This document shows, piece after piece, positions 1 through 64,000 of a stretch of DNA of 64,000 nt; the stretch's first letter is position 1; every line of letters begins with the position of its first letter. Source of the stretch: Ancylonema sp. (taxonomy: Eukaryota); the NCBI GenBank assembly GCA_050230475.1, contig JBFLGF010000009.1, positions 1 to 64,000 on the forward strand. The letters are read 5' to 3'. Under the pieces are notes generated by a model. It was not told where the DNA came from. It did not search any database and was given only the letters and a program-made list of their open reading frames with translations. The translations under genes were made by a program, and so were the position numbers.

Positions 1-1519
1 TACGTCGATAGGTTGATCATCAGATTTTCCTCCCAGTTCACCCACCATGGCCTCCATCACACCGATGGTCGCCTCACAGTTGAAGCCGTCGAAGTCCTCG
101 AACTGGCATAAACTCCTCTGAATTTCCGGTGCCGCCTGCCGATTTGCACATCGCTTGAAGGTGGCCGGTTTTGCCGCACTTGCGACACGACTCGTCCTTC
201 TTAGGACAGTTCGGCTTGATGTGGCCCTTCTGCCCGCAGCAGTAGCAACTGACGTCCCCGCCGCGTGCTCCGCTGCCCTGCTTGTCGTTCTTGTCGCGAT
301 CGCGTCCGCCGTTCTTCTTGTCACCTCGACCAGAATACTTCCCACTAGATTTGTCGTACTGTTTGGAGCCTCCCCAGGTTGTTGAACTTTGACCCCAGTT
401 GACTTCATCTTCAGCACGATTTCTTGCCCGGACTTGGTCTTCGATCCGCCATTGGACTTCTGAAATTCGGAGTCGATGCCGGGTCCGGTTTTGTCGCCAC
501 GGGCGCCAACAGGTAGTTTTGCTTCAGAAACTGGTACTGGTCCGCCGGTCGTCCAATTAGCATCCGCGTCTTCATATTTTCATCGACGGTGACTCCCTGA
601 TCCAGGCAGGTTGTCAGGAGCGTTTCGAATCGCTCAATCGTCTTGTTGGCGGTCTCGGCTTCTTTGTGCGTGAAGTCGAGGAACTTCATGAACGCCGATT
701 CCGTCGGATCGACGCTCGAATTTTTCGCGGAGTCGTGTCCAAATTGCCACTGGATCTTCGTCGACCGCCTGCACCGTGTGCAATTCGTCGTCGGTGATTG
801 ACGTGATCAGGACCGCGGGCCCCAAGATCGCCTGGCCGCAACAACTGCGGCTTGCGTGGGACGTGATCAGGACCACGGCCGCTCGATCGTTTCGTTTATC
901 CCAAGATCGCCTGGCCGCAACAGCTGCGGCTTGCGTGGGTGCGTCACAGCCAGGTGGCCCGGGTGCCGGCGGCTGTAAGTCGACGCCCGACACGCGTTGC
1001 CAACAATCCATCACTTTCAATTGGGCCTTCAATTTCGTTGACCATGCACGATAAGTGCTTTTCATTAAAATAGCCACGGGTCGCGCCCCTTCGGCTGTGA
1101 TACCACTGATACTAGCTGGGTCTGCCATTAGCCCGATCACTCAAACTGGGTTTTTACTTCTTAAGTGCAAAGTGTCATGCTGAACAAAATGCACATGTTG
1201 TAACAAGAGTACACATTACCCCACAACGAAAACGTATGAATAACAACGTAATGTTAAGTGCGAGTTAATGAATAATTGTCCCAATGTCTTTCCTATATAC
1301 TTCAAATCTCATCAAGGAATCTATATCGCGAACCATTGTCTCAAACACTAAGTACTGTATCAAACAAACCGATGTTCACTAATGGTCACGCGTCTTTACG
1401 GAAACGGCTGAAACTAAAACGATTCAGATAACTAACGTTCGCTAAAGGTCACACATCATTCTGACTACGGCTGGAACTAAAAACGATTCAGATTACAACC
1501 GGTTATCCGGAATCCAACA
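1..1519 (-). mobile_element. Ty1/copia LTR retrotransposon, 5' part (putative LTR ~1519-1107, PBS, frameshifted gag); runs off the window start
   Basis: Copia gag N-terminus MADPASISGITAE..TYRAWSTKLKAQLKVMDCW. Two CCHC knuckles (CYCCGQKGHIKPNC, CRKCGKTGHLQAMC) at ~150-250. Met-tRNA-type PBS with one mismatch, TGGTATCACAGCC (1105-1093), follows a CA end. TGTTG start at 1519 and TATA-like motif near 1295. The upstream LTR boundary is uncertain. Confidence 0.85.
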
Positions 1520-1718
1520 GGAACCTGGGTATAAAATTACGCATGTCATAAATTTCGTTGTTTTTAATTAGAGTTGTCATAAATAATTTGTTAGAGCATA
1601 AGCAACAACAACATCAGTAGTAGAATAAGTTGTTCAAGCAGCACCAATCGCAATAGCGGCACCCACACCAGCACCAGCATGAGCACTAGCACCAACAAGA
1701 GCACTTACACCAGCATCG

Positions 1719-2088
1719 TTAAGCCTCTCAAACGCAGCGAGCTTCGCCATTATAGTCGCTTCTTTTCCCTCCGCGAAACAAGAGGCGTTCATGATGCAGG
1801 TCATGAGCACCTCTCAATATCATCTATGATTGGTTCTACATCGAACATGGCAGTTATCGTGGTCGATGGTGCAGTTGCAAAACCTTAATATGGAGGTGAA
1901 AGAGATCTTAGCTCCCTTTTAGACATTGTACAAGGTGTGTTGTTGTCAATGCAATTTGACAACAACACACCGTCAATCATAGATGATATTTGAGAGGTGC
2001 TCATGACCTGCATCATGAACGCCTCTTGTTTCGCGGAGGGGAAAAAAGCGGCTATAATGGCGAAGCTCGCTGCGTTTGAAAGGCTTAA
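1719..2088. repeat. Long inverted repeat, ~114-bp arms (1719-1832 / 1974-2088) with ~140-bp spacer
   Basis: The arms are near-exact reverse complements. The ORF track shows the same peptide (KRSELRHYSRFF..LRETRGVHDAGHEHLS) on both strands. Confidence 0.9.
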
Positions 2089-2490
2089 TAATTCCTTTAA
2101 GATCGACTTGGAAAATGAAGACAATGAGAACATCAAAGATCAAGTAGGCAACAGCTCCACTCTTCATTTAAAATGTTTCTTCACAAAACAAGAAGTCGAC
2201 GTTGTCATATGTTGTTTTTGCAGCTTAGAGCAGGTCACCGAAATGTGAAGTCGGAGCTTGTTACCATGCATCAAACAAGAGACGACCTTCATCAATTCAG
2301 GTACTATTATTGGTTGTCAACAGATCGGTGATGTGTCTTGATACACGTTCACCTTAAACAACGCTTAGAAGCGGAATCATGGCGTTACAACCGTGAATAG
2401 GCGTATTATATGTGATAGCTATTATGCTTAGACACGTCAATAGCATACTTGACCGTTCAAGAGGGCTTATCATAATACGTGGCTACCATA

Positions 2491-2972
2491 TGAAGCTAGG
2501 GCAATCACTAATAGCCTTAGAGCGAGGTTCGTACTAGTGAGTAGGCTTTGTTTATAAAGAGACTTCACTTAGCTCGTTATAACGCGAACTCGTTATAACG
2601 CGAACGGATACTCATCATTTGTTATACATGAAATACAGTTATTGCATTGACCGAGTGCATTGCTAGGTTGACTAGCGCGAGCTTTCGTATCTTTCATATG
2701 ACATGGAGAAGTTGGGTAGTTGTATCACATGACAGGGAGAAGTTGAGTTAGTTATTTGGCTAGGCCGCATTGTTTGTGCAACGTCCACTTCCGTTGATCT
2801 AGTTTTGATACTAGTATGCACTTCAGTCACAATTAAGCTAATTCATATTGGTGCAATAAACTTGTCATCGCGTTTTGTGCCATGTGTGTTGTGATGGTTG
2901 TATTTATGCAACGAGGAATTGAATCTTCTCTAGAAAAGTATTTCGCAGTCCAGTATGGCTGACGGAATTTCA
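2491..2972 (+). repeat. 5' LTR (TGAA...TTCA)
   Basis: Direct repeat of 7534-7994 and immediately followed by the PBS. Confidence 0.93.
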
Positions 2973-5900
2973 TTGGTATCAGAGCCGAAGAAGGCTATCA
3001 GAAGCCTCGTCTTATTTTGAAGGACGGAAATTACAGATACTGGAGCACCGTCATCGAGCCAATGTTACGGGAGAAGAAAGTCTGGGGTCACGTTCAGGGA
3101 ACTGTGCCTATACCAGGACCAATTCTAGTACTCGGAACAGGCGCCATGCCAGGTGTCCCCGCTGTACCCGAGATTGTCGCCGCGATGGGCGTAGCCGCAG
3201 GTCCCGCCGTTCCCGCCGTAGCAGCAAACACTGGCGTGACACAGGCGCAGGTCGACGCTTCTCGCGTGGCCCACGATCAGTACTCCGTCAACGAGGCGAG
3301 AGCTAATTCCATGATTCTTCTTACGTTGGATCCGAAGGACGTCATGACCCTGATAGCGTACGTCACGGCAGCCAGCAAGTGGGCTAAGCTCGCCGCAGAC
3401 CACGTGTCAATCACGGCGTCGAAGGGAATCAACGCAAACCATAAGTTCCAGTCCTTCGTCTTCATTCCAAGTGAAACAGTGTATCAGACCAGGCAACGCT
3501 TCGACGGTCTGGTTACAAAATGTGCGCTACAGGGAATCGCTATTTCCGAAATGTTGAAAACTACGGTGCTTCTAACGCACCCGACCGAGAGGTGGAAGAA
3601 TTTTATTGACTCTATCTCCACTTCAGATCCCCCTCCCGACGACAGCGACAATATTTCAGCAGATGATAATATTGGCGGAAAAGTGGGAGGCCCGAGACGA
3701 GAAAGAGCACACCGAAGCGAATTTCGCGGACTTCAAGCGGCGGAACAGACAGCCACCGACAGGTGGCCAGAGACGTGTACAGGGCCTCAGCAGCAGCAGC
3801 CGAGACGAGATACTCTCAGCCAGGATCAGCGAACCCATGCTTCTGTTGCGGAAGTGTCTTCATTTATTTTCGAAATGCCCGAAAAAGGACCTCACTTGCA
3901 ACATTTGCAAAAAGAGGGGTCATCTGGCCCACATGTGCAACAGTGGAGGCGGTCAGTCGTCAGCTACGACGAACAAGGCAACAATCGATCAGCCTTCAAC
4001 TTCAGGGGGCAAGCCAAAGAAAGTTGAGTTTGCGGGGGGGACCAAAAAGGCATCTGCTCTTAAACATGCTCATGAGGCCATGGCCGCGGAAATTGTTGAA
4101 GTAGAGGCAGGAGAAGTTTGCAATGTTTCAAATAATGAGTGGTTGGCTGATAGTGGAGCAAGCAGGCATATATGCAATGATATGCGAATGCTGTGGGATG
4201 TCAGGCAGCTGCCAGAGCCCATTATAGTGAGGCAGCTAGTGGGGGAAGTCCCAGTGACGCAAAGTGGTACAGTGAAAATTCAGTGTGAGAATGAAAAAGG
4301 AGAGGTGGTACAAATTAACCTTCATGATGCTCTGTTTGTCCCTGACCTTAGGGTCAACTTGTTCAGTATTCAGAGAATGAGACAGGCCAGTATTAGGTTA
4401 GAGTATTCATCAGAGATTGGCAAAATTTGGATGCTTAACAAGTCAGGAAAATCATATCGGAAGCTTAGACCGAGAGCTATCTAGGAAAGACCAACTCTGA
4501 ATTGCCGCACTCTTCTATACGACCCGGCTGACCTACAATTTTCTACCCTACACTTCTGATGCAGGACCAGGTGCAACAGAAGCCGCCGCGGGAGCAGGCT
4601 GCCTGCAGCTGCTGACGTCAACAGGGGACTTATCAGCTGCCGCCCCCTGCTCCCTCCGTTGCGGCAGATTCTGTCGTAACCGAGGCCGCTTCAGAAGTAC
4701 CTGGTCAACCTGCGGAAGTCTACTCTGCCATACAACTCGACCTTCTACATCGTCGTACTGGCCATGCTGCTCTGTCTACTCTACATCAACTATCTAGAGG
4801 AGGCCATGTCCGCGGACTCGAAGGCGGGACAACCGGAGAGCTTCGCACGTGCCGGGGTTGCATGTTCGGCAAACCTCTCTCCAAGCCGCATCCGTCGAAG
4901 AATCCCGCCTTCAGGGCAGATGCGCCGCTGCAGCTCGTCCATGCTGACCTGGCAGGCCCCATAAAACCAGCTTCGTGGGGAGGGTCACGCTACCTTTTCG
5001 TGTTGACATACGATTTCTCGCGGAAGTCGTGGGTCGTCTTGCTGGCGCAGAAGTCCGATGTGGAGATGCGCCTCAAGCAGTGGATTTCGCAGACTGAGCG
5101 AGAGTGCGAGTGTAAACTTGGGCGTCTGCGGACCGACAATGGCGGAGAATTTACGCAGCAGTCGCTGAAGGACTGGCTGGCGCAACGAGGCGTCACCCAA
5201 GAATTCACTCCGCCGAGGTCCCCGCAGAGCAACAGGGTTGCCGAACGAATGAACCGCACACTGCAAGACAAGTCGAGATCCATGATGGCGCAAACCGGAC
5301 TACGGGGGGGCAGCTGGGGTGAAGTCTTCCTCGCAGCCTCGTACCTTCGCAACCGCGGGCCGGTGTCAAATCAGAAACTTACCCCACAGGAACTATGGAC
5401 GGGGCGCAAGCCCTTGATTGCCCATTTTCGCTCTTTCGGCTGCAAGGTCTATGTTCCGCTCATCAAAGGGATGCGGGGCGGGAAGCTGGGCGAGGTTCGG
5501 AGGGAAGGTGTGCTGATTGGCTATTCGACACCAGCCCGTCATATCGGGTATGGGACCCGGTAAAAGGGTGAAGGTGCTAAATGCCTGGTGGATGCGAGTT
5601 TCGACGAGGAGGTTGGACCAGGGTGGTGGCTTGGGGCTAGAGAGGCTGGTGCCGGGATCAAATCTGAGGATGGGGATGTCCAGTTTCCCGACTTAGAGCC
5701 ATCCGCAGGGGAGGACGGACATCCCTTCCCGCCAGTTCTGCCCCGTCCCCCTCCTCCTCCTCTCCCTCTCTCAGATGTAGCAGATGAAGATGAGCTGCCG
5801 CCACTCGTCGAAGAGAACTCAGATGATGAGGGGGGTGACGACGACGATAGTGACACACCCGACCCTCCTCCGCGGCGAAGCAACCGCTCCAACCGTGGGG

Positions 5901-7500
5901 TGCCACCGCTTCGCTACGACGACGCCTATGCGGCCGCAATCGACCTCCTCAGGTGTCCCGCAACGGTGAAAGAGGCCTTAGAGATCAGGCTGAGTGGGCT
6001 GCAGCCATGGATAAGGAACTGGAGTCCTTGTGGCAAAACAAGGTGTACATCGAGGTACGTCCGCCCGGGAAGAAGGTCATAGGTAGCAAGTGGGTGCTAC
6101 GCATCAAGACCGCAGAGGGCAAGGTTGATAAATTCAAGGCTAGGGTAGTAGCAAAAGGTTTTCGACAGATCGAGGGGGTCGACTATGGTGACACTTTTGC
6201 TCCTACGGTCCGCCTTCGAGAGCATTCGGAGCCTCATTGCCATGAGAGTCGCCGAAGGATGGAACTTCGACCAAATGGATGTTTCACCGCAGTCCTCTAC
6301 GCCGAGCTTGAGGAGAGACCTATGTGGAGGTCCCGAGGGGATCTCTGGTGTGGAGGGCATGGTGTGGAAGCTCTCAAGTGTCTCTACGGGCTCAAGAAAT
6401 CGCCGCGAATGTGGAACCAAACAATCGACAAGGTCTCTTAGAGTATAGGCTTTGTTCGCTTCAAATCTGACCATGGAGTGTACGTCTTTGAGTGGGGGAC
6501 GGAAGAGTCTTCATCGCATATGTCGATGACTTGCTTATATGGAATAGGGAAGTACTCAACCATGTTAAAAGTCCAAGAAAAATTCGACATGAAGGACCTA
6601 GGAGTAGCCTCTTTTCTCTTGGGGATAGAGTTGAGGAAGAAAGATGGAGGAGATCTCTTTATGGTACAAGAGAAGTACGCTCTCGAGGTGGTGAGGAAAT
6701 TTTGGATGACTGAGAGCAACAAGGTTGCATCAACACCATTTGAGCCGGGAAGTGGTGTCTTGGGGATAGAGGGAGGTCCTAAAGATGAAGAAGAGAGAGA
6801 TACAATGTTGGGAGTCCCTTATCGGTCACTTGTCGGAAGTCTCATGTACTTGGCTGTTTTTGCATGTGTTTGCACACTCGCCCCCGGAGATATTGCCATG
6901 GGGGTGTCCACCCTTAGTCGCTTTTGCCAGGACCCGGGGCTAGAGCATTGGGAGGCCGCTAAGAGACTACTTCGCTATGTACAGGGGAGTGCCGGAGTAG
7001 GGCTTCTCTACGCGTACGGTGAGTATGTTGCACTATGGGGATATAGTGATGCCAGCTACGGCAACGATTCAGAGACAAAGAGGGGTAGATCTGGATTCGT
7101 CATGATGAGTGGGGGGGCTTTAGTTGGGGTAGCAAGCTCCAAGAAATAGTTGCTTTAAGTAGCACCGAGGCCGAATGAATACCTCACGCATGCGGCCCAA
7201 GAGGCTTTTTACTTGTCGCAACTCCAATCTGAAATGGGTGTCGTTGGGGATGGGCATGGGGTGCTTCTCTTGTGTGACAATCAGTCTTCCATTAAGATTG
7301 CACAAAATCCAGTCTTCCGCAAGAGAAGCAAGCACATTGCCATACGCTACCACTTCATTCGCGAAAGGGTAGAGAGTGGTGAGATCATGCTCCAATTTGT
7401 TCGCACTAAGGAGATGGCTGGCTGCCGACCAACTCACTCAGCATGTAGGCTTGCCAAGTGTTCTTGATGGGGAAAGGACCTCATGGGTATGATTAGTGGC
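2955..7500 (+). pseudogene. Copia gag-pol polyprotein broken by many frameshifts
   Basis: Conserved domains are spread over ORF fragments 3017-4027, 3606-4484, 4862-5563, 5588-6082, 5953-6441, 6492-6713, 6478-7149 and 7213-7467. Confidence 0.9.
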
Positions 7501-7533
7501 TTAGCTAAGGTCATTAGTGCTTGCGAGGGGGAT

Positions 7534-7994
7534 TGAAGCTAGGGCAATCACTAATAGCCTTAGAGCGAGGTTCGTACTAGTGAATAGGCTTTGTTTATAA
7601 AGAGACTTCACTTAGCTCGTTATAACGCGAACGGATACTCATCATTTGTTATACATGAAATATAGTAATTTCATTGACTGAGTGCATTGCTAGGTTGACT
7701 AGCGCGAGCTTTCGTATCTTTCACATGAGCTTTCGTATCTTTCATATGACATGGAGAAGTTGGGTAGTTACATGACAGGGAGAAGTTGAGTTAGTTATTT
7801 GGCTAGGCCGCATTGTTTGTGCAACGTCCACTTCCGTTGATCTAGTTTTGATACTAGTATGCACTTCAGTCACAATTAAGCTAATTCATATTGGTGCAAT
7901 AAACTTGTCATCGCGTTTTGTGCCATGTGTGTTGTGATGGTTGTATTTATGCAACGAGGAATCGAGGAATTCTAGAAAAGTATTTCGCAGTCCA
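7534..7994 (+). repeat. 3' LTR
   Basis: Follows the PPT and matches the 5' LTR apart from a few SNPs and indels. Confidence 0.92.
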
Positions 7995-8376
7995 AATTGG
8001 TATCAGAGCCGAAGTCACCATAATTATTTAATGATTATAGACCAAGGTTTTAGTTCCATAGTCTTAGCAAGAGATGTGCTAAGCCTTGAGTTAGCTAATG
8101 AGGTATTCGTACTTTGTTGGTATTACGAGAAGATACATTTCTCCATCAATATTTGGAAATAGGCGATGATAATGATTTGTTGGTAGCGCAGGATTGTTCT
8201 CCCTGTGACAAATTTTCCCTCTGAGAAGTAGTACTTAATAGTTGCAGTGTTGTGTCGGTAGAGCGGGTAGAGACGTTACTCCTCGATACTTATCTCACCT
8301 TTTGTCCCTACAGACCTTTAGTGTTTGAAGTGAGCTCCGCAATCGTTTTTGCCTACCGATACTCTGGAGTGTATGC

Positions 8377-8378
<2 letters not shown>

Positions 8379-8416
<38 letters not shown>

Positions 8417-8475
8417 GTGTGCGCGCGTGTGCGTGTGCGTGTCCGTGTGCGTGTCCGTGTGCGTGTCCGTGTGTG
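8379..8475. repeat. (GT)n plus (GTGCGT/GTCCGT)n compound microsatellite
   Basis: Directly visible. Confidence 0.95.
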
Positions 8476-9260
8476 CATTGGCAATTTAGGCAATCGAGCA
8501 TACCGTCGATCGATTCGTCGATATCGTAACCTTATCGCTAACTCTCCAGAGAACAACATAACTCACAATGATCGAGGCATAAGGAACATTCAAAAGTGCG
8601 GAGATCATTATCATTACCAAAGGTCAGTTGAGACGACAGTGTGCATTCCGAAGCAGGTGCAAAATGTCAGCCAGATAAAAGCAATGCAGGTGGAAGCTTC
8701 ATTATCTCCGAGGCACACTCTGAACCGATGATGTCAAGACCTACAAGTTTATGGAAGGCATAGTTGTCAACCATAACTAGGATCTAAGATCGTTGCGGCA
8801 CAGACTTGCTGTCCAGTGAGATAGCATCTTTCTTCCTAGCCAAGAGTTGATAACGGTCATGTCCATGGGCTATCCTCATGCGCAGAATCTATGGAAGCCA
8901 ATCAACAGCACTTGCCGTACACTTGTCTATGGCGTCTTCCAAGTACCACTAGCACCACTAACCATATAGCTAAGCAACATCTTTTGCCAACCACTCCCAA
9001 TTGTGCGCGAGTGGCTCCACAAGCATCGCCAATTGCCCCTCCACATGTCTTTCGGACATTACATTGGTCTTATCAGGCGTTGCTAAAGACGACTCTTCCA
9101 TGACAACAAATAACACGCTATATCACGAAACGATGTACGCCTTGCTAGGCACATTTACTAGTGCACGCACCAAACAACCATACAGGCACACGATCGTATA
9201 TGGTCCGACACTAGTCTATTTTACATTAGATTGGTGTGCCCCTAAACAGTTGACCTTATT

Positions 9261-10528
9261 TCAAACTCTTTGCTCCGATAAAAGAACGAGCAATCCTTGC
9301 GGCCCCAACAAAATTTCATTTAAAAAACTCATGATAGCCACCCATATAACGGGTGCCACATCCACGCCTCCAATTGGTTGGATAAGCCGGCGGGTTGGGC
9401 CTAGGACAAACTCGGTAGGTGCGAATGCAATCACGAAAGGGAACTTGGTCTTCGGAAGCTGAGAAACAGAGATGCAGAACACACACAATTATGACATATT
9501 ACGACAATGATAAAACATCACGACATATGTGAGATGGCTCCCCGTTATTTATTTTGCTACGATTACTACTTGTTCTATTCAATCGACAACGGGTTCAGAA
9601 ACTTTTTCGGATCTTGAATATTTACGTCTAAATAAACTCATTGTAGTTTCAAAACTTACATCCGTAGCATTCTGACGGTGCTGATCCACATATTTTCATC
9701 ATTTGTATGCATTGAGACAGTCTTTTTTATGTGAGCCAGAAATCATTCCAACTCTAATCCCACAACCCACAACCCACAACCCAGAGCTGTAATCTTCTCA
9801 TCGATTTTATGTTATTCCAGTACCAATCATGAATCCGAATACCAAAAAGGAAGAGTTGTTGACCTGGGGATACCACGACATGACGATGCGGATGATGAAC
9901 AGAAAGTTGAGGGAGGACAGGAAAGGGCCAAGAACGGCTGAGACTGACTTGGCGCTGGCAGGATCTAGGTCTGCCAGCTGGAGGACAGGATTTGCCGCCA
10001 GGTCAGCAACAGAAATCCCTGAAGCCGCGAGGGGGAGGATGAGCCCTATACCTGAAAGATGGCGTTTTCCGACAAAACCCCTTTCAAAAAAATAACATTG
10101 AGCACATAAGTCTGCGTAGCCGAATTTGATTTTCTGTAGTGTGGAAGTTCCTGAAATGCGTTGATTTCCAGATATATATATATACAAGTATTTTGTTTTT
10201 TTCTCTTCGGTGTCAATGGGTGGTGATTCAATTACCCGCCAAGGCTCCATAATCCGCTAATTCAGGGCCTAAGGAGGCCCTGGCTTTGGAACAGCTCCTT
10301 GACTTAAGGGGCGCAGGGGAGGGTGATCGCAATGGGTTGGCAGTGAATTGGGAGGCGAGGGTAGGATGGGCAGCTGGTCGGTAAAGCGATGTGGAGTGCA
10401 ACCTGGGAAAGAGGGGTATGGGAGGGAGGTGTACTTGAAGGTGTGTGACGTATGTCAGGAGCGGTCCTGACCACAGATGCACTCCTGCAGATGCAGAGAG
10501 AATGTGTGGATTCTTGCACTTCGCACAT
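9261..10528 (-). CDS. CCB3: CCB3 / YGGT-family chloroplast protein (cytochrome b6 heme ci assembly). Exons ~10484-10236, 10051-9864, 9458-9261; 5' end uncertain
   Basis: LADLDPASAKSVSAVLGPFLSSLNFLFIIRIVMSWYPQ|LPKTKFPFVIAFAPTE..GGVDVAPVIW..EILLGPQGLLVLLSEQ. GT-AG introns are in phase and the N-terminus is S/P/R-rich like a transit peptide. Confidence 0.88.
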
Positions 10529-12037
10529 TGGATTGTGAAAGATAGAAATTGAAATTGATTTGGAAGAAAGCGTGGATCTGGACTATGGAGGCAGGCCTGA
10601 GGGGAAAGCGATAAGTGTAGAAGGGAAAGGAAGCGGGAACGTAAGTGGTAAATTCGAAGCGTTTGGATTGAAGGAAATGGAGTGATGCTTCTATCTGCAC
10701 TTCACACCAGCATTCCACCACGGATGGACATAAAGCACCTTTCGTAACTGTATTTACTTGTTCTGTTTTCTTTATTTATTGATTTCCAAATTATTTACAT
10801 TTCCTCCGAGGGGCTTACCGGGACTTCCAGCTGCCGCCTGAAAATTCCAAATTTGCCACGTGGTATCGATGGCCATGCCGCTGCAAAAATATTGACGAGG
10901 GTTGTGCCTTCACAAGAGAGGAAGTCAGAGTTCACTGTTAGACGTTGATTTCGGTTCCTTCTTTATTGAAGATTCGCTGAGCCAGCTCGAAGTCATGAAG
11001 GCCCGAGAAAACAGCCCGGATATGAAGGCATTTAACACTGACTGGTTTGGAATGATTGTGAGCTTCGATTTCCCGCTTACCAGAACAGTCGAGCTAACGG
11101 CAGTGGCCATGGATCAGCGCAAAAGTAGGGCAAGACCTCGTATATCAGACCAATTACTCAGATTATTGCGTGATAGATTGATTCCTGATAATGACGTGTC
11201 AGCACTATGTCGTATTCAAAACGTCAGCTCCTTGCTATATCACCGCTGAAAACTTCTGGCGGTAGATCTGCTGGCAGCGACTGTGGCAATATACCGTCGC
11301 GGAAGAAGGTTTCGCATTCTGGTTTTCGCCAAAATACGCAGAATATGGCGCTACGAAAAATTGGCACATATGAACTTCCGCCTCCCGCTTCGAGTTGTGG
11401 CTAGGGAAGCGAGTGAGGCGACGCAATAAAGATTATGGCGTTACATATCCGGCGCAAAGTACTGGAGACGTGACGGATTCAGAGCACCTGTTCAACTATG
11501 GCCTGAATTTCCCGCTCGACACGACTGAGTAGGCTATCAAGAGACCTGCCCCTCGCCTGACGCCATACAGCAGTCAAAAGAAGAGAATTGAATTGTATTT
11601 TCCGTGAACAGATAGTGGCTTGGGAGCACTGCCACTCCTGATATTCTGCTCGGAACCCAGTGATTCAAGACTGTTTCGGGTACTTTTATTTAACTCCAAC
11701 ACTTTTGTCAACTGCCTCTTCCCGTTGTTCTTATGCTCCATTGTCGCATTTTTCCTTCGCCACATACGGCCTTCCAAGTCAGAACACAGCGTCAGCCGCA
11801 TTGTGCGCATCTGCACCACAGTGGAGGCCGAAGAACAGCAATGGCATCTGCAGAGGTGATGTATTTTAAATTCAGAGCCCTAAAGGCAGAAGAAAATCTA
11901 CGAACGGCTCGACGAATCATCAGCAATGTATATCAGCCGTCAGATATAGACACGGGTCGGCTTGTCAGCGGGTGATGCTATAACCAGCCGTGTGGTGTAT
12001 GGTCACGTAACAAAATCATCAATTGATTTCAGATGTC

Positions 12038-12610
12038 ATGGCGCAGGTTAAAAAGTCTGCGGAATCAAAGCCCTTTTTGGGCGATCTGGGAGTTCGAAAG
12101 AATTTCTTAGAGGCTGTGAGTCCCCACTGTCACCCGCAAACCTCCTCAAGAGACCTCTGAATAACTGCCAGAGGTAGTGATGCTGATGACGACAACAATC
12201 GAAGTGAAGAAAAATAAACAGAAAAAAAAATCGCGCCTAGGTTAAGAGAATCAATTTATATGATAATAGTCATAATAATACAAAGACATATTAATTATAT
12301 TAAAAATATTAACAGCAGTGGTTAAAATGAATGATTCGGTTACATACACACACAAATAATAATGATATTGATATTCATGGTACTCATGATGCCATTCCCT
12401 CTAGCTTTGCACTCAAATTTTCAAATCATTATTATTTTAGAAAATGGTGATAGTAGTGAATATAAGGTGTATAGTAATAATAATAATATTAATAGTGTAC
12501 ATTGTATGGGTAACTCTGACCATGGCTCCGTTGATTAAATATGATAATGATGATATTTCATACCATCAAAGCAGACGATGGTGATCATGGAGTCTATTTC
12601 AATATATATG

Positions 12611-12648
<38 letters not shown>

Positions 12649-12688
12649 TACATGTATATATGTATATATGTATGTATGTACATATGTA

Positions 12689-12741
<53 letters not shown>

Positions 12742-12858
12742 ACACATACACATCACGATATACATATATGTGTATGTATATATGTATATATGTATATATG
12801 TATATATGTATATATGTGTATGTATATATGTATATATGTAAATATGTGTATATGTATA

Positions 12859-12904
<46 letters not shown>

Positions 12905-12944
12905 TACATGTATATATGTATATATGTATGTATGTACATATGTA

Positions 12945-12995
<51 letters not shown>

Positions 12996-13008
12996 GCATA
13001 TATGTTTA

Positions 13009-13042
<34 letters not shown>

Positions 13043-13107
13043 CATATGTGTATATATAAATGCATATGTATATATATGTATATACATATACATACATATA
13101 TGTACAC

Positions 13108-13149
<42 letters not shown>

Positions 13150-13171
13150 ATATATATACATATATATATAC

Positions 13172-13215
<44 letters not shown>

Positions 13216-13336
13216 ATATGTGTATATATAAATACATATGTATATATATGTATATACATATACATACATATATGTACACATATATACATATGTATATATA
13301 TATACATATATATATTTATATGTATATATATATATT

Positions 13337-13368
<32 letters not shown>

Positions 13369-13370
13369 TA

Positions 13371-13408
<38 letters not shown>

Positions 13409-13522
13409 CATATATGTAAAAAAAAAAATATATGTATATATACATATATATATAAAAATATATATTTGTATATATGTATACACATATACATACATATATG
13501 TATACATGTATATATATATACA

Positions 13523-13566
<44 letters not shown>

Positions 13567-16500
13567 AAAATGTACATATATATGTCTACGTATGTATATA
13601 TATATATGTATATATATATATAAATATATATATACATATGTATACATATGTATATACATATGTATGTATAATATATGTATATATGTATATATGTATATAT
13701 ACATATGTATATATGTATATATATATGTATATATACATACATACATATATACATATACATATATATATATATGTGTACATACATATATTTTATTTTTTTT
13801 TAAATTCGTTTTTTGGCGCAGGTTGGTAACACTCCCCTGATTCGACTCACGCAAGCCTCTGAGGAGACGGGATGCGAAATCTACGGCAAGGTGAATGCAA
13901 ACATGCCCCACCTCCATTACAAGACATGTAGTCACTGCTTGTTTCTCATAGTCATTTTTTCGCTCCTGTGAAGAAAGTGAAGGCAGCAGTTTGACATATG
14001 ATGTGTTTGCATGCAATTATGATGGAAGGTGGCATTTGAATTCAATCATTACTTCACTGATATAGGCCAAATAAATTTGGTATCCTTTTGATCCAGTATT
14101 CATAGTTGAGCTGGATTTTATAAAATCCAGCTCGACTGAATTCAGCTGTTGTTGAAAATTCCAAGAGACAAAACTTTTCGAGATATCCACAAACAAAAAA
14201 GTTGAAAATGTAATAAAAATGTATCCCAAGTCTGGGCAGTACAGCCTTTTTGAACACCCTCTTAGAGTAAATTAAACATTTATGGACATTAATAAATAAT
14301 GCAAAGTGGATTGGATCCAGTTTTTTGGGTTGATGTTCAGCAAGGAATACAGCAGAGATTGAGCAGAGTTTGAAGTGAATGGGGAGAACGGCACAAATGT
14401 TAGCTCCTGTCTGTACATGTGATTCGGTTCATATACATATTGCGTGTATGTCGACATTTGGATGCACACAGTATATGTACGTATGTAGGAATGCATATGC
14501 CAACCCATTTTTTCAAAGAATCCATAAACACATACACAGGTACAACTTTATGTGCGGGTCCATACGTTCAGGCCATATCTTCGCATCATGCGCGAGTGTA
14601 TATCTTTGGATTTAGCGTTTTCGTTGCCTGACATATACCAGATGATGTGTGAAATTTTTAATCTAGAGCGGTATCAACATCGCTCACTTTCATTCCTTCT
14701 CTCTCCCTCTATTGCCAAATGTGAACAAGTGGGGTGAGAGGAGCAGGAAGGGGTGAAGTAGTCGCCATTTTTTTATTTTTTTTCCCCGTCTGTTCAGGCC
14801 GAGTTTATGAACCCGGGTGGATCCGTGAAAGATCGAGCAGCTCTCTACATCATCAAGGTCCCACACAACACCCATACCCATACCCTATACCCTATACCCT
14901 ATACTCATATTAATACCCGTATACTTTTCTGGTCTTGAGTATAGAAACGCTATCCTCCTCCTCCTCCTCCTCCTCCTCCTCCTCCCAGGAGAAACGAACA
15001 GAGTGGGGGGAGACAGTCACCACTGCTCCCACTGTTTGCTGACATCAGCAGATTTGTTTTGTGTGCAGGATGCGGAGGAGAGGGGGGTCTTGAAGCCGGG
15101 GGGCGTGATCGTGGAGGGGACAGCTGGCAACACAGGGATCGGCCTCAGCCTCCTGGCCAACGCCATGGGCTACAAGACTGTCATCGTCATCCCAAGCACC
15201 CAGAGCCAGGAGAAGAAGGACATGCTCAGGATCGCAGGGGCCGCGCTGGTGGAGGTGGGTGCCAGGCGGCAGGTGGCAGAAATGTGAGAGGGACCGCTGA
15301 CCTCTCTGTTGTTTTCTCCTGGTCAGGTGCCCGCGGTGCCGTACAAGAACCCCAACAACTACGTCCGGTACTCTGGGCGGCTGGCGGAACAGATTGCCAA
15401 GGTGGGGGGCGGCGGACGCGGCAGTTTTCGTGATCGATAGAAGTGACGCACTGCTGTGTTCAGGGTTTTAGGGTTTTAGGGGTGTTTGAGAGAGATTGGG
15501 GTTGGGGTTGGGGTTGGTGGCAGACAAATCCGAACGGAGCTCTTTGGAGCAACCAGGTCCGACCCTCCCCCCTCCAACTCCACCTCAGCTGAGGATGGGA
15601 GTAAACTCTGATACCTGGGATGGGGGATGGGGGATGGGGCGGGTGGACCAGTTTGACAACCTGGCGAATCGGCGCGCCCATTATGAAACCACGGGTACGT
15701 GTTTTTCTTAGCTGTATACGATGCCGCTGTTGTAACCAACCAATCCGCCTATTCGTTATTTTTAGGTCCTGAGATCTGGGCCCAGACTGTTGGCAAAGTG
15801 GACGGATTCATTTGTGCCATCGGGACAGGTGGCACGCTGGCAGGGGTCGGGAAGGTGAGTCAATCTCTGGGGAGGGGGTGGGAGGGGGGGTGGCGGTTTT
15901 CAGAGGAGAGGGGTTCTATGTGCGTGTGCAGTTCTTGAAGGAGCAGAACCCAGCCGTGCGGATCGGGATGGTGGACCCCATGGGGGCCGCCATGCACGCC
16001 TACTACGACCGAGGGGTGCTGGAATCAAAAGGAAACTCAGTAAACGCTCCACATAACTTTTCACGTTTCACCTTTTTTTTTTTTTTTCAATATATATGTA
16101 TTATTCTTCTTTCTCTCGACATTATGAATGAAAATGAAACGATAATAACGACTGTCTTCTTCTGTCCCAATACAACTTGCGTACGGCATTGTAAGATTAT
16201 GATCCGGAATGGGGCGCTGAGCAGTGGCGGCGTGGGGGTGTGTGGGCAGATCTCGGAGGGCATCGGGCAGGGGCGCATCACAGGGAACCTGGAGGGGTGG
16301 GGGTTGCCGGTTCGGGAGGGGGGCGTGGTTGACTTCTGGTGTCAGGTGCGAGGGTGGGGGACTGGGGGACTGGGGGACTGGGGGATTAGCGATGCTGATG
16401 TCATGGGGGACAGTGATGATGCCATCATGAGTGGGAAAGGGGGTGGTGATGAGTGGGGAGGAGTGTGTTGGGGGGTGATTACTCCACTTACTCTGCTCTT

Positions 16501-17166
16501 CTACTGGTCCGTCACACTCTAAATTTGCCATCCTGCCATTCCGCCACTCCGCCACTCCGCCACTCCGCCACTCCGCCATTCTGCCATTCTGCCATTCTGC
16601 CATTCTGCAAGTCTTACATTTTGCCTTGTGCTGACGTGGAGAGGTTCAGGCCAGTGATGAGGAGGCTCTGCCCATCATTTACCAAATGCTGCGGCAAGAG
16701 GGGCTGTGCATGGGTCCCTCTACCGGAATCAATGTGGCAGGTGGGACCCTATAAACCCTAAACCTTAAACCCTAAACTCCTCTAGACTGATGTGGGATGG
16801 TGTGGTGGGGCTGGTCGATAGAAATAAATAAGGAGTTGAGGGAGTGATGCATGAGTTGTATCATGTTTGGAGTGTGAAGTATGTTCAGGATCGTGTGTTT
16901 TGATGGCCTACTTATTGACGGCATGCCCCACCAACCTTGCCCTCGTTTTGATGTTCTCACATTCGGCAGGCGCCATAAAACTGGCCAAGGAGTTGGGTCC
17001 CGGGCACACAATTGTCACAATTTTGTGCGATTTAGGCACCAAGTACCAAGGGAAGATCTTCAACGTCGAGTATTTGAAAGCCAATAATTTGCCGTTTCCT
17101 CCTTGGCTAGAGGAGGGGCATGATGAGGTCGAAGTGCCCCAAGTTTTCGAGCAGGTCGAGACTTAG
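12038..17166 (+). CDS. PLP-dependent cysteine synthase (O-acetylserine sulfhydrylase family). Exons 12038-12115, 13822-13890, 14798-14857, 15069-15254, 15327-15401, 15524-15556, 15652-15694, 15766-15854, 15932-16039, 16250-16345, 16650-16740, 16970-17166; an upstream transit-peptide exon is possible
   Basis: Motifs [24 protein letters not shown] (PLP lysine), [35 protein letters not shown] and TILCDLG. All junctions are GT-AG and in phase. Confidence 0.95.
12602..13790. repeat. ~1.2-kb degenerate (TA)n/TATG/TACA microsatellite inside cysteine synthase intron
   Basis: Directly visible and accounts for the spurious YI-rich ORFs. Confidence 0.97.
16532..16608. repeat. 8-mer repeat (CCGCCACT / CTGCCATT)n in intron
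   Basis: Directly visible. Confidence 0.9.
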
Positions 17167-17340
17167 CACTTTGCATCGTCTGATTTTGTTTGGTTGTATT
17201 TTTTTTTTGGTTTTCGGATATTGTGACTTATCGTGACATTCGAGTTCGGAGGTCTGAGTTCTGAGTTCGGAATTATTGGTAGGGAAATGCGGGAGAGGGA
17301 GAGGATGTGTGGTGGGGAGAGGGCGCAAACTTGCTTCCCA

Positions 17341-17398
17341 TGAATGGATGAATGAATGAATGAATGAATGAATGAATGAATGAATGAATGAATGAATG
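17341..17398. repeat. (TGAA)n microsatellite
   Basis: Directly visible. Confidence 0.95.
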
Positions 17399-18644
17399 TG
17401 GAATCACTTGTCAAAGTGCAGCCTTTGTTTTGGAAGTGGTTGATACGTCAAGTCTCTTGTGAGAGCTTGGAGCAGCTGGAATTCATGAAGAATCTAATTG
17501 CCTTGACTTGACTTGACTTGTCTAGCTGCATTGTAGAACAAATCCGAGTTCAAAAAAAAATAGACTTGCATCGGGTTCGGTTTCATTTTACTATGCTTGG
17601 CGATGTGGCGGAAATTATGTCTTGGAATTCCACTAAGCGGTCACATTAAGAATACCTTCCATCGTTTCTTTATATTGGATGAACGAAACATTTTTGCTGT
17701 CTCAATCATTTCTACTCAAAGTCTCAATGCGGATGTGTTGACCTAACCCTAAAAAACAAATAGCAAGTACCGATGGTGTGCCAATTTTACTCACTTGAGT
17801 GCAAATATCTATCTGAAAATTTCGGGGATTGGCCTGAGAAATGGAGTGTTGCACGATTCTCAACAAATAGGAAGCGGATGCATGTTTCCTTTAACACACC
17901 ACGGACACAAAATGAGACGAGCAATGGTGCTATATTTTTTATTTTATTCAATAGCGACGAACCAGTGGTATGCATCGTGTACGACGGGACCTCCATGTGA
18001 ATTGAAGAGATGAAGTTTTAAAAAACCAAAAAAATGCCAAAAATCAAATGCAAAGCAAAATGTACGGGAAAACGTAACATCGTTATGTTCTCCTGTTCAC
18101 TCGGGTGTTGTAATAGCGGGTGTTAGAAGAGAACGACAAACTCAAAAAGCGAGGTGCTGTAGCGGCCCTGAAATAAATAATTAATTGGGGGGGGGGGGGG
18201 GCGGCGTTACATTGATTTTTATAAATCGTAGTTTCGATGGTTTTCGACGGTGTCGGTGGTGGTTCGGGGGAGGGGATGGGGGGTGGGGGGGACGATTTCA
18301 TTCAAATGCGTTGCAAAAATTGGGAGGGTTAATCACGGCCGCTACGGTATGCGTGAGTCGCTTCGCTCGTAGCCAATGTACGGCCAGCCAGTATGTGCAC
18401 GCGGATAAAAATTGAATGACCGTACATAACGAAGCACCTCAGGCAACCAGCTGCGCATACTGCTGGCCTCCAGGTGCGGCAGGGGATACTCCTACTTCCG
18501 ACAGGCATATCGGACTTCCAGTGCATCTTGGAGAGCGTGATCAATCCACTGTGTTGATCGTAACTGCACGGTTTTTTGCGAGATCAGCAGACTGAACAGG
18601 CTTTCCATCACAGCTGCCACCAATCTTGATACTTTGAGGCAGAG

Positions 18645-19256
18645 ATGGCACGACGTGGCGTCGCCGTCTCCGGATTCCTTGCCCTGTATCGAACCTCCCG
18701 AAGTCTAAGCTCTGTTCTCGGCTTGAACTTTCGGAATTCTGACGCATATTTGAACCACAATCCGCGTTCCGGTCCTCCCACCTCCTCATCCGTACCTCAA
18801 GCCGGTCCAGCGGCTGCTTACCACACAGATCCGCACATGCTTGGCTCTCAAGCCACTGTCCTGGCCTTGCATCGAGTCTCGGAGATTTTTCTTGGCGGAG
18901 GATGCCTTCCTCCGATTGGCTCTGGGTTCCCCACTGCAACGACCGGCAATTTCGGTGTAGCTTCTCTTCTTTCGTCGGCACTATGCCAGTCCGTACGAGG
19001 AACTGCAGCGTCAGCTGGAGCGTCGACAGGAACAGATTCTGAGATATCAGATATACCTCCCGCGCCAGACACAGATGTCAGTGGGGAAGTTGGGGGTGGG
19101 CCTCAGGAGATTGATTCAGATGAGATAGAGGGGGAAGAGGCCGATGAGCCGATCATACGAAAGAATGAAAAAACTGGAGAGGTTGATGGCCCCAAGGGCC
19201 TGGAGCCAACACGATACGGGGACTGGGAAAAAGGAGGTCGCTGCTATGATTTCTAG
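18645..19256 (+). CDS. SDHAF4: Succinate dehydrogenase assembly factor 4 (Sdh8/DUF1674), mitochondrial, single exon
   Basis: C-terminal signature GEVDGPKGLEPTRYGDWEKGGRCYDF and an R/S-rich presequence-like N-terminus. Confidence 0.93.
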   Translation: MARRGVAVSGFLALYRTSRSLSSVLGLNFRNSDAYLNHNPRSGPPTSSSVPQAGPAAAYHTDPHMLGSQATVLALHRVSEIFLGGGCLPPIGSGFPTATTGNFGVASLLSSALCQSVRGTAASAGASTGTDSEISDIPPAPDTDVSGEVGGGPQEIDSDEIEGEEADEPIIRKNEKTGEVDGPKGLEPTRYGDWEKGGRCYDF

Positions 19257-20184
19257 TGTGGGCTAGGACAGTTCCATTTGGGACAGAGCGGTTCAAAGTC
19301 CTCAAAACGATTTCATTTCTAGTGTCGAATTCGGTAGTGTCTCATTAAGCGTTTCCGCGTGTTTTCAAAGAAACTGCTCTGGGAAGAGTTGAACATTTTG
19401 TTGACAATTTGTTGATAATTTGTTGAAATGTAAACGTGTGCATGCATGTCAATTTTACTAGGGTCTGCCTACCACACTGTAAGGGTAATCAGGGGTTGTG
19501 TGTGCCAAAAGCTGTGTCCTCGCCAAATAGATCATACATGACGGGAGCAATTAAGAAGTGACTCTTATGAAAGGAAATGGTCTGCATATGTACTTTTCAC
19601 CGACATTGCTATGTCTAGTATCTGAATGCGGACCTCGGGGCACGCAATTGTCGTAGAACGATTTGTCCCCCAGATAGAACAACCCAATTTGGTAACATAA
19701 TATACTCTTGCAAAGCAGGTTCTTGAATAATCTGAAATTCATCTTCTGGTTGCATCGGACCAGTCTCTCAACATTTCCTCAATTTAAAAGCCCAATCATT
19801 GGTACCAAAATCATATATGGCAAAGTGTGGCAAGTGGCAGTGTGACAGTTAGATGCAAGCCGCAGCTTATGTAACGAATTCAATTCCGACCATTTTGGTA
19901 CCCCTGTAAATTCGCCAAACACTTACTCTCGTCAGACTCATACAGAGAACCTGGAAGCCCTTCACAAACACAGGACTAACCAATGACCAGCCACGTTATA
20001 GTATTGCAGATACGACACTTCCTACACTTTGTACACTCACTAAGCACACCCTAGTTGCACCTCACTACAGGTGCCCCTATACGAAACTACCTTAGTGTGC
20101 CTATATCGTACTGCCCTCCTACCCTTACAACTCTTCACACACACACGGACGACATCACTGCCTCCCTCTAAGCCACTGGGTGCT

Positions 20185-22644
20185 TTAATTTCTATGCGTC
20201 ATTCTGCCACTTTCTGCCCCGGCAAACGGGTCGATCGTCACATTAATGAGAGCCGGTTTCTTTGCACCAAATGCTTCCCGCACTGCCTCCGCCAGCTGTC
20301 CAGGCGTGTCCACCGAATACCCCTTCCCACCAAACGCGTTCATGAGGAGGTTGTACTTGATCCCTGCCACAAAAGAGGTCGGAGCCGGATCCTTGTGGTA
20401 GGGTTCAGGAATATCCACCGCACCTCTACGGTCTCCACCGTAAACCCCTCCGTTGTTCATCACTATCACCACAACTGGAAGGTCGTACCGCACAATGGTC
20501 TGCAACAAAAAGGCGGAGAGAAGGGATGATCAAAAGTGCATGGACAATGGAATGTCAGAGTTTGGGTAACCTTCCAGCACGCCAGCCCTGTTTGTTGAAC
20601 ACAAGTCTGCCCTCATCTAAAATACATCTCAGAATTTCCTCACAAATTTCAATTTTCCCTCCCGATTCCCAGATTTTCCACTCGAGGATGGAACGATATC
20701 CGAAACTTTTCATACTCTCACACCACCTCCATCCCTTCCCCCCCCCCACCCCCCCCCGAAACCCCCAACCCCCAACCCCCAACCCCTCTGCTCTATCTCA
20801 CCTCCATCTCCATTCCGCTGAATCCAAACGCTGAGTCCCCCTCCACAGCCACCACCAGCCTCCCCGGCACCGAGACCGCCGCCCCAATGGCATACCCCAG
20901 CCCCACCCCCATGGTCCCCCACGTGCCCGCATCCAATCGCGTGCGAGGTTCAGTCTGCTCCAGCACCGCCCTCCCCACATCCATAGTGTTGGCGCCCTCA
21001 GAGACCAGGATGGGGGCAGGGGATCCGACGGCTGCGATTGCGTCCCGGATGATGCGGAGGGAGCAGTGGAAGTTGAGGGGTGTGACGTCAGCAGCGAGAG
21101 TGGAGGCCATCTTGGAGGTATTGATCACAGCTTGGGCCTGGGGGGGGGGAGGAGGGGTAGGGGGGGGATATAGAGATACAATGTTTTAATGTTTGCTGAT
21201 TGAGAAAGCATGAAGTGGAAGGAAATGGGACGATGGAAACCGTGCACCCAAAACGAGAAAAGGAAGCAACACACCTCCAAACAATAAATAAAAGTAAAAA
21301 ATGATGGAATACACAACACACTCTGTCACACACCAACAGCAGAGTACTGATACCGGCAAGGAACTCATCATACGCACTCCTCCAACTCCCACCCGCCCAT
21401 CCCCACCTTGATAGCTGCCCTCCAGGGATGCTCTTCCCCCAGCCTCACCCCAACCTCCTTCACCATCTCATTCAGCGCCTCCATCACCGCCTTTGCATCC
21501 CCCACCAGCCCCACCGCCGGTTTCCTCAACTCCACCTCCCCCCCATCCACCTCCACCAACACAAACTTCACCCCCTTCCCCCACTTCGGCTCCTCCCCGA
21601 AATGCAACATCCAGTTCAGTCTCGCCCCCACCACTAAGACCACATCCGCCTGCGATAGGGCCAGGGACCGCGCAGCCCCAGCCGCAAGTGGGTGGGTGTC
21701 TGGCAGAACCCCCTTACCCATGGGGGTGGCAACAAAGGGGATCCCTGTGCCCCCCACAAACTCGCTCAAAGCCGCCTCTGCTCGGGCGTAGCCCGCTCCC
21801 TTTCCAATCACCAGCAGAGGGCGCTGAGCTTCTTTCAGGAGGCAGAGGGCCTGGTGAAGCAGATAGGCTGGGGGAAGGGGGGAGGAGAGGGAGAAGGTGG
21901 CAGGGGAAGGAGGGTGGGCCCAGGAGGGGGAGAAGGCTTTCAGATTTGAGAGAAGGGAGTCCACTTCGGGGAGCGGGAGGGTTTGGTGGAGAAGGTCAGA
22001 GGGGAGGTCGATGTAGGACCCGCCTGGGCGTCCGGTTACTGAGGCGCGAATGGCGGTTTCTACCACATATGGGATCTCTGAAAGACTCTTGGCTTTGCCT
22101 GTGGAATGCAATAGGGGGGGGGGGGGCGGACATTAGGTGTGTGTGTCACCCTTGGGCCAAAGTTTTTATTCTCTCTCTTTCTCACTTTTTTTTTCCTTCT
22201 TTTTATCATCATTGAAATTCTAAGCAAAAGACATCCATTTGGGTGCAAAATGCAGGAGTTGCTCACCCCCATATTTCACAAAGGGCTGCACTGCTGCCAG
22301 CTGGTCGAGCTCCTGGAAGTCCCCCTTCCCAATGTCTGCCTGACAGCTGGACCCGGAAACCATGACCATGGGCCACGTGTTGATCATGGCGTTGCTCAGA
22401 CCCGCAAGGCCGTGGACGCACCCGGGACCCGACACGGTTAACAGCGCCCCGGGAACACCTGTCAGGTAACCGCACGCGCCCGCTGCGTACCCGGCCGCCT
22501 GCTCGTTGCGGAAGGCGATGAATCGGATACCCGCTTTCTGGGCGGCCGTGGCGACGTAGGTCACAGGGATGCCGACCACGCCGAACATGAAACGGATGCC
22601 GAGGCGGGCAAGGGCTTGGGCGGCGATCTCGTTGCCGTCGAGGA
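20185..22644 (-). CDS. ThDP-dependent oxalyl-CoA decarboxylase / 2-hydroxyacyl-CoA lyase (HACL/OXC) domain
   Basis: [30 protein letters not shown] (catalytic Glu), [61 protein letters not shown] (ThDP motif) and C-terminal [11 protein letters not shown]. Confidence 0.95.
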
Positions 22645-25600
22645 CTGGGGGAGATGGAGGGGGGGGGGGGAGGTGGGATGGGATGGGATGGGATGGTCAG
22701 GAGGGAAGGAGGTGGAATGGAGGGACTTGGGCAGCGGTGTGAATAGAGTTTGAAGTGATGTGTTTGTGATGCAGAGGGCATTTCGCGTCGAAAATGAGAG
22801 GCTAGAATGATGAGAGGAGGGCATCGACCACCATTATGTTTTGGAGAACATATGAGACAGCAAAAAGGAACAGCTTATATATGTATATCTGAATACATTA
22901 ATGTAAAGGACGATGGATGTTCTCCATTATTGCATGGTCCTCACAGCAGAACCACTTTCCGATGTAGGCGACCTCATGACTGATAAAACTTTGAGAAGGA
23001 ATTCAGGTCTGAAGGGTTACAAATAGAACCACATTCCTACCCCCCTCCTGTTCCCACTACCGCCTATTTCTATTTTTCACTCTTCTTACCACCCTCCCCC
23101 AGCCCCATCCCATTCTGTTGGGATGGGATTACATAAAACATTGAATAAGGTCTCCCACGTCCACCAACCCTACTTTCGATCATAGACTGAATGCTCTCCT
23201 AGCCCTACTCATAGCTCCAGAGGATGTCTCTGCAAGACCTTCAGCTTCAACAGCAGCAGGCAGGACCCCCCTCCTCCCCCCCCCCTCAGTTCAGGTGTGG
23301 GGCCCACCTGCTGTCGCAGCTGCTGCTGCTGGCGTTTCCACCTTCTCCTCCTTTTTGCCGAGGAAGACTTGTGCCACAAAGCGGCGCTGGATTTTGCCAG
23401 TGGCAGTTCGAGGCACCTCGTCAGTGAAGAAAATCCGTTTGGGGATCTTGAAGGGAGCCAACTTCTTCTTGAGGAAGGTCTGGATGTCTTCCTGTGAGGG
23501 GGTCTGCCCCTTGTGCAGCATCACTGCAGCATTCACCTGAACAGAAGGGGCATCACTCAACACAGGGGTGTTGAGTGATGTTGCACACGGACGTTCGGAT
23601 ATAAGGAATAGAGTGGGATGGAATGTGGCTACATTGGGTCGAGAACTGTTTTCGGGATTGTGCAATATTCAATTTCCAAGATAGCATGGAGGTCTGCCCA
23701 CAAAGGAAGAGAGGCAGAAAGGCAGAATGGCAGAATGGCAGAACAGAAGCAAGGCAGGAAGAAAGAAGGGCAGGGCGGTAACGAAGAGAGGCAGAGAGGC
23801 AGAGAGGCAGAGAGGCAGAGAGGCAGAGAGGCAGAGAGGCAGAGAGGCAGAGAGGCAGAGAGGCAGAGAGGCAGAGAGGCAGAGAGGCAGAGAGGCAGAG
23901 AGGCAGAGAGGCAGAGAGGCAGAGAGGCAGAGAGGCAGAGAGGCAGAGAGGCAGAGAGGCAGAGAGGCAGAGAGGCAGAGAGGCAAGAAGGTAGAAAGGG
24001 AGGAAGGCAGAAGGGCAGAAGGGCAGAATGGCAGAATGGCAGAAAGGCAGAACGGCAGACGGGGAGGAAGGCAGAAAGGCTGTACCTCCTCCCCATAGAG
24101 GTCAACTGGCGCCCCAACGGCGACGGCCTCTGCCACGGCCGGATGAGCCAACAGCGCGGCATCGACTTCCATGGGAGAAATCTTCTCCCCCCCCCTGTTA
24201 ATCAGCTCCTTGATTCGCCCCACCAGCTCCAAGTACCCATCCTCATCCACCTTGCCTTGGTCCCCCGTGTGGAAGTAGTCGAACGTGAAACAGGCTTCGT
24301 TGGCCGCAGGATTGTTTTTGTAGCCCTTGGTCACATTCGGTCCCGTGAGACACACCTCCCCCACCTGTCCAGGAGGAAGCTTCCTCCCCTCCCCATCCAG
24401 AATCGCCAGGTCTACCCCCGTCGGTTTCCCCACAGTCCCCGGTTTATGCAGGCCCTCAGAGGGGAGGGGGTTGGCGCACATCTGGTGAGCTGCTTCTGTC
24501 ATAGCATACGCTTCCAGCACTGGAGCCCTGAAAGCCTCCTCCAATCCGGCGAGGACAGCTGGCGCCAGACTGGCACTGCAACTGCGGATGAAGCGGAGAA
24601 GGGGGACGTCCTCCGGCTGCTGCTTGTGCCTGGCCAGCAGAATCTGATGCATGGTGGGGACTGCGGTGTACCACGTGGCGCCTCCCTCCCGGATATCCTT
24701 CCAGAAGGTGGAAGCACTGAACCGACCGCCAGCTGGCAGCAGGGCAGTGCCTCCCGCTGCCAAAGTGGACAGCAGGGCAGCCATGAGTCCGTGTACGTGA
24801 AACAGAGGCATGACCACCAGGCTCTTGTCTCCCGCGCCCACATGGTAGCACTTGATGATGTTGCCGATGCTGGCCGCGAGGTTGGTGTGCGTCAGAGGCA
24901 CGCCTTTGGGTCGGGAAGTGGTCCCCGACGTATGCAGAAACAGAGCCTCGTCATCCCCTTCAGGACGATCGCCGGCTCCCCGCCCCCCCCCCACCACTGG
25001 AGCCAGAAGAAGGCGAGCGTCGGGTGTGAGCTTCACTCCAGAGTCAGAGGTGGTGAGCGGGTGGATGAGGGCGACAGGGAGGTTCAGGGAGGCAGCTGCA
25101 GCCTGAGCGGGCGCTGAAGGCTTGCCAGCTGGCAGCAGGAGGAGTTTGGAGGCAGCGTCCTCCATGTAGAAACGGAACTCATCCTCGGTGTAGGCTGCGT
25201 TGAGAGGGGCTGCTACGCAACGGATGCGGGTAACCGCTAGGAAGGCCACCACAAACTGGAGGGAGGGTGGGAGGTAGGGTAAGCACGTCAGGTGTGGAAA
25301 GCAGGAGAGGTAGGATGTTTGGAGGAGGGGTAGGCGGTTCAGAAACGGGGTGCATGGTTTGGAGTATGAACGCCCGAAGAGAATCAGGTGGATAAAATTG
25401 GCGAAAGGGAATACGAGTGCTTCTTTTGGCCTGACGGAAAACAAATACCTCAAGTGTGTTAGGAAAGGCGAGGGACACTAGGTCTCCTGGCTTGACACCT
25501 GTCCTCCTCAGCTCTTGTCCCAGGCGCTCCACGGCCACCTGACACCCCGGGAATAATTTAAATGCCATGTGGATGATGTTATGCAGAAACATCGAAACAA

Positions 25601-26047
25601 TCGTGAGGAGAAAGGATGGGAATTCGTCGGATCGACGTGAGGCGTTATACAAGTGAAGGACATGCAGATGACCAGATGCAGCTCGCAGGATCCAAGCGAA
25701 ACAGAAGACAAGACCGGTGCAGTTCCAGCCAGCTGACAGACAACCGGTGTTCTAAACAAATATTTTTACTTGTTGTTTTGTACTATGAATCAGGTAAATT
25801 CATGACAATAAAAAGGCGGTGGAATATCTGCAGCCACTGTGACAGGAAGATAATGAGTTTCGCTGGAATCAGACAGATGCTAATTTGAGAAATAAAAATT
25901 TTGAATTTGTACCTTCAATTGCGCGTGTGATATTGTGGCCCCGCCGTCCATCACTGCCATAGCAGCTTTGTCTCCATGATCTGCAGCACATTTATCCAAT
26001 ATGTCTGCCAGTGTGGGGTAACCTGCATTATTGTCGCTCTTGGCCAT
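20185..26047 (-). CDS. Predicted fused oxalate-CoA ligase + oxalyl-CoA decarboxylase (~1114 aa). Exons 26047-25913, 25538-25449, 25255-24086, 23536-23308, 22644-22267, 22098-21407, 21137-20802, 20499-20185
   Basis: The eight exons sum to 3345 nt in one frame. The phase-1 donor GCAG|GTGGGC at 23308/23307 matches the phase-1 acceptor CCCCAG|TC at 22645/22644. The first decarboxylase exon has no start codon ahead of its conserved N-terminus. Confidence 0.75.
23291..26047 (-). CDS. AAE3: Oxalate--CoA ligase (AAE3/Pcs60-like acyl-activating enzyme) domain
   Basis: [80 protein letters not shown] and [11 protein letters not shown]. Confidence 0.93.
23788..23985. repeat. (GGCAGAGA)n 8-mer array with degenerate GGCAGAAT flanks, in AAE3 intron
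   Basis: Directly visible and accounts for the spurious QRGREAER and LSASLPLC ORFs. Confidence 0.95.
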
Positions 26048-26831
26048 TGTCGCTATATTGCAAGCGTATTATTTAAGATTCTGTAGCCAGACGTTCAGCA
26101 CAAAATTGTGCGAAGGGAGAATTTCCTATGCATCCTCCTCTAACAAAACAAGTATTGCAGAGAATCTGTAGCGACGATGGATTGCACAGCCCTTCCTATT
26201 TATTCAGGAGCCTGCGCTGGTGGTGTGCGAGAAGCAACACCAACCCAAACACGGACGCATGCGGTTCCCTTCGCGAGAATGGGAGAGGGTACAGCTTGGC
26301 ATCGCGCAATCCACCGGCTTTGCCAGCAATACTACTCGCTGCACTCCATTTGTCGCTTCAGTCTACAGTCAGCATGGAAGCTGAGTCGGTGCTTGTCGGT
26401 GGCCTGGGTATCCATTCACGTTGCCCAAGGGCCATAATTGAATGTCAATCGGAGAATTTTGCAAGCGGTACCCGCGCTCATAAATATGGCTATGTTCAGC
26501 GCATGTACCAATGCATGGCGCATTATGGTCTGAGACCCGCATATCAAACACCGTGGCGCCGCGGACCCCAGAGCCAATTATGACACGTGGACTGCTTGAA
26601 TTACCGAATATAAACACCGTATCCACAAAAGCTGGAGGACGGGTTCAGACGTAGCCCATTTCGGAGCTCATTTTGGCAATTTTATGAAAAAATATTGACT
26701 TTACTGCTGACAGTATCTACGTGGCACGTGTTCACCGTTGAGACAGCAGGAGATGTCAGTGATGAGCACGGGCACAAATTGAATGCTACATTGTTGGGAT
26801 TTGTTGGCTACACTACATTTCTAGTTTCTTG

Positions 26832-27583
26832 CATGCCAATCGCGAATATTTACCGTGCCATGTCAGCTTCGATTGAAAATTTGCAGCCGAACCTCAAACG
26901 ACGGTAATCTCGACACTCTCCTTTTCTCGTCACTGAAATCACGGTAAACACGGCACCCTGCCGCTGACCTACTAGTTACCGTGAGCAATACGGCTTCGTC
27001 TGTTAAATTTTGGCACGTGTTGACGATCCAAATTCCTTTTTCTTGTTTCGCTGATCTGGTATTCGTTGGTCAATTCATCGTAATTGGAGCTGCACTATTG
27101 GGATGCGAGTTCTCCGTTTGAATCTTTTGTCCGAATTTCTCCGTTTCCGTTAACATGCCATCTATACATCTGCCACTTTCATCACTATATTGTCTGGTCT
27201 TCGTGGTTGAGATCGTAGCACGTAGCACAAATATGCATGGCGTATTAATAAATATATACAATTTTTTTGAGTAATTCCAATGTCATGACACCACCACTTC
27301 CTCCCTTCTTTTTATCCTGCCAGACCTGGCAAACCTCCCTAACCTCCCAGATATATAAATACATGTATGTGTATTTTGAGGTTTATCTCAATACAATCAT
27401 CCCAGTATCATATCGTTCTCTGGTCAGTGTCAACAAAGTTCGCTCTTCATCTGCCATTTTCATCATTATGGTGTCTGGTTATTTGGGGTCGTGGGAATAT
27501 GCAAATATACAAATACATACAAATACATACAAATACTTACAAATAAATACATACATACATACATACATACATACATACATACA

Positions 27584-27616
<33 letters not shown>

Positions 27617-29356
27617 CTGAAGATGTTCTTTTTAAAAATAATCTCAATATCATGACACCACCACGTCATCCTTTCCAGACCTCGCTCTAGCCACCCCCCG
27701 GAAACAATGAGTATGCTACTTGCGATGATCTCTCTTGAGGCATTTCAAGCCCACACAATTAGCCGAGGCTATGCTATCACTACAACGAGTTCCAAAATAA
27801 ACAGGGTCATCTACAAATGTGATCGTGGGGTTATTGCTCGTAGCAATAGTAAAAATGATGACAAGACAAGAGTGTGACAGAAAACGCAAAGGTGAATTGG
27901 GGATGGATGCTCGATGATGTGAAGGATGCGGAAAGTATTGTATTTCGTGTGTGTCAAGTTTGCTATCTATGATGCTTCGTTCATAATTTATTGGTTGACC
28001 TCGCATACATTTGATTGGTATGTACACAATGTGAGTAGAGAAATAGAGAGCACATTCAGCGTATATTCTCGACACGCTAGTTTTCAGCTCCTAATTCAAT
28101 GCGAATAAAATTGATCATGGTGCCGCCTCAAAAATATGGTAGTCCATTGGCTCAACTCGTGTTGAAACTCTGTGAGGGAAATTTGAATTTTATTTTGACA
28201 TCTTTCACGACATCATTCACATAAATGCGCTTCACCTCATATGATGTGTGCATGATGACTGAATCTAAATTACAAACAAATATGTAAGCATCATTATCGT
28301 GGCCACGATGACAATCGAGTGTCAATCAACGACTTATTGTCGGAACGGTGGATTGAATGAAAACAGTGTCACTAGAGTTTACTACACTATGCTTTTTACT
28401 TCAGGCTTACATCATGTAGAGTGAAGGATATGATCATATGATCAACGATTTTGCACCCCAATTGACCTTAGACATAGAGGTATGCTGCACTCAACAACAA
28501 CTGCATACTTGAAACAATTCTGGAGGTGAAATTCGGTGATTATTTACGTATCATTCAAAACAAGATACTGCACTTTATTTCATGCCTTCATGATGAATGA
28601 GTACAAACTTACTTGCAAACATGTGAACTTTTTTTTTGTTGCCAAACAGCCTCACAAAATATCAGTCACCCACTGTACTTTCGTTGCAATGCTGGTAGTG
28701 AAATTTAACGTTGCGCATTTTCCATTCACATCATGCGAGAGCACTTTACTTCATGCGTATGTATCAAAGGAACATGAATTTAGAGGCAATGATCAACAAT
28801 TTGAAGAGCAAGTTTTAGGATAATAAACAAGGCAAATGGTATGATGCATATGCATCCCGCGCACACCTCGGGTACTCTGATGTACGTCTCCAATGCGTAC
28901 ATCTTACTACTTTGGTGTCGTAGATATATGCAACATCATGTCCTGAGGTCTCGACGACCCGGTAGCCAAAATGAGCAGAGCGGATCTGAAGCAGAGGTTC
29001 ACGGGATTTTGTTTTCACATACATTTTTTTTGCGATATAAAAGGCAGTCGCAAAGACAGGCGTGAGATCCGCGAGCAGCAGACATCCGAAGAAAAGGATG
29101 AAGAAGAGAAGGAGAAGAAGAGAAGAAGAGAAGAAGAGAAGAAGAGAAGCAAAAGCTGAGAAGCTGCGAGTTGTGGTTCCTGCTGCCGTTCGCGGGGATA
29201 CAACGATACGGCAGGGATGCCTTGACAAGATGCCTTGTTTACCGTGATTTCAGTGACGATAAAACGAGAGGGTGCCGTGATTAGCGTCGTTTGAGGTTCG
29301 GCGGCAAATTTTCAATCAAAGATGACATGGCACGGTAAATATTTGCGACTGGAGTG
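26832..29356. mobile_element. Putative non-autonomous TIR DNA transposon (~2.5 kb, ~125-bp imperfect TIRs 26832-26955 / 29231-29356)
   Basis: Left end CATGCCAATCGCGAATATTTACCGTGCCATGTCA.. aligns with the right-end reverse complement CACTCCAGTCGCAAATATTTACCGTGCCATGTCA.. The interior is AT-rich with no transposase ORF and no perfect TSD. Confidence 0.65.
27546..27612. repeat. (ATAC)n microsatellite
   Basis: Directly visible. Confidence 0.95.
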
Positions 29357-29562
29357 CTGCTCTAACAAAAAGTGGAGTGCTGCTAACAAATCCCTACATT
29401 GTTGGATGGGAGCCCACACGTGTGTTGGACTCTGAACTGCCCCACTTACATGGCCTGAGTCTTCAGATATGACATTTTAGCCAGATGGCGGGGTTGAGTT
29501 CTCGTAGAGGCGGACGCATGGCTTTCGGTTAAGGTTCCTCGTGGCAGGGGTGCCACGCAAAA

Positions 29563-31017
29563 ATGCCCACCGACTTTCGATACTCTGAGGCTGATTCCAT
29601 ATTAAGTGACGGACACTTTATGGATCTGCCCTCAGAGCCTTTCTCCTCGAACCTTCCTAGCAGGCTGTCTGTCGCTGGGAAATGCAGATGGCATCCTTTA
29701 CTTGGGCTCCTATTATACTCTATCCACCTTTGTCTCATTCTATCTTTCGTGTCCATCTCCTCGATCGGGCACCTGCCGGGTTTTACAGACCGCCACATTA
29801 TCCAATTCCTGGTAGGCACACATGTACTCCTTCTCTGTTTCACGGGTGTCCTTGAACGGTACCTCCATGGGTACCACAGACTTCAGCTCCAACGTGGGTA
29901 TCTCAAATTCTGCCACCGCATGGACCGCCTGGTTCCAATCCCCTTCGCAATGCTTTCCTATGGATCCTGTATAATCATTGGCGCTCTGCTATGGCACCCC
30001 GTCTGGCCCTGGGCCCTCACTTCCACCCTTATCGGCGAAGTCACTCTGGTCGGCAGCCTCGTAGTCTTCTACATTTGGTGTGCGTTCATACGACAGGCCT
30101 GGCATCCTGACGCCCAGGAGGAGCTTACTTCTGTCCTTAGATCCTCCGAATCTGGAGATTATCGTGACTACAGTGATGGAAAAGAACTGGTCGAGATGCA
30201 AGCTGCTGTTATCAGATTTCAACAAACGACCTTGGAACAGCTTTGTGTGGAGGTACGAAGGCAGCAGAGCCCTCCTGATTATAGGGATTAGTGAAACAGT
30301 GTGTAAAGCCTGGCGGAAGTGGGTCCCCAGTGAGTATTAGAACAGACAGAACGATTGGCATCATCCTTCTTAGCCAGTGTTGCACTATGCGGAGTGGTGC
30401 AGTCTGATGTCGGAGCTCTGAAACATTCAAATGTCCTGGTATTCTCTTGCGTCTGTCTGTGTGTGATATTTGGTATTGCCTCACAGTCCTGATATTGCAG
30501 GTGTGTCTTGCATATCCGTGGTGCTGGGCAGATTCTCAGCTTACAGGACCAACTGGGCAAGCATGCTCCAGTAGGCTCTGCAGAAGCAGTTCGCCAGGTT
30601 GAGGCAGCACAGCTTCTTGCGGTGAGGGAGCAGGAGCAACGAGCGGCACGCGGAGAGCAGGAGCAGTTACAAACTGAGCTTCAACGCGCTCTTGGCATGC
30701 TGGGAGAGGAGCAAGATGAGGCTGCCCGCATACGAAATATAAATCAGCAGGTAGTCGTTGGATCTTTTCAAACTGCATTAAGCTTTTCACTGGAAATGTG
30801 TGATGGTTGCAATCTCAGGGCTTGTTGCATCCTGAGTAAACAGTACGGATTGCTAGTCTTACGAAACACCCGGCGCTTGCAGTATATGGACGAGAATGCT
30901 CGCCTGCGACTGATGCTGGATGAATGGAGTGCTCGCTCTGCAAAGCTAGAGATTGCTTTAAATTTTCAAAATACGGAGAGGGGATGGTCTCCAATCTCAA
31001 CTTCTACAAGTGGATGA
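29563..31017 (+). CDS. TMEM192 / FRIGIDA-interacting-protein-1-like membrane and coiled-coil protein. Exons 29563-30252, 30532-30750, 30883-31017
   Basis: About 4 hydrophobic segments, then QAAVIRFQQ..E|ILSLQDQLGK and NQQ|YMDENARLRLMLDEWSARSAKLEIAL, resembling the plant FIP1 C-terminus. Confidence 0.75.
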
Positions 31018-31817
31018 AGAAGGCAGGACATCAGCATAGATCTGCTTTACTTGCATAAATGCCTTCACTGTATAGCTGGCACGTTTATGGACGTGAGTCG
31101 TGTATATATCCGGCATTTTTTTTTTGGCTTTTAGCATCAGGTTTGTTTATGGCTGTGATAGGTGAAAACCACGAATGTAAACCTGAGTTCTAGAATGAAA
31201 AAAATCTCCTTTCGAAATTGCATCAGTTTAAAAACTTATAGCCAGTCCTTGCCCTTAACATTTGTAGCATATGGCTTGTAGCCAAAGCTTAGCCCTCGAT
31301 AGTCTGCGTATTTGCATAGATGAGCCCAGACCAATTTGTCCAAACTTCTGTCTAATGCTTGTACTTGTACTTGTACTTCATGCATGTACCAAACTTTTTG
31401 TCCTTGAAGAAGTGTGCCCACTTCAGGTCCCCAGCATCATCATTGACAAAAACCATCGGATAACATTTTACTGTAGGGAATACACCGTAGCCAGCAGGTA
31501 ATGATAAACATAATTAATGAACATGTGTAACTTACAAAACACACTAGCTGTCAGTCTCTCAAGCCTCCACCATCTCGTCACATGAGAAATCCCGCAAAGC
31601 TACACAAATTCAGGCCACTATCATCAATCTCTGAAAACTTACAAATTGGTTCGGCTACATATAATTTCTCATCGTTTGAAACCTTTTGAGCAGACCAGCT
31701 ATGATTTAAAATTGTGCAGATTTGAACTCCACTCAACAGATCAACAGCAAGCAGAGAACCTATGAATCACGCCAGGTTGCTTATTCGATTTGCATTTGTA
31801 ATGTCAGTTCTCTTGAG

Positions 31818-32626
31818 CTACACGTCAGCTGAAGCCGGATGGATGTACCCAATCACCATCTGTGCGCTTTGTAAACGCTTGTTGATATCCTCATTCAAAG
31901 AATCAACTCCGTTCAAGAATTCGATCCCTTCCTCCCACTCTTCCATTTGTTGCTGATGTAGGTTCACAATTTTCTCCTCCCATTTGTTGTGGCACTCCAT
32001 GAAAGCAGCCTTCCCGGCATCCAGAAGATTTGAGACCTGCGTCATGTGAGATTACGAACAACGTATGATAAGGTAGCATTCATGAGGCAACACATTGCTT
32101 GACTTTTGTCCTGGCTGCCACATACTCGTGAAGTTCATTTTATTCTCACTTGAGATGTAAAGACATTTATTTGCTCCCGAAGATGCTGAACAGCAGCAAC
32201 TGTGCTAGCAGAGTAGGTCCCTTCATCCTCTTGCACATCCTGTCCATCATTTGTAACCTCGCCGCTCCCTTGCTCCTGAATTTCTTTTCCTGGACTACCT
32301 CCTGGTTCATCATATGCTAAGTCTTCCAGAACATCTTCTTCATTTTGAGACGGTTTCGCTCGCTTGGTGTTGCCCTCTGTACGCTCCCCAGACCGCTGCA
32401 AATGGCACAGACATTGTTGACCAGATTCAGTCCTGATCTGAACTCTACCCTGTTTTAAAATCATCCACTTCTCGTCCACATTTTTTCCTGATCCCTGTCT
32501 CCGTATGTAAATATTTGTGCTCTAGATTCGCGCAATGCAGAAGCCGAGCAAGATTACCTTCTCAGATGTCTCAGGCGGCGCAATCTGCTGAGCGTCTCGA
32601 GGACGCTTCTCACTGGTCTCCAGCAT
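31818..32626 (-). CDS. Small acidic coiled-coil plant protein resembling knotted1-binding protein 36 (KNB36). Exons 32626-32558, 32395-32150, 32036-31818
   Basis: In-phase GT-AG exons. FTSQ|VSNLLDAGKAAF..WEEKIVNLHQQQMEEWEE matches my recollection of a conserved plant family, so the family name is tentative. Confidence 0.6.
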
Positions 32627-33176
32627 GAGTTTCGCCTTAATCAAGAGAGCAGAGTAATCTAGGACTGTAAGAAATGGAATAGAAGTGAAGTAGAAACTGT
32701 GCAGAGAATACTAGAAGTGCAACCCGAGTTGAGTTTCGTTTCTTCAAACCGAGTATATATTTGCGCGCGCTTACGCGCTGTTAAACTGAGCTGGCATGGA
32801 AGTTTGCCACATCAGTATTCAGCGTCTCCAACTGAACAAAAAGGACAAAGTTATCTCACAATTTTGAGTTAGATTTATTTGAGAAGCATATATCATTGGC
32901 CTGAATTGAATTGGCCTGCTGGGACAGTTATGGGATTAGTCCAACCAATCGAGTTCTCGTTCGATGTCGATTTGCTTCAGTGACAAGATGTACCACGTCA
33001 GCTGCCACGCTGGTTATGGCAGAACCTTTCGTGACACGTGGTGAAACGTTGTAATCCGGGTAGCGGCCTCCGGGATTGTGCGGTATTCGTTTCTCTTCGT
33101 TCCTGCATCATTCTTTTCTCTGTTGGTAGCCCGCCAGCTCTGAGGACTCATCAGGCCTGCGAGCTGCGGGCCAGCT

Positions 33177-35911
33177 ATGGCGCTCTCATACCCTGCAGGA
33201 GTTCGAACAGTGAACCTCGCTCACAAGTCAGACTTGCAGCTGTCCCCGATCCATCGCAAAGTATGTGATTGTAGGCTGCATTCTGGGTTTCCAACATTTC
33301 GAGGCGGCCCAGTTTTCAGCCAAAAAAAAAATTACGTTTCCTCCCATGATATCGGAACCGGAAACAGGAAGCGGGTCGCAAGACATGTTGAAGCAGCAGC
33401 TGGCTTGCAAAGCACAGGTGAATATTGCACCCTAAAATTGCAGGTATTGTCCACATTCTCTTTGCTATAAGACTATCTCCTCTGTGACGCCGTGAAATCT
33501 TTAAAATTTCCGGCAGCGATGCATATGCCTTCTATATCCGCGATGAGTTCTTTCTTCTGTTCCTACCGATACAGATGTCAATGACCAAGTCGGTGGAAAA
33601 TTCGGGTCTCAATTCAGCGAGATTGAGGTGGTAAGCATCAGCGGGGAGCGAGTGATTTTGCCTGAGTTGTGGGCAAAGCGTTTGGTGGTTGTAGCTTGGG
33701 CCCGACATTTTGGGTGAGAAAGGGAAGTTGTTAAGCAATGCAAAGGCAATGCATTTTCCAGTGATCATGTCAGGATGGATGAGTCTAGATGTCATTATAC
33801 CTTTGTACCTGTGTTTCTGGCTGTATCAGCCATTGTTTGAAGCTTTGGCGACCATGAGTTAAGTTCATGTATTAAATTTGTGCTAGTTTGGCACCATCAC
33901 CGACTTACACCTACTAAATTTCCCCATGTAGGTGCCTCCTTTGCAAGAAAAGAGCTGCAGAAATGACAAAGCGGAAGGTGATTGCCGTCACTTTCTTCCC
34001 CACTGGTCACCACTGACTCCACGATAGAAAGTCGTTTGCAAGTACAAGCAATACAAGTGACGTGCAGCAAACAGAGGGACAGTATGTTGTACAAGGTATC
34101 GGTGAAAGAACATACCACATAAAATAGCAATCGAATGTCAAATAAATTTAGGTACACTTCCACACGTTTCGAAAATCATGGCCTTGTCGCTGTAGAACAT
34201 CCCAATTTGCAATCATAAAAACAAAAACAAAAAGAGTTTTCTGCTCATGTCCAGGCCGAGTTTGAGGCTCAAGGAGCACAGCTTGTGATTATTGGACCAG
34301 GAAGCCAGAGCCAGGTACTCAAATTCCATCGAGTCAACCAGGAAAATTTCAGCAGTCTAGGAGATCTAGAAGGACATGTTCGCAGCTCATGCTGGTTCTA
34401 AATTCTTTGATTTTTTCTTTAAATTTGAAAGTTTCTTAACAATTGCATGAAAGATGGACAGTCACTAGATGAACTGTTGCTCAATTCAAGCTGCTGCAGA
34501 AAACAGCATTGAATGCAAGATGAGTGGTGCAGTTCAGACTTCCACACTGTCCCCCAGCATCAATACTCTATACAATGCATATCTTTTCCTTTTCTGAACA
34601 GGCAAAGGCGTTCCTAGACCAGACCGGATTCGCCGGAGGTAGGCAGAGAGGAACTCAACTTAACTTAACTCACCTCAATCCACCCTACTCCACCGACCAA
34701 ATTCGGCCATTTCTCATCCCCAAACGTCGAGCTCGCCTCCTTTTCCCGAATTGTCGGCTTAGCTTGTTGCAGAGGCCAGAGCAGACAGAACCGAATCTGG
34801 TGTGGCAATGATAACAGAAAATGCAAAGTTGGAAAGTGACGCGGGTGGGGGAGCGTTTTCTTCCACAGAAGTGTATGCAGACCCAACTTCAGCAAGCTTT
34901 GAGACGCTGGGCTTTGTGTTCGGACCCGCCTCAATTTTCACACCAAAGGTCGGGATCTGCCTGTGCATCCCACGCCCGGCTGCTTATAATTCTCCGTCAA
35001 TTCTCTGTGGTTTTGTGGTTGCCTTGACAACCTTGTTTTGAACAGAGGAGGTCATCATTGCTATGGTGACTTGCAGGCATTAGCGAATCTCGTTGGAGCC
35101 TCCATGGAAGGCTTCAAACAGGACTGGGGCCTATCTTTTCAGAAGGACACAGTTATGCGAGGAGGCTGGTGGGTGATTTATTTTTTTTGCGTGTAGTGGA
35201 TTACTCTCCTGTGCAACTCGCATGTGGCTGCGAATTGATGTGGCCTTCACTGTTCTAACGGCAAGAGCTTGTTCGAAGCCGGTCTTAATCATCGTCTTAT
35301 ATGACTAAGACTAGTCATATACTAGTATATGATTATATACTATTATATGTCACTACACATTCTAGTGTATGTGTTCGCATCACACTCAGTAGCCTAGCAC
35401 ACACATGCGATCGAGTACGACTTGGATGGATGCTATTTTCTCGCCATCAAGGTGCCTGATTTTCGAGCATGCTTTTCACAATGCAGGCAGCAAGGAGGTG
35501 TGCTGGTAGCTGGTCCTGGTGTCGACAATGTTAGCTTTCTACACAAGGCAAGTGTGTGGTAAACATCATGTCGCTTCGGCACGTTTGTTGTCACAGGTTG
35601 TTCCATATTCTTGTGGTCAAGTTGTGATTCATCGAACGCAATCGTTATGTTGATCAGCTCTCATTGACTTAAGAAAAAGTTTTATACAAATGTGTGCATG
35701 TGCAACGTATCAACAAAAAGACGTGGAAGCGGTATGCATGCTCCAACTTATACTCCCGAAGCGACCTGTCTCCACCTATTGCTCTTTATCTCTTCTACGA
35801 GAGTCGTATGAGGGAATTGGGGTGGATGGTTTTTTGCAGGATAAAGAAGCGGGAGATGAGCCCGACTGGTCTGAAGTAGTCAGGTCTTGCAGCAGTACCA
35901 ATCGCCCCTGA
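33177..35911 (+). CDS. Thioredoxin-like AAED1/PRXL2 (AhpC-TSA_2) protein with transit-like N-terminus, 9 exons
   Basis: Spliced translation LPELWAKRLVVVAWARHFG|CLLCKKRA (CxxC), LVIIGPGS, AKAFLDQTGFAGEVYADP, EGFKQDWGLSF, GGWQQGGVLVAGPG, HK|DKEAGDEPD. Confidence 0.9.
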
Positions 35912-38900
35912 TTTGTTTGTTTGTTTGTTGGCGAATTCGCCAAAAAAACGAAAAAAAACAACCATTCGTCTTGTTTAGTATGTTCAATACTTGTTCGATA
36001 TTTGTATCAATAAAGATGTCTGCACTCTTACCATGTTATCATTGTTCTGTGTTTTGTTTGTGTTTCCCACCAAATTCAGACTAACATTACAAATTTTGTA
36101 CAGCAATCTAGAAGTTGGTTCCTCAACATATTGAAGCAGATCACAGGCTGCATACAAAGAAATGTGACGAGTCCTAGTTTGGTATTCGATTTTTCGTAGT
36201 TACATGACCCTTACTCATAAAGGTTGGACCAACCGATGGGGCCTTTGCTAACTTAAAAACAGATAGGAATGTACATGCATTACACAAGTACATATTGACG
36301 CAACATTCGACATATGAGACGTCACGACTCCTACAAACCATCCATTAGCCATCTTCAAGTTGCGTTGCAAATGAGGTACACAGAATGATGAATGAGTGCC
36401 TGTCAGTGTGAATCTCGTGCCTGCAAAATAACACGGGCATGACGAAATATCAATGACACGCGCATAATCAGTCCCCTTTGATCTTCACAATCCACGCGAG
36501 ACGTTTACAAATCGATCACCAGATTGTGTGAGAGTAAATCTTGATTTGATTCCAAATGAAGATGGTCTTGCATTTGTCAACCGACATCACGTACGTAAGT
36601 CACTATCTATGCATGAACACGAGCCATGAATTCCCACAAATCCGTATCCTTACCAAGGAGCACAAACTCGCACCATTGCGCCGTTTTCAAAATCCACGTC
36701 CGAATAGAGCCTTGCGGCAAACCACACTTGTACAACATCGGGCCTCGTGGTGTTGCCACGAGATCCAGCTGTAGCAAAAGAGCCTCCTCCGTCTGTCGAC
36801 CAACTCTGCAAGCAATGTCGATACAATGAAGCCATGTCGATGGAAAGCGTCTCAAACATTCGATCTCGCTCAAAATTTGCCTTTGCGCGATCGTTATCGA
36901 TTTAATATCGTTCACTCTCTCAAGAGTTACAATCTTTGTAAAGGTTGTATTCTTACAACGCCCAGCTTAATGTGGCCATGCCTATGATCACATCGGATTA
37001 AATTTCATCAATCTAGTATGTCTCAATCGTCCATATATAGAAGTATACTAAAAGAGTGGGAAAATGCATATGTTGTTTTCAAATTCGATATGTATACAAT
37101 TGTACATTTTGATACATTAGACATAGTGACAATTTTACTGAATACATAAATAACTTAGTACATTATTGAATTTACGCACCTATACACAAATGCATGCATA
37201 CAGTACATGAGTATATATGTATTAACGTGCTCATGAAGATTTCCGAATAGAATGGAAAACGCTCATGCATACGCACGAACTCCACTTGTCACATATGCAC
37301 ATAGACATGCAAAAAAAATGCTAGTACATATCTTAAACTGGAGGTACACACATTGACATCAATACATGGAGAAGACCATAAGCACATAAAACATGATAGA
37401 CGAATTTTAAATCAATTGCATGTTCACATGACATCTTCATACGCATAAAAACTTACATAATTATGCAATGACATATATCCATAAAAAGATATAGAATGTA
37501 TTTGAAATGTGTGTATATGTCGTGGTGATATGTAGACTCTCTATTTTGTTTTCTATGTGTATATATGTATATATATATATATATACATATATCTATAAAC
37601 ATCCAACATACATAAATGTATGTACACTTTTATGCTTTTATACAGGTGTGCATTGAGTCTTTTCACTTAACCAACCTTAGGTTGTTGCACCACTCTACAA
37701 GCACACTTGGTGATGTGCCCCTCTAGACTGGATGCCTGTATCCTCACATCGAGGGTGTCTGCGGCTCCTGTATACAAAGAGAAAAGTGCCCACTTTAGTC
37801 ACCTCCTTCCCTGCGATTCGCTTATAACAAAACCCTACCAACCCCCCCCCCCCCTACCATATCTACGCAACAATCCCTAACTCTACCCATCTCAAACACT
37901 CTTGCTGCCCCTAGGCTATGTCCCAATCACATACAATCATATATCAGTGCGCCAAAAAGGGAAAACATTGCACGCGTGTATGTTGTATGTTGTATTTTGT
38001 GTGTTTCAGGTTATGTGCAGCATTGCATTCCACCCTCCCTAGGACGCCGTGAGACAAACGACCAATGACTAACGAAAAATAGACAAATGACTAGAGACGA
38101 ATGAAACGAATGAAACAAATGAGACAATCGATAAATGATGGATGAGATGAAAGAGGAGTGGTATGAAGGAGTGGTATGTCCATAGGTGCAGCATTGCCGC
38201 CTTCGTCCAGGTAGAGGTGTGTTTGTGTAGGAGAGGGAGAGGAATAGGTTTTTGTGGAGACGTGATGTGGACTTCAGTATTCAGTACCTGACAGAGGCCG
38301 TCCCGAGTTGTAGGCTCGCAAAAACTGAATCCTCGAATGCTTCTCCTGGTCCAGAACACGCTGAAGTGCAGTCGCCAGATTCCTGAGGCACGGAAAAGGA
38401 TGGAAACATGACCCACTGCTCACCAATAGGAGTGCTGTCAAGTAGGATGCGTCCTCTGACTTCTGTTTTGGCACATTCACATGTGTGAGATCTAAAATCT
38501 AACGGTTTTAGATTTTGATCTTAAGGTTTTGAAAGTGGCATTGAGCAGATGTGGGAGAGGTAATGAGACGAAGAAATTGTGTGGGGTCGATCAACCCCCC
38601 CCCCCCCCCCAACCCGAATTGAAGAGATATTCAGAAAAGCGAGGTCACCCTGAGCGACAAAATCAGAGGTCCGAAGTCTATGGAATTTTCTCGGATTTCT
38701 CGGTTTTTAGGTGTTTTTCCCGGTGTTTGGAAGGGTTTCCAGGGTTTTGGGGTTTTGGGGGTTTTATGGGTTTTTTTTCTGCAAGCGAAACGAGTTTTCA
38801 CACGGGAGATCAGCGCCTTTTTCTCACTCTATCGATCACCCACTCCCAAGTCGGAAATTAATGTCTGAGCAACAGCTAGCTACCGATGAAGAATACACTC

Positions 38901-38982
38901 TCCCTCTCTCCCTGCATAAAAGTTCTGTCATTTTTTTCGCAATGTAATGCATCTCCTGCTTTGCTCCTCACCCTCCTTCACG

Positions 38983-38988
<6 letters not shown>

Positions 38989-39074
<86 letters not shown>
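38989..39074. repeat. (TA)n microsatellite
   Basis: Directly visible. Confidence 0.97.
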
Positions 39075-39076
<2 letters not shown>

Positions 39077-39229
39077 TTACAAACAGTTTCACCTCGACCC
39101 ATCTTTGAGATCGTATGCTTCATGAGCATGCATAGATTCAAACTATACCACTTACCCCACATCCAAATACTGACAAACGGTACCAGCTTCACCCCCTCTA
39201 CAGAACGAAATGCCATCGTCCCACAACGA

Positions 39230-42200
39230 ACTTACAGAGAGCCCCGCTGGGACAGTGGCAGTCTGAAGGGGAGACCGAAGGTAGCGGCAGGCAGCCCATT
39301 TCGAAACTGCTCCATCATCCTCTGGGATCCATGGCCGTGCTCAGTGGGAGAAGGAAAAATATTCTGCTCCCCTCCCCTCCCCGCCCCCTTCTGCTCCTTC
39401 CAACCAAAGCACCGAAATGCGTGAGGGGGGCGTGTATGCGTTTCGTTACATGTCAGCTTACGTGTGTACGATCATACCCTCGGTGTGACTGTAGCAAGGT
39501 GTGGGCATTACGCTTCCCCTGATATAAGCACAACGATGAGGAAAAGACACAAAAATGGGACGGATGTGATTGTATTGTGGGGTTGAAAAGAAGGGATAGT
39601 TCGCAGCCAATAGTGAGGGATTCTCTCACACCTCCTCCTCCCACCCCCCATCCTCCTCATCTGCTATCTGCTCCCCATCCCGCTGGCTCTCAGACCACTT
39701 GGGGTGCCGACCTCCCTCCTTCCTCTTCCCAACCTGCTTTGCCCTCTGTGACATACTCGGCTGCTGCTGCTGTTGCGAAAAGAGGAGATGGAGATAACAA
39801 TGATTGCTTACGATGCTCCTCGTGTACTGTGTCTGCAGCAGTTGTGACTGTGTCAAGGGGGACCAGCATGTGTGTCATCGGTAGGGGTTTGAGGTGGTGG
39901 TGATCCATACCGTGTACACATTCTGTGAATGGTAAAGTTAAGAAAAGTTGAGTAAAGTTTACATTCAAGAATGCAGTGTCTTTCTGTATTGATTTCCCCA
40001 CTTTTCATCCAATGCTTATTCCATATCCGTTATTTTTCACATATTTTTCATTCGGTATTATTATCATTTTCATTATCATTCTTTTATATTTCTTTATTAA
40101 TGAGTACCGTCTCATTTGTACAATCATCATCATCATCATCCTTATTATCATTGGTATCATTCTAACAGTCAAACTTTGGCTGATTCCATGTATACAAATA
40201 AAATCAAACCTGGCGAGCGTTGAGTGGTGGAGGGCCTCCCGTAAGTTTCTGAAGCATTTGCGCCATCCGGAAGCCAGCTCCCTCTTGTACAGCCTGCGAA
40301 GGGTCCTCTTCCGGTGTATCGAACTCGTTTCGTTGTATGGCAGCCCTCTTCACCGAAAATGTCAATTTCGGCTTTGGGAGACGGGCTGCAGAGGTAGGTT
40401 CGGATCGTGTCAGCATTTTGAACCCGAATCACGCACCAGATGCTAAAAGAATGGGATCCGTTTTCAGTGATGGAGGTGAGGGTGGACACTCATTTTGATT
40501 CATTGCTCTACTCCTCTTTTTCACCCCTCCAATTCATTATTCATTATTCATCCGATTCTAGCTGCTCCCGCCTCTCCACTTATTGTGTCACCGTTGTCCA
40601 CACACGAGTAATGATCATTTGCGTACTTTCGATTCTGATGTGATATCGCACCGACCTGAGGGCTTTGTGCTCTAATCAACACAAACAAGGGACTGGTGTA
40701 TGGTCACGGGATTTTCGTGCGTTTTTTCGAATGCCTTCGGCATAGCTGACTGAGGACAGAGGACACATGCAGAGACGGACACATCAGGGTGGCAGTCTGA
40801 CGCACCTTTGCTTCGTCCCCCCCCTCCCAGGCTGACTGAGTTGAACGCTAGGGAAGCGCAGAAAGGAGCTCGAAGGCACGCCCGCCCAGGTGGGAGTCAT
40901 CACCTCTGACGTATCCTTGTCGGCACTTTTGAGAGATGTGGATGTTGTCTTCTCACCTCGCGTGCTGTGGCTCTCAGTCCACACCGGTGGCCGCCGTTGC
41001 TTCTATGCAGGGGGGTGCAGTGTCGGTTGCGATGGGATGGGATTATGTTTCGGCGAGTCGGTTGTGTTGGCGTCAGTGAAGCGCAGATCTGAACCCTCCT
41101 CTTCTTCTTCTCCTTCCTCTTCTGGGCGAGTGTCCTCCTCCTCCCACCCCCCATCCTCCTCATCTGCTATCTGCTCCCCATCCCGCTGGCTCTCAGACCA
41201 CTTGGGGTGCCGACCTCCCTCCTTCCTCTTCCCAACCTGCTTTGCCCTCTGTGACATACTCGGCTGCTGCTGCTGTTGCGAAAAGAGGAGATGGAGATAA
41301 CAATGATTGCTTACGATGCTCCTCGTGTACTGTGTCTGCAGCAGTTGTGACTGTGTCAAGGGGGACCAGCATGTGTGTCATCGGTAGGGGTTTGAGGTGG
41401 TGGTGATCCATACCGTGTACACATTCTGTGAATGGTAAAGTTAAGAAAAGTTGAGTAAAGTTTACATTCAAGAATGCAGTGTCTTTCTGTATTGATTTCC
41501 CCACTTTTCATCCAATGCTTATTCCATATCCGTTATTTTTCACATATTTTTCATTCGGTATTATTATCATTTTCATTATCATTCTTTTATATTTCTTTAT
41601 TAATGAGTACCGTCTCATTTGTACAATCATCATCATCATCATCCTTATTATCATTGGTATCATTCTAACAGTCAAACTTTGGCTGATTCCATGTATACAA
41701 ATAAAATCAAACCTGGCGAGCGTTGAGTGGTGGAGGGCCTCCCGTAAGTTTCTGAAGCATTTGCGCCATCCGGAAGCCAGCTCCCTCTTGTACAGCCTGC
41801 GAAGGGTCCTCTTCCGGTGTATCGAACTCGTTTCGTTGTATGGCAGCCCTCTTCACCGAAAATGTCAATTTCGGCTTTGGGAGACGGGCTGCAGAGGTAG
41901 GTTCGGATCGTGTCAGCATTTTGAACCCGAATCACGCACCAGATGCTAAAAGAATGGGATCCGTTTTCAGTGATGGAGGTGAGGGTGGACACTCATTTTG
42001 ATTCATTGCTCTACTCCTCTTTTTCACCCCTCCAATTCATTATTCATTATTCATCCGATTCTAGCTGCTCCCGCCTCTCCACTTATTGTGTCACCGTTGT
42101 CCACACACGAGTAATGATCATTTGCGTACTTTCGATTCTGATGTGATATCGCACCGACCTGAGGGCTTTGTGCTCTAATCAACACAAACAAGGGACTGGT

Positions 42201-44409
42201 GTATGGTCACGGGATTTTCGTGCGTTTTTTCGAATGCCTTCGGCATAGCTGACTGAGGACAGAGGACACATGCAGAGACGGACACATCAGGGTGGCAGTC
42301 TGACGCACCTTTGCTTCGTCCCCCCCTCCCAGGCTGACTGAGTTGAACGCTAGGGAAGCGCAGAAAGGAGCTCGAAGGCACGCCCGCCCAGGTGGGAGTC
42401 ATCACCTCTGACGTATCCTTGTCGGCACTTTTGAGAGATGTGGATGTTGTCTTCTCACCTCGCGTGCTGTGGCTCTCAGTCCACACCGGTGGCCGCCGTT
42501 GCTTCTATGCAGGGGGGTGCAGTGTCGGTTGCGATGGGATGGGATTATGTTTCGGCGAGTCGGTTGTGTTGGCGTCAGTGAAGCGCAGATCTGAACCCTC
42601 CTCTTCTTCTTCTCCTTCCTCTTCTGGGCGAGTGTCAGTCTTGGCTGCGATATCCTCCTCGTCCTCCAAGCTTGCAGGCGTCTGAGCCGTGTAGTGGGAG
42701 TGTGGGTGGTAGCTGCTGCCAGGTGAGCCGACAGTCGTATCGGTTTGGATCGGCTCTGAGGAGGGAGGAAGCTTCTGGGAAAGAGAGAGCATCTGGTGGA
42801 GAACTGAAGGCCTGTCTGAAATTGGAGTCATGATCTTCTGAGAGAAGGAGTGCTTGTCTTCAGATTGGGAGCGTCCGTCTGCCGATGTGTGATGTGTGGA
42901 AAGGGACGGGGAGGGAGGGGATGGTGAGGATGGGAGGTTTGAATCTGCAGGAGGTCGGAGGTGCTGCTGTGATGTTGGAAGTTGGTGTTCCTGCTCTGCA
43001 GATTGAGTTTGGTTGGTTTGATTTGGTTTGGTTTGTTGAGTTGGTAGCTGCGAAGCAGCTGCTGGCTGGTCGGGGACTTTGTCGTCAGCAAGAGTAGCAG
43101 AGAAATGGAAGAGGGCGTCGAGAGCAGCTGTCTCGGAATGAGGGGGAGCAGCAACCAGTGGAGGGCCATCTTCCTGCAACCAACTTTCTGTCAGCGCAGT
43201 CACAGGGGATTTGGTACGGTGCTTGCTTTGGCTTTTGGCTTGCATGCTGATGTGTTGTGTATGTTTTGTTTGAAGCAAGTGGACAAACAGCATCTGGAAG
43301 CTGATGAGTTTGTACGGCTGGCTAGCACATACCCATTCTGCAGGATTGTCGAAACTTGCGGCGAAATTGTCCAACGCGAATGAGCTACCAGCATCTTGGC
43401 AGCTGTCTTCATGTCTGCTGGATAAGATCTGGCTGCTGCTTCTCCAACCTGGAGACACCTGATGCAGGAAGAGAAGAGAGATTTGCGTGAGCGATGCATG
43501 GAGCAGATTGATGACAGGGAGACTGCAGGCTACCCTGTAATGATGTTACAAAGAAATTCCGGAAAAATCATGTCAGGAAAAGCCAGCAAGGTCGCAAAAA
43601 AGAGCAGGAGAGCAGGAGAGCAGGAGAGAATTAAGTCTGTTTGCAAAGCACTATCTCAGGTTTTCGAGGCAACCTGCTGTGCTGGGCGGCCTTACATTTT
43701 TATTTTGAGATGATAGACGAGCGGCACTGCCTTTGCCAGAATCTGAGATCCCCCGAAAGATGTGTAGAGTGAGAAACAAGACTATTGAGTGTAACTCATC
43801 TATACTGTAAAAATACCACATGCTAAAAAGCATTGACGTTCATAGACGTCACAGTAAACTTTGCTGACCTGGAGGAAGCTGTGAGGCAGGCTTCTTCCAG
43901 GATGGAACCTGATGGAAAAAAAATGAGTGAGGATGAAGAGCCTTCACGCTTTCAGAATGTCGAAGAAGCACCTGACTAAGTTCCACCTCCTAGCAGTACG
44001 GCACTTCCACCACCCTTTCTCGTCGGGATTTAATTGACTGAATATTTATTGTCTTCCAACTCACGGAGGGCTGATCTTGCTGAAGAAACGCCAAAAGAGT
44101 TCTTCTTTGATCATTTTCATAGAGAACCTGATCTTCCGAGTCCTCTTCCCCTGGAAATCAGAGGCAACAAGAATTGGCTGAGTGAGAGGGAAAAGCATAG
44201 ACCGGCTGTTACTTTCTTTCACTTCAAATTGAGAAGTTGTCATATTCGTTACATGTAACTACTTCTACATGCTTCTGTAATGCCATTGCCATGAAAAATA
44301 ATGTAACAAACGGAGCGCCTGCGGAAAAAAAATCACCATCTGAAAGGTAGTCATCCAGGCCCAAGTCTTGCAGCTCCTCATGGATGTACTGTGCGTGTAG
44401 CGCAGCCAT
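39230..44409 (-). CDS. Unidentified multi-exon gene encoding a low-complexity S/P/Q/E-rich protein; disrupted by an in-frame TAG and a tandem duplication
   Basis: ATG exon at 44409 (MAALHAQYIHEEL), a long exon starting after an acceptor at 43458, and further exon-like segments with splice signals. No family recognised and boundaries approximate. Confidence 0.4.
39631..42636. repeat. Near-perfect tandem duplication, unit ~1503 bp
   Basis: Duplicated ORFs are offset by 1503/1502. The only difference I noticed is one C-run length. Confidence 0.95.
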
Positions 44410-45367
44410 GGCGTAACGTCCTTTGGACTCCGGGATACTGTGAAGTGCTACTGGAGTGCAGAGTTCACCATTCTCAGTATCACTTACTACGGAAGAGCAA
44501 GAGAGTGATTAAGCTCCACATAACTGCGTGCCCACTACGACTCTGCGAGCGTGTTGCTAATTTACATGTGTGGTCTCGATTGCGAAGTTCATAAGTAGCG
44601 CAATTTCTTCGTCGTGCACCAAAAACTGGGACAGTGGAAGACCAGTAGACGTACTAGCTCGGAGTGCACCATAGATAAATTCTCATAGCCTTCGAGATAC
44701 CGTATGCTGGTCATTTGAATGTTCGGTGTTGGCGTCCTGGCGCCAAAATTACAGGAACTGTAGTGGCCTGGTGACTAAAGCATCCCATAAGTCGCACCGA
44801 AAAGTTGGCGGTGATTTGAACTCCAGGCCCGATAAGAGTCGCTGTCACCCTCACGACAAAATTTGGAGCACAGAAAACGTCTCAATCAAGTCTGCGTAAA
44901 AGGTGGCACAGCATTTTCCGGGCGGTGAGGCGGCAGAGGAGGTGCGCATTGAGGGAGGAAGGTGTTGCACAGAATTCATCGTCGTAATTCAAGATTGATG
45001 TCTGCACACATCATATCAAATGCACGTGTCGGTTTTCTCGAATTCCATCAAATTCCCCCACATTTCCGCGTCTGCTGCCTCCTTGGCAGTTTCCCGGAGC
45101 AGAATACTACTTCCGCACATTCCCACTTCTGCACACATTCCTCCGTAAAACATATGCACCGTGATTCTTGCTCGTTGTGAGCTTCGTCATCTGGACCAGC
45201 GGAGGCTGACTTTCGGCAAGATCTCTGCGAGTACTGCGAATGTAGAGGGGTGGTGTGTTTGGAGGGAGAGTAGACACGCACGTGTTAGAAACCGCCCACA
45301 CAGTGACAGCAGTAAATTGGCTCCGGTGCAGCATCTACAGCGTGGGCAAGCATTTCAGGCTTCTGGA

Positions 45368-48079
45368 ATGGCTAGCTCGTCCACAACAGAAGAAGTCAAA
45401 GAGAAAGGGGTCATTTTCTTCGTAGCGAAGACAGGAGTTGAGACCAATGCTTTCAAACAAAGCTTGTCTGTGAAACCGTTAATCATACCAGACGGCCTCT
45501 CGTTGATTGAAGGCGATGTAGCTGATAATTTACAACCTAGTCAGAATTTTAGTGGCTGCACTTTTATGGAGTCCATTGATTCAAGGCTCATTGCTCGACT
45601 TTTGTTGTTCTCACCTCGGATGGCTTCTACCCAGTCCCTGCTATCTGAGTGAGTACTGGACTCAGAATGAGGTTGACAGTTGAGCTATTTCCCCCATGTT
45701 CTTATGTTCAGAAATAGAATCAGACTGTGTAGGCCTCCAGATGGTGTATCAAAATGACTTCAAAGTGCAATGCTGTTGGCCGCAAAATTCTCTCCACCAT
45801 TCCAACTGACAACTACACGCTCCAAAAAAAGTGCTCCAAACCACAGGGTGAGGGAAATCTGACCGATTCTTTTATTTGCCATAAATATTTTGGCGCAGAA
45901 ATTTCAAGCTTCTTCCAATAGGTACCATGTGTGTCAGCGATGTGCAATTCAAAGGAAAAGGTGAAGCTCTTTTCGAGAGCCAGGGCTGTGTGCTGTCCAG
46001 ATTGCATTTTGCCTTGGGGACCATGGACGCAACTTGCCTATCTTTATTTTCGCCACCTACCCTCCGATTTTCCCAGCCAACGCGATGTCTCTTTGTTCGA
46101 GAAGCATCTTTGCCAACCACTCCTACATTATCTGAGCAGATGTTATGCATATCTCATGCTGCTCGACTGTATTATGTAGGCCGCGGAGGGAACAGTTGGG
46201 AGAGCCCCCCAGGCTGCCTCATGGTCTCATTCACCCTTCAGGAAAGCGACGGAAGGACCTTGCCATTTCTGCAATACGTAGTGTGCCTCGCAATCGTGCA
46301 AGCAGTGGAGCATCTCACACAGCAGAGAGATGCCGTAAGTCCTCCCTCCATAACCACATCTGCAAGGAGAGCTCTCTCGGCTCCAATGTCGAATACTTTC
46401 ATTCAGAAAGGGCTTGTCTGATGGCATCAGGGACTTTTGCATGGTCGCTCATGTCTGATGGCCATTATTAGCAGTGCAGACGTTGCAGCTGAGCATCAAG
46501 TGGCCAAACGATCTGTATGCTAATGGCTTGAAGATGGGCGGCATTTTGTGCAACTCTACGTATAGTGACAAGAAGTTCAACGTTGTGGTAGGTGAACTCT
46601 TCACCCACACTTGGCCTAGATTGCAGTTCTGCGCCGTAGCTCTGCAACTAGATGGCAGATAGAGGAGGTGTCTGATATATATGTCTCAGCAGCCTCAACA
46701 ATTTTCCGATACATCAAGCGATTCATCTTTTGTGTCTTCTTTCGAAGCTCATCGTTTTCTTTCTCTGCTCATTCTGTCCCTGCAGGCTTTGGGCAGAACG
46801 TAGACAACCGACAGCCCACAACTTGCTTGAATGCTCTGCTTGCTCAATCGAATCCAACGGCCCTGCCTCTCTCCCGAGAAGAAGTTTTGGCAGCTTTTGT
46901 CGTTAAGTTTGAGGACCTACATGACCGCTTCCTAACATCAGGCAAGTCAAAATCTGGATGGAATTTCCTCATCAATCAGTGTGTGACAAAGAAGCAGCGT
47001 CTTCTTCTTCTTCTTCTTTTCACATCACAGCATCGCACAGCAGTTCCATTGTGGCGACCCTGTTTGTGATCTGCAGGATTTGAGACGTTGCGTGACGAGT
47101 ACTTGGCCTGCTGGCTGCACACGTACGTCTACTTCGAACGACTATCTTGCTCATAAATCTGGTGCACAGAGGTCAAATAGAGCAAACCAATTGTCTTCAT
47201 TTGCCACACCATCAACCCCAAACACCTTAGCGGTCTATCTGCCCAGTCTTCACCATCCGACGCCAGCAGAATGAGGGGAGGAGTTGCTCCATGCTCTTCA
47301 AGCCCCGGAGTGCAATCCGGTTTTCAACTCCGGAAGTACGATACGACAGCTCATCATACTTTATTTTCTTTGTGTCTCTGCTGATGTCACTCGCAGGGGT
47401 CAGAAGGTCGTGTTGGAGGAAGATTCCGCTGAAGGACAGGGACGTGCCCAGGGTCCTCTCACCGTGCAAGTAAGAAACACTTGAGACAAACGAGAAACGA
47501 GAAACGAGAAACGAGTTTAGTGCAGGTTGGGGCGGTCCTCTTATGGTCGATGAATATGCGCATCTGGAGTCAGTACTGGAAAATCAGGGCATGGTTGGTT
47601 TCAATGGTGTTATAATGGTTAGCGTGTTCAAAATTTGAGCTGATGTGAGCAGGGCCTCACGGAAAGTGGGTATCTGCTGGCAACCAATCATGGTGGAGAG
47701 GCGTTTGAGCTGCATCCAGATGGGAACAGGTAAGCTTAAAACATCGTAACATTTCTCATTCTTTGCCGAGGTGCGTGATGATGCAACATGTAAGAAGCAC
47801 AAGGAATAGGAAGGTTAGGGTTAGGGTTAGGGCTAATAGAAGACGTCAAGTTAAAAATAGTAAAAAATAAAAAATCGGTCTAGGTATGGCATCGATTCTC
47901 AGGTATTCTCAGGTGGCAAATATGAGTTTATTCGGGAGTACACGTATTGGACCCACTTTTGATGACAAAGCTAGAAGGCTTCATACACGTTTAGGGGCCT
48001 CAAATAACATGGTTGCCCCTTTGTTGTGTGCAGTCTGGACTTCTTCTAGGGATTGATTCGAAGGAAGCTACGAGAGTGA
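45368..48079 (+). CDS. HCS1: Biotin--protein ligase / holocarboxylase synthetase. Exons 45368-45648, 45899-45960, 46180-46335, ~46480-46591, 46786-46941, 47077-47122, 47397-47469, 47653-47729, 48034-48079 (in-frame TAG at 48047)
   Basis: SPRMASTQ, VQFKGKG|RGGNSWESPPGCL, LQYVVCLA, IKWPNDLY..KMGGIL, WLHT, GLTESGYL..ELHPDGNS|LDFF. Confidence 0.93.
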
Positions 48080-48186
48080 TCTGCTTTGGTATATGCAATG
48101 AACAAGATGTTCATATACTTGTATTTAGCTTTATTCATAGATAATAAATCGTCCTAGAAAGGATGATTTATGTGTGAATATTTTCG

Positions 48187-48312
48187 TGGATCGTGGATTG
48201 TGGATTATGGATCGTGGATCGTGGATCCTAGATCGTGGATCCTGGATCGTGGATCCTGGATCGTGGATCGTGGATCGTGGATCGTGGATCGTGGATCGCG
48301 GATCGCGGATCG
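48187..48312. repeat. (GGATCGT)n 7-mer array (second copy 51607-51726)
   Basis: Directly visible, with copy 2 one unit shorter. Confidence 0.93.
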
Positions 48313-50633
48313 CTTTTGCATGAGTTGGAAACAGTAATCTTCTAAACGATCAAGACAAAAAAATATAGATATCTCTTGTGCTTCAATATTGACACAATAA
48401 AAAAACACTTTGAGAATGTTGATTGCCTGATGCTGATGCAATGTGCCTAAAATTCCGATAGCCTTACCTGTGTAATGATCATTTTAGGGAAATCTTGGTC
48501 AATACATATAAGAGTTGTGCAAACCTTCTACCTTCCACTGACAATTGTGTTGTGTCGGTCCATATATGATCGTGTGCATATATGGTAGTTGTGCCGCCGG
48601 TTGCAATCAAGAACCGGTGTAGGCAGTAGTGTGGCGCCAGTTGTTTTGCGATATAGCGGGTGTGCTAATGTCGTAGGGAATCACGTGAATCCGGGCGGAT
48701 CCGTAGGCGGCGATGCATAATGTCGCGCGCGCGCACCTCGCAGTAATGTACAGTTGATGTACAATACGGGCAATAGTCATGGTTGCGCGAGTCCGCAACA
48801 TGTAGTTGTATTTGTCATGAGCATGCATAATACATGGACGAGAAGTATTGGTGGGATTGCTAGAGGACAAGTTGGTGTGCCAACACATTTGGCCTTAGCT
48901 GCAGCGCAAGACCTTACATTACCCTTTTGTAACACCATAACCCTTATTGTTTCACAGAGTGCCCCCGTGGTGTTCATTGCTTTCCTTGCATTCACTGTTC
49001 ATTGTTATCACGTCGCAGGCATCTTGGTTAATACTTGCAATTCATCTCTAACTGCAATAATTACGAGCTGCAAAGAGGCTGATTTGTCAGTCAATACTAT
49101 TTACAGAATATCTCAAAACATTCGCATACATTAGAATTCCGAGCAGAGCACAAAACCCTGGCGACACCTTGCCTTGGTTAAATAAAGTCAGAAGTATTTT
49201 GCACATGGTGTAAGAGATATGTACGAGTTGTGCGCTTTCACTCAATGGTGGAGATGATGGGGAGGGATGCATTTCGTTCTACACATGGATGGGTATGCAT
49301 GTGTAAAGAGCATTAGACCAAACATACGATTTAGCACGTGTGGGGTGGCGTTCGTTAGTAGGTGTGGTCACACGTGTGAGGAGACACGTGTCGATATGTT
49401 CGTAAATGCAGTAGTTTACACGTGTGGGAGTAAACGATTCTAGATGTCACGACAGTTGCGATGTTGTGTTTGTGGCTATGTTCAGCATTGAATGCGGTTT
49501 ATGATATCCGCTCAAAATCAAAATCAAAATCATTACGCCAAAAGAGCTTCTTGAGTATACAATGATAGCATAAGGATATACACACCAAAGTACGTCATGT
49601 AAGGTGAAAGTAAGAATTGATTTTTGCAATGATTTTTTATCATGTTCAAATCAGCTATTTGGCACCTCTCACAAGTCAAAATGCCCGAGACCGTGTTGTT
49701 TGCCTCAATGTAGGGCAGTGAACCAATGGAGTCTTGGCAGATTTGATTGACCCTGAGCACATCATAATATTCACTTTATTCATATTTAAGGAATCTTATA
49801 CTATCTTGTATTGCACATGGGCAAAGTCAGAATTTTGTTCATAGACGAGAATAAATTTGCGTCGTCAGCGGACAATGATGGTCATGAGACACAAAAGACA
49901 AGGCTTCATTCCCAAGAAGTCATTGCTCGTTTATCTTTGGTTGAAGGCCCTCTACGGCTCTCCACATGGAAGCAAGGGCGTAAGGTGTAGAGTGGTGCGG
50001 CGCAAACAACCAGATGAATGGCGCAACCGTTCAGGAACGACAGTCGGCCTTACGGTTACCGTTATACGAAGAGCCCGCGATTTCCTCCTGTTTCCTCCCG
50101 CCAATCCTCGATATCGGTTGAAATACACAACGCTAAATACAAAACGCTGCCATTATCGCGTATGTCCGCAGGAGTACTGAAAGCGATTTTCTCTCTGACT
50201 ACGCTTGTCAGTAGCTGTCACTTCAGTTGGCTCCAAGTGCGACATCCAGATTCCTTGCGAGAAATATTCCGATCTCCTCTCCGGTTTTTGTGCACGCTCT
50301 GGTAATGTCTCACCGATGAGGAGGAAGAAAACAATGAGAAGGGATGAAATTATGTAAAACGATTCAGACCTACTCATGGCTCCGGGTAAAATAGCTTGAC
50401 CGGAAGTAAAGCATGTATTCACGTGGCACATACAATCATCACCGCACCGGTTACCACAGAGCATTCCCAAAAGTTTGGCAAAATTTTCCATGGCAGTCCA
50501 CAATCATGACGACCACTTGTCGCTGCTTAATGCTGCTCAATGCGCCTAGCCTGGGACAAGATAATGATACAGACCTGAGATTGAGTTCGGGTGTTTATTT
50601 TTTGTAAAGCCATTCATTCCCGGACCTCTCATG

Positions 50634-50840
50634 ATGGCCACCAGAAGTCAGACCTTGAAGACCCCGACCAAACTGAGTCCAATTGAGAGCCCAGCTCGGT
50701 CTCTCAAAACTCCAGTCCCGGTTCACAAAAGTCCCAGGCCGCTGCGGAGCCCCGTGCTGAATCTAAACCAGCCAGCCAAGTCCCTGACACTGAGTCAGCA
50801 TATGGGCAATATTCTGGGCACCCTGCATCTCTTCATCGGG
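50634..50840 (+). pseudogene. Orphan diverged copy of sulfotransferase exon 1
   Basis: MATRSQTLKTPTKLSP..LHLFIG plus a GTACGC donor, cut off by the N junction at 50907. Confidence 0.6.
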
Positions 50841-51073
50841 GTACGCATTCTCCATTTCGTCAATTCTTCTTCCCGCGCCATTGCTTCTCAATAATCTGCG
50901 ATATTCNAAAACGAGAAACGAGAAACGAGAAACGAGTTTAGTGCAGGTTGGGGCGGTCCTCTTATGGTCGATGAATATGCGCATCTGGAGTCAGTACTGG
51001 AAAATCAGGGCATGGTTGGTTTCAATGGTGTTATAATGGTTAGCGTGTTCAAAATTTGAGCTGATGTGAGCAG

Positions 51074-51500
51074 GGCCTCACGGAAAGTGGGTATCTGCTG
51101 GCAACCAATCATGGTGGAGAGGCGTTTGAGCTGCATCCAGATGGGAACAGGTAAGCTTAAAACATCGTAACATTTCTCATTCTTTGCCGAGGTGCGTGAT
51201 GATGCAACATGTAAGAAGCACAAGGAATAGGAAGGTTAGGGTTAGGGTTAGGGCTAATAGAAGACGTCAAGTTAAAAATAGTAAAAAATAAAAAATCGGT
51301 CTAGGTATGGCATCGATTCTCAGGTATTCTCAGGTGGCAAATATGAGTTTATTCGGGAGTACACGTATTGGACCCACTTTTGATGACAAAGCTAGAAGGC
51401 TTCATACACGTTTAGGGGCCTCAAATAACATGGTTGCCCCTTTGTTGTGTGCAGTCTGGACTTCTTCTAGGGATTGATTCGAAGGAAGCTACGAGAGTGA
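51074..51500 (+). pseudogene. Duplicate of the last two biotin ligase exons
   Basis: Identical GLTESGYL..HPDGNS and LDFF*GLIRRKLRE exons within the duplication. Confidence 0.75.
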
Positions 51501-54500
51501 TCTGCTTTGGTATATGCAATGAACAAGATGTTCATATACTTGTATTTAGCTTTATTCATAGATAATAAATCGTCCTAGAAAGGATGATTTATGTGTGAAT
51601 ATTTTCGTGGATCGTGGATTGTGGATTATGGATCGTGGATCGTGGATCCTAGATCGTGGATCCTGGATCGTGGATCCTGGATCGTGGATCGTGGATCGTG
51701 GATCGTGGATCGCGGATCGTGGATCGCTTTTGCATGAGTTGGAAACAGTAATCTTCTAAACGATCAAGACAAAAAAATATAGATATCTCTTGTGCTTCAA
51801 TATTGACACAATAAAAAAACACTTTGAGAATGTTGATTGCCTGATGCTGATGCAATGTGCCTAAAATTCCGATAGCCTTACCTGTGTAATGATCATTTTA
51901 GGGAAATCTTGGTCAATACATATAAGAGTTGTGCAAACCTTCTACCTTCCACTGACAATTGTGTTGTGTCGGTCCATATATGATCGTGTGCATATATGGT
52001 AGTTGTGCCGCCGGTTGCAATCAAGAACCGGTGTAGGCAGTAGTGTGGCGCCAGTTGTTTTGCGATATAGCGGGTGTGCTAATGTCGTAGGGAATCACGT
52101 GAATCCGGGCGGATCCGTAGGCGGCGATGCATAATGTCGCGCGCGCGCACCTCGCAGTAATGTACAGTTGATGTACAATACGGGCAATAGTCATGGTTGC
52201 GCGAGTCCGCAACATGTAGTTGTATTTGTCATGAGCATGCATAATACATGGACGAGAAGTATTGGTGGGATTGCTAGAGGACAAGTTGGTGTGCCAACAC
52301 ATTTGGCCTTAGCTGCAGCGCAAGACCTTACATTACCCTTTTGTAACACCATAACCCTTATTGTTTCACAGAGTGCCCCCGTGGTGTTCATTGCTTTCCT
52401 TGCATTCACTGTTCATTGTTATCACGTCGCAGGCATCTTGGTTAATACTTGCAATTCATCTCTAACTGCAATAATTACGAGCTGCAAAGAGGCTGATTTG
52501 TCAGTCAATACTATTTACAGAATATCTCAAAACATTCGCATACATTAGAATTCCGAGCAGAGCACAAAACCCTGGCGACACCTTGCCTTGGTTAAATAAA
52601 GTCAGAAGTATTTTGCACATGGTGTAAGAGATATGTACGAGTTGTGCGCTTTCACTCAATGGTGGAGATGATGGGGAGGGATGCATTTCGTTCTACACAT
52701 GGATGGGTATGCATGTGTAAAGAGCATTAGACCAAACATACGATTTAGCACGTGTGGGGTGGCGTTCGTTAGTAGGTGTGGTCACACGTGTGAGGAGACA
52801 CGTGTCGATATGTTCGTAAATGCAGTAGTTTACACGTGTGGGAGTAAACGATTCTAGATGTCACGACAGTTGCGATGTTGTGTTTGTGGCTATGTTTAGC
52901 ATTGAATGCGGTTTATGATATCCGCTCAAAATCAAAATCAAAATCATTACGCCAAAAGAGCTTCTTGAGTATACAATGATAGCATAAGGATATACACACC
53001 AAAGTACGTCATGTAAGGTGAAAGTAAGAATTGATTTTTGCAATGATTTTTTATCATGTTCAAATCAGCTATTTGGCACCTCTCACAAGTCAAAATGCCC
53101 GAGACCGTGTTGTTTGCCTCAATGTAGGGCAGTGAACCAATGGAGTCTTGGCAGATTTGATTGACCCTGAGCACATCATAATATTCACTTTATTCATATT
53201 TAAGGAATCTTATACTATCTTGTATTGCACATGGGCAAAGTCAGAATTTTGTTCATAGACGAGAATAAATTTGCGTCGTCAGCGGACAATGATGGTCATG
53301 AGACACAAAAGACAAGGCTTCATTCCCAAGAAGTCATTGCTCGTTTATCTTTGGTTGAAAGTGTGAGATGCCATGCTGGCGTACAACTCTTACTCAATGC
53401 ACAACTCAAAACACAGCACAAAATATGCTTAACTCATTCGCATTCTCATAAACACTTCAGCGAAAAAACCCATTTGACAAAATCTTCTTTCAAGAAGTAG
53501 TAAAAACAACACCGTCGAAGAAATCGTACCTATACCCATTGTGTGAGAGAATCTCGGGTCATTTGCCAAAATTCAGACCTTGTCTCGTCTACAAGTCTAA
53601 ATTAGACTCAAATTACTATTGACCCTAGATTCACCGAATGAATAATCTACCTCGTCAAATATCGATATATTATGATTGAGTCAGCGCGCGCCAAGCACGA
53701 CACGCCGCCACTGACACATTTAACTGACACACGTTGACACAAATACTGATACAATTATTCAAGCTAAATACGAAACAAAAAGACACGTGTCACTAAAACA
53801 AAATGATTCTAACAAACGTCACTTCATGTCATAGACGCGGAAAACCAAAACAAAACGACACAATAACAAACCCGTCAAATCGGCGGGCGGCAACTTTGGC
53901 CAACCTAATTAAACCTTCATTAATATACAACAATGTTGCTGAATCTCCCACAGAAAGCCCTCTACGGTTCTCCACATAGAAGCAAGGGCGTATGGTAAAG
54001 AGTGGTGCGGCGCAAATAACCAGATGAATGGCGCAACGAACAGGACTGTCGTTCAGGAACGACAGTCGGCTTAACGGTCATCGTTATACGAAGAGCCCGC
54101 GATTATATAGCGGATACCGATCTCTTTCCTCCCGCCAATCCTTGATATCGGTTGAAATACAAAACGCTGAGCACAAAACGTTGCCTGTATCGCATACTTC
54201 CGCTGGAGTCCTGAAAGCACTTTCCTCTCTGCCATACACTTTTCATCAGGTGTCTCTTCAGTCGACTCCAAGTGTGACACCTGGTTTCGTTGGGAGAAAT
54301 ATTCCGATCTCCTCTCCGGTTTTTGTGCACGCTCTGTTAATGTCACCGATGAGGAGGAAGAAAACAATGAGAAGGGATGAAATGATGTAATTACGATTCA
54401 GACCTACCCATAGCTCCGGGAAAAATAGCATGACTGGAAGTAAAGCATGCATTCACGATATCGTGGCACATACAATCAACACCGCACCGAGTACCACAGT

Positions 54501-54673
54501 GCTTTCCCAAAAGTTTGGCAAAAAAATCCTTTGGAGTCCACAATCATGACGACCACTTGTCGCTGCTTACTGCTGCTCAATGCGCCTAGCCTTAGACAAG
54601 ATAACGATACAGAACTGAGATGGAGTTCGGGTGTTAATTTTTTGTAAAGCCATTCATTCCTGGACCTCTCACA

Positions 54674-57600
54674 ATGGCCACCAGAAGTCAAACCTTGAAG
54701 ATCCCGACCAAACTGAGTCCAATTGAGAGCCCAGCCCGGTCTCTCAAAACTCCTGTCCCGGCTCACAAAAGTCCCAGGCCACTGCGGAGCCCCGTGCTGA
54801 ATCTTAACCAGCCAGTCAAGTCTCTGACACTGAGTCAGCATATGGGCAGTATTTTGGGCACCCTGCATCTTTTTATTGGGGTACGTGTTCTTCATTTCGT
54901 CAATTCTTCTTCGTGCAGCATTTTTTCTGACAATAGTCTGCAATATTCGATAACTTCTCTCAGAATTTTCTGATTTTTCGGACTCTGATTTCTCCTGCCA
55001 TAGCTTTTCCTTTTCACGGTAACTGTCATCGCTGCATGCACCGACACGACAGCCTCCTCTGGTTCCCTCTGCTGCCTGCAGAGCTTGTCGTCTACCGATA
55101 AAGGTGTACGCCGCATGCCTCCAGCCCTCAAGGCCCTCATCACCCTTGCCCTAGCCGCTCTTTGCATGTTTATTTACATCCCAAAGCTTCGAACAGAAAA
55201 CATGGCATGGTACTCCGTCTTCTCTTCTCTCCTCCCCCGACCGCCCTGCCCACCCCTCCCCGAGACGAAATACCCTGACCCTGCCTCAGTGTCTCACCAG
55301 TATCCACAGCCACACAACTTTCGCAGGTAAGGCAGCTGGCTCTTTCAAGCAACCCTTATTTCCTTTTTGAAAAACATTGCCGATCGCCAGCTGGCATTTT
55401 TACGCAACTTTGTCGCGTGTGTGGACAGAAAGCGCGGCCCAAAACATTCAACATTCAAACATTCGCATCCGAATGCCCTCCCCCTTAGACCTGCCCCGCC
55501 AGCTGGCAGATTCCTGATAAGAAATCCGACATTTGGGGGGGGGGTTCCCAGAGGCCGCTGTCGCTGTGTGGGGGTCCACAAATTCGTGATCCTCTCCATG
55601 CAGCGGTCGGGAAGCGGGTGGTTTGAGACGCTTCTCAACAACCACTCCGCCATTTCCTCCAATGGGGAGATCTTCAGCGGGGGCAAAGGGGCACAGCGGA
55701 GGGTCGACTTTGCCACTATGAAGTCTCATCTCGACACCGTCTTCAATCTCGACTGGAAGAGCAGCGCTGCCAAGGACACCTGTACAGAGGCCGTGGGTTT
55801 CAAGTGGATGCTGAATCAGGTGCAGGGAAAGGGGGGGGGAGTAAGGATTCGATTTACGAGTAAGAAATCGAGTCACGAGAGGGAGGCAGCAGGGGCAAGA
55901 ATTCGTCATGAATCTATTTGTTTTGCACGGAAAAGGACCTGTTTTCGCAAAATCCGGGTACCAGATGCAGGCATGTGCGGAGCAGAAAGGAGACTAGGTA
56001 CAAGATTCATCCCCCCGAGCCCCGCCAGCTGGCAGATTCCTGATAAGAAATCCGACATTTGGGGGCGGGGTTCCCAGAGGCCGCTGTCGCTGTGTGGGGG
56101 TCCACAAATTCGTGATCCTCTCCATGCAGCGGTCGGGAAGCGGGTGGTTTGAGACGCTTCTCAACAACCACTCCGCCATTTCCTCCAATGGGGAGATCTT
56201 CAGCGGGGGCAAAGGGGCACAGCGGAGGGTCGACTTTGCCACTATGAAGTCTCATCTCGACACCGTCTTCAATCTCGACTGGAAGAGCAGCGCTGCCAAG
56301 GACACCTGTACAGAGGCCGTGGGTTTCAAGTGGATGCTGAATCAGGTGCAGGGAAAGGGGGGGGGAGTAAGGATTCGATTTACGAGTAAGAAATCGAGTC
56401 ACGAGAGGGAGGCAGCAGGGGCAAGAATTCGTCATGAATCTATTTGTTTTGCACGGAAAAGGACCTGTTTTCGCAAAATCCGGGTACCAGATGCAGGCAT
56501 GTGCGGAGCAGAAAGGAGACTAGGTACAAGATTCATCCCCCCGATTCTATTTGGGTTCAGGGTCCACTGCACTACAGCAGCGACGTGGCACAGTACATGG
56601 TGGAGCGCCAGGTGTCCGTCATCCTGCTCCTTCGCCGCAACTTATTGAAGCGCCTCGTCTCCATCAAAGCCAACGCACATGACAAGCGCTCCCCTCGGAT
56701 CGGACGCCACAAGTCGCACGTGCATGGCCTGGATGAGGTGAGGGGGGAAGGGGGGGGAGGGAGGTGGGTCTGAGACGGGGGCAGGGAGGGGAGACTTGAG
56801 AATATGAACAATCACGAGCTGAGGAGACACATTCATTATTCGGTTGAAAAAATGGTTGAAAAGGGTTGGGTGAAGGGATGACAGATGGGTTGGCAAGGGT
56901 CAGCAAGCTTAGGTCTGAAAAGGAGGAAGTGAAGTGGGACGCTCTGCACTCGTTTGGCAGACTGTGTGGGAATAGGGTAGGAGGGTTCCTGAATTTTCAA
57001 TTTCCGACTGGTGTCGGTGTGGTTGGAGAGGGACTGGCGTGGGGCCCACATGGGGCGCTGGGGTGAGGGAAAGGGCGGCGGGACTTCTTAGGGAGCCCCC
57101 CTTGTAATATAAGATCAAATCAAGAATGGGAGGGCATAAGGAGGGAGTGAGGGGAGAAGAATGGGAGGGGGTTAGTGTCCAGAGGGCGGGGCAGTGATTG
57201 GAGTAGGTAAGCCGAGGGTGAAAGCAGATGGGAAGGGAAGCAGATGGGTGATGCGTGCCTCTGTGTTCTGCAGTCAATTGATTGGTACGGGGGCCATCTG
57301 CAAGAAACAGAGCAGAGGACTGGGGTGGCAGGATGTGAAATGACAGATGAGACAGAACCTGAGACTTTCGTCTGAACCCTGAACCCTGAACCCTGAACCC
57401 TGAACCCTGAACCCTGAACCCTGAACCCTGAACCCTGAACCCTGAACCCTGAACCCTGAACCCTGAACCCTGGACCCTGGACCTACCGTTCATATCCAGT
57501 ACCAGTCACAGGACTGATGGAATCTGGAAGATCCACGAAACATTGGCAGATATGGCTGAAAAGGCAGAAGTGGCAGAAATGACAGAGAAGGCAGGGAGCA

Positions 57601-58182
57601 TAACGTGTACGTGGTGTGGGGGAGGTGTGGCAGGCTGAGAAGTTGGCAGAGTACCGCCCCACCTTGAAGGTGGGCAGTCTGGTGAGGGAGCTGGAGGGGG
57701 TGCATGAGATGGGTGTGGAGGCGCTGCGAGTCTTCAATGAGACGAGACTCTCTCTACAGTACTACGAAGATGTGGTGAACAACCCACAGGTGGGGGGAGG
57801 GGGGGATGGGGGGGTGGGGTGGGGTGGGGGTTCGTGTATTCGATTGAGATTTTCTCGAGGGTACTTGGGGAAGGTAGGCACCTATGTTTTGACACGTGTG
57901 GTTTATGAGTCACGAGGCAGGGACGTGCATGCGTTGCTCATCAATTTGTCTTGGTTTCGCCAAAAAATAATTATTGGGGGGTTGGGGTGGAGGTGGCAGC
58001 TTCTGGAGGAGGTGCAGCGGTTTTTGGGGGTGGAGGTTCGAGCGCTGCATAGTCAGCAAGTGAAGATCCATACCAAGAGCTTGAAGCAACAGGTGGGCAA
58101 CTGGGAGGAGGTATTTCGAACCCTCAACGGCACCCAATTCCAAGACTTTGTGACCGAAGACGCCCAAGTCCCCGAGACATGA
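54674..58182 (+). CDS. NodH-like / plant P-loop sulfotransferase-family type II membrane protein. Exons 54674-54880, 55082-55326, 55489-55819, 56561-56737, 57634-57789, 58000-58182
   Basis: TM anchor ALKALITLALAALCMFIYI, PAPS-binding-like FVILSMQRSGSGWFETLLN, AVGFKWMLNQ, LRRNLLKRLVS, YYEDVV and QVKIHT..VGNWEEV..LNGTQF. Confidence 0.88.
55493..56544. repeat. 526-bp tandem duplication of sulfotransferase exon 3 plus intron
   Basis: Repeated ORF text offset by 526, with one G/C difference in the G-run. Confidence 0.95.
57373..57484. repeat. (TGAACCC)14 telomere-like (TTCAGGG) intronic array
   Basis: Directly visible and ends in TGGACCC variants. Confidence 0.95.
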
Positions 58183-59010
58183 CGCCCCGTGATGCGTGAA
58201 GATACGTCAACAGAGCAAGTAACTCCTCAGATTGTGCTTTTTCTTTCTACAAGCACATCCGTGGCGGGCGGGGTTGTGTGGGCATTTGATGTTATAGAAA
58301 GGAGTGTGAAGAAACGTGGGAATATGATCCATTTGGGCAATATGGGTATTGTACATATGGCATCCACATGTCTATTAGGTGCTAAACGTAGCAAAGTTTC
58401 TTGGGGTGAGTTTATTCAATTTCGCCCACCTCCCAAGACGGTTCCGTTCTTCCAACGGGATCTTCTTGTGAGGTGGTGGGTCAAGAGGAAAGGCACAAAT
58501 CATTTCCAGATTTTGTTGAATGATCGCGACTTTGTTAGTATTTGCTCTATGTCTTAAACGCCCCGCAACTTTATGTGTCTACATGGCAAGAGCCGGCTAC
58601 TGTGGCACGCATTCGACTCCCTTTTTTGCGCTTTGTCTCGAGGAGGTGGTGGCATTGAATTGCGCGATTTTGGAGTTGTCAGATGTTGATTGTTGAAGAG
58701 CAAAAGACAGGATTGCGAGGAATATCATTCAAAAGGAGTTGTTGACAAGTCATCAACACTCTCGCACAATTTGGTAAATATAAAAAGGTTAGAATTTCTG
58801 AACATTTTTTAGAATTGGAACCTCCTCATCGCACACATTGCACCTAACACAAACTCGAGGAAACTACTATGTTTAAAATTTGGGTGAATGTACTTCACTA
58901 AACTTGTGTGCATTGTTAAATGCTGCCACGTCGGACAAGAAAGCACAATTATATAATATACCTTTGCCGCAACATCACTTTCCTTTTGCAACCGGTCCAT
59001 CACGTTTCGT

Positions 59011-59117
59011 GTGTGTGAGCCCACCCACAAATGGGAATGTATCTATATTACAAAGCATAACGTTTCATCTGTGTGAGCCCACCCACAAATGGGAATGTAT
59101 CTATATTACAAAGCATA
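59011..59117. repeat. Two-copy direct repeat (~48 bp, period ~58)
   Basis: TGTGTGAGCCCACCCACAAATGGGAATGTATCTATATTACAAAGCATA occurs twice. Confidence 0.9.
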
Positions 59118-59395
59118 GATATGCTTTGTAGGCGACTTGAGTGATATTCCACACATGATGACATTCTGGCGGACTTCACACAAGATGCAGCTTGTTTTCG
59201 TTATTTACATACATACGAGTCACTAGGTAGGCACTCGAGTAGGAGATTGAGATATTCATATATATAGATACTTCAGACATATAACATGATATAGGCATGT
59301 CACATTCCATTTGGTCCGATATATTGTCACATTGCATTTTGACGGTCCAGACACAACTATCAATCAATGAGGACTCTCATATTTAAAATTGCAAA

Positions 59396-62300
59396 TCATC
59401 TCAACTTTCTTATTGGCACGGATCCACCAAACAACTTCTCAATCTCTTGTGCCTCCATTGCTATTGAGTTCATGAACTCCTGCTCCTCCACCCCAAGCTC
59501 TTGGAGAAAACGGTCCTCATCCCTTTCCAACTCTTGGATCCCCCTCCCTAGACCACGAAACAAGCTGAATTCTTTTTTGCCGATTTCCTCCACTTCTCTT
59601 TCAAATTCTTGCACTTCCGCGACCAGTGCTTGCTCACCCTGCATCCACATAGTCAACACAACAATTCACTACTACATTCACATAAGAAAAAAAATGGTCT
59701 CATACAACAAAATCTACCCAATGATCAATACAGTAGGAGTACATGATATCATTTTCATCAGCCAACAACCACAATCTGAAACCTGCCAAATCATAGCTAT
59801 ACACACTAGACATTCACACACAAAAGTGATCCCTACTCCACCATCCATCATTCATTCAAAACCATAGAGTGTGCACGACACGACCTTCCACGCAGCAAAC
59901 CCTCCCAACCACGCCTTCAAACACAACGCAATGCATGCATCTATCTTCTCAAATTTGATGCTCAATCGCTACCCAATCCACGTCGCACCATAATACAACC
60001 GAGTGCTCGATGCTCGATTGCATATTCTTGTGCTAGTCCCATAAGGCATGCGCTTGTCATGCGTCGGGTATCAAGAGGCAGGCATACAACCCCTCATGAT
60101 TCCAAGTTTAATGATTTCCATCCTCAACTGCTTCCAACCTTCTTTCACTAACCACATCACCCGCTTCGTTTTCTACATTACTACATTCCCAAACTACATG
60201 CATGGGAAAGGATATGTGCAGATGTGCATTCCTATGTGTGTATGAACACGATCAGATGCAAATATTTCCATGCACACAGAATTGTACACATGCATGCACT
60301 TCATATGCATGTCATTCGCGTGTACATATAATTACGCTAACACATCCAAAGTAATACACAAGCGTACAGTTTTACCACCATCTCATACGGCAACACCTCA
60401 TTCATCATACATGGGTAACAAAGTTGACATAAACAAGGTCTCACATACTCACGCACTTGCATACAGTATTATACATGCTTATACATGCATACACATTTGT
60501 GTTTGTGTACCTTCTTACACATCATCACTCATACATACACATCATCACTCATACTTATCATATATTGTCTCCCTCTTTTCTCCTCCCACATTTGCCCTTC
60601 ACGAACACCACCCTCCCCACTCCTCCCACCCCCCACCCAACCCCTCCATCACCTTGAGCAAGTCGTCCTCCACTTTCTTTTCCAGCCTCGCAAAAAAAGG
60701 CAGCTCCGGCCCGCAGGAGTTGTCGGTGACCGTGAACTTGGAGTAATCGAGCCCCGCTTTTCTGCACGCCTCCTTGAGCTGCGGGATGATGGAATCCGGG
60801 AGCGTCCTGCTGCGAGTGTACACCACCGCTCCCCCATACCCATCCCAAGCGTCGTTTCTTCCCTTGTAGTAAACGAAAATGAAGTCGTCCTCTTTAAACT
60901 CCTCCTTGGCAGCCAGAATGTACCTGACAGGTGAATGACGCAAAATAATAATAATGACACTAGATCTACACGAATTCATCCCCCTTTCTTTCTTTTCGCT
61001 CAGTAGGTGGCAAAATTAAAATCATTTTGACCGCCCTTGTGCCGTACTGACGCTGCCATGCCACCCATCCCGCGTTTCCCTTATAACGAATCGCATGCCC
61101 TTACAGCCGACTCCTTCCAACCACCTATAGTAATATCACTCAGTGCACCGCGCATAGCATACAGTATGTCTGCCTTCCCTCATCCCTCCCCTCCCCTCCC
61201 CACCCCACCCCACCCCACCCCTCCTCCCTCTCACCAGTCATCCTCATAGTGCAGGAAGTCGTTGTCGGGGTTGTAGAGCACAGCAGGCGAGGTGGGGTTT
61301 TGAACAAACCGCTGCACAGCTGATTTTGTGAAGAAGCCCCCATCGGGAGTGGGGATCCGCCATTTGAGGCTGCCCTCCATGCGGTTGTCCGTGGCCGTGA
61401 ACACGTGCTCCTGGCAGTCGAAGGTGTCGAACGTGCGGTTCAGTCCGCTGGTGATGAACCAACGCCCGGAAAACTGACGGGGGCTGAAGGTGGGGACGAG
61501 GGCGGAGCGCGGGGGGAGGGGGAAGAGGTTGGCGTCGGGGTTTTGGGGACGGCAACCGGCTTTGCTGACTGCGCAGATGTTGAAATCGTCCACCGCCGCA
61601 TTTTCGAAGAGGTCTCCGCAGCCGATCTGTTAGAAAGGGGGCGCGGGGTTGGGAGTGGGGGGTTGGGGGCAGGTTGGGGGAGGGTGGATGTTAGGGTTCT
61701 ATGCTTTGTGCAATAGAGCGCCCCCAAAGCATACAGCCTCCAATCAGGCAGCGACAGCTGGCACCAGCTGCATTGCGAATACCAGTGGCTCGAATGATCT
61801 TAGCAAGAAGCTGTTCCCCGAGTCTCTTTTCGGTTGCTGGGCTTTTTATTTGTATACCCAGAATGTGGTCTGGTCCGCAGTTCAGCGAAGACCGCAAAAA
61901 AAGTGCATGGTGTGGTTGGAGGTTGGCAGGGGGTGGGGGGGGGGGGGGGGTGGGGGGCTGACCTGGCACTCGGTCTCGTCCGGACGTCCATTGCAAGTTT
62001 GCAGACAGGCGATGTTGGAAGCACACTTCACATCGCTCAAACACCTCCCGAACTCGCCTCTGTGACACTTGTCCACAGGGGCCACGTGTTGGTTCGCAGC
62101 CTTCCCACGTTGATTCTCATCACGCGAATTAAAAAAATCGGTACGCTCAAAATCTGGAGCTGGTAAATGGAAGAGCTGGTTAAGATGATTGATCGATCTT
62201 GCAGGCACACGTTCTTTCCTTTTGATTTGATTGGTCACGAGGGAGCCGGTGGGGTTTTACCTGCAGTTTTTCAAGAGGCAGCTGCACGTTTTCAGTGCAT

Positions 62301-62797
62301 CCGCCGCCTGAGCTGACGGCAGCGCAATGCTGGCGGTAAGGACTAGTGCAGCACACCCGGATAGGACCCATTTACGGAGCCAGGAATTCCGCTCCTCTTC
62401 ATTCACCTCACAAGCGGCAGCTGAGATATTTCGAGGCTCCGAGTCCTCTCTGCTTTGTTTGTCTGCTGTCTCCTGAGAACAAGCCTGCTCTTCTGGCACA
62501 TGCCTTGCTGGCAGTCGGCGATTGGCGTTGCACCGTACTCTCATTCCATTTCTGCGGTAGATTACACACGGTATCCTGAGGCCTGCCACCCACAGACATC
62601 GTGCGTCAGTGTACTGCGAATCAAGGGCGCTCACCCAATTCCATTAAATATAGTTCTCCTGCAGGGGGCTGTCACGAAATGGTGCCCCATGGCAAGGGCT
62701 CACCAGTGCAGAGTCTTGAAGGGAGCGCGGAAAGGGTGGAAGCTGAGAGGCGAGATGACACCGCACTCTGGATAATGACATCCATAGAGGACACCAT
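59396..62797 (-). CDS. VDE1: Plant-type violaxanthin de-epoxidase. Exons 62797-62704, 62582-62261, 62059-61963, 61626-61235, 60923-60653, 59638-59396
   Basis: Bipartite transit ending [18 protein letters not shown], Cys-rich [15 protein letters not shown], lipocalin [43 protein letters not shown] and a Glu-rich tail ending PIRKLR. Confidence 0.97.
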
Positions 62798-64000
62798 GGC
62801 TTATATCTACCTTTCTCGCGGTAATGTTTTGCGGTGACGCAGCGCGTCTACTGCTTCAGTCGACCTTTCACAGGCGGCAGTAGCTTGCATCGTGCCGATC
62901 GGTCATCGGCTTCATATGTAGATCCAGACCCCCTCCCGAGCTTTGCGCGCACTCACAAGCGCCAGTTGTTGGATGCCTGTGCCGTGCGTGAGAGTTGTGT
63001 CTAATGTTGCCAGCTCAACTTATCACCATTGCAAAGTGGCGGACACGCGTACTGACGCCGTGGCAGAAATACTGCTGGAAGGGCTACAAGAGTGTCTGAT
63101 ATTTGCGTGGGCTCGCATTACTTGACGGCAAAAAGACAGAAAACGGGCCGACGTACGGACGATGATATATTTTCTTATTTTTTGGGTTTTCAGAGGACGT
63201 GGTTCTACGGTGCGCGTGCACCGTAGATGCGTGGTGAACCTTCTACATCTATATACCGGTACTCCTGGCGAGCATTTCCCGAGCACGGCGGATCGATTCA
63301 ACTTGAACTAGGCGTACATTAGGCAATTGCTCCACGGCCGTATATAACGAAAACTTAAGTTTTCAAAGTGGTAGCGCTACCACTTTGAAATGACTCATCG
63401 AGTACGGCACGTAGTAGGCTCATCTTTGCGTTCCTCTCGCGAAAGAAATGATTATTTACCGTCCGCGCACATGTGAAATGTTTCATATCAGACGTTAAAT
63501 ACATGTTTACGTCTTGTGATCGGACAACGGGCGTGTCCGACCGGGAGGTTTGAACGAATAACGAATCGAAGTGGAGATCCTAATGTACGACTTTAATGAA
63601 AACGCAAACTTTGAAATATTAGTATACACGAAGTGGTAGCCTCTCCATCGGCACGTTAACCATTGCTAAAACGGGTTTCGACCCGAAGTGGAGCGAAACA
63701 GCCAGAGCACTAATTTTGCTCTAATATTAGCATATTCGGAGCATCCTAGTCAATTGGTTCCGGCAGCGTATCGCGGTCACACTTTGGCGTGCGCAGGCTC
63801 AAGCAATTCATGCGCATACGGCTCGTCTTGAAGCTCATCTTTGCTATTTACACTCCTAGCTCGCGTGGTTATCTCAGCTAGGGATCTCATGGCGATTGTG
63901 GGGTCTTCTTATACTTTGGTGCGTTGGTTGTTTGGGTGATAGAGATTTTTATGCTACGGTTCTAAACGCGCGTGAGTTCCCTTGGTAAAATAATTTGTTT

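What the first reader, a model, noticed from the sequence alone, without database searches (positions are those of the whole stretch)
20185..26047. Oxalate-CoA ligase and oxalyl-CoA decarboxylase appear fused into one ~1114-aa bifunctional enzyme
Seen: the two co-oriented coding regions are 663 bp apart. The ligase ends in a linker-like [16 protein letters not shown] followed by G|GTGGGC, a phase-1 donor like others in this window (GTGGGT, GTGGGG, GTGGGA). The decarboxylase begins at a C-rich phase-1 acceptor (CCCCAG|TC CTC GAC GGC) with no in-frame start ahead of its conserved [10 protein letters not shown]. Splicing gives ..AATA-V-LDGNE.. in frame, 3345 nt in total. The spacer looks like neighbouring introns, with a G-run after the donor and a C-run before the acceptor. 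Known: AAE3 (oxalate to oxalyl-CoA) and ThDP oxalyl-CoA decarboxylase (to formyl-CoA + CO2) are consecutive steps of CoA-dependent oxalate catabolism and are separate genes in angiosperms. Inference: this is a Rosetta-stone fusion that could channel oxalyl-CoA, and it argues this HACL-family enzyme acts on oxalyl-CoA. I am not aware of a characterised example but cannot verify novelty.
Basis: partly seen in the sequence, partly recalled or inferred. Interest (0 to 1): 0.92.

Follow-up and report, generated by a model that had tools for sequence, protein, structure and literature searches.

The report
Ancient fused oxalate-degrading enzyme
This alga's DNA encodes two oxalate-breakdown enzymes, separate in flowering plants, as one spliced protein; the same fusion is found across algae, liverworts and peat moss, so it is likely the ancestral form that later split, and it is predicted to turn oxalate into formyl-CoA and CO2.

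Summary
Eight GT-AG exons on the minus strand (26047-20185) give one open frame of 1114 aa: an AAE3-type oxalate-CoA ligase, a short linker, and a plant-type oxalyl-CoA decarboxylase. The decarboxylase half has no usable start codon of its own. One RNA contig ends exactly at donor 23308 and continues with 15 letters, 12 matching exon 5; this is thin but direct support. The stronger support is comparative: 49 of 120 listed long homologues carry both domains, from liverworts, Sphagnum, streptophyte and chlorophyte algae, Galdieria and Chromera. Catalytic residues of both halves are intact. Stand-alone land-plant decarboxylases nest among fused ones (AU p=1e-4), so they likely arose by fission. 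A glaucophyte transcript has the reverse order, from another clade. Oxalyl-CoA activity of the plant enzyme is already published. A fixed channel has no support: the linker is variable and predicted disordered. Ten paper searches found no description of the fusion, and this scan had not noted it before. Verdict: real, widespread, apparently undescribed variant of a known pathway.

The parts
25913..26047 (-). Exon 1 (start ATG at 26047), ligase N-terminus
   Evidence: RNA contig ends at 25947 and 26086 in run X1 (loose-end table)
25449..25538 (-). Exon 2, ligase
   Evidence: joint to exon 3 seen in RNA (25255^25449, skip 193)
24086..25255 (-). Exon 3, AMP-binding core with P-loop and oxalate pocket (H228, V229, H230, C301, S302, A326, M327, H332)
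   Evidence: Pfam PF00501; best PDB hits 6qjz and 5ie0, E 1e-144; residues
23537..24085 (-). Intron 3 (549 nt) holding an 8-bp tandem array
   Evidence: same position as a Sphagnum intron
23308..23536 (-). Exon 4, AMP-binding_C with catalytic K513, and most of the Ala-rich linker
   Evidence: PF13193; RNA contig 23525-23308 with 0 differences ends exactly at the donor
22645..23307 (-). Intron 4, the 663-nt phase-1 linker intron joining ligase to decarboxylase
   Evidence: a phase-1 linker intron also in Sphagnum locus L001 9760-10589
22267..22644 (-). Exon 5, decarboxylase PYR domain with catalytic E589 and F651-Q652; no start codon
   Evidence: PF02776
21407..22098 (-). Exon 6, decarboxylase middle (R) domain
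   Evidence: PF00205
20802..21137 (-). Exon 7, PP domain with the GD of the ThDP/Mg motif (D999)
   Evidence: PF02775
20185..20499 (-). Exon 8, PP domain end with N1025/N1026, Y1030, S1107 and stop; no PTS1
   Evidence: PF02775; intron 7 position shared with Sphagnum
20003..20143 (-). Probable 3' UTR
   Evidence: RNA contig with 0 differences over 141 nt; contigs show no strand, so UTR status is inferred

Best explanation
One gene of eight exons encodes a 1114-aa chain joining an AAE3-type ligase to a plant-type oxalyl-CoA decarboxylase, predicted to convert oxalate to formyl-CoA plus CO2, likely in the cytosol, with the two halves likely tethered loosely rather than linked by a tunnel. Shown here: the open spliced frame, the domain content, intact catalytic residues, and the same architecture in dozens of species. 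Inferred from characterised orthologues: the ligase makes oxalyl-AMP and then oxalyl-CoA; the decarboxylase halves dimerise, with ThDP sites between subunits, and release CO2 and formyl-CoA. The tether would give 1:1 co-expression and proximity, keeping free oxalyl-CoA low. Inferred from trees: this fusion is the ancestral state of green plants (possibly shared with red algae), and the separate AAE3 and OXC genes of vascular plants arose by fission, with the linker intron as a plausible break point. The host is likely a conjugating green alga (Zygnematophyceae).
For: Open frame and GT-AG sites. No in-frame ATG reaches exon 5. RNA run X1 holds spliced transcripts of this organism or close kin: 13 joints on 24090-37500, including this gene's intron 2. 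Its contig over exon 4 (218 nt, 0 differences) stops at donor 23308; the 15 loose letters match the start of exon 5 at 12 of 15 (first 6 exact) and the intron at 5 of 15 (counted by hand). That 15-mer has 4 three-mismatch matches in the window, 1.35 expected, and one begins exactly at acceptor 22644. 49 of 120 listed long homologues carry both domain sets. P0001 and P0131 are complete transcriptome ORFs, and six more lie on 3.4-4.7 kb contigs that the ORF nearly or largely fills. All 8 AtAAE3 oxalate-pocket residues (PMC8905533 passage) are present; S302, H332 and K513 in 48 of 48 fused homologues. E589 in 48 of 48; Y1030 in 44 of 48 and S1107 in 45 of 48, the rest gaps. The decarboxylase half is 61-66% identical to 120 stand-alone decarboxylases, all named ones from land plants, and has the E/F/Q/Y set listed for AtOXC. 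Both halves group with the same zygnematophycean-type sequences. AU test rejects all fused sequences as one clade apart from stand-alone ones (p=1.1e-4). Three in-domain introns and a phase-1 linker intron are shared with Sphagnum.
Against: The direct junction evidence is one low-depth contig with 15 letters on the far side, 3 mismatched; the tool lists no joint there. The same run has a 151-nt contig at about 88% identity inside intron 4 (22902-23042), which could be unspliced or ligase-only RNA of a relative. Exons 5-8 have no near-identical RNA cover in this shallow run. Donor read-through gives a complete ligase ending 5 codons later. Three Sphagnum assemblies annotate the orthologous decarboxylase as stand-alone. 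No activity or localisation has been measured for any fused protein. Some red and green algal records are unfused (Pyropia, Porphyridium ligases; Haematococcus), and the base of the decarboxylase tree is unresolved, so a single green-plus-red origin is not shown. Trees used a hand-picked subset (27-68 rows); ferns, hornworts and Chara are thinly or not sampled.
Confidence: 0.88

Rival explanations
1. Two adjacent separate genes: a ligase that reads through the donor and stops 5 codons later, and a decarboxylase with an unseen ATG-bearing first exon inside the spacer.
For: The read-through ligase is complete. Vascular-plant decarboxylases stand alone with 1-38 residues before the conserved D. 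One 88% RNA contig lies in the spacer.
Against: No in-frame ATG reaches exon 5. The RNA contig stops at the donor and continues like exon 5. The nearest relatives of both halves are fused.
Confidence: 0.03
2. The locus makes the fusion plus a ligase-only isoform by intron-4 retention or intronic polyadenylation; in Sphagnum it could also make a decarboxylase-only protein from an intronic ATG, a half-way stage of fission.
For: Donor read-through gives a clean stop in the window and in 4 of 4 Sphagnum loci; an in-frame ATG lies 2 codons before the Sphagnum acceptor in 4 of 4. One Sphagnum record is fused and three are annotated from that ATG. Spacer contig in X1.
Against: Stops soon after donors are common by chance. 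The window has no such ATG and no AATAAA in the spacer. The Sphagnum difference may be annotation only. No transcript ends were seen.
Confidence: 0.2
3. The fusion is a true channelling machine with a fixed ligase-decarboxylase interface that hands oxalyl-CoA over without release.
For: The fusion is kept over very long time and appears in reverse order in another clade. AAE3 can form a metabolon with another partner in grass pea (PMC9935904 passages). Oxalyl-CoA accumulates when OXC is reduced.
Against: Linker 25-81 aa and unconserved; pLDDT below 50 at 521-531 and pTM 0.59 despite mean pLDDT 91. Vascular plants run the pathway with separate proteins. In M. extorquens the decarboxylase (98 per s) far outruns the ligase (1.3 per s; PMC7154664), so little intermediate would build up anyway.
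Confidence: 0.2
4. The fusion is real, but the second half works mainly as a 2-hydroxyacyl-CoA lyase (alpha-oxidation), as database names say.
For: F651-Q652 is the HACL-type pair. Many homologues are named 2-hydroxyacyl-CoA lyase. 15 of 49 fused proteins end in a canonical PTS1. The Marchantia protein misses the TIGR03254 cut-off (602 vs 739).
Against: AtOXC has the same F/Q pair and decarboxylates oxalyl-CoA. The Tyr and Ser tied to OXC turnover are kept. The partner has the oxalate-specific Ser and His. The window protein lacks a PTS1 and lies outside the HACL-like clade.
Confidence: 0.06

Closest known systems
Plant oxalyl-CoA synthetase AAE3/OCS (Arabidopsis, PDB 5ie0-5ie3; grass pea LsOCS, 6qjz; yeast Pcs60, 8aff)
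   Same: Best PDB hits of exon 3 (E 1e-144); all 8 oxalate-pocket residues kept.
   Different: Here it is the N-terminal half of a 1114-aa chain, not a ~515-aa stand-alone protein.
Plant oxalyl-CoA decarboxylase AtOXC (At5g17380) / maize OCD1
   Same: 61-66% identity to stand-alone orthologues, with the same E, F, Q, Y, S residues and H[KR]N end.
   Different: No start codon of its own; tethered to the ligase.
Bacterial OXC (O. formigenes 2c31, E. coli 2q27, M. extorquens)
   Same: ThDP fold, catalytic Glu, Tyr483 and Ser553 equivalents.
   Different: F/Q in place of Y120/E121; in O. formigenes and E. coli oxalyl-CoA is supplied by CoA-transferases (recalled; one search says so for frc), not a fused ligase.
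Database-only AAE3-OXC fusions (Marchantia paleacea, Calypogeia, Sphagnum fallax, Closterium, Coccomyxa, Chlorella, Chlamydomonas spp., Galdieria, Chromera, Rhytidocystis)
   Same: Same domain order and colinear alignment, 42-66% identity.
   Different: Named hypothetical or 2-hydroxyacyl-CoA lyase; many chlorophyte ones end in a PTS1, streptophyte and Galdieria ones do not.
Bacterial oxalate-ligase-carrier-ThDP proteins (e.g. P0139, P0317)
   Same: AAE3-like ligase in one chain with a ThDP enzyme.
   Different: P0139 has a carrier domain between the halves; the ThDP halves of such proteins are only 26-32% identical to the window's.

Membership tests
AAE3 / oxalyl-CoA synthetase | Oxalate-specific Ser289 and His319 plus catalytic Lys500 and pocket residues | tested here: met
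   S302, H332, K513, V229-H230, C301, A326-M327
AAE3 / oxalyl-CoA synthetase | Groups with land-plant AAE3 in a tree | tested here: met
   15-row streptophyte clade with angiosperm ligases, SH-aLRT 97 (quick tree)
AAE3 / oxalyl-CoA synthetase | Oxalate-dependent oxalyl-CoA formation | not testable with these tools
   needs an assay
Plant oxalyl-CoA decarboxylase (AtOXC/OCD1 orthologues) | Catalytic Glu, GD...NN ThDP motif, Phe-Gln, Tyr, C-terminal Ser lid | tested here: met
   E589, D999, N1025/N1026, F651-Q652, Y1030, S1107
Plant oxalyl-CoA decarboxylase (AtOXC/OCD1 orthologues) | Orthology by tree | tested here: met
   17-row clade with land-plant sequences, 100/99; Arabidopsis itself was not a row
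Plant oxalyl-CoA decarboxylase (AtOXC/OCD1 orthologues) | Stand-alone ~570-aa protein with its own start | tested here: not met
   no in-frame ATG reaches exon 5
Bacterial OXC equivalog | NCBIfam cut-offs and the Y120/E121 pair | tested here: inconclusive
   Orthologues P0002 and P0001 pass PRK09259 (634, 620 vs 557) but not TIGR03254; the window protein itself was not scanned whole; Y/E is replaced by F/Q
Peroxisomal HACL1 (2-hydroxyacyl-CoA lyase) | PTS1 and membership of the HACL-like clade | tested here: not met
   ends in HRN; outside the H_ rows; those rows are unnamed and were labelled HACL-like by me from their C-termini
Substrate-channelling bifunctional enzymes | Fixed interface or tunnel, and kinetic sequestration of the intermediate | tested here: inconclusive
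Bacterial ligase-carrier-ThDP NRPS starter | Carrier (PP-binding) domain between the halves | tested here: not met
   only about 30 linker residues separate the domains

The most novel reading that the evidence does not exclude
An undescribed bifunctional oxalate-destroying enzyme is the ancestral state of green plants and red algae and hands oxalyl-CoA directly between its halves. Land plants split it at least twice at a conserved linker intron (vascular plants; mosses other than Sphagnum), Sphagnum is caught midway, and a second lineage fused the same two steps independently in reverse order.
Probability: 0.25. Interest if true: 0.78.

Novelty: new variant of a known kind. Interest (0 to 1): 0.56.

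Why it matters
It rewrites the origin of the plant CoA-dependent oxalate pathway: AAE3 and OXC appear to descend from one gene, which would give a clean, repeated case of gene fission with a visible intron-based route. Marchantia and Chlamydomonas relatives make it testable by knockout. It corrects database names (HACL or hypothetical). It also offers a natural single-gene oxalate-to-formyl-CoA catalyst, of possible use for low-oxalate crops and for ligase-decarboxylase C1 cascades that are now built from two enzymes (PMC7154664). Interest is tempered because both reactions are known and the architecture already sits in public databases.

Tried and rejected
No whole genome is held, so copy number and a second stand-alone copy could not be checked. 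The RNA run search gave one run at share 0.05; lack of cover on exons 5-8 is no evidence. Single-sequence AlphaFold of P0002 failed (pLDDT 37); the alignment-based model was used instead. Complex prediction of the two halves was not available, so there is no result. Folding intron 4 pairs the G-run with the C-run, but z = -0.41, not significant. The careful mixture-model tree did not finish (one search returned the quick tree). A single fission for all stand-alone land-plant decarboxylases is not rejected (p=0.056), so 'two fissions' rests on branch support only. Paper searches (judged from listings) found nothing on the fusion. PMC9090294 includes Chlamydomonas and Physcomitrium OXC in its tree and has 0 occurrences of 'fusion' or 'fused'. 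PMC5755239 lists the Chromera protein only as HPCL2. Yang 2018 (maize OCD1) and Shockey and Browse 2011 are not held and may mention algal or moss forms; no supplements were read. The first exon trial had two boundaries off by one base, corrected.

Full report
Observation. The region was read on the minus strand and a gene model was built by coordinates. Eight exons (26047-25913, 25538-25449, 25255-24086, 23536-23308, 22644-22267, 22098-21407, 21137-20802, 20499-20185) total 3345 nt and translate to 1114 aa, 116.8 kDa, with one terminal stop and seven GT-AG introns. Pfam places AMP-binding and AMP-binding_C in exons 3-4 and the three TPP_enzyme domains in exons 5-8 (exons 1-2 were not scanned). 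The 663-nt spacer has a phase-1 donor and a phase-1 acceptor. Of its 15 ATGs, 5 are in frame with exon 5 and all stop within 18 codons. Donor read-through ends 5 codons later, so the DNA alone also allows a stand-alone ligase. The G-run/C-run pattern matches introns 5-7 of this gene but not the RNA-confirmed introns of neighbours.

RNA evidence. Only one run was found, a poly(A) metatranscriptome labelled ice metagenome and kept as contigs (X1). On 24090-37500 it gives 20 laid contigs and 13 joints, 12 canonical, including intron 2 of this gene, so it holds spliced RNA of this organism or close kin. On 20000-23700, 4 contigs were laid. One covers 23525-23308 with 0 differences and stops exactly at the predicted donor. 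Its 15 further letters match the start of exon 5 at 12 of 15, the first 6 exactly, and the intron at 5 of 15 (counted by hand). Contig ends in this library often carry about 10 unmatched letters, which may explain the mismatches. The 15-mer has 4 three-mismatch matches in the window (1.35 expected), one starting exactly at the acceptor. A second contig matches the probable 3' UTR exactly. A third, about 88% alike, lies inside intron 4 and could be unspliced or ligase-only RNA of a relative. The fourth is a 36-nt match from another organism's homologue. The junction is thus supported by one short, imperfect contig end.

Comparative evidence. A search with exon 3 against proteins of 684-2000 aa listed 120 hits; 49 carry both ligase and TPP domains. 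They come from Marchantia paleacea, Calypogeia, Sphagnum fallax, Closterium, many Trebouxiophyceae and Chlorophyceae, Chloropicon, Ostreobium, Galdieria and Chromera, and from ids that I recall as Spirogloea, Mesotaenium and Chlorokybus. Seven more appear, including Rhytidocystis. The spliced model aligns through the junction in one HSP with all 48 ligase-first proteins. Two ligase-first proteins are complete transcriptome ORFs, and six lie on 3.4-4.7 kb contigs, so the fusion does not depend on gene prediction. P0086, a Gloeochaete (glaucophyte) transcript, has the halves in reverse order. The 120 best shorter relatives of the decarboxylase half are stand-alone proteins; the named ones are from angiosperms, gymnosperms, ferns, a lycophyte and Sphagnum balticum. 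The Klebsormidium 'stand-alone' record begins inside the ligase C-terminus and is a truncated fusion.

Residues. All eight oxalate-pocket residues of AtAAE3 (PMC8905533, passages) are present, and the oxalate-specific Ser and His and the catalytic Lys are invariant in 48 of 48 fused homologues. The decarboxylase half keeps the catalytic Glu, the ThDP motif, and the Tyr and Ser aligned to O. formigenes Y483 and S553. Equating these with the M. extorquens Tyr497/Ser568 that support formyl-CoA release (PMC7154664, passages) is my inference. Its Phe-Gln pair is HACL-like, but AtOXC has the same pair, is a cytosolic dimer and decarboxylates oxalyl-CoA (PMC8004701, passages); 120 of 120 stand-alone relatives share it. 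So the substrate inference is established biochemistry, not a new deduction. The window protein has no PTS1; 15 of 49 fused proteins, mostly chlorophyte-type plus Chromera and Gloeochaete, have a canonical one.

Mechanism. Inferred from orthologues: oxalate + ATP give oxalyl-AMP, then oxalyl-CoA; ThDP sites of the decarboxylase dimer release CO2 and formyl-CoA. The linker is 32 residues here (K513 to G545) and 25-81 in homologues, with no conservation. An AlphaFold model of the Marchantia orthologue on a 90-row alignment has mean pLDDT 91, pTM 0.59 and a low-confidence linker. This fits two rigid units on a flexible tether, giving fixed stoichiometry and proximity rather than a tunnel. True channelling is left at about 0.2.

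Evolution. Trees of the two halves (65 and 68 hand-picked rows, quick method; 38 rows; 27 rows, careful) roughly follow species relationships and place both window halves with zygnematophycean-type sequences. The ligase tree puts angiosperms outside bryophytes plus algae, so it is not fully species-like. Holding all ligase-first fusions together apart from stand-alone land-plant proteins is rejected (AU p=1.1e-4), which supports fission from a fused ancestor. Unnamed stand-alone decarboxylases (P0171, P0173) and ligase transcripts with a stop (L005, L006) are sister to fused Sphagnum (99/98 and 99). This suggests a second fission in mosses, though a single fission is not rejected (p=0.056). 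Placing Gloeochaete with the green/red set is rejected (p=8e-8), so the reversed fusion arose separately, if that transcript is genuine and not a contaminant. Sphagnum genomic loci share three in-domain intron positions with the window and also have a phase-1 intron in the linker; exact homology of that intron cannot be shown in an unalignable linker. In 4 of 4 Sphagnum loci, donor read-through stops at once and an in-frame ATG lies two codons before the acceptor; three Sphagnum assemblies annotate the decarboxylase from that ATG. This offers a simple route to fission, but it is untested.

Literature and verdict. Ten searches showed no paper on the fusion. I saw passages of PMC8004701, PMC10816874, PMC8905533, PMC7154664, PMC11271303, PMC5755239 and PMC9935904, and part 1 of 3 plus term searches of PMC9090294. 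Two relevant papers were not held, and subscription journals and supplements are unseen. The scan's notes hold only bacterial oxalate-ligase cases. The fusion is real, old and widespread, visible in databases under misleading names, and apparently undescribed: a new variant of a known pathway, interest 0.56.

Noticed in passing
P0086 (Gloeochaete transcript): Decarboxylase-first, ligase-second fusion ending in a PTS1; both halves fall outside the green/red clades, so likely an independent fusion; one transcript only.
   Followed up: partly
L001 9760-10589 (Sphagnum locus): Linker intron with an immediate read-through stop and an in-frame ATG just before the acceptor; Sphagnum species are annotated either fused or split at this point.
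   Followed up: partly
P0127 (Klebsormidium nitens GAQ80211.1): Annotated as a stand-alone decarboxylase but starts inside the ligase C-terminal motif: a truncated fused gene model.
   Followed up: yes
P0012-P0069 C-termini: Many chlorophyte and the Chromera fusions end in PTS1-like tripeptides, while streptophyte and Galdieria ones do not: a possible peroxisome-to-cytosol shift of the pathway.
   Followed up: partly
P0162: A single metagenomic 993-aa protein fusing a CoA:oxalate CoA-transferase to a bacterial OXC, another fusion of an activating step to OXC.
   Followed up: no
P0008, P0009, P0013: Closterium records of 1606-1634 aa with an insertion of about 430 aa in the decarboxylase half, possibly annotation errors.
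   Followed up: no
window 2491-7994 and 1-1140: Decayed copia-type retrotransposon (gag, integrase, RT) between 89.5% direct repeats at 2491-2952 and 7534-7994; another gag fragment on the minus strand.
   Followed up: partly
window 39631-42636, 47488-53359, 55493-56544: Near-identical tandem duplications (99.6-99.9%), one next to the window's only N (50907); possibly assembly artefacts.
   Followed up: no
window 14829-17163 (+), 18630-19253 (+), 29533-31014 (+), 60602-62643 (-): Neighbouring genes: a PALP (cysteine-synthase-like) enzyme, DUF1674, a TMEM192-family protein with an RNA-confirmed intron, and violaxanthin de-epoxidase.
   Followed up: partly
window 33100-35800 (+): Gene with 7 RNA-confirmed introns; its translation recalls an AhpC/TSA-like redox protein (recalled, not tested).
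   Followed up: no
window 32037-32298 (-) and 28465-28867: Two RNA joints share one acceptor with different donors (alternative splicing or strain difference); one 401-nt joint has no canonical ends.
   Followed up: no
window 22645-23307 (-): The G-run near the donor and the C-run near the acceptor of intron 4 pair in the predicted fold and would bring the splice sites together; overall z = -0.41.
   Followed up: partly
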